From the NCBI RefSeq assembly GCF_964355755.1, contig NC_092671.1:15004001-15068000 (forward strand): a stretch of 64,000 bases of DNA. The letters run 5' to 3'. Within the stretch, counting starts at the first letter, position 1. Each line of letters opens with the position of its first letter. The position numbers and the translations under genes were made by a program. Below the pieces are notes generated by a model, which was given only the letters and a program-made list of their open reading frames with translations, was not told the origin of the DNA and made no database searches. Below, in pieces: positions 1 to 64,000 of the stretch. The stretch is from Antedon mediterranea (taxonomy: Eukaryota > Animalia > Echinodermata).

Positions 1-643
1 ACCGTATGAAGCAAGTTGGATAATGAACAAGTGAAAAACAAACCATGCCAATCTGTCCGCCCTAGTCTTTTGCTAAAATGAAACTGTTTTAATTAAAAAC
101 ATAGACATTATTTAAACCATTAAGTGCCGGAGAAACACATTACTGTGGTGGTGTCCACGGCCCGTCCGTCGACTTAGTCATGACGTCATTAGTATGTCTA
201 CTAGTAAGAAATCATATTGTGATATTGAGTGTGAACAAAATACATTCAACATTAACACAAAATGAAAGTGCTGCAATAGGGCATCATGAATGACGTCAAT
301 ATTATGCTTTTTTTACAGCGCTTCGAAAAATTAAAACGACTGTTTTGTTCATTAACAATAATATCTTTTACTTGCCTATTCTTATTATAATAGGCTTAAT
401 TTAACTTGAGAAAAACGAACTTTTACTTACTTCACAAAACGTCATTTCTCAAAAAAGTATTAACTTTTACCAACAGGTAATTGATTAACGTTATGATAGA
501 AATATTGTTTGTGCAGTATAAACTTGAATTTGACCGGATGTTAATGAAATTGTGTTTTGTTGTAAAGAACGTTTCATAAGAAATTCAAAGTTCACTTGAG
601 AAAGAAAGCTTTTATTGTAAGGAAAATGTGTTTTTGTATTTTA

Positions 644-16444
<15,801 letters not shown>

Positions 16445-17321
16445 GGGTAGGCTACAATATTGTCACCCACCTGTCATAGAGTCAGTTACCGATAATGTTA
16501 TATTCCATCAGTCAGTCTACAGCTTATCGTACAATACATCAATTACATTAAGTAAACTCTTTAGTAATTAATTTTGTCAGAGCCGCTATGTCTACTTATT
16601 TTAACATAATCCTCAAAAATGATCGAAAGTGCGAAGTTTGTGGTTTACCCTATTATCCTAATTCAATAAAAAATCAAAGAACAGTTTTACAGGTTCCATG
16701 CTGATTCTAGCATCACGTTCATGGCACGACAATCTAAGTTACAATCATCGGAGTCATACGGTATATTACCGGTATATCTTGGCGTCTTTGGCCGAGATTT
16801 TGTTTTTAAATTAGAGGAAGAATTGTTGTTCCGAGTTGAACTGCAAACTTTAGCTATTTATGCCTGTGGCAAACATTTTAACAGGATACCAATATTTATA
16901 TTTTCCATTGCTGATTCGATCCGAGACAATTTTTAAATGACGTCACCACTTTGATGATTAATTTACGAAAGTTATTATGATTGTAGTTGTTGCAATATAA
17001 TTTGGGTTTATCACAGTCATCATTTTGGTCATTATCTGAATAATGATAATAATATCTTATCATTCATTAAAGATATATTGTCTCCCTAAAAAAAAATAAT
17101 TGTTTAACATTTTTGTGTTGAATTTGCCATTTAATGTCACATAATGGTTATTCACTTTGACCAAAAACTTGACCGAAAAAAAAAATTATTTTCCTAAACA
17201 AAATGCAATTTAAAGTAAACAATTCCTAAATTGTCTTTCAGACAAAGGTTTTTGGTTAAAATTACCCATTTATTTTGTCTTTTTATAAGTGAAGTAATTT
17301 GTTGATTATTTTTATTATATA

Positions 17322-17851
17322 AACACAGCAGGCAAAGAACATTAATTCTAAACCACCCGGTGATATACTGAAATTTAATTAATTAATTTGAAACGATAAA
17401 GATGAGGAAATCTGTGAGAATGAGAAAAAGTCGCCCCAACCGAGACTCGAACTCGGACCGTCTGCTTGATATGCAGTTGCCCTAACCATTAGACCACTGG
17501 GGCTTTCATGGTATTGTTCAAACTCGATTGGATAGCGACTTTTTAACATTCTCGGCGTGGTACGGCGGAACAGCACTAGTCCTCAGTTGTACGCACGCGC
17601 AACAGAGATCAAATTGATACCCCCTCATCTTTCAGTATTTTTATTCACGAGGCGGGATCTCCAAGGAGATACTTTTTATATATATAAACACAGCAGGCAA
17701 AGAACATTAATTCTAAACCACCCGGTGATATACTGAAATTTAATTAATTAATTTGAAACGATAAAGATGAGGAAATCTGTGAGAATGAGAAAAAGTCGCC
17801 CCAACCGAGACTCGAACTCGGACCGTCTGCTTGATATGCAGTTGCCCTAAC
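17322..17851 (-). mobile_element. Non-autonomous retroelement-like insertion: one full 365-bp unit plus a 5'-truncated tandem copy, with 18-bp TSD
   Basis: 17322-17486 is repeated at 17687-17851 (period 365, short TA run at the junction). Direct repeats GATTATTTTTATTATATA lie at 17304-17321 and 17852-17869. Confidence 0.8.
17432..17503 (-). tRNA. tRNA-like cloverleaf (anticodon loop ATATCAA, nominal Asp-ATC; probably not a translational tRNA)
   Basis: Minus strand GCCCCAG TGGTCTAATGGTTAGGGCA ACTGC ATATCAA GCAGA CGGT CCGAG TTCGAGT CTCGG TTGGGGC G. It has a 7-bp acceptor stem, A and B boxes and a perfect T-arm, followed by a T5 run. A partial second copy lies at 17797-17851. Confidence 0.7.
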
Positions 17852-20800
17852 GATTATTTTTATTATATATATGAATAACTTTATTAAAACTGCAAAATGT
17901 TTTATTCAAAATCTGATTTTATTAATATTTATTTTTTATTATTTTATTTATATTTTTTTGGTGCAATACATCTTTAAATATCGCTATTGCTTTATTTATT
18001 AGAAGACTTCTATTTTTAAGATGTTGTGATTGTTTTCTAATGTAACGCCTTCTATGCTTGAATGAATTGTTCCTTTTCCTTCTCGAGAAAGATTAAGTTT
18101 GTAACACTTCATTATTAGCATCGCATAATCTGCTAATCGTTATTTATAATAATTCCCTACATCATGACAAGGCCTTTATGAAATATAACATTGTAATAAT
18201 ATTCGTACAAATGAAGCTACAGCAGTCAAAATAAAAGAAACGAAGCATGACGTTAAGGTATTTTGTATTTAATTTATAAAATAACAAACAGCACACACAC
18301 CGGGCGGTACAAAATCTGGTCATCATCTTAGGATGATCAACCGATAAAATTACAAGCTTTTAAAAATGCATCAACATGCAAGAAAATATACTCAGAAAGA
18401 AATCAAAGTGACAATATAAGTGTACCATCAATATAACGGTACTTTATAAGCTAGTTATTCAAGTGATCATTCATGTCAAGTGAATATTATCTAAAGACGG
18501 AGGCAGTGTAACGCTGGCTTTAAACTTGTCACTGACGTCACCACTTGTAAAAACACTAAATGTGAACGTGATAGATAAATAAATAGATAGACGTAAACTT
18601 ACAGTATTGATTTCTCTTAAATACTAACTGTAGAAATAAATAACTTTATATAATATAAAAGAAATACAATAGCTTTAAATTTACCAAAATTATTTAGTGC
18701 TTACAACATTTTTTTGATATGCAACTACACGTTTAGATAGAAGTATAAAGAACACTCAATCGCAAGACGAACAACATTTCATTACACAAATTTATACACG
18801 TCTAGTGTGGACAAAGCGAACATTACATTTAGTTTTTATTTTATGCGGCTCTCTCGATACGTGCCTAGGAGGTCACAAGCATTGCATTAGACGTCTGGCC
18901 TGCAGGTTGCAATCAGATTTCTCAGGCCTAGGCCAAGATTAAAAATAATCATCTGAGGATAGTTTCAATAATAATCTGAAAGAACCTTAATTTTTTTTTG
19001 TTTATATAACTTTTTTTAAATAATTTTAAAGATCAAAAGTAGGCCTACATTACGATAACAATAATTGATGTCGTTGTAGGTAGACAATAAGTTCAATTAA
19101 TTAATTACAAAAATTCAACTACTGATTGGAGAACACTAATCGCGTGTTCAGTAGTTCGCTAATACGTTTTTTTTTATTAGAGCAGCTTCATGTTGACTTA
19201 ATAGCTTTAAAAACAAATTTATGTCATGTTAGTCTTGTTAATAATCTAAAGGTGTGTTAGTGCAAGTAACTTGAAAGTATAATTATTAAGTGGTTTTCAA
19301 CTCTTTAATTATACACCAAAAATGCAAGGTATTTAATGCTTAAATTTACTAAGTACTAACTACCATAATCTTTTGTGGTCTCAATCCCATCAAATATTAA
19401 TATCGTATCTGTTGATGTATCACAAAAACAGAAAGAAGACAAACACAGTTGATTGTGTTGTAAGAAATCATTGTCATAACTGATATGTCCGCCATAACTA
19501 GACCGTTTATGATTACGATAGTTAGTAGTGCAAGGTGCAGTTACGTTCATTTTTGAACGACTTTTATTAAACTTTACAGATTATCATGATACCTAAAAGC
19601 CTAAGCGTTATGTGATGTTAGTACTATTCTAATTGTATTAGTAGGCCTATAAATATTTTTAATTTGCAATTAGCGGTGCATTTATGTTAGCAAAGCATTA
19701 GGCGTAAGTATAACTATAGCTAAGGTTAGTAAATATGTTATGTTACCTGGTGCACCGTTGTGTACATATACTGTGCAAGTGGTGTTAGTTTTACATAATT
19801 TTTGTTAGTAGATTTTAACATAGAACAGCATGTTAAGAATTTAATCCAAAGTGGTGTGTTACTACGATTTTAGTTTCTGTAGGTGTTATTGTGGGTTGTA
19901 TTAACTGCATAGATACAAGTGCTTCCTTAATGAAAATAATTGATATCATTTTCGTTAGTTTTTGCTATAGGTGAGTATTATAACCATTGTACAATATTAG
20001 TTAATTTGCTTTTATTTAGCAAGTGCATAGATCAATGATATATTATGCAACATTTCCAAAATTGTTCCCATTGTATTGTTGTATTAAGCGATTGACTATA
20101 ATTTTTTGATGAATTTCCAAAATAGTATAAACTTCAAAAGTGTGATGGTAAGTTGTGATGAAATATATTTCTGTTAGTGCATGTTAAGGTGCCTTGTTAA
20201 CTATTTTGATATTTTTTTATTCACAAAACGTGTATAGTAAAATTATCAAAACGTTATGTTAGAAAAAAGCGAACGCAGTTATATAACAAGTTAATTTGAT
20301 TGTTTTGCGCATCTTGAGCGAGTTCAAGAAATCTGATCTCTATCCGTCACATATAGAATAGTATGCAGCATTCGTAGTGGTACACGTTTACTATTATTGC
20401 AGAATACATTTATATAAAAACATATATATCAAAATATTAAATATTCATAAATAATACTTTTTTTTTCATTCTAAATACCAAGCGTAGCGAATTAAATATG
20501 TTATAAATATTAGTATTGCTCTAATTCTATAATTACTAGTTATATTAAAACATTTATGATTATAATAAGTTAGGAAAGAAACACCAGTCTCGCAGATTTT
20601 GTTGCAGACAACTCTGATATTGGAAACTTTCAGGACAACCATTTACTTTTCGAAAATGTAATTGATTTATTGTTCAATGTGTTACCTTCATCGTGAAGCA
20701 CACTGTTGTTTGGTACTGTAAGAAAGATTCTATATCTAGTCGTCTGCAATCCGCGTGTGACCGGTGGGTTTAATAAGACAAAAAAGTGAAACAACACAGG

Positions 20801-21967
20801 ACGCGATGCACTGACAAGGTTAGACAAAGATGTGTGCATGTACAAGTTGTGCTGTGCAAAATTAGTGACTTTAAACTGCAACCTAAGTTGCAAGCTACCG
20901 CCACCAACGACATTAGTTTTCTGCCACCATTGCTAGTCTACCGCCACCAACGTTTTAATATTTAAAAAAAACAATGCACATTAAATACGACACTGTATAA
21001 AAAAATATAATATTAAATAAGTTTAAGTTAGTGTCCCATTGTCTATTATTGGATTAGCACCCATAAACTACCATTATTCAAATTTGATAGGCCTACCCAA
21101 AACCACCTTTAAATTATTATTACAAAAAATATGGAAATTAGTTTAAAACAACCTAGCCGATTAAACCGCCGTACTGTAAACATAGTTTGTTATAAAATTT
21201 AAATATACTAATATAGAACTGACAGTACATGCATTTGATGCAATATAGAGTAAATAAACAGGACGGAGTGACGCAATCGACATAAATGTACACATAATTA
21301 CAAAACAATATTAATACTCATTTACAGTTTGTTAATAAATTTGGCTATTAGAAAATTATAAATATGATACTGATATTACTGATGTTATTTAAGCTTCGGA
21401 CCCTTCTTGTTTTAGCTAGGATTATATATTAGTCTTGAAGACTGCTTATTTGTTTCTGATGGTGATATCACATATTACTGGAGAAGAATTGCGGTTATTT
21501 CTAAAGAGGTGTTCCCTCGTAAGGAGAAAACACTGAGCGTCAATAATTTGGCAAACATTGTTTTGTTCATAAAGAGAGAGAGAGAGAGAACTTTGGTTCA
21601 TTCTAACTTTGGTTACTGTTACGGAGTCTGGAATGTTTGTGCCTATAATCTTCTATGTTTGATTAGAAGTAATAGTTGCATAGACCCTTTGCAACAGTAT
21701 CATGGCGATCCCTCCCATGTTAGAAACAAATAGCAGATTTTACTACATAATATAAAACATGCAATCAAAATGTTACATAAAAATAAGTTAAATCAACACT
21801 AAATATGATTTAGAGTATCTAACAAAAATGAGTTGTATTCAAAGAACTATTATCTTTCCTAAATGGAAAGGGTAAATGTTATAAAAAGATATACACACCA
21901 AGACGATTAGCTCACTGAAGCGGTTAGAAGCGGCAGGTCAGACGGCATAAGTAATTTGTTAGTTTTG

Positions 21968-24496
21968 TTATAAGGAGCAAGAAAGTTTTGACACGTGACG
22001 TTCATGGAAGTCCATGACATGTTGTGTATCTTTATTCCAGTCCACGACATCCTCCTTCTTCCATTCCTGGTCGGCATGTTCGCTGTTTGGTACAATCTGG
22101 TCACTATTCGTCGGCCTGGAAGCCGTTGATGAGTATTGAGGTTTGAATATTGCGCACCGACATGGTTTCAAAAGATGAGGATCTACTAGAACCTCCCCTC
22201 TGGGTCCTTTGAATATCGTTCCACAGCAGATCTTTTCCCTAAATAGTATTGAAAAGGTCATAATTTTACACCATTTCAACAACACAAAAATAAACTCTTC
22301 AGATACACAAAAGGCAAAAACATATCTCAGAAGACACCAGAAACAAATCTGGAGCGAAATTCACAAAAGGAGCATACTACGTATGATTCTAATTATTTTC
22401 TTATTGTTTCCACAATACAACTTGACGATTGAAAAGAAAGAAAATACTTACATTCTCCAGCAATTGATGTCTAAGAAATCCCTTACAGAAGGTGGGAAAT
22501 CGTGATCCGGATCGACGTTTCCTTCCTCGAGGTTTGAGCCATCTTGTCCATCATCAGAGAGATCACTTGGTGTTGGACTTGGTGGACAATTACCAATTCT
22601 GCTTTTATGTCGTACTGCATTTCCTAAACAATTCACGTATATCAATATAGAATTAAAAACAAAATTGAGAACTACCCCAAAGGGAATTGAACAATGGTTG
22701 TAGTGATGATACATTGTCCACAACATTACTTCAGAAGACTGTCGTTACAACCTCTTTGTATAATTTTTAGTTAATATTCATTATTACCTATATTTGGCCA
22801 GTATCATTAAAAATTCAAACAGAATGGAATTTGTCTTTACCTTCACTTTCCATAGTTAACGTATCCATCAATCTCATCTTTCGTATCCTAACCGGTTGTC
22901 TGCTAGGCCTGTGCTTTCTACTGGTTGGAGATCCGTTACTTTCAGTTGCCTGCGCTTTAGTCTTCATTCTATTCTTTAACATTGCTTTGTTCCCCGGCCC
23001 GGCGCGTGCATCAACCACCTGCCAATCAAACAAGAGAATTAACAGATTGAGAATCGGTAATTTCCAAGTATAATGTTAACAGTAATTTCAAGTTCAAGAT
23101 ATTGTTGTTATTTTTATATGATAAGTAAAGTCTTCATTTGGAAAATAGTTTACTTCAAACTCACAGTGTTCTTTTAAATAATATTTGCATTATTAGCATT
23201 TTGTAAGTAAAGATTTGCCAAATTTGACTTACATGGTTCCAGTTTCGTTCTGTTCCTTTTGGCAGCTTCTTCCATCGTTTTATGAGCAGTACGCATGCGT
23301 TACAGATCTCACCAGATCTCTTCTGATCTCGACCAAGTTTGAAACACGGGTTAAAATCCACTTCGTATTTCTTTGAATCTATAGGTAGAGATACAAACAA
23401 AATATTTTATTTAGAATGGTAAAATTAATGATAATCAATTCGTTAAAATCATTATCGTCATCATCAGTTTTGTCAATTTTATCGATACGATTTCAACGTT
23501 ATCAACAATATAGTTCGATACCACAGACCACCATACTTTAGTTGGCAATAATATTATGAACAACAACTAATAATATAATATTTCTGTTCCTTACAGGTGC
23601 CAAAACATATTTTTACAAATATTGGCAAAAATTAGAAATTATATTAGAGTAGAGGGTAATGTATGCCAATACTATCAGAAGTATGTAATATACGGACACC
23701 ATTTTTATTTTAAAACGACAACGCTCAACATCATCACACCGTTCTCCTTTCTATGAGTAATACATTTTAATGTGGGAATGAGTAACGTGATGGAAAATCC
23801 CGTTTCACGTACAGTTACGAATGGGTCAGAAACGGATGATGACGATGATAATAATTAACAGTAATATACATGTGATTATTTTTTAGCATATATTTGCTGA
23901 GTACAATTGATATTATTATTAAGTGAACCTTATGAATGTGGATTGATGAATTAACCACGCCCATATACATTGTTTGCCCATTGAGGAAACATTTTACAGG
24001 GACAAAGGCATATTCTAAAGGGCTTTAAAATGTTGAACTATGATTATTTGATTATCAGATATATAGGGAATGTTTATAGATAGAATGTTGTACGGTATCT
24101 TATTACAATAATCAAAAAGATTGTTGGTAAATAAAAAGAAGGATTACCGTATTGCATACAGGAAATTTGTCTATAATGATCAATTAAATTGGAAGTATCT
24201 TTATTAATTATTTGAATGGTATTGAAAATATTTGTCAACTTCGAGATGGGGGAGATTTCAATCTTTCAATGTAACAACGGCGAGACAAATACAGTGAGGT
24301 AAATATATACGACGGTTTAATTATTAAAAAAAAAGATACATTTGCAATCTGTGCAGTGTAACATCCATATTACTAAAACGAGAGAAGAGGTAATGAGCTG
24401 CTACCTACCCGTGAACCGAGAGCTCGATGACTTTGCCCGACAAATGCAACATCCCTGTATACTCCTATATATCTTAGGCTTATGGAACGCAAACAT
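21968..24496 (-). CDS. SINHCAF: SIN3-HDAC complex-associated factor (FAM60A family)
   Basis: Exons 24409-24496 (MFAFHKPKIYRSIQGCCICRAKSSSSRFT), 23233-23378 (DSKKYEVDF..RSGEICNACVLLIKRWKKLPKGTERNWNH), 22841-23018 (VVDARAGPG), 22452-22623 (SPTPSD..FLDINCWR), 21968-22238 (EKICCGTIFKGPRGEVLVDPHLLKPC..stop). All junctions are GT-AG and in phase, and the motifs are hallmark FAM60A. Confidence 0.95.
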
Positions 24497-25626
24497 TATT
24501 GCACATACCCAGATGCCTCTCTGAAACAACAACAAATAAATAAAGAATAATTATAAAATTAACTACAAGAAAACCTTATACAACTTGATATATTTTTTGC
24601 TACGCTGTTATTTTTCTTGATGAGTGTATAAATCGTATACATTCGATAATCGTGAATGTTCTAAATGTTGTAGTCTGTGTTGAGTTGTGTAATTCTACAT
24701 GTGTTTAAGTTTTATTGCCTTTTCCGTTTCACCACCCTCACTGCATAATTTCAATTGCAAATTTACAATAAACAAATATTAAAGTACCGATTTTTACTCC
24801 ATGCTTTAAATCAATAACTTTCATTGCGCGTTACAAAAATGCTCTTTGAAATCAAAAATAAATATTAAGTGTCTTTATATAAAAATTATTTACCTAATTT
24901 ATTATGTTATTTTTGGTACAAGAAATTATAGCACTTTTCCCACGGTTGAATTTAAGCTCGATTAAACTTGAACTTAGAGCCAAAATTGCTTCAGTTAGTA
25001 CAATAAGGATTAACTTCCGTAATGAATATGCTTTGTTATACTTAAGTTTGCCACTCATTACAAAGATGGCATGTTTCCGGAATCGTACCCCCAAATCCTG
25101 TTTTCGATATGCCTTGAAATTAATAGCATCCTACGGGAAGTGTTTTTGGGAAATTCTGTAACGGTCCTTTGTTCTTACGAAACCAAAGTAGACTTAAACG
25201 TTATACAATTTTATGTATGTTTTTTTGTATTTTTTTAAAGAATTATTATAAAATGACAACAATTAAAATACCTTGCAAATTATTGTTTAGAGAATACGAG
25301 ATAACATTATGCTAATTTGTTAAATTCGTTTCTGGTTTAAAATCCTAAAATTCAGTGTTTTTCTATGAGGCCTCTGTCCATGGTTTACTCTACTACAAAC
25401 CATATTTTGGATTTAGGACATTTGTTTTTACCGGCTACCGTAAAATCGGAAATATAAACCAGGTAATGTAATTCCTCTTGGCGTCAAGTTCAGAAGGAGG
25501 AGAACGCATCTTTCGGGATGGTGAAACTCGCACGCCTTTGTTCTACGAATGCAGCTATATGTACATTAATACAAAATCATCATTTAATTTGCAATGTCTA
25601 GTCAAAAGTCACAATTGTAAACTTAC

Positions 25627-25778
25627 CTATGATGTTTAAGATGAGGTAGGCAGGCTATTGACCATTACGGGCCAGGTGAAAGAAGGGGTGCGAACCGGGT
25701 TACACTCATGACATGATGTTCTCGGCAGTAGTGCAGGACAGCAGATGTCAAATGTAGCGTTCTTTGTGATATTTATAT
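25627..25778 (-). other. Possible non-coding 5' UTR exon of SINHCAF
   Basis: On the minus strand, acceptor TTTCAG at about 25779 and donor AG|GTAAGT at about 25626 bracket a GC-richer segment. The first coding exon has its own upstream acceptor at about 24521, so a UTR exon is required somewhere upstream. Confidence 0.35.
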
Positions 25779-28091
25779 CTGAAATGCTCTCAAACCAAAC
25801 AAAGAGTATTAAAAATTGCTTTGTCTGGGCACCGTGTTTCCTCAGGATTGTCCCATTATTTGAGAGGGTATATGTAGAAAAAATTAAAAAACAAAGACAT
25901 TGAACAAAGGACGGGAAAGAAACAATCTGCTGTGTAAAATGTATTTATTGACAAAGAAATCTGTATTTGATGTACTTTTGAATGGAATATACTCTGTTCT
26001 TTAGATTTCTGGAAAATAAAATTGAAGTATAATCACAATAACTAAGACAAGACTACGCGATCTTCTTGACTACGTATAATATATACTTTTTTTGTCTTAG
26101 GCTTATAAATAGCCTATCAAATTTTATCATCTGTTACCATTATTTTTTACGGTATATTGCCATCTTCATCCTATAAAATTAATATATATTACATACTAAA
26201 TAACATCACATACTCACATTAATTATCATTATTATCATGAATATTTATTAAGTTTACAATTTAAAAGTTAAAATGTACATGTTTTCGGTCGCCGTATTTT
26301 GCATTGTTTTTTTAAATTTAATATTGTATTATTTAAAATTGTTTGTAAAGATCTCATCAGGGAAAAGTTAACTCTTCCCTGATTTCATGTTATATGGCTG
26401 TTTTCATTTGATTTCATTAGTGTTTAACAGGACCTAGGTCCACGGTGTAAAAATGTCAAATATTATTTTGTTCTCTATATTATTTCTCTATGTTTATATC
26501 CATAGGCCTATAATTGTTGAAACATTGAAGTTATGATTCCTAAAAAGTAACGGAATATAGGCCTAAAGTTCATGAGCCAAATGTGCTATTTTTACTTCAA
26601 TTATACTAGGAAATTATAACGGAGACTACGAGTAAATCTGTTATTATTGTTATAAGCGTGTATATTTATTTAATACTTATTACCAAACAATACAAGTGAA
26701 AAAACAGCAATTTTGCCTAACGGCCCCCTAACGGCGGATGAGGCCGTAGTCTGTTATGGCTTATACTAAAGAGACCCACCTTTAAATTACACAGAGCACC
26801 CTTTAATAATTCTCGTTTAACTTTATATTATTTCCTTTTATTACAACGCATAGAGATAGTTATTGTTGCAACGTACTTATTTTTAATCCTGCGTGATACT
26901 TAAATGTACTTTTTTAGTACACCCCTATATTGGAAATGGAACGTTCTGGAGTTTTAATATCAAAGAGCAATGAATGACAAAGGGTATACTATACCATTGG
27001 TTTAACCCTGTGTCGCGTGGCTCTTTGTTTACTATTTATCGACAGCACACTTATTTAAGACGATTGTCAATTAAAACAATAATAAGAAATTCGAAGGCTC
27101 GGGAGTTGAATGGTAAATTGAATCGCTTTTTGTCTTGAGGAACTGTAGGTATTGGTAAACAAAGCAATTGTAGGGCCACTTCACAGCTGTTTAGGTCCGG
27201 TTCTCTGCTGCTACCCTGAATGGGTAGCCTATAGCCTATAAAGCAATATAATGTTGGATTACGCACAGCTGATATACACTTGAAATAAATACAAATCACT
27301 TCCATTTACAATGGTTTTACATTGAATCTAGTATTGATAACAGTAATTGATCTATTGATCATTATAACTTTAGATTTGATGATGGTCAAGACGCGTGGCA
27401 GATGGAGGTGCATTGAATCACCCAGGTGACAAAACAAAAGGTGAAAAAACAAAGTTACCTAACTTGGATGTGACCACTTACGTGCCACTGAGTGTTAACA
27501 ATAATTGTTTGTCTTGTTCAAAACATATTTTGGATCGGAGCAGATGGTTTCCCGATGCACTGCAACACATCCACTTCCAGTTGTTAATTACACTTTTTCC
27601 TAGGCAGTTAATATATAAAATTTAATAAAATAATACTGGTAGTGATTATAATAAATAATAAACTTACTGATATTTATTGTATGAAAATGAGCTTTAAGCC
27701 ATGAAAACCCATTACAAAAAATATTCATAACTTTTCCAATTTCCTAAGTGTACGGTATGATAGGCTAATTGCTTGAATTAAGCATACCACTGTGTACCAT
27801 ATACAACCAGCAAAACAAAAACTTATAAAATATTAATTAATGGTTAATTTTACGGTCCTTATGGTCATATTATGTCCTGCTGGTATCTAGTGAGAGTAAC
27901 GGGTATATCATTTTTATGGGCTTGCCACGGGTCCCGAACGAAAACGTGTAGTACCGGTATATTTTATATAGAGTGAACGAATGTTGATAATAAATAATCA
28001 ACATTCGTTTACTACTAGGCCTATATAAAATACTACAAAACACTACTAATTAAATAAAATAATTTTAAAAATCAACATTTTTTATTAGTCT

Positions 28092-28125
28092 GTCTTGACA
28101 TGGAGTATTTACTCCATGGTCTTGA
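28092..28125. mobile_element. P-element-like minimal remnant/excision footprint
   Basis: GTCTTGA|CATGGAGTA TT TACTCCATG|GTCTTGA: a 7-bp direct repeat flanking a 20-bp inverted repeat. Confidence 0.55.
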
Positions 28126-28684
28126 TAACAAATGTTTAAAACTTAAATTTTCCGACCCACTGTCATTTTACAGACTGATTCATTGTAAATTCCTAAAAAA
28201 AAACCTTTAATGGCGACTGCTATATTGTCGATAATAATACATATTGTATTACTATACTATTATTAGGCCTATATTTCTTGTCATATGTGTAACTTTATAC
28301 TGTACAGGCCACCATCCTCTGCTGGAATACTCCCCTTTGGCCTCCCTCTGGCTCAGGCTTATTTGTGTAGTGAAAATAGGATCCCGTAAAAATAGTCTAC
28401 CAACGGTGTACGTGTGCACTCATCGACAGATTGGCATACGCTTAAAAAAAAGTAGGCCCCACGTAATAAAAAAAAGATAGACATCTCGAATAGGAAAGGT
28501 TAAAAAAAGCATAAAATAGTTTAGTACACGCGGCCCTGCCATTTCTATCGCGTGTTGATCTTAAAAGCCTTTTTGGCACAAAAGTAATGGAGAAAGTATT
28601 ATATAACATGGAAACATGAATGAATTACGGTCTATATACACTTACTAAGGAAGGAGCATTAAATGTAATCTAATATTTTTACAT

Positions 28685-28702
28685 TGCGCCATCTAGTGGT
28701 CA
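28685..28702 (-). promoter_or_regulatory. CTCF-type binding motif
   Basis: Minus strand TGACCACTAGATGGCGCA closely matches the bilaterian CTCF core CCASYAGRKGGCRS. It lies between the divergent SINHCAF and PPP6R genes. Confidence 0.6.
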
Positions 28703-28766
28703 TTTTATGGCCTACCGATGCATCCCAAAGGACTCATTTAGTGCATTGTTATAAATCTTTTATTGT

Positions 28767-28796
28767 GTCTTAACATAGAGATCTCTATGGTCTTAA
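28767..28796. mobile_element. P-element-like minimal remnant/excision footprint
   Basis: GTCTTAA|CATAGAGATCTCTATG|GTCTTAA: a 7-bp direct repeat flanking a perfect 16-bp palindrome. Confidence 0.55.
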
Positions 28797-29565
28797 GGAA
28801 CAAAAAGGATGATTACTCTGTGACGTCGGTATAGAGGAATTATCCACTATAATTTAATTGACGCATCCGCTAAAGTAAACATATATCAATACTCTAGGAA
28901 ATTAGTGTAGATTTCACAGGATTTTATGAATTTTAGTTAATTGTATATTATTGATTACACTGACAAACAATAGATTATTATTTTATTAGGCATTATTACT
29001 TCTACTTTCAAATATGTTTGTGTATTTTCTTCTTCTGTTATTTGTTATTGTTATTATATATTCTTAATACTGTTATAGCCTCTTAAGTCAAAGACTCAAA
29101 TATAGAACAATGAGTTTGTGACCGTGGCTGTGTGTGAACTATATACCACCGAGGTAACCCCTACTCGTCTCGAAAGATGTACTAGGTACTAGTAGTATGA
29201 CATGAACCAGATGTGTACACATGACCTACTGTTTATAGTACTGTACTTTACAAGAAGACTCGTTTACCACCAGAACCATGGAGCGAGTGAGCATTGAACC
29301 CTTGTAGTCCGGTGGCAGGAGGGGGATATCACCACCCGAAAGGGTACAAATAGCCATCCAACTTTTCTAGACCAGAATTTTCCGTAGATTACGAATATGG
29401 AAGGTAATCGATCAGGATAGGAAGCGTTTTCGAGATATAAGGGGTCAAAGTTCAAAATTGACCAATTACAACAATATACTGTATTGTGTATATGTATTAT
29501 AACAAATTTATTGAAGCACAATTTAGTCTTTTATTACATTTTCAAGATTATAGGTCTCTATTTAA

Positions 29566-30097
29566 AGATGTATTGTCCCTTTGTCAAATTAAAAAAAAAA
29601 AAAAAAAAAAATTCGAAAAAAAGTGGGTCATTTTGAAGTATCATAAAAGTTATTAATTTTCACCAAAAATGAGTCGAAAAAAAAAATCATTTAACTGAAA
29701 TACAGACGTTTTTTGGTTCAAAAATTAACTTTGACTTCCAGTCAAAGTTTTCTATCAAAACATATCTCATAGTGCAACGCGCTTGTTTGGCTACTATGTA
29801 TGCATAATCATAAAACTTCCTCACGATCTGTGTGAGAACACCTTCTCATCCGTGACGAGTTGTAAACAATCCTAATTAGCATCATGCATAATGTATACTC
29901 ATGGTTTGAAATCTTTGTTTACTTTCGCTTGGGACGATTATCCAGACGAAATGTAATCAAATTAATTTAGCTGTTAATTACGTAAAATTGTTGTTTTCGA
30001 CTTAAGGTGAATAACTTTAATATTACTTTGATATGGCCAATTTAAATTTAGAGTATTTTGACCTTCATTTTTTTGTTTTTTAAGGGACAATACATCT
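29566..30097. mobile_element. Kolobok-like MITE nested in the left TIR of the Academ-like element
   Basis: TTAA|AGATGTATTGTCCCTT...AAGGGACAATACATCT|TTAA. Removing it restores colinearity with the right TIR (about 33365-33415). Confidence 0.8.
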
Positions 30098-30288
30098 TTA
30101 ATCACCTTATGAAAAAAAAATCCGTTTGTGATTAAGGGTCAAATGTCAATATTGACCAATCATAGAACGTACCTATAGTCCGGCAGCCAAGGCGTTTAAC
30201 CTTGCAATGTTTTCTATAGTTTTTTTTTTATGGATTTTGATTCTCGATACCATCAGAATAAAGATTTTTTTACTGGACGGCTGTCAGC

Positions 30289-30532
30289 ATTAAGCAATTT
30301 GCATAATTAGCATAAACAAAATGGCCGCTATTTTTTTTATATAACATGCTATATCGCTGGAAATACTGGACGTAATGAGATAATTTTGGTGTCAAATTGT
30401 TCACAATGTATTAAGCAATTTGCATAATTAGCATAAACAAAATGGCCGCTATTTTTTTTATATAACATGCTATATCTCTGGAAATACTGGACGTAATGAG
30501 ATAATTTTGGTGACAAATTGTTCACAATGTAT
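30289..30532. repeat. 121-bp tandem duplication
   Basis: ATTAAGCAATTTGCATAATTAGCATAAACAAAATGGCCGC... starts at 30289 and again at 30410; the two copies are near-identical. Confidence 0.9.
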
Positions 30533-31189
30533 ATATTTATATTAGCTCTAACATAACTTTCTTTGTAAAATTGACCGGAAACCCCATTTTTAGCAATTTT
30601 GACCTTTGACCTCTATTTGCTATATCTAAGTAACTGCAGGTCGGAGAGAATTAAAAATAGGAGCACATTGTTCCCAAGATATACATTTATATTCAGTGTA
30701 ACAGATGATATTGCTTGAAAATGACCGGAAGTGTGGTTATTGACCTTTGACATAATTGAATAAGGTTATAATAACATAAATTAATAAATATTTGTCTTTG
30801 GGAGCCAATTTTTGTGTCAAATTATTCACAATATATATGTTTATACTTGCCATAAAGCAACATTTTTTTCAAAAAGTGACTGAAACACCTATTTTTCTGT
30901 AATTTTAACCTTTGACCTGTTTTTCTCATCTAAATAACAACATGGCATAGAGATTTCTAACGTTTATAATAGATATTTTTATTCAATCTAATAGATTAAC
31001 TGTTTGAAAAATACAAGTGTGATTGTTGCTTTGAAATCCTGTACATAAGAGCCTATCGGGGCGGATTTAATTCAAAGACGTGTGGAATCGGAAGGGGAAT
31101 ACTACTACTACTACTATACAGTACAATGTCTTTGAGATATGTCATTCAGGTATCCATGTATCTCTAATTTAATGGAATGTACGGCTCAT

Positions 31190-32275
31190 AGAGAATCCAG
31201 AAGTTACCCTTGGTTCATTTTGGCAAATCCATATGGGTTCCTTTTAAAAGGATTGAGGGTGCACAGAGACAGGCTTTTCCCATGGCTTAATCTTGGAACC
31301 CACAGTTTTAGTTACCCGATATATTTCTAACAAAGTAACTTAAATGTAGCCAAATGCATTGATCCGATGCAGGAACCAGTAGAACCACAGAAGGGTCTAA
31401 ATAGATGACCTGTTGTTTCATTTTAGGCAAGATCCATATGGGTTCCTTAAGGATCGAGAGTGCACAGGCAGCTTTATTCCATGTGCCTGTCTATATAAAC
31501 CCACATTGTCACCCCTTATATTTCCATTATGGGGCTTAATGTCCATGGAGGACCGGCCCTTGGGGGTTATTTTGGGCAAATCCATAAGTGTTCCTTAAGA
31601 ATCGAGAGTGCACAGGCAGCTTTATTCCATGGGCCCTTCCTGTCTATATATGAACCCACAGTGTCACCCATTATATTTCCATTATGGGGCTTAATGTCCA
31701 TCCATGGAGGACCGGGCCTTGGCTTAATTTGGAAAAATCCATAAATTTTCCTTAAGGATCGAGAGTTTACAGGCAGCTTTATTCCATGACCCGCGCCTGT
31801 CTATATGAACTCACAGTGTCACCCCTTATATTTCCATTATGGGGCTTAATGTCCATCCATGGAGGATGACCGGCCCTTTGGTTAATTTGAGCAAATCCAT
31901 AGATGTTCCTTATGCATGATCGAGAGTGCACAGGGATATTTATTATATCTCTATGATTCCACATACAGTATTTCCAATAATATAGGGTCTCTTGTAGCCT
32001 CACATAGAGAACCACAAAAGGTCCTTGAAGGTCGGCCCTTGGGTTCATTTGGGCAAATCCATAAATGTTATTTAAAGATTGAGGGTGCACATTTAGTTTT
32101 ATTCTATAGTTCATCTATGAACTATTTACCCCATATTAATTTATAATACACGGCCTTATGTAGCACACCACCAGGGAAGGGGTAAGTATATATAGAGTTT
32201 CCAAAAGGGTCCTGGGTTTATTCGGACAAATCCATATTGGTTATTTTAGAATCCTTTGTGTACAGGCAACTTTTT
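31190..32275. repeat. Degenerate tandem repeat of about 150-157 bp inside the TIR element
   Basis: Recurrent GCAAATCCAT..TTCCTTAAGGATCGAGAGTGCACAGGCAGCTTTATTCCATG and TTTCCATTATGGGGCTTAATGTCCAT blocks; the best copies start near 31427, 31577, 31735 and 31891. Confidence 0.8.
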
Positions 32276-35200
32276 CCTGTATGGGCCAAACTATCTGTGG
32301 CTATATAAAAATTGTGGTCTGTCTGTGTAGTGAGTTGTGGATTGAGTTTGGCCACCTGGATCTGCCTATGCCCATCCTGTGGACGAATTGGTATTCTTTG
32401 GTTCTGATGAATAGTACTTTATTTTCCAAAAACGAATATTGTAGCCCTAATAAATGCAACTGTGTAGTGGCAAATCATTGAAGGTCAGCGTAACAATTTT
32501 TAAACAATATTATGATGATAAAACATCATAATATTTTAACCGTCATAATATTAATTTTATTATTTATTTTACAGTATTATAATACATTAAAAATAATGCG
32601 CACTAGAAAAAATACCATAACTTCACTGATCAAATAACGATCGATCTCATAGTTTGAATAACTTTGCATTATTTAGTATTATCACTTGTTCAAATGTTGA
32701 CCTTTGACCTATGTCAACTGGTGTAATGATGAATGTGCTCCGTTGATTGTGTATGATTGATGTCTTAACAGAATGATAAACATAACATTTTGTCTTAAAT
32801 TTTAGTTTTTATTTGGTTTTTTATGCAAATTTTGCGATTGGTCAATATTGACATTTGACCTTTAATTGCAAAGTATTTGTTTTATAAGGCGACTGAATAG
32901 ATATCTATAACCATACAAATGTATTAAACGACCAAATTGAACTTCAATAATTTGGTTATAATACATATGTATATAATACATTGTTATAATTGGTCAATTT
33001 TGAACTTTGACCCCCTATCTCTTCCTATTCGCTTCCTATCATGATCGAAGTCTGATTTGAGTAAATACAGTATTATAATTATATTAATCAAAATTATAAT
33101 GAAATAACATATCTTTACTGATCAAATAATTTGATTAGGATACTTGTAAAACCATCAATATCATAGTTTGGACTACTTTGCATTTATTTGTTAACTAATA
33201 CGCGTATTAAAATGTTGACCTTTGACCTTATGTCAACTGATGAAATTGACCTTATGTCAACTGATGAAATGATGTATTCACTCTTTTACATTGCGTATGA
33301 TTAACAGGATGAGAAAACATCCAATTTTTATTAAATATTATTTTTTATTTGGTTTTATAGTATAATCACAAAGGGATTTTTTTTTCATAAGGTGATTGAA
33401 TAGACACTTATAATCATAAAAATGTAATAAAAGACCAAATTGTGCTTCAATAAATTATATTGTTGTAATTGGTCAATTTTGAACTTTGACCCCTTATATC
33501 TCGAAAACGCTTCCTATCCTGATGATCGATTACCTTCCATATTCGTAATCTACGGAAAATTCTGGTCTAGAAAAGTTGGATGACAATTTGTCCCCTTTCG
33601 GGTGGTGATTCCCCCCTCCTGCCACCGGATTATTGCCGATGTTTGTAAGATGCACTATTGATGTGACGTGCCACCGATAAAATAAATAAATAATTACTTA
33701 ATGTATTAGGCGTTCCATAACGTTCAAATGAAGTTAGTTAAAATATTTTGAAAACTCCGACAAAGCATCAAAAGCGGGACCTTCCCGCCGAGATTTGAAC
33801 CGTTGGAACCTATGTACTACTGGCCATTAGTTTATATTAGGACATTCCAAAATCAATATTTGAAAAAAAAAAAAATTGAAAAAAAAAATGTTTTGAGAAT
33901 ATCAGTTTATAGATTGATGTCCTGATTTCTAGTCTAAATCTCTGTAGAATAATAAAATATACAATTGGGTTTTACTATTTTATTAATTCATTTATGTGAT
34001 AATTATTGCAGAATACTGTATAGTAGGCCTACTTATATCCAATACGTAGATGTATTGTCCTCCAAAAACATGAACAATGAAGACTAATAAAAACAAATAG
34101 GTAATCAATTCCAAAAAAAAAAATGTTTTCACGGTTAAATTTAACCAATTAATTTTTACTTTAAATTACAGTTTTTTTCAGGTAAATAATTTTGTTACGA
34201 TCCAATTTTTTTTTCAGGGGACAAAACCTGATTTTGTTTCCTCATCAGAAAACGATGTAAGCAAGAGAGGGCGATATTCAGATGACAAAATTGTTATTAT
34301 GGGATATTCTAGCAATTTCATGTACGCCATTTTGAAATATGGACGTTAATGTTTCCCGCCTTACCTCTGTAAATTAATTGAAACTAGCAACTTTTAAGTA
34401 ACTTTTAGGACGGTCTCGTGAGCATAAATACAAGAAGGGTATTTTAAGATTTGGGAGAGATTAACTTTATTATGTAATAGCAGTCGAGTAATTGGTAATC
34501 GACATTTAAAAGCTGAACTATCAACCTCGTTTGAGGGGTGTGATTTGAATAACGTTGGTAGACCCACACGGAAAACGCAAACATTCTAACTGTTGTTTTT
34601 GTACATCTGGAAACACAATCTAAACTCGATTTTACCCATTGTAAGTGATGATTGTTAATATGTGTTGTATGTGTTATCCTGTCCAAATAAATGGTGTAGG
34701 CATGGGTATAATAATAAGCTAGAGAGAGAGTAGGTACATAATAGGTAGACTAGCAAGAAGGGCTATAATTATTTTTCCGAGAATGTCAATTTATTATAGG
34801 CTAGGCCTAGCCTAAAGGGAAAGAGGAGAGCGCGTGCCGTGTGTAGCCTTTTAGAGGAGGCAGCGCATATAATATAAGCCTAGCTAGTAAGTAGGATCTA
34901 TGCATACCTCCTAGGCCTAGCTAGTAGCAGGGTTACCTGCTTGGTTGGTTAGCCTGCTGCAGCAGTACAGTAGTGTGGAAGGCAAGTAGCCTAGCTAGCT
35001 AGGCCGGGCCTAGCTAGATACTCTAGGCTAGCCTGGTTAGGTATAGGTAGGCTGTATGTGTAGTGAGTAATTAGATTAGTAGTATAAGTAGGCCTAGGTA
35101 GTAGTAGGAAAGGGACTACAGTAGAAGAAACAAATAGAAGGTTTACATTTACAACAATCAATTGTACTATTAGTTTGGGTAATGTCTGTATCATTTGCAT

Positions 35201-36723
35201 TTCAGAATGGATAAACTTTTAAAATTTTGGTTGTGATAATGATAAACAACTTTTATTTTGTATGGACCGCTGCTACTAGTTAAAGAATGTATTTACCTGT
35301 ACTAATAATACTTCAACATGTCAAATATAAGAAGATGAACGATTTTATTTGTCACTGGTTACTTTGTATGTGCTGTGCCTTCCTACTGTAGGCTATGTTA
35401 GCTGCTGTAGGTAGGCCAGAATTTGCCTAGGACTAAGTAGGAAAACCACTATTTCTATTATCTTGCTTTTTATTTTGTGAATTACCTTTTGAATATGGTG
35501 AATGATGGTGAACTTCAATGTTTATATGCTCGACTTTATGATCCTTTCCTTCTAACCTATAGTAACAAGCTCTAAACTACAGTATGTGATGGTACGGGTA
35601 TATAATGCTAATAGTATATAATGCTAATAGTATATAATGTTAATAGTATGACATTCTGAATACATTACATGTACACAATTGAATGGTTATTGTTGCACCA
35701 AATATAGATTACTGTAACAGATGTACTGTACATACATACTTTAGTATGGTAAGGTACAGTTTGTTCCTAAGTAGTACTGTATGAATTACATGGTCATGAA
35801 AAGGAAGGGGATGCAGTGTGCATCAGGAGTTTGTCTCACAACCAATAAGGAATCAACAATTGTTGCATGATCCGCTGGACTGAAAAATAGCTGTATCTCA
35901 TTAGAATAGATAGAATTACCATGAGGGTACTACTATACAGGACATGAAAGATATGAGTTACTGACATAGTGTTTAATGTAACTTTATGCTAACAACAAAC
36001 TTTCACAGCAGAATGTACAGTATTAGTTCCCTGTACAGTAATTGATGTAACCTTTGAACTCCTCACTTAGTAAAGTAATATTATCCTGATCATATAGAAG
36101 TTTATTGTGTATCTTAAACTGATTAATCGGTGTAAATTTTATTTTTATTAATACCTTATCTTTATAATGATATTTACTTACCTAATATTTGGCAACTTGT
36201 ACTATTGTTGTACTGTTATGCACTGTTACTGGCAGCATTTAGTAGTTCATACAGTAGTTCATAGATCAGGCCTGACAATCCATTTTTTAAATGTACATTT
36301 GCTGTTCTCTAGTCTTAGTTATAACTAAATTAATAGTGATCTAATAAAACTGTTAAGATGCATTTTATTTAAAAAAAAAATTATATTATTTTCTGTTGCT
36401 TTATACTTTTTATAAACGTACAGTATATTTCCAAACATATTGATATAGATCACAAGCATTAGTCATTGAAACTGTACTAGAGGAAAGAATATTGGATTTC
36501 AAATATGAAGGGGAAATCCCTTTACAGTAGACGATATTTATGTACATACAGTAACCATCCTCGGCCAACTCAACATCTTTAAAATGATTCAGACGTTGAG
36601 CATACAGTAGTTACACAAATCTCTACTGTAGATGATATTTAGCAAATAATTCCATTGGGTACTGTAAATGTGTTTTAATGATTAAGAATGTTTTCTTCAC
36701 AGCATGTTGTGATTGCAAAGGAC

Positions 36724-39700
36724 ATGTTTTGGAAATTTGAAGTACACAGTACATCCCATGTGGATACGCTATTGGAGAAAGAGGTTAGTGGAATAAATTT
36801 AAAGCTTTTACTGGTGGTGGCATCGTGCTACAGTCATTTTAATATTGAAAACCGAAAGATAATTGTTTGTGTCATGCAGAACATGTTTGTAAAGTCAAAA
36901 TAGTGTAAATAAAATACTACAAATAGCAATGGTTACTTTACAGTTAATGCAAGTATGCATACTGTACAGTGGGTATACTGACATTGTGTTATATAGTAAG
37001 CACAGTACCCCCTACATGGAGAGTGTTTAATTCATTAATAATGTATACAATACTGTACATAGTATAGTAGACAAACCCATAGTATAGTAGACAAACCCAT
37101 AGTATAGTAGACAAACCCATAGTATAGTAGACAAACCCATAGTATAGTAGACAAACCCATAGTATAGTAGACAAACCCATAGTATAGTAGACAAACCCAT
37201 AGTATAGTAGACAAACCCATAGTATAGTAGACAAACCCATAGTATAGTAGACAAACCCATAGTATAGTAGACAAACCCATAGTATAGTAGACAAACCCAT
37301 AGTATAGTAGACAAACCCATAGTATAGTAGACCAACCCATAGTATAGTAGACAAACCCATAATTAGCAATCATCAAAACTTGACCTCAAGATTTAGGGCC
37401 TACAGTAATAAATATATACTAGTAATGCTACATTTTCATTTTTCTTGGGCATAAATTATTATTTATAATCATGATTCCTTGACTGCTTTAATACTAACTG
37501 TACTGCAAATAACTTGACTTCCTATTCATGGATGAGTCACTATTATAAAACCCCTATGCAGGCTTTGCTGTTGACGTACATGTATTGTACAATGAATTTA
37601 TGTTATTGATTAATACTCAGGAAGACTTTGTCATAAAAGAAATTTAATGTACTGTATAAAATGGGAAAAAATGATTGCATAATAAAAATATTAATGTAAT
37701 ATTTGTAGTGTTATTTCACAATAATATGGTAATGATTATTAGCATTACTGTATACTGTACTGTACAGTAGTAAGTTTGTATTCTGAACAGCCTATTTAAA
37801 ATGTAATTATTATATTTAATGATATTTGCTGTGAATGATGTATTCCTTTTGACTTAAGTCCATTTTGTGTTTTGTTGACTAGGACTCAATTGGTGTGTTC
37901 CATTTTGGCCATGTTTTAAACTAAATGAATCATATATTATTTCCTATGTAGCATGTGACCTTAGCTGAACTACTAGATGAAGATGATGTTTTGCAAGAAT
38001 GTAAAGCACAGAATAGGAAGCTCATTGAATTGTAAGTGACCAGGATAGACATTATTCTATCCCCAAGAATAATTTCCATAAATAGAATTTATACTTTTTC
38101 AACATGTTATTGTTACAGTAGAGTGATAATAAAAAATTGATTCTCCATATGCAACACGATTTGAAACTACACCAAATGAACTGTTCAATGTATTAAGGTT
38201 TTATGCAAATTACTATACCATCATGAGTTATTTCATTTATTTATTTGACATCATGTCCTGTGACCCCAAAAGCAACAGAGGCACCATAACATGATATGTA
38301 TGGGGGGCCCCAGAAATTATGTTTTCCATTAAGATTCATGGTAGGATATGGTTACAGTACCCGTGGCCGTGGTTAATCTATAAGTCATTATAATGAACTG
38401 CAACAATTTGTTTAGTAAATTGCCTATTCTCCATGCATAGTACCACATGCTAGACAGACAAACTAAATTTTTTGTATACAGTGTGTACCCTATTAGTATT
38501 TGTGTGGTAAATCTGGTTAATGTGTATTATTGTCACTTTAAGCAAATATTAAATAAAATTTAAATCTTTTAGTCTTACAAGAACAGATATTATGCAGGAG
38601 ATGTTAACTATGGTTACAGAAGAACCAGAAGAAGATGTTGAAGAAAAGCTACGCTACAAACATCCAAATATGGCATGTGAGCTTTTATCATCTGATGTGT
38701 ATCAAATAGTAGATAAATTGGCAGATACAGAGGTGAGATTTTCCCAAACCATAACATTCATATTTTCTATCTTTGTTTTGTTTGTTATACAACATTCATC
38801 CCGAAATTAGCAAATTTGGTTTAGGCCCACCAAACCATGCAGCGGAGTCCAGCAGGGTAACTCATGACTCTTCCAAATGTGACTCTGTTCTCCAACCTTA
38901 TCCTAGAAGTTCCACCACCAGAACAATGGTCTAGGAAAGCCTTGAACCAGTTTCGATTTAATATCTTTATTTTGTGTTGCCCTGCCTTAACCCACTTGGC
39001 CATTGGACTCAATCATTGTTCAATCTTGGTCATTGTTGATATTGAAATTGCAACAATCTGCCAACCACACTAATGGGTTTATTGTCTTCATTCTACTAGA
39101 TAAGAGTGGATGTCCTAAGTGTTGAGTGTGTAATATGACATTTTATTTACAATTCATTTTCATCCATTGTTATCTGTCATTAACTCCTTGTAATATTAAC
39201 TAAGCAACTCTTTGATCTGTCAATATGATAATTGCTATTTCATGTTGCGTACTATTATTGACCCAGAAACTTATTAAACCTAGATTTCCTAATTACCTGA
39301 AAGATCCCATTTGTGTATGTATAATATGCATTGATCTTTCATCAAGGCAAACAACCTCTAGTGCACAATTAGACTTCAAGCCATTCTTATTCAAAACATG
39401 TATTTGGAACATAAAGAATCGATTATCAAATACAGAAATACGCAATTACTGTATGTTCTGTATAACTGATATAAATATATATATATTATTCTTTTGTAAA
39501 ATAAAAATGATTTAAAGTGTGCGTATAAAATTATTTTATTTCTATCACATGTTTTTTAGTCAATGAAACAAATTCATCCAAATGTTCTAGTTTGCAACAA
39601 AAAAATGTAGGTTATCCACAGTACAGTAGTATAATGCGATTTATTGAATAACACTTGAGTAACAGTATTTCATACTTGCAATAAGTACATGTTGTCTTAA

Positions 39701-42700
39701 TGCTAAGTTGGTAAAGGTACGCATGTATTTGCAGTAGGTGCTATAGCAAGTTTTACTCAATATTCAATTTGGAAACCATTGATGCTTGATTGTAATATAG
39801 ACGATTGGTGCATTGACTTGTTAGAGAGGAAGTGGGTAGTTTACTAGTAAGAGCTATGAGTCATCTGGCTGGTAACTACCCTAAGTAATCCACTACAACT
39901 TGTTAAAGCTTGCATTGCAAACAGTTAGTTTGAACTATTCTGGTTCTCTACTGACATTTAAAATTGTGAAATGTGTTCATTTTGATAATTATAATGCAAT
40001 TTTAAGAGGATTCTAAATGTGTAATAACTGTTAAAAGGATCCACAGTACACTATACAATGAATACTGTATAACATAAACATGACTATTTTAAACCCAACA
40101 CCAACTGACATATCAGGTGCTGTATATGGAGCTGGGGTCCCTTTAGGCATTTGAAATCAGCAATGCTGACTCTTTCTTATGGCAGCCCCTGCATCTAGTA
40201 TCTGCCTCAGATGTATTGGCCCATGCCTTTCTTCTGGTCAAGGTGGGCACTGGACGAGAGAAGCCCTTGATCAATGTTGGGACCAATCAAGGTGCTTTAA
40301 ACAGTCCTGGCTTTGTTTGTATCAAACCTGTTAGTGGCGGTAATTATCGCTGTTGGTTTCGATTGAATAAAATGAAAAAATTGAGGCCTGGGATAAAATT
40401 GTATTGACATATGTGCAGTTTCTTCATCCATTTCACACGTAATGTACTGTATGTGTCGTAAATGATATAGTGTTGTTCACTTAACAAATATGCTTATGAA
40501 AATGCATTTCAATTATTCAACTTCTTAGCTAAGCATAACAAGTTTTATACAGCATGTACTGGACATTCATTGCACTTGACTTATTTGATTATAACAAATT
40601 ACTTAATTTTATATTTATAATTTTATATTTTTCAGTCTCTGTCAAATCAACTGTGGAGTTTCCTTGACAAAGAATCACCCTTGAATCCACTTTTAGCAAG
40701 TTTCTTTAGCAAAGTTATCTCAATCCTAATTACAAGGCGGCCCGAGACGGTTGTGGAAAAAATTAAAAACAAGGAAAACTGTATTGGCGTTTTTCTGAAG
40801 CATTTTGGTACGTCTGCAATTATGGACCTTCTACTAAGGCTTGTCACTTGCATAGAAGTTCCAGAACTTAGGAATGACTTTTTAGAAGTAAGTGAACTAC
40901 TCTATTATCAATATTGTTTTACCATTTTTGGCACCCACTCTAGGAGTGCATTCAGGCTTATTTACCTGTGTAAATTGGTGACTTAATTTATCCATGAGGC
41001 CACCATAAAGCCATTGTTAAATGCATAAAGATACCAAAAATAAAACAATAATATTTAATTACCAGACATTTCTACAGTCTTCTTGATATATCTGTAATAC
41101 AAAAATGATTAATTATTTCCTGAGCATTTTTTCCTTGTTTCACTTACCATGGGCTAAAAATAAACTGTTTTATGAATATTGTAAATCTTAAAATCCTTTT
41201 GTATGGCATTGTTGGATTCTACCGGACTTAAAATAATCTTTGGTTTTATGGAATATGCCGTATTCAGAGCGAAAACATTGTTATTTTTTGTAATTTAGTT
41301 TCATCACTAATAATATGTAAACAAAAATAAATTATCTGAATGTTACCATGAATGTTAAATAGAGGTTTCAAATTGCAAGTGTTCTCAATGTACTTAGTAT
41401 AAAGTACAAAATTATGTCAGAGTAGGTCAAACAACTGATTGATTACTCAAATCTCTTATGCAAAGCTACTCCACAGTAGTTAAATACAATTATCATTATA
41501 CATATTTTTAAAATGTTGGCTTTGCCTTTTGTTGTACTGTGTTTTAAAAATGTTATGCTTTTCATTTAGTGGTTAACGAATCAGAAACTTATACAACGTC
41601 TGGTAGATCAAGTGGATCCAGAAGAAGATGATAATAAACACAGCAACGCATCACAAGCTATTGTCGATATCATTCGCCTTACAAGAGAACACATGTCCCA
41701 ATTACAGGAAAGCGCTGAGGTGGATCCTTTATTGAGTACAATAGAAAAGTAAGATTTTATAGGATATTTTAAAACTTCTAGAGAGTCAACTAAGCGAAAA
41801 TGAAGTTAACTGGGCAGGGACTCCACCTTAAAATGGCCATTTTATTTAATAAAATTAATCTATAATAATGTGAAGAACCACAAAAAATAAAAATAATTTT
41901 TTTATATTATATATACATTATATTGTAATTAATAACATGAATAATGTCTTGGTAAAAATCTTAAAGTATGTGTTTCTACAGCTATGTAGTTGTGTCCTGC
42001 GATGTGAAAACCCTATTCTCTCAGAGCCATCTTCTAACATTTTCAATGTTTGCGTTTTCAGGGAAGAAACTGTAGCAGAACTTCTTGAACATATGTTTCA
42101 TGAAAAGAAGTCAGAATCTGCTTTAACTAATGGTGTTACAATTTTATTGGCACTCTTGGAATTCAGAAAGTCAGGGTGAGTTATGAAATTCTGGAAGCTG
42201 AAATTACTCTTTACCTAAATGTGACTTTTCATTGAATCATTGAAAATAAATCTGAAATTCATCAATTTACAAATGACTAATTACAGTACATTTTGTAATA
42301 TTGGGACTTGCTGTGATCTCGTTATTATATAATTAATAATTATATAATTAATCTAATTTTAATTTACTTAAAATTATATACATTTTAGTTAATGTAAATA
42401 ATTTTCTTGAATAGTTTATAAAAAGTCCATATTTGTATTATTTTGCCCATTTTAAAATGATTACTAACAGTAGTAGGCCTTCTTATGTGGACTTTTACAG
42501 CCCGGATGGGCAAGAGCAAATGACGCAACTAGATGCGGAGCGACTGGCCAAAGGTATTAGCGGTGTCTTGAAGGGATTATTACCAAAGCTCTGCCAAATC
42601 CATGATATTTTAGTAGATCCACCAAAGGTAGGTGATAATCTTATTAATCCTCCTTAAAGGCCCTTTCGTGTCTGTTTAGTTTTCAGTTATATTTACAATT

Positions 42701-45700
42701 TGTATTTTTTTTTTACGAATCTACTTTGCATATTGGCTATGCCAACATCACACATTAGTCAGCCACTGATCATTTGTATCTTTTACTTATTGACTACAAG
42801 CAGGTGCAGTGGAGGTTATACACTGGTCAATTATAATATTCAATATCAATAAAGTTATGCATTAATTAATGAAGTAGCTATTTATTTAATGAGAGCAATT
42901 TCCATCTAAACTATCTTTTTAGATACTAGGTGTGAATGGCCACTAGTTAATGGATATTAAAATAATGGAAAATTATTTATATTACCAATTTATGTGGAAA
43001 AACTTGCAACTCTCAAGGTGTACTATGTAATGAAGAATAAATACTGTTTTTAAATCAATAGATCACTGTTTATAAAGCAATGTATTAACATTAATTGCAA
43101 TAAATTAGGCTGATATTGTGCATCCTAAAGTAGAATTTAGTACTAAGGATCAATTTAAAAAGTTAAACAGCTATCCTCAAGCTGCAACATTATTTATAGT
43201 TTTATATTTGTGTTTGAAAATGCAGAATTCCAAACTAGCACGGTGTAAATAAACATTATCTGGACAAATCATTAATATTTGATCATGTTTACCTTGTATT
43301 TTTACATTTGATAGCGCAATTAATTGTGGGAAAAAAGATTTTGGCCAATTGGAAATTTATGATTCTTCAAAATAAACACTAAAAATATTATCATTATTTA
43401 GTAAATTGTGAAAAACAATAGATTTATGATACATAATTGTAGATTCAAGATTTAGTTTAATTTGCCTTTATTGCAGCATCCACCAATGCCTACAACTACG
43501 GGCCAGTTAGATCCACCATTTGGAAATTCAAGGCTACAAGTCTCAAAGCTTATAGCATCGTTACTGGTAACCAACTCACCATTAATAAACAGTGAACTTA
43601 GCAGGTTGGGAACAATGAAAGTTTTATTGGTAAGTTTTAATATAAATATAGTTTCGAAATTAAAGAAACAAACATCGGCTTCCCAGAATATGTACATTGT
43701 ACAGTTTCTGGATGGCCTGCTTGTCTTTTTCTAGGTGGGCTGGTCTGGATGTCCAGTTTCTGGATAGGCTGGCCTGTATGTCTTGTTCTAGGTGTTTAAG
43801 TCTGGATGGCCTGGTCTCTTGGCTGGTCTGGATGTCTTTTTCTAGGTGGGCTGGTCTAAATGTCTTTTTATAGATGGGCTGGTCTGGATGTCCAGTTTCT
43901 GGATGGCCTGGTCTCTTGGCTAGTCTGGATGTCTTTTTCTAGGTGGGCTGGTCTGAATGTATTTTTATAGATGGGCTGGTCTGGATGTCCAGTTTCTAGG
44001 TGGTCTGGATGTCCAGGTTCTAGGTGGACTGGCCTACAAGTCCACTTTCTGAATGTCTGGTTTTGAAGGAGTTGACAGCTATCATTAATTATTTTCTTTT
44101 TCTTTGTAGGACCTATTCTTTCAGTATTTGTGGAATAACTTTTTACATTTAGAAGTTGAAAAGTGTATAACAACAATACTCAGCAATAACCCTGTTGAAA
44201 CAGATGGAGAAAAACCTCAACATCCTCTATTAGTTCAGGTATGTGAAATGTTCCATCATTTGCTTAAATCAATCATTTACTGCCTATTGCTACTAGCATT
44301 TTGTCTTAAATTATAATATCCCTATTTTAAGTAATGTGTGCAGAAATCATGTTATAGAAATTCCCCATTGAGAAAAAAAATATTTAACATATATAAAATA
44401 CAGGAAAATACATATTCCATTCCACTACTTTCACAGGGATCACCTCAGATGTCGCATTGTCACATTTAAGAAAAGGTGACATAATATATTTGTGGTCTTG
44501 TATTTGTTTGTAACAAGCTTAAGTATTCACATTTTAAGTGCATAGTGTTGCTAAGTTACTCATTTTATCATGACCATGATTTGTCTTGACAGTTATTCAC
44601 AGATTGTAGGCTAGTTCAACGAATACTAGACGCGTGGGAAGAGAATACACAAATACAATCACAACCTGGGGGTAACAGGCGGGGGTATATGGGTCATCTG
44701 ACTAGAATTGTTAATGCACTTGTTGAAAACAAGGAAAAGGGAAACAATAGTGAACAAATTCAACAGCTTATACAAGGTTAGTAGTATTTTCATGGTTTCA
44801 ATCAGTTTCTTCTACCCAGCCTATTTGTTAATGTCTCTTAAAAATACGTTTTGCAATTTGTATTAAAAGTGCTTCTTATTCAAAACCAAATTAGCTTAGA
44901 CTAAGTAAACAATTGTTTCAAAAATGATATATAAATAATACGAATAACTCAACATAGTGCTTAATAAGTGCTTATTTAAAATTATATTAAGTATACTACT
45001 GTCAAATCTTCAAGCCCAACACCCACCCACCCCCAGTTCTGCAGTAATTGACTACATATGATTATATGCTTTTTCCCCTTTAGAGCAAGTACCTGAAGAA
45101 TACAGAGAAAAGTGGGATAATTTTATAGCTAATCAACTAGCAGATACAAATAAACGAAATACTGTCGATTTGGTAAGTTTGGATCTATGCAAGTCCCCGT
45201 TATCAGTGACTATAATTAATGAAGGAATTGTTTTTAAACATGTCCTACAGTCAGTTACAGTACCGGACAGAATTATTGCAGATTTTGAACGCATTCAACG
45301 CATTGTTAAAGTGTTGACAACGCGTTGAAACTGCGTTGTCCGTTGGCGTTGAAAGTGTTGAGTTCGTTGAACTGTTTATTCAACCAACACAATGTGTTGC
45401 GTTGAGTTTGCGTTGAAATAACGAACAATCGGATTCGTATGGTATTTACAGATTGCCAGTGTGTATTAGTAGTAGTAGTAATAGTATAAAATACAGTATT
45501 ACAAATATTTAAGAAAACAAACAAAATGTGTATTTTTCCGCGGAAACCTAGCTTAATATATTACACTAGGCTAGGCCTACTACTAACGAGTAGGCCCCGT
45601 GTGTATATGAGCCGCGTCTGCCATCGCAGTTAAAAGTAGTGGTCATGTCCTTAATTACTGTGTGCCTATATTAACTGGAGTATTAAATACCAAAGTTAAG

Positions 45701-48700
45701 GCGGCGGTGAATCTTGGAGGCTAGGTCACATCGTAATTAATTATTTCCAAACTAAAAACTTCGCAGTACTGTACTACATTTTTCTCGATAAAAACAACGT
45801 AGCCTACACCCGCCGCCATGGAAGGCAACAATACATCACCAACATAACGATCCAGCATGGTCGTCGTCTTTTTCACGCATGCTTTTCGTGACGTGAGGGA
45901 CGAACTGATCGAAAGGTGAAGAGTTCATTCATTATGAAATAACGCGTAATTAAAAGGGAAAAAAATCGTTTAGTTTTATTATTATCCATAAATATATCAT
46001 TATCATGTATTATATTATAAATTAATTATTGTGATGCCTAACGTAACCCATGCAGAGAAAAGCGTTAAATATAATAACCAAGAAATAGGAATGACCAATT
46101 TGATGACAATAGGCAATTTTAGGCGTTTTCTTTAAAATCAAAACCTGTGCCATACCATATTATTCACGCCAAGGTGTAACCCACAAATATTTGAATAACC
46201 AAACAATTCAGAATAAAGAACCACTTTATTCTGATGCAAGACAATATATTATTACAGGCGAGGTTTAGGCGTTTTCTCTTTAACATACTATTGTTTTGTT
46301 TCTTAATATAATTATATTGGCCTCCTCCTGAAACTGTATGAATGGGATGGGAGTTGCGAGAATATGCGAGCGAACAGCCAACATTTTAATCAGTTTACAG
46401 TGTGATGCTTTTCAAAACGCGCAACGTTTTCAACGCGTTCAACGCTATGGGATTCAATTGTTTAACGTCGTCAATGAACGGTCAACGGGTTCAACACATT
46501 CAACACGCTCTATTGTTAACGTATTCAAAACGCTTTTTGTACTTAAAAATGTAATGTTGTTCGATTTATAAAGATTTAAATTGGTTCATGGGTGTCGGAC
46601 ACGTCAAATTTTTTAGTTCTTTCAAATTACATTACAACAAACAATGGGACAATTATAAAATAAAAACCAAAATAGAGAAACAATATTTTAACTTTATCTC
46701 TTGAATCTCGAACAGCTAAAAAATGTAGGCCTAAATAAAATTAATTACTTCGTCGTCATTAACGATCGTTAAATACGTCATAACACACGTGGTGTTTTTC
46801 TTGAGGAAACCAGGGTGGCGGCCTCGTGTGTTGATGTCAGTAATTTCCACGTTGTTTGATTTTACGACGTGAGATTGTGTTTTCCCCCGGAAGGCCTACA
46901 GTACAGTGTTAACTGTTAGACTTGGCATCGACCTTATTATTCTATGTTTTCCTTCACTAAACACTGGGAAATATCACTGTGTGTTTTATTTGGTGACTGT
47001 CCGTTCAATACTTAAAAATATATCTAAGCTTCATATATATTCTTTATTTATATTAAAATATCTGGTAGTGACTGCCGATAGGTATTTTGCCTGTTGTTGT
47101 TACTGATCGTTCAGGCGTGCAATCGGCCAGTCTAGAGTGCTGCAGCAGCTAGCGTTGAAATAACTAATTGTTTACTTGACATGCTGATAACGACTTTCGT
47201 TGAATAAACAACTAAACGTTGAAAGCCGTTCAACGCAACGCAAACACAACGCAACGACAACGTGTTGAATGCGTTGGGATTTTTGCAATAATTCTGTCCT
47301 GTACTGTAAGAAAACGCACAACAGGATATGCTGTATCAAACCACAACATAGTATAGGACATTAATGATATCAGTAACAAATGTTGTAATTATACCATTGA
47401 CAGGTTGGAAGCCATCCATTGCATTCATCAAGTGAAGATGATGACTCAGATTTTAAAGATATTCATTTTGGTCAAGAGACTACAATGCAACAGGTAGGTA
47501 GAAATAAATGTACTATAAAAATGTACTGTATTTATTATGTTATCCAAAGACAGTTGAATATTTTCATGCATATACAAAATCAGCATCGTCCGCAAAACAA
47601 ATGACTTGAACAAAAAATTTATTAATAAAATATAATATAATATTAAAACACCCAAATTGTATAAAACTATAACAATAATTAATAGTAGAAAAAAGGTACT
47701 ATTTAAATAGTGCGTACTATTGCACACAGTGTGACCCACAATCATCCAATCAAATGACAGGAATTTATTTAGGTGTTATATAATATGAACTAATCATCGC
47801 TTTGAATAGTCATGCAATCAAATTGAACTGTCTAGTCTTACAAATAAAAATAAATACACAGTAAATAATATTTTATTTACACTGTATGAAGCAGTATAAA
47901 CAGAAATTGTAAACCAAACAAATGTAGAATAAATATATTTTGAAGTTATCTTTAAATTGAATGTGCATTTGCTGTTGGTTAGCAAAGCAAGAAAGTACAT
48001 CAACGATCTGGCCTTGTGTCTCACTAGCCACATGATTCATTTTAATTGGCTGTAGTTATTTCAGTTTTACAAAAATATCTCTTCCTGTCAAAACGCCTCA
48101 TACTAATGATTCACTTCCCTGCTTTTAAATATTTATCAAATATTGTCTGCCAATAATAAAACTTGCATTATATTGAATCAACTAATTTTTTATGTAAATG
48201 TTAATGTAATTGTTTGTAATTTTGATAAATTACCTTATCATAACTTAAAATTAATTAATTTAAACATGTTGATATTAATTTACTTAATTACATAAATAAT
48301 GATTTTATTATATTAAAGTTGTCTGTCATCATAGAGCTCAATAGAGTAGATAGACTGTTATTACTTGAAAAGGTTATATGAATACTATCGCATAATGTAC
48401 ATGCCGAACTGCAATTTATGACCACATATAAAACAATTTAGTGCCAGTGATTACCAAAATTATTGTACATACCCTGGGCTTACAGTGTTTTAATGAAGCC
48501 CACAAATAAGACCAGTAGTGTAATGAGTAGCTCCTTATTACGTACAAAATGACTTTTGGTCTGCTACGTCAGGCCTTCTCCGATTATCAGATGCAACAAA
48601 TGACGTCCCATTTTATTGACCAGTTCGGCTTCAATGATGAAGAGTTTGCAGAGCAAGATGAGAATGTCAAGTAAGTAAATTCATTAATATTTTTTCCCCA

Positions 48701-49338
48701 TTTCTTTTTTATATTGTGGTATTTTTTGTTTTAGACTAGAATTCATGCATTAATAATTTATTTCCATTTCAAAGCACCCTACCATTTAAAATAATCAATT
48801 GCTAACAACACTTTGCAAGTTCAACATTTTCATATTTACAAATGGAATAAAACAAATCAAATATTACATCTGATATCTGTATACTTATATATAAATATAT
48901 ATTTATTTTCCAACTGAAAGATTAAAAAAAAATAAAGAATCAGAATGCATTTACTACAAATTACAATTATGGTGTAGCAATCTATTTCTTCTATTCCTTT
49001 AATGGGTGGGTTTTTTTGTACACTTTTTTAAAATTATATTTGGCTATAGATTGATTGTCATATTGTCTTTGCCCTCTTCTGTCTTTGTTATCTACTTATG
49101 AACTATATCTCATTAGTGTCACTTACATTATTTTATCGTGATTATCATAATTCAGTTATATATATATATATATATTGCACTGATGAAGGGCTAGTGTTAC
49201 CCGAAAGCTCTGCTAACTTTTCTGGCTGTTTACTTTATCGTTTTGATTTAGCTTTTCGCTTTTTATTTTTGTATCTCCATTGAGATCCAGCCACTGATAC
49301 CCACAGCATTGTCATTTTTTTCAGTAATTTGCCTTTGG

Positions 49339-49397
<59 letters not shown>

Positions 49398-52300
49398 TGT
49401 TTGTTTTGTTTATTATTGATCACAGTACCTTATTTCTTTCATTTAAACTGTTATGCACCTGTTTTGTATTCAGTGTGTGTTTTGTATATATTGTCATTGA
49501 TAACTGTATTTAGGAACCACTAACATCCACTAACTTGCTTCTTCTGACAATAATATTTTGAGTATTTGTTTAGTTTCCTTGTCTGTTACTGTATCCTTCA
49601 GATAAACATTTTTTACCTTTGTTGACTACTTGTTTGGTCTAAAAAATAACAATTTAAATATAGTTTTAATGTAACAAAGTTATACTTTAATGGTTATTTG
49701 CCATTTAATAAGACGACCTGGAAACAAGTTTGGTTATGCCAATTGATGCAGGGAAGTTGGTACGCATTCTCTACACCGTTTTGGCACCTACAAGTGGTTT
49801 GTTATTGTAGGTCTAGACGATGACCAAAGTCACATCAATCAGTGTAGTAGGTCCTGGGTTGTTAGTCATCAAATCTTCCATTATGTTTTTGAGAAACAAC
49901 ATCTTTTTCCATTTTATTAGAGAATCTAAATAATCATTTAATTTAATAGTGTGGGATGGTAATTGATTTACCCTATTCGTTTATTCAATAAATATTTTCC
50001 ACACATATTAAAAATACATAATAATAATTTTCATGAGTTCTTAGAAATAGCATAATATATATGTTTTTGAATGTGGAGAATATTTCATTTGCCTTTCAAC
50101 TTAAAAAATATTCTTACCATCCAACCCATAAGCATTCATTATTTATATACTAATATCTATCTCTTTAATACTACAGTAATCCATTTGATAGAATTGCTGA
50201 GGTGAAATTTTCGATACCAGCTAATGAAAATAATGTAAGTACTTTTCCATCACCATGTACAATGTAGAAATGTTTACAATGATGTATTACGCACATTTAT
50301 GATCAATAAACTGGAAAAGATTCAGGATAGTTTTTATATAATGGAATTGTTACCGTTATGTATTAATTCCAGTAAAAATTACTAATTCATAGTCATAGTC
50401 ATATATACTTTATTGTCCATTTAAAAAAACAAAAATGTGATTTGAAAACTGGCAAAATACAAAAATATAAATGTTCTATATAATAACAGTATGTTGTAAA
50501 CCTGATTAATTTGTATTACAGCCCAACTCTGCTTTGTTTGATGCATGTTGTAATGAAAAGATCCAAGAATTTAACGACAGTAGCGATGAAGAAGACGATA
50601 TGTTTGAAGTTAGGGAGATGAGGTATCCTGCTAATGTGGATTCCAGAGAGAGGTAATAGCGCTTGATTGAACTCTAGCTTTGGGAACTGTATCTAGCATT
50701 GTCATTGAGCCCTGTGGACTAAAGCCTTGTCTACACTATAAAACTTTATGACAAAAAAATGTGATGTGCCCATATATGATGTCATATTACTACCAAACTT
50801 GTCAAACTAGTTTGATAGTGTAGACAGAGCTTAATAAAAAATAATCTTTTCTAGCATCAAAATACTTAGATAATTTATGTTATTGATATTAGTGACGCGG
50901 CTTTAAGAAACATAGGCAATGACAGTGACAACAGTACAGATAGTGAAGATGAGACAAAAGAGGAAGGCTTTGATGCCCCAAAAACGATACGGCAAAGTGA
51001 GGAGCACCGGATGGACATCGAGTCAACGGCTGGTTGGACTGCAAATTTCAACTCGGCTGAATCTGCGGTCGCAATGGATACAACACCTGTAGGCTGGAAC
51101 GACCCAACATCAACCACAGAAGATACCGGTTGGGCTAACTTTGCAGATTTTGATAGAGGATTTAGATCTGATAGGTTTGTGTTATTTACGTATTCTCATT
51201 GTTCAATGAACTCTGTTGCCCGTGCCGTTGTATAAAAACCACTCCTGGTTAGCTGAATTGCCCAGTGAAACATGAGATAAATGCTTGATCAAAATATAAA
51301 TATTTCTTGCAAATGTAAATAATCGTTGCTTTGTGTTGCACATTTGTACTGGTACATTATACTGAGTATTTCTAAAAAAGCTATTGGAAAAGTCCATAGT
51401 TAATTATTATTTCAATTGTTTATAGTGTTGGCCAATCAGCACCAAGGAGCAGTTCCCCTGTTGCCATGGATAGTGAATCAGCAGACGACGCCACACCAGA
51501 AGCAGACAGACAAGCTGGAGTGCCTTACAGTAAATTGAGTTTTATTACAATTTTAACTATTATAATAATTATAACTGTTAAATTACTATATTGTTTGTCA
51601 ACATTCCCTTGCTGAGAATGCATGTTATCCTCAAGTAATCCTGGAAACTGGAAAAAAAAGAGACCTATTTTTTGTATGAACGATTTGTATTAATGTATGT
51701 ATATCATATATTTCATGTGTGCTGAAGGTATTTCATAACTGCCTAAACATAAAGTATAATAATAATGTCAATTCACCAAATACTTGGACAGACAGAAAGT
51801 GTTTCCTGACAACTGAGGTTTTCCATAGGACGTTTGAACTGAAAAGGAATGTTTATGGAAGAATTTAATTCTAATTTAAATGTTTCTTTTTTAATCTGAA
51901 ATAAAATGTTACCATTATTCTATTTAGTGGTCACAGAAGGAAGCCCTCCTGAGACAGAAGAACCCTCAAAAGGAACACCATCACCTTCTGCTGCTCCACA
52001 AGATGCATTGCCAGAAAGGTATTTGTTCATCAGTTGTACACCAATACAAATGTAATGGCAAACACTGCAGCATTGAATTGGAGTGATTTGATTACTGGAC
52101 TGTATACAGTCACAGATTGATGTAGACACTTGATGATAAGAAGCTAGTCAATTGAATTATCATGTCGTCAGATTATTTTATTGGAAAATTCTAACTTTCA
52201 TAAAGCCGATTTTCCACTGAGCGTATTTGTTTACACCAATCAAAAGCGTCGACTTACACGCATGCGTATTTACGTTTCCATCTTCCAAATCCCTCTCTAC

Positions 52301-53799
52301 GCATGCGTGTAAGCCTACGCTTTCGAATTGGCGAGAACAAATTTGCCTAGTGGAAAATAGGCTTTAGAAAGTTTGACAAAAAATGTGTAATGTTCCCAAA
52401 TAAGGTAGTAATATGATATCATCATTACCATATATGGGCACATCACATTTTTTTGTCACATAAAGTTTTATAATGTAGACAGAGCTTAATCACAGTTTTT
52501 TAATAATTTATGAATGCATTGACCATATTATGGTTAATAAAAATTTTAGAATTGTAGTTAATCATAATGATTTTGTTTGGTTTTCAGTGAAAGTGTGGAA
52601 CCTATGCAGGTAAATGAGGAAGTGACAGGAGCTGCTGAAGGGCAAGAAATGCAGGAAATGAAGCTAGTAGACGATTTAAAAAATAGTAAACCAGAAGATG
52701 ACCAAGAGGTATCATCACCTGAACCTAGAGACAATATTGCATCCCCCTCTGCTAAAGTAGTTGGAAAAGTAGTAAGCAATGTACAATGTGCAGCTGTTGA
52801 GGCAGATACAAAGCCTGATAATGAAATGGACACGGAGGAAGAAATTGAAAGTGGTAAAACCCCACCAATTGCTAACGCAGAACTGAATGACCAACAAAAC
52901 GACAAGTTATCGTCGTCACCCGAGGCTGTAACTGAAAATTTAGAAAATTTACAAGATGAAATCAGAACTGAATCTGATAGTAAAGATATTGAAATAGAAA
53001 CTAAAGATGAGGTGTGTGTTGATGTAAATGATGAACTAAAATCACCAATTATAGAAAATGAAAAATGTAAAGAAAATTTAGACCCTGCAGAAGAAAAAGA
53101 TGATGATGATCTAAATGATAATTTTGAGTAAGTTGTTTTTAATTACTAAACAAAAAAAAATGTCTTTTCAACCAAGCATTAATTTAAAAACATTTACATT
53201 ATGCATTTATTCTTTATGAATATATATGAAAAAACCTTTAAAAGAAGGTGCCAATCTGAATATTCAATTGTTATTTTCATGTCATTTTATAGTAGTAGAG
53301 TGTCTTAACTGCTTGACATTGGACAGAGACATTTCACGATTGAATAATAAGATACAAGTAGAACTGCTAATGCTTGCCATATTATGATATGTGCTTTTGT
53401 TTGTTACAGCTTTCTTGCAACAAGTGGTTTAATGAAATCTCCAGAACAAGTCAAGACCAATGCAGATAGTTTAGATAACGAAAAGCTGGAGAAAGCGAGG
53501 TTAGTTTATTTACTATCATGTTAATTGCTGTATTAGTTTTTTAAGTTGGTTTTACATTTTACAATAGATTAAGAATGCAAGTAAGTGCTTGTATTTTCAT
53601 CATTTTCAAAATGTCTGACCATGTTATGAATCCGTTTCCCATGAAATACAGTGACCACACACTAACCCCTAGTTTGTGTAGAATATGTTGTATGTGCTAT
53701 TGAAGTGCTAAATATATTTGTATTTCTATCAATAGGGCTGAAGCTAGACAAGCTCTGGAAACATTTGCCACAGAAACGAAACAAAACGGACCGATTTGA
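36724..53799 (+). CDS. PPP6R3: Serine/threonine-protein phosphatase 6 regulatory subunit (SAPS domain; PPP6R3-like, co-orthologue of PPP6R1-3)
   Basis: 21 in-phase GT-AG exons: 36724-36783 ([20 protein letters not shown]), 37952-38031 ([26 protein letters not shown]), 38573-38732, 40636-40887 ([12 protein letters not shown]), 41570-41748, 42062-42175, 42501-42627, 43477-43629, 44110-44238 (WNNFLH), 44593-44776 ([11 protein letters not shown]), 45084-45172, 47404-47493, 48573-48670 ([25 protein letters not shown]), 50177-50234, 50522-50652, 50893-51174 (GWANF), 51426-51529, 51928-52018, 52588-53127, 53410-53499, 53736-53799 (NGPI-stop). Confidence 0.93.
37061..37360. repeat. 20-bp minisatellite x15 (AGTATAGTAGACAAACCCAT)
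   Basis: Fifteen head-to-tail copies with one substitution (14th copy) and no spacers. Confidence 0.97.
43704..44058. repeat. Degenerate minisatellite (GGCTGGTCTGGATGTC / TTTCTAGGTG modules)
   Basis: Repeated roughly 28-30-bp modules in the PPP6R intron after exon 8. Confidence 0.8.
45258..47306. mobile_element. Tc1/mariner-like non-autonomous element (about 2.05 kb)
   Basis: TA|CAGTACCGGACAGAATTATTGCA...TGCAATAATTCTGTCCTGTACTG|TA: TA TSD, CAGT termini, and subterminal clusters of CAACG/CGTTG motifs. No transposase ORF. Confidence 0.85.
49157..49393 (+). mobile_element. (TA)n-embedded Penelope-like/retrozyme-type fragment
   Basis: About 165 bp of unique sequence (49176-49341) between two (TA)n tracts, starting with the hammerhead motif. 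Confidence 0.6.
49177..49213 (+). ncRNA. Minimal type I hammerhead ribozyme (Penelope-type, probably dimeric)
   Basis: GCA-CTGATGA-A-GGG(CTAGTGTTA)CCC-GAAA-GCTC-TGC. The core motifs are intact, stems I and II are short, and a palindromic AGCT replaces stem III. Confidence 0.65.
50723..50831. mobile_element. Harbinger/Tourist-like MITE
   Basis: TAA|AGCCTTGTCTACACTAT...ATAGTGTAGACAGAGCT|TAA. A related copy lies in opposite orientation at about 52366-52488. Confidence 0.7.
52204..52363. mobile_element. Palindromic Harbinger-like MITE
   Basis: TAA|AGCCGATTTTCCACT...AGTGGAAAATAGGCT|TTA, with internal inverted arms AAAGCGT..CTTACACGCATGCGTA / TACGCATGCGTGTAAG..ACGCTTT. Confidence 0.7.
52366..52488. 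mobile_element. Partial MITE related to 50723-50831
   Basis: Shares CATATATGGGCACATCACATTTTTTTGTCA (reverse complement of about 50749-50778) and the terminus TGTAGACAGAGCTTAA. Confidence 0.65.
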
Positions 53800-56700
53800 T
53801 GAAGCTTGTCTGGCCTCAAGATAAGGGAGTCATTATTATCTGTCTGTACACACATGCTGTAAATCAAGAATTATTGGAATAAATGAATTAAACAATATGT
53901 GAACTCAAGAAGGAACATGTTACACAAGTGATCAGAGATTATTCGTAACCCCACAGCCAAGCCCCATCCCTGTGATGTTCATATATAATTAAAATCTGAG
54001 GTTTTATGTGTAAACTGGAGATGTTTTAATGATTATATAATTTAAAGAAATGCAGTTTACTGGTTAGACCAAATTTATTTCTGAATAATACTGTAAATAC
54101 AATTTAAAAGATATTTCTAGGTTTCGTGAGTGATCAAACTTGCTAACAAACTAGCAAGGGTTTATAGATCGCCGTTAGAAGTCTATGCAGGTGTTTGAAA
54201 GAAAGTTTTAAAACTAGTGATGTTATACAATATGGTGAACACACAACATGTACTTTGAATTGCTTTAGGAATTCTAAAGTATGTGTGCAAATATTTAAGA
54301 GCCCTTTCACTTATATTTACTGGTTAATAGTGATACCTTTTCATTATTTTTGTTATTTTTTAAAATTTTGTTTTGGCTACAGTGAAAGAATCAACACACG
54401 TAGTATGGCTAGAAACTAAGACCATCATTAGTACACCACCAGCAGGCATGTTACTAGTCATAAATGATACATGTATACTTTAAAAAACCAAGATTGATAA
54501 AATATTTTTGCTATAGATATGCAATTATACATCTCTATAAATTTCTGAAATAAATTGACGACTTAAATATTTTTGAACTTGACCCCATAAAGCAATATTT
54601 TATGCAGTAAAAATTGTTTGAAATGTAATTATGTTTAGTTGATGTGATAAGCCTAGAACCAAATAAGAATGTGACCACTACAAATGAATATGCATCTGCA
54701 CTTTTTCTTGTCCTGGCTTTGTTTAGAATCGTTACAGAATCCGAGAGTATTAAACAAATCTAAAACACTGTGATTAAAGCAGTCAATGTCACATGATAAA
54801 GCTTATAGATTATTACTTTACACACCGACTTAACTAAATTCTAATACTGTATCTTAGTACTCATTTTATTCTTTAAATGTTTTTAATATTGTATTTTATT
54901 TTGTGTGATTTCATTTGTAATGCAAATTACAAGCTATGTACAGTTGTGAAGATGAATTAATATTTGAAAGAATGTATTAATTTAAGATAATATATAACAA
55001 TTTATGTGTATCTATTTTAGATTATTTCATCTCCAACAGACAATAAATTTAATGCTGTATTTACAATAGGATGCTGTAAACATCAATTCTCAGTCTTCCA
55101 TGTATTCTTTACCATCATGCTTCAAGTGGCTATGTTATACTGAATGATAAAGTATAACAGTGTTATTTGTACTGCATTATACAAGTTTTAATGTAAGTAG
55201 TGCAATCGGCAACAAAAATGACTATTTGTATTCTAGTTTATTCCATTTACACCAATCAAGTACATTATTGCCTTGTGGTTGTTAATATATGTACGTTTTC
55301 AATAAATAGTTTTTTTTATCAATACAGTAACTCTAAGGGTGGGGAATAGTACGTTCAGTATATGCAGTACCAACATTTACACTTCTGCTTCAACAGGTAA
55401 CTGTAGGGACTTTAGTCATGTTTTATGTTGCAATAAATAAAAATTAAAGTAAAATTATTCTTATTTATGATTGTATGACATAGTTATGGTCCTGGATAAG
55501 CTCCCATTGTGAGTCTACTGTACAATTATTGTGAATACACCACCAATTTGGTATACCATTTAGTGCTCTATTTGCGCTACTAGTTCTAAAATGATTTAGC
55601 CATAAATTGATATTCTACACATCCCAGAAGATCGGAGATAAATAGTATTTTACTCCTTTCGTATCTATTATAGTAAAACTTTGCATATTTCTTTTTAATT
55701 ATCACTTGTAAATTCTACAGATAAGGAATTGAATTACTCAAATGTTTCTAGTGCCTACTGTGAGCCTTGATAGTTCAAATCAGCATTCCAACTTACTGCT
55801 CAATCTCATAGTAAATTAAATTTTGTACATATATTAGAATCACAGTTCTGTGAATTAATACTTGCTCCAGCATCTTATTTTTTAATTGTGTAAAACACCA
55901 CTTCTAAGAGGTCAATGAACTTAATTCTGGGTTTGTTGAAAGTACACAGCTTCTTTTAACATTTTCTTCCTCCATTATTTCTGGGCTGGTCCCTTGTTGC
56001 CATGGCAATGTCATTCAGTTTGTGTACTAAGCGAACAAATCAATGTTTTATTTTAATCGGAAGTTTCAAATATTACAAATTTGAAACCTGTCACCATGAA
56101 CATTAATAATATTTTGTAATATATTGATTTTAATTTTTAACCTCCATCAATTAGATAGAAAGATGTTGAATGGAATGGTTGTCATCTACCCATGATTTAC
56201 TTTGATTCTCTGGTGTTCAGATTCATAAATATGTAGATATTTATATAACTAAACATTCAACATTTTCTATAGTATACTGGAATACCAATAATATGTTTTG
56301 AATAGGTCATTTTTTATTTCAATTATTTCTCTCATTTTATTTTATACTATACTGTGTTCTATAGAAACTCTCCTGAATATAATTAGCTTGGAAAACATTT
56401 ATTTTCCCTTTATTTCTGTTATGTATTCTCCTTACGTGTAAAGTTCAGTAACCAATATTATGAATATAGATCTTGATCGTTATTTTTATTGTTATAATAG
56501 AGAGGTTTAATAAACTGAGAATTTTATTAAAGTCCTCAGTTTCATTGCAGGAGTACATAGTCAGAATTCAGTCATTTTCTGTTTTTTATATTATCTAACT
56601 TGACATTTTAGTTACACGTACAGTACATTTATTACAATGGTTTTTCTCAAAACAAAGCATCTTGATGACGGAGTTTAGAAACATGGCTGATTTGAATTGA

Positions 56701-59700
56701 TTATATTGATGTGGTTGAGCGAATATAAAGAAATGGAAGAGTTTGTAATGCTGATATACAAAATAATACTGTACTACACATTCACAAAAATTGAAAATAG
56801 CATTTTACAGTGCCAGAAATATGTTTATGCATATCAAGAAAGTGCCTTCCTGCAAGCATGAATTATTTAAAAATGCCACGATATTATTAGGATATGGTCA
56901 TAGTATATAATTTTAAATTTAGTTTATTAATTTTGGAAAACAAATGGCTATTGTTGTGTCAGAAGACTAGCAAGAGACCATGCGGCTGACAAAGTCAGAG
57001 CAGAAAGAGTGAATGGTCAGACTCGGAGCATAGATTTAAAAAAAATTTTTTAACAAGTTCTCATTTTCGTAATAAAATAACATACAGTTTATTTATTATG
57101 ATTTACACATAAAATAATAATACGTTGCTGACGAGGTAAATGCAGTGTTCATAAAAACTATAGTACTGTAAAATAGGAAAAAAAACATGACCTATTTTTA
57201 ACTAAATTCTACACACCGCCGTAAGAGGGCCGACTCCATGTGTTGTTGTTGATCGATGATGATCGATGATATGTCGCGCGTGAAATGCATCGACGGCCGA
57301 TCAGAGACGGACGGGGAAGAAGATGTCCAGTAGTCTGGTGCTGCTGTGTTGTTAGTTGAGCCTAGCTGTGTTTGAAAAACATTTATTAACGGAATTTGTG
57401 AATGAAAATGCATATTTTAGATGTTTGATGGCATAAAATGTTATATTTGTGTAAGTAGTTGTTTCTGTGTGTAGTGATGATTAATAATAAGCAAGGAAAC
57501 TTTGTTTAAAGAAAGGTGGTTTCTTCGCGTTTCTTTGTGAAGCTATTCCGCCGCCGGCTAGGAGTTCAGGAGCATGCAGCAGCAGCTAACCTGACCTTGA
57601 TGATCGAACTATCACTGGCAACTCTCTGAAGAAAGGAGGCCAGTTTGTTTAGCCTGGCTAGCTAGATAGTAGGCCAAACTCCTTACTTTTTGTGTTCTTT
57701 ATAAAATAGTCTAGGTATAAAAAGAATTAGAATATCAGCAATCTTTTGGTAATTACAAATCAAATCCATTGTCTTTGTGTGAAAAATTTGTAAATAAAAT
57801 TGAATTGTGCAAAAAAAACAGCTACATTTTTCTTTGAAAAATTTTAAAATGAAATAATAAAGGAGCATCCATAGTAAATATGCCTAGAGGCCTCTATAGT
57901 ATAAATGATCAAATACTACTACAGGAAAGCCTAGATAACTGTGATGAATGATACATGAAATAACCTTCACTAGTAGGCCTAGTTCACTGTTATCAACTGT
58001 CGGAGAGAATGACTGCCAGATCAGTGTCTACTGTCAAATAAATGTAGTTATTATAAAATAAGCCTAGGTCTTTGATTTGAAGTTCCGTCAAAAACTTCTC
58101 ATCCTGTCTCTGTGACTAATAAAAACAACATAATTTTTGTATTAGTAAATGTATTACTTTACATGATATACTGTCTGTAGTGTACAGTTATATATAATAT
58201 TATTTTATTATCGCATACGTAATTATCACATCACAACTAAGTACTGTATATTCCTCCAATCTTGACCTAGCCAAGACCTATTGCCTGCCTAGGATGTTAT
58301 GACCTAGTAAACTAACAATTTTCTATTTTGAGAAGATTCAGATCTGTTTAGGTTGATTCGATCCTACTGTATTTAACATTATTTTGTTTATACAGTAATT
58401 TATATGATTTGTATGACAAACAGTTTACTGTACGGAACTTCTATCTATCAGTCTGCATTTGGAAGTAAAGTTTAGTGTGTAGTTTTATTAGTACTCAATT
58501 CCAGTCTTTTCATTTTGTACAACTTTACAACATTTTTATTGTATAATTTGGTCATTACTCTACAGTACAAATTCACATGACTTCAGTATTATTTGATAAG
58601 AGCTAGGTAAATATGTATTTAGAAATACAGGTAGTTTTTGTGAAATTTAATGTATGTCAATGTCATTGTCATGACAAGTTTACAGTATGGTTATTCTATT
58701 GTTACGAATGTGCCTAGTGGTGCAAGACCGTAACAATAGTGAGATTTTAAAAATCAGAGAACAATAATGAACATAGATTTAACTCCACACACACACTACC
58801 GGTTTTTAACAAATTATCAAATCAATACATGCACCATTAAGCATCAAGTCAAAAGATAGACGTGTGAAATTTGTTAACATCATGTAACTAATTGAGAAGA
58901 CTGCAATACTGGAGAATTGGTTAGAAGGTCAGGTCTAAAATATTTATACTTTTTAATTCAGCGCCATATTATTATTTAACTGTGGGCAACAAAGCAAGCA
59001 ATTTGCCTTTTATATTTTCCAAAAATATCAATCATCCTAGATAATAGATTTTAAAATTCATAACCTTGCAAACTATGTATTAATTGGGCCATCATAAGTA
59101 CATTCAGCTTTGCAAAGCTACAGTACTTACATTTTTATTTCCAGACAAAGGAAGTTCAGTGTTATGTCTGGTTGTTTAGTTTCCTGTTTTGTAACCTTTG
59201 AAAATGTATTGAATCTTATTTATTTTAGTAATTTTTACTTAATTTGTACCATACCGGTAATTAAATTTGTTGTTGTTTGTTTTATACATTGTTTCTTATT
59301 GTCTGAAAATAGAATAAATAAAATCCTAATTTCTCTTAATTTTTGTTTTGATGTTTTAAAACACAAAAAAATAACTAACATAGCGTAATATCACATGTAT
59401 TATTGTTAAATTAAATAACTCAGCATGTTTTAGTTGAACATAATTTTCAATTCATACTCCGTATGAAAGTTAAGAATAGAATATCTCATAATAATTGGAA
59501 GGCACTATGCTAGCTATAACAAATAGATAATATTTGCCATGGTATTTGCTGGTTGTCACTGTTGTACCCTGACCCTGGTTCCAATTTAGGTTACAGCTAA
59601 TGGATTGTGACAATAAGCTAGGCCCTGCTATGGTTAGAGGTGCATCCACCCGCTGTGTAACATTTTTGAAATGATTTTGTTGTTTTCATATGTTTTCATC

Positions 59701-60494
59701 AGGCTCAATTTATAGACAAAAATATTATAATATAAAGCATAAATACAATATGAGAAGTCCAAAATATATTGAATATTTAGCCAAACATAAGAAATATGTT
59801 ACTCCAAATAAACATGACATTTAAAGGTTTCTTTTACCTATGTTGCATCTTCATCATGTATAAACTAAAAATACTGTGCTGCCACATTCCATCTCAATAG
59901 GGGTGCATTGTTGGGTTCTTCAGTGAATAACCTTCTGTGGAAAATGCATTATGCTCCGATTGCACTTTAAAATGCCATATGTTAGCATGCATACCAAGAT
60001 CTTTGAAATTTTATTTTTATTTATTTACTTTAGATGCTCACTTGCAATTTCTTATTGACCAACCATATTGACCAACCATTGACTTATTTGTGAGATACCT
60101 ACTTTATAAATATTATTTATCAGCTGTTAACAATGAAATGCTTGGACATGCCATGCTTGATCACCCCCTAGTTATTTCAAATTGATCTTAGTTAAACTGA
60201 TGGGTGAGAAACATCTTGGTGCACACATAGCATCGTCAATGTACTGTATGCAGCAGCATTTTGCAGCAGCATTTTCACAAGAAGACCCTGTCTATTATTG
60301 ATTGATTGAAAATTTAACATTTTACAAATTTTAATTTTACAACCCACTCTCAACCTGGCCAACTAACTCCAACCTGCCCTAAATTTAGCCTTGTTCGCAC
60401 TGTACTTGAAAATGGTAAATTTAACCATGGTAAACTTTACCCAGTAATTTTGACTATGATTGACTCCCATGGGAAGTCATGTGTTTGCATGTTT

Positions 60495-60828
60495 GGATTG
60501 GACTTTTTACCCAGCTTGTTTAGTTTTACCATAAGACCATGGCAAGTTCTACTGGTCAGACTGTGGTCAGTAAAAGTAACAAGTGGTTAATCACGGAGGT
60601 ATAATTTATACTGTACGTCCATGATTTGACCATGACAGAATTGTAACCAGTGTTCGGATTGGACTTTTTACCCAGCTTGTTTAGTTTTACCATAAGACAA
60701 TGGCAAGTTCTACTGGTCAGACTGTGGTCAGTAAAAGTAACAAGTGGTTAATCACGGAGGTATAATTTATACTGTACCTCCATGATTTGACCATGACAGA
60801 ATTGTAACCAGTGTTCGGATTGGACTTT
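60495..60828. repeat. 161-bp tandem duplication (two copies plus start of a third)
   Basis: GGATTGGACTTT starts at 60495, 60656 and 60817, and the intervening sequence is near-identical. Confidence 0.9.
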
Positions 60829-61818
60829 ATTGGTAATTTATTTTTTGTCTTATATAGCGCCTAATACAATGTTTCTTTACAAACAAAAATGATCCATAAA
60901 ATATTCTAAAATAACCAAAAAAAAGGAAGCATTTTCACCGCTCCGTTCTCCAGCTCTTTGAAGCTCCCATGGGAGCTCGCTGGAACAGTATTCACAGGAT
61001 CTTAATTGAAATAGCATCTGTCTATCCTATCCTACTGTACCAAAATTTGAAGATTATGTCTATTGTGATTTTATCATCATTATTGAACACAGTAGCAACT
61101 AATTCAATTGCATTGTTATTAGCATCAAACAATTTGTGCAATCTCCAAATATACATTACTATATGGTGTGGTGATAGTAATACTTCCTTCTGTAATGCCT
61201 ATAAACACTATAGCTTGCCAACTGTATAATAATAATAATTTACCCAGTGATGATACTGTACTATACACTTCACCATTAGACCAGTGGGATCTTTGATAGT
61301 ACAGTAGGTTCAAATCTGATAAAATTCAATTCATTTTAATTATGTAAAAAAAAAGTGACTCGACAGTTACTTCTGTTTACCAGCTACATTAGGCTTACAA
61401 AAGCAAGCTAGGTTAGGCCGTCCACGAGAGGACATTCAACTCGAGCTACTTAGGTAGTGCATTGTTTCTCTCTTTTAATCATAATTCACCATAACATGTA
61501 CATTTAAGACAAGGAATGACCTGGATTAATATTATTTTAAAAGTAATGTATGCAATTATTTGTACAAAACGTCCAATATTGTAGGGAATACAGTAGGTCT
61601 TTAACAAAATGTAATAATATTACAGTATTAATTATTATCCTACTCTTTTTCGTTGCTTTGTTAATGTTACACAGTACAGTGAATAAATAATGAATGATTA
61701 TTGTTTTGTCTTTACAGGTAAATGAGATGACTTTGATTATGATCAGCATTTAATAAGGAAATCTTCAATAATAACAACAAACTAAAATCTATCTGCTTTT
61801 GTTCTCACTATTGTAAAA

Positions 61819-62958
61819 ATGGCGCTTCCAAAAGCGAGTGTTTTGTTGGTGCTTTTTGCAGCTACTGCACTACTGTACATAGGAATCATTTACATTGATC
61901 AACCCGTGTCTAATATACATTATGGTGTAGAAGTTGCAGAAGGACAATATGGTGTTATCTGTAAAGATTGTAATAAATACTGTTATACGTCGCCATACAA
62001 TAAGAAGATGGTACCACTTCCTGAAGAGGAGTTGCATCAAATTGGTTGCGAAAAAAGATTACCACAAGCTTTGGTAATCGGTGTAAAAAAATCTGGTACA
62101 ACAGCGCTCAAACATTTTCTCAGTTTTCATCCGCAGTTAGCTTCCCCTGTTGATGAGGTGCATTACTTTGATAATCGTTATTTCATGGGAATTGATTGGT
62201 ATATATCGCAGATGCCGTATGCTTTAAGGAATCAAACGGTGTTAGAAAAAACGCCGCGCTACTTTGTGTGGGCTGATGCACCCGAACGGGCGAGCAGGGA
62301 CTTGTCGTCAGATTTACGCATGATTGTGGTTTTACGAGATCCTATTCCACGTGCTGTGTCCGACTTTGTTCACATAAAATTTAAAGATAACTTGAAAAAG
62401 ATCGCGGAAAATGGTGGAAAACCTGTGAAACAGATAGTTTTACCATTAACTGCAGAATTAAAGAAAGTGAGAGATAAGCAGAAAGTGTCCGATGACGTTC
62501 ACAATAAAGCTATTGGCAGCTCATTTTATGATGTTGTTGAATCTTTTGAAGAATCTGTGATAGACCCTGACGGAAATGTAAAAGGACACAATGCTTTAGT
62601 GGATACCGGAATATATGTGAAATATTTAAGACGGTGGTATGAAAAATTCCCACGCGATCAAATACTTGTAATGGATGGACTAGACTTGATTAAAAACCCA
62701 TATAAAGCAATGAAGTCTGTAGAAGAATTTTTAGGCCTAAATTCTCATTTTACTGAAAAACATTTTTATTTTGATGAGGAGAAACATTTTTTTTGTTTAG
62801 CTCTTCCAATAAAAGCATGCATGAGTGCTTCAAAAGGTCGAACACATCCTGAGGTTTCAGAAGAAGTCATGGCTAAATTACGAGAATTTTACAAACCATA
62901 TGATCAAGAACTTGAAGAGCTAACAGGACAGACCTTCTCATGGGTTCAGAGGGATTAG
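61819..62958 (+). CDS. Heparan sulfate glucosamine 3-O-sulfotransferase (HS3ST family), single coding exon
   Basis: 379-aa ORF with an N-terminal type II TM segment, KRLPQALVIGVKKSGT (5'-PSB), EVHYFD, EKTPRYF, RDPIPRAVSDF (3'-PB) and a C-terminal FFCL..CMSASKGRTHP. A splice acceptor TTTACAG at about 61718 implies an upstream UTR exon. Confidence 0.93.
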   Translation: MALPKASVLLVLFAATALLYIGIIYIDQPVSNIHYGVEVAEGQYGVICKDCNKYCYTSPYNKKMVPLPEEELHQIGCEKRLPQALVIGVKKSGTTALKHFLSFHPQLASPVDEVHYFDNRYFMGIDWYISQMPYALRNQTVLEKTPRYFVWADAPERASRDLSSDLRMIVVLRDPIPRAVSDFVHIKFKDNLKKIAENGGKPVKQIVLPLTAELKKVRDKQKVSDDVHNKAIGSSFYDVVESFEESVIDPDGNVKGHNALVDTGIYVKYLRRWYEKFPRDQILVMDGLDLIKNPYKAMKSVEEFLGLNSHFTEKHFYFDEEKHFFCLALPIKACMSASKGRTHPEVSEEVMAKLREFYKPYDQELEELTGQTFSWVQRD

Positions 62959-64000
62959 TGAATTATTGATTAATTATACTAATCTATAAAGTAAATAATA
63001 AAATTTATAAAGCATGTTTTTTTTTTAAAATTATGAATAAAGGTAGAAAAAGTTGTTCAATTTTAGTTTAAAGCTGTACTGTCCCCCAAAAACAATTGTT
63101 GTTAGACCATTTTTTTAAAGACATTTGATTTGGCTTATACAAAAATTGTTGTTTTTTGCTGAATCAAATTATTTTCTGTTGCTTTATATCGTGCAAAAGT
63201 AAAAAGAATGCTGTCTTTCATTTTATTTGACACTTCCTGGTTTTCATGGACATAGCCGGCTCATTAGTTTGCACAAAGGAAATGAAATGCATTATTATTA
63301 TAAATTATCTATACAGTACGGTAGATTTAGTACTCCTAGATAAAATGGACATGGAATTTTACTTAAAATACAGGGTGGAAACAAGATTGTATTATGGGTG
63401 GCTTAGCCAACTCTGCCCAGAAGCAAAGCTAAACTAATTGCAATAATACTGTAGCAATTGGTATACCACGTGGTACTTTTAATAAATTATTGGTATTTAT
63501 TAAAAAATAAGATTAAAAATTGAGTTAATATTGAATAGAAATAAATAGTCCAATTTAAAGATAAAAATGCTACCATAATTATTATGCAAAACAGGCTAAA
63601 ACATTAATGTTTTATCTATAAAAGGCAATTTATGCATTAATTTCAGTATTACAATTTATCAAATAAATGATGACAAATATTTAAGAGTAAAAATTATGAT
63701 ATGCAACTATTAATACCAATTGTGCATGCAAATATTGTATGGCTATATATCTGTGGACTAAAATTAAGCAATGAGAAAGTTTTTTATTTTATATCTTTTA
63801 TAATATTTAAACTTAATATTTGAATATTAAATACACATTGAATTTAGTGTTTATTATTCTTTTCTGCAAAGCTTGCCATGCTGTAAAAATAACAAATAAA
63901 AGTTTAGGTTTAGTTTTGGTATAAAAAAGTGATTGTTAGAGGCAGACTCCAATGCAGTGTCACAGTTCAAAAAGGGATTCTTTATAAGACTGTGTACAGT

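Follow-up and report, generated by a model that had tools for sequence, protein, structure and literature searches.

The window, a 64,000-nt stretch of the Antedon mediterranea contig NC_092671.1, contains an insertion in which a single target-site duplication (TSD), an exact 18-bp repeat, surrounds a full 365-nt unit and a partial copy together. The partial copy lies head-to-tail with the unit and is identical to it at 165/165 positions, giving 1.45 units in total, in agreement with the initial annotation, which had reported an 18-bp TSD around about 1.5 copies of a 365-bp unit. No open reading frame longer than 56 residues from an ATG occurs within the 365-nt unit. The features of the element are as follows:

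17304-17321, no strand: left TSD copy (exact 18-bp repeat), facing the RNA 3' end and ending in (TA)3
17322-17686, minus: full 365-nt unit, read from 17686 to 17322, 42% GC (repeat and composition analysis)
17322-17423, minus: 3' tail, stopping at the TA target (contig loose ends at 17677; 3' stub elsewhere in the window)
17424-17428, minus: T5, Pol III terminator-like, predicted to be paired within the antisense helix (sequence and fold)
17432-17503, minus: tRNA-like cassette with an ATC anticodon and intact A (17496) and B (17452) boxes (ARAGORN, Rfam, box patterns)
17516-17655, minus: the 3' half again, inverted and degenerate (1/1000 shuffles as good)
17655-17671, minus: 5-bp hairpin, with a C(UUCG)G loop in the majority letters, common to the piece 49175-49341 (0/1000 shuffles)
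17672-17686, minus: TA linker at the head-to-tail junction, candidate priming site (sequence; bridged in at least four contigs from other loci)
17687-17851, minus: upstream copy resembling a pseudo-LTR, truncated on its 5' side within the tRNA D loop; identical to 17322-17486
17852-17869, no strand: right TSD copy (exact 18-bp repeat)
1647-1674, minus: second window copy, the last 28 nt only, flanked by two TA runs (22/28 identical; best in-window match outside the element)

Both copies carry an A at 17355 and 17720, where G accounts for 92% of contig depth; at 17693, equivalent to 17328 of the full unit, they read G against 89% A or T. The shared minority letters and the full identity mean that a single event, using a single template, produced both copies. 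The locus is a recent insertion of a non-coding 365-base repeat that is very abundant. The target is an 18-nt AT-rich stretch with (TA)3 at its end and not a TA array; beyond the (TA)3, its likeness to the linker was discarded, being matched equally by 20 of the 316 TATATA sites. At the other extremity, the 5' junction exhibits an imperfect 4-nt microhomology at the right TSD copy.

Evidence for copies elsewhere comes from contigs of public runs (coded sets X3, X6 and X5; two coded organisms). Variants of the repeat number in the thousands in these two organisms, and the duplicated part is matched by 5,498 contigs in X3, 3,872 in X6 and 636 in X5. Relative to the single contig at 17001-17030, depth stands at a ratio of 4,000-12,000, which is not a copy number. 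Summed depth declines from the 3' to the 5' end (X3, 2.97 M to 1.07 M; X6, 1.73 M to 0.84 M) and shows no step where the tRNA begins (X3, 1.99 vs 2.06 M). It falls in the 17421-17450 bin, the region of tRNA position 58, with no pile-up among the ends listed, and drops to 0.29 M at 17663, which may partly reflect poor contig placement near the TA linker. Among the 21 element pieces listed, seven exit the element at seven distinct 5' points (one of them, a piece ending at 17500, near the tRNA start), four bridge the head-to-tail junction at other loci, and four diverge on the 3' side too. The declining depth without a step, the variable 5' ends and the recurring junction argue against an ordinary SINE. 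The high-copy, non-autonomous element with variable 5' ends and tandem junctions that the initial annotation had looked for is supported. Its proposal of TA targeting holds for the 3' ends, which 67 (X3) and 57 (X6) contigs reach across a TA run from other flanking DNA, and for the 1647-1674 stub, but not for a TA array at this site. In X5, guessed to be RNA, depth relative to X3 is about threefold higher over 17361-17450, a lead only, as contigs cannot rank parts of the stretch. The set from organism C (X10) has one contig, in the flank, and its gap over the element proves nothing. A scan with a 20-nt pattern returned no viral locus and one metagenome locus (L001), a chance match in AT-rich DNA devoid of further similarity.

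ARAGORN assigns the minus strand of 17503-17432 to Asp(ATC), and Rfam reports a tRNA match (52.4 bits, E 2.2e-8, in a search of the whole window); the A and B boxes were identified with consensus patterns. As stated in the initial annotation, the tRNA-like part is internal: it starts 173 nt past the TA run and is directly followed by T5, the sole run of four or more T on the minus strand of the unit. Taken alone, the cassette is predicted to fold into a cloverleaf, in which the uppermost position of the anticodon stem is an A.A mismatch. The majority letters among the variants restore pairing there (27-43) and give a better D stem; since the common variants mend the cloverleaf in this way, the tRNA shape may matter too. 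As for the suggested Pol III transcription, the A and B boxes are intact; a stop is expected at the T5 right after the tRNA, so Pol III does not by itself explain a unit-length RNA.

The four nested inverted repeats noted initially are all present (17/19, 10/10 and 9/9 matches, and 8 ungapped matches in the 13/14-nt pair), the two middle ones overlapping at 17630-17632. The 5' half of the unit is a worn inverted copy of its 3' half. The predicted fold of the unit has an energy of -113.6 kcal/mol (z -4.4, equalled by 0/100 shuffles), and its circular form is predicted to be stable as well (-108.7 kcal/mol). Since 2 of 25 random window segments reach a comparable z, the score alone is not unique. 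A rod with a folded tRNA at its tip, as envisaged in the initial annotation, is not supported: the pairing probability of the acceptor, D and T stems is 0.0 in the unit and stays so at all five prefix lengths that contain the whole tRNA together with the 5' half, and the cloverleaf can be imposed only at a cost of 22 kcal/mol. Instead, the antisense arm (17553-17516) is predicted to pair with 17452-17416 over 34 bp, covering the T arm, the acceptor 3' strand and the T5. The same is predicted for every RNA containing the 5' half; an RNA beginning at the tRNA is predicted to adopt the cloverleaf. The built-in antisense copy is thus predicted to zip the tRNA shut. Stem probabilities of 0.0 argue against simple release by RNase P/Z, which the initial annotation had proposed. 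Across the arms, G.U pairs outnumber A.C oppositions (9 vs 2, p 0.03). The listed variant rows hold no two-sided compensatory change, and of their six rod-paired positions two disrupt a pair, one of these in 98% of depth.

A hammerhead descriptor returned no match on either strand of the 530-nt insert and two elsewhere in the window; Rfam reports no hammerhead in the insert and also missed these two descriptor matches. The 5' half does contain one isolated heptamer of the hammerhead core, which was rejected because it has no matching stems and sits in the inverted copy. The piece 49175-49341 is TA-flanked and carries a minimal hammerhead of the PLE (Penelope-like) type, following the criteria of PMC4209133. 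The match to the unit at the common hairpin spans only 22 nt. In the unit the hairpin lies at the 5' end, but the hammerhead piece has it ~55 nt short of its own 3' end. An 11-nt motif, chosen post hoc, occurs four times in the window, in TA-flanked pieces only; pairwise tests are weak (50/1000 and 96/1000 shuffles), and the motif was set aside.

We consider it probable that the repeat is a ribozyme-free, tRNA-bearing PLE passenger, copied from an RNA longer than the unit. The PLE link is likely, judging from a layout that matches the literature and from the hairpin common to the TA-flanked hammerhead piece. Partial tandems, 5' truncation, inverted copies and a (TA)n bias are PLE features (PMC8557442), and in vitro, reverse transcription initiates internally on multi-copy RNA with no need for ribozyme cleavage (PMC11167929). 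The inverted 5' half may have arisen when a tRNA-headed repeat gained the inverted, 5'-truncated copy frequent in PLE insertions. Owing to the masking helix, the RNA would be spared cleavage and modification as a tRNA, and with its tRNA masked the cassette would serve mainly as a Pol III promoter at the DNA level. The template would be a multi-unit read-through RNA from tandem copies, which we favour, or a circle. A PLE endonuclease would nick TA-rich DNA; reverse transcription would start internally at the TA linker, copy one unit, continue across the junction and halt at differing positions, so that a partial tandem ends up within a single TSD. Mobilisation by PLEs, already suggested in the initial annotation, gains support from layout and hairpin, but the link is indirect. 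Against it, none of the 70 window ORFs matches an RT or GIY-YIG family, and no autonomous PLE was identified among them. The clean 18-bp TSD also counts against it, as PLE TSDs are often not discernible (PMC8557442) and those of LINEs and SINEs, for which such a TSD is the norm, measure 10-49 bp (PMC13295347).

This TSD, within the range for RTE LINEs and SINEs (PMC13295347), together with the intact A and B boxes, the 5' truncation and the junction microhomology, would suit a SINE derivative with a 5' extension, moved by a microsatellite-tailed LINE (RTE, L2 or Tx1 type) and made tandem by read-through or template switching. Such an origin is nevertheless unlikely, given an internal tRNA at whose start depth shows no step, the T5 right after it, the head-to-tail junction seen again at other loci, and a hammerhead-bearing, TA-flanked piece as the sole similarity found. 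Alternatively, a transient cloverleaf in a multimeric RNA might be cut by RNase P, RNase Z or the splicing endonuclease, the monomer being circularised and reverse transcribed by rolling; this is compatible with PLE mobilisation. Animal retrozymes of similar size exist as circles, which RtcB ligates in vitro (PMC7229834). The stable circular fold, the majority letters that mend the cloverleaf and the lack of a hammerhead for cutting all point the same way. Copying around a circle would account for the 1.45 identical units, but a tandem source would do so equally. With the masked stems at 0.0, the 22 kcal/mol penalty, and RNase P/Z ends that are not known to be RtcB substrates, we regard this route as quite unlikely.

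A DNA-level element, whether a TRIM with tRNA-bearing LTRs of the Helenus type, a MITE or Helitron, or a local tandem duplication, is highly improbable. Although the 165-nt direct repeats around a 200-nt spacer look like LTR-internal-LTR, and Helenus LTRs contain tRNA-like sequence (PMC10886601), the TSD is 18 bp instead of 4-5, the repeat ends are devoid of TG..CA on both strands and the spacer ends of a PBS or purine tract, and 5' ends vary. A working tRNA gene caught within the repeat would explain the Rfam score, the boxes, the T5 trailer and the cloverleaf of the isolated cassette. It is contradicted by diverged copies in their thousands, by the A.A mismatch and by an ATC anticodon for Asp, which is not known as a standard isoacceptor in eukaryotes, making this the most improbable of the readings.

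Returning to the PLE passenger, no description of such a repeat and no tRNA-bearing PLE passenger turned up in our searches of published papers. SINEs depend on LINEs and TRIMp3 on LTR retrotransposons; if true, a tRNA-bearing PLE passenger would fill a third slot beside these pairs. Retrozyme-like amplification would then be possible without a ribozyme, which bears on the role of hammerheads in PLEs, and a 365-nt template with defined ends would suit the existing in vitro PLE assay as a small substrate. Copies in their thousands would also inflate tRNA gene counts in crinoid annotations. It is doubtful, in our view, that the repeat represents an undescribed class of PLE-dependent small-RNA retroelements, equivalent for Penelope to SINEs and TRIMp3, in which tRNA and antisense mask form a two-state switch replacing the hammerhead, the masked state being a protected template and the unmasked one cut by host tRNA enzymes and closed into a 365-nt circle.

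What defines animal non-LTR retrozymes is the type I hammerhead that every unit carries, and they accumulate as circular RNA (PMC7229834; bioRxiv 10.64898/2026.07.22.740005). The crinoid repeat resembles them in its non-coding unit within 170-400 nt (365), a GC content below 50% (42%), a monomer/dimer tandem layout, a TSD above 4 bp and a proposed PLE dependence; in contrast, it has no hammerhead and possesses a tRNA cassette with an antisense arm. With PLE passengers (Chlamys-dependent MRC1; the Naiad/Neptune insertion pattern, PMC8557442) it shares the partial tandem, 5' truncation and (TA)n bias, and Naiads likewise are devoid of hammerheads. The inverted, 5'-truncated copy of these passengers has a possible counterpart in the worn inverted copy built into the unit; no fresh inversion, strand-switch joint or 30-40-bp tail, the latter also a mark of such passengers, occurs among the 15 joints listed out of 276. 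The tRNA cassette and clear TSD set it apart from the passengers of PMC8557442, where, in the available text, tRNA appears only as a mention of Sec-tRNA. Schistosoma Sm-alpha and Sj-alpha (PMC2770079) are also high-copy, tRNA-derived, SINE-like repeats in the orbit of retrozymes, but they carry a hammerhead, and the available text of that source mentions no antisense mask for them. Helenus and TRIMp3 (PMC10886601) similarly house a tRNA-like Pol III promoter, being non-autonomous retroelements that belong to a class other than LINEs, but with true LTRs, a PBS, a PPT and a 4-5-bp TSD, all absent here. Lastly, the repeat shares A and B boxes, non-coding nature, TSD and 5' truncation with tRNA-derived SINEs, and differs from them in that its tRNA is internal, preceded by its own antisense copy and followed by T5, and in that its head-to-tail junction recurs.

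An exact 18-bp repeat (17304-17321 and 17852-17869) flanks a 530-nt insert, located between the FAM60A gene and a receptor-kinase gene, which is composed of a 365-nt unit (17322-17686) followed by a 165-nt partial copy (17687-17851) that matches it at all 165 positions. The partial tandem enclosed by a target-site duplication (TSD) that the initial annotation described is therefore borne out. Its tRNA-like part is recovered on the minus strand and is followed, as proposed, by T5, the sole run of at least four T on this strand of the unit; it contains A and B boxes. The four inverted repeats described earlier are also present, with 17/19, 10/10 and 9/9 matches and, for the last one, 8 ungapped matching positions. 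The tRNA-like part and a second copy in the window are placed as follows:

17503-17432, minus strand: tRNA-like part (ARAGORN Asp-ATC; Rfam 52.4 bits)
1647-1674: second copy, last 28 nt only, between two TA runs

Contigs from four public sequencing runs were compared with 17001-17900, X3 and X5 originating from separate studies of organism A (X3 possibly representing the sample behind the window itself) and X6 from organism B. The duplicated part is fitted by 5,498 contigs in X3, 3,872 in X6 and 636 in X5, while X10 returns one contig, in the flank. Summed depth in X3 reaches 1-2 million over the unit, as compared with 256 for a single contig on unique flank, which we read only as "thousands" of copies because a depth total is no copy number. 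The element is thus a high-copy family, as the initial annotation anticipated. With both places of the duplicated part added, X3 has a depth of 2.97 M at the 17331 end and of 1.07 M at 17631-17660, and X6 declines likewise, from 1.73 M to 0.84 M; neither run exhibits a step at the tRNA start, in line with the earlier view that the element is not tRNA-headed like an ordinary SINE. The 17687/17322 end is entered from foreign flanks via a TA run in 67 contigs of X3 and 57 of X6. Among the longest 21 element pieces (26,487 further pieces exist), seven exit it 5'-ward at distinct points (17500, 17522, 17538, 17626, 17658, 17748 and 17763), the variable 5' truncation that had been sought, four span the head-to-tail junction, each with 31 or more letters on either side and 15-21 differences from the window locus, and four diverge on the 3' side too. 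The TA-run 3' entries and scattered 5' exits therefore point to a minus-strand RNA with a TA-rich 3' anchor and variable 5' truncation. In X6, variant units have, within 17531-17625, a 55-nt stretch swapped for 21 letters or an internal duplication, and represent subfamilies that vary in the region of the 5' half that is looped out.

The surrounding segments 17061-17303 and 17870-17900 form another high-copy repeat, unclassified, with a summed depth of up to 1.4 M in X3. Other copies of it join 17288-17302 to 17872-17877, with ~15-35 other letters between in the examples shown. As this repeat occurs elsewhere without the element, the block inserted into a repeat that was already there. Both copies of the unit carry a minority A at 17355/17720, where G makes up 92% of contig depth, and a minority G at 17693, equivalent to 17328 of the full unit, where A or T makes up 89%. 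These common minority letters, together with the single TSD, indicate that both copies stem from one insertion event and one template, which ran through the TA linker beyond the 3' end; the template was a multimer or a circle.

The initial annotation envisaged a rod with the tRNA at its tip. The stable fold is retained (predicted energy -113.6 kcal/mol, z -4.4), but the cloverleaf at the tip is not: the antisense arm (17553-17516) is predicted to form 34 bp (30 Watson-Crick, 4 G.U) with the T arm, acceptor 3' strand, T5 and trailer. In these models, imposing the cloverleaf on the unit costs 22 kcal/mol and the acceptor-stem probability is 0.0, also in transcription prefixes; an RNA beginning at the tRNA is predicted to adopt the cloverleaf. 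The 5' half aligns colinearly over its whole length with the 3' half, of which it is an inverted copy (1/1000 shuffles as good), the arms contain 9 G.U versus 2 A.C (p 0.03), and neither half folded separately is unusual (z -0.66 and 0.16). Thirteen letter changes in the unit were taken from 40 of 82 variant rows. At the six rod-paired positions the pair is kept in four (three being G.U to Watson-Crick) and broken in two, and two further changes hit cloverleaf pair 27-43, both restoring pairing. None of the 13 is a two-sided compensatory change, so covariation in the stems is not established; rod and cloverleaf may both be maintained.

A hammerhead descriptor reports two matches in the window (0.13 per shuffled window), both outside the insert, which has none:

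49180, plus strand: minimal hammerhead with an extra nucleotide, a G10.1-C11.1 pair and a palindromic stem III, in a 167-nt piece (49175-49341) between TA runs
1574, minus strand: type I hammerhead with 5-bp stems I and II, in a 205-nt piece (1428-1632) between TA runs

The three traits of the former are among those listed for minimal hammerheads of Penelope-like elements (PLEs) in PMC4209133, and 49175-49341 is likely a truncated Penelope-like pseudo-LTR (pLTR). This piece, picked by eye among ~21 TA sites, shares with the unit's 5' end a 22-nt hairpin region (0/1000 shuffles) with identical stem, different loop and unlike position, these being its only two matches in the window. The piece at 1428-1632 is retrozyme-like and adjoins the 28-nt stub; a single TA site therefore received several insertions. 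Other ribozyme classes are excluded from the insert as far as Rfam can recognise them, and Rfam overlooked both descriptor hammerheads. A hammerhead-core-like motif at 4748-4800 (plus strand) failed the descriptor. None of the 70 window ORFs contains a reverse transcriptase or GIY-YIG remnant.

Elsewhere in the window, a 1843-aa stop-free mucin-like exon rich in Thr, Asp and Val (10010-15541, minus strand) adjoins fibronectin III and tyrosine-kinase exons (1781-9523), together encoding a receptor kinase whose stalk is repetitive and very long. FAM60A exons (21910-23406, minus strand), SAPS-domain (PP6 regulator) exons (40621-53128, plus strand) and a single-exon heparan sulfate 3-O-sulfotransferase (61786-62958, plus strand; 78% identity to one of the crinoid Anneissia japonica) are also found; the last of these marks the host as a crinoid. 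A cluster of inverted and tandem repeats at 29305-33632, with 121- and 155-nt units and a 260-nt inverted pair (29305-29565/33396-33632), possibly comprises nested MITEs.

According to PMC8557442, PLEs are marked by partial tandems, truncated 5' ends, neighbouring inverted copies and a preference for (TA)n, and non-autonomous members with pLTRs exist. A purified PLE, according to PMC11167929, cuts AT-rich DNA and begins reverse transcription inside its own RNA, ribozyme cleavage being dispensable. We consider it fairly probable that a tRNA-headed repeat gained its 5' half through an inversion of the PLE type, that the antisense arm now protects the long RNA against tRNA processing, and that a PLE enzyme primes at the TA linker and copies more than one unit. 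If Pol III read through from one tRNA as far as the following T5, the resulting copies would begin at the tRNA; the flat coverage does not show this, which calls for longer multimers or circles. Mobilisation by a LINE partner, which the clean TSD fits (PMC13295347), seems rather unlikely, and the monomer release by RNase P/Z put forward initially is more doubtful still, as it requires a cloverleaf predicted to be absent from the unit.

The element falls outside the definitions of retrozymes, tRNA-derived SINEs, Helenus (PMC10886601) and Sm-alpha (PMC2770079), but behaves like a PLE passenger. Vertebrate retrozymes have been traced to PLE pLTRs (bioRxiv 10.64898/2026.07.22.740005). Literature searches, mostly at the level of listings and with passages of PMC7229834, PMC7761336 and PMC6685494, turned up no tRNA-bearing, ribozyme-free PLE passenger, though the family may stand in Repbase, Dfam or subscription journals under another label.
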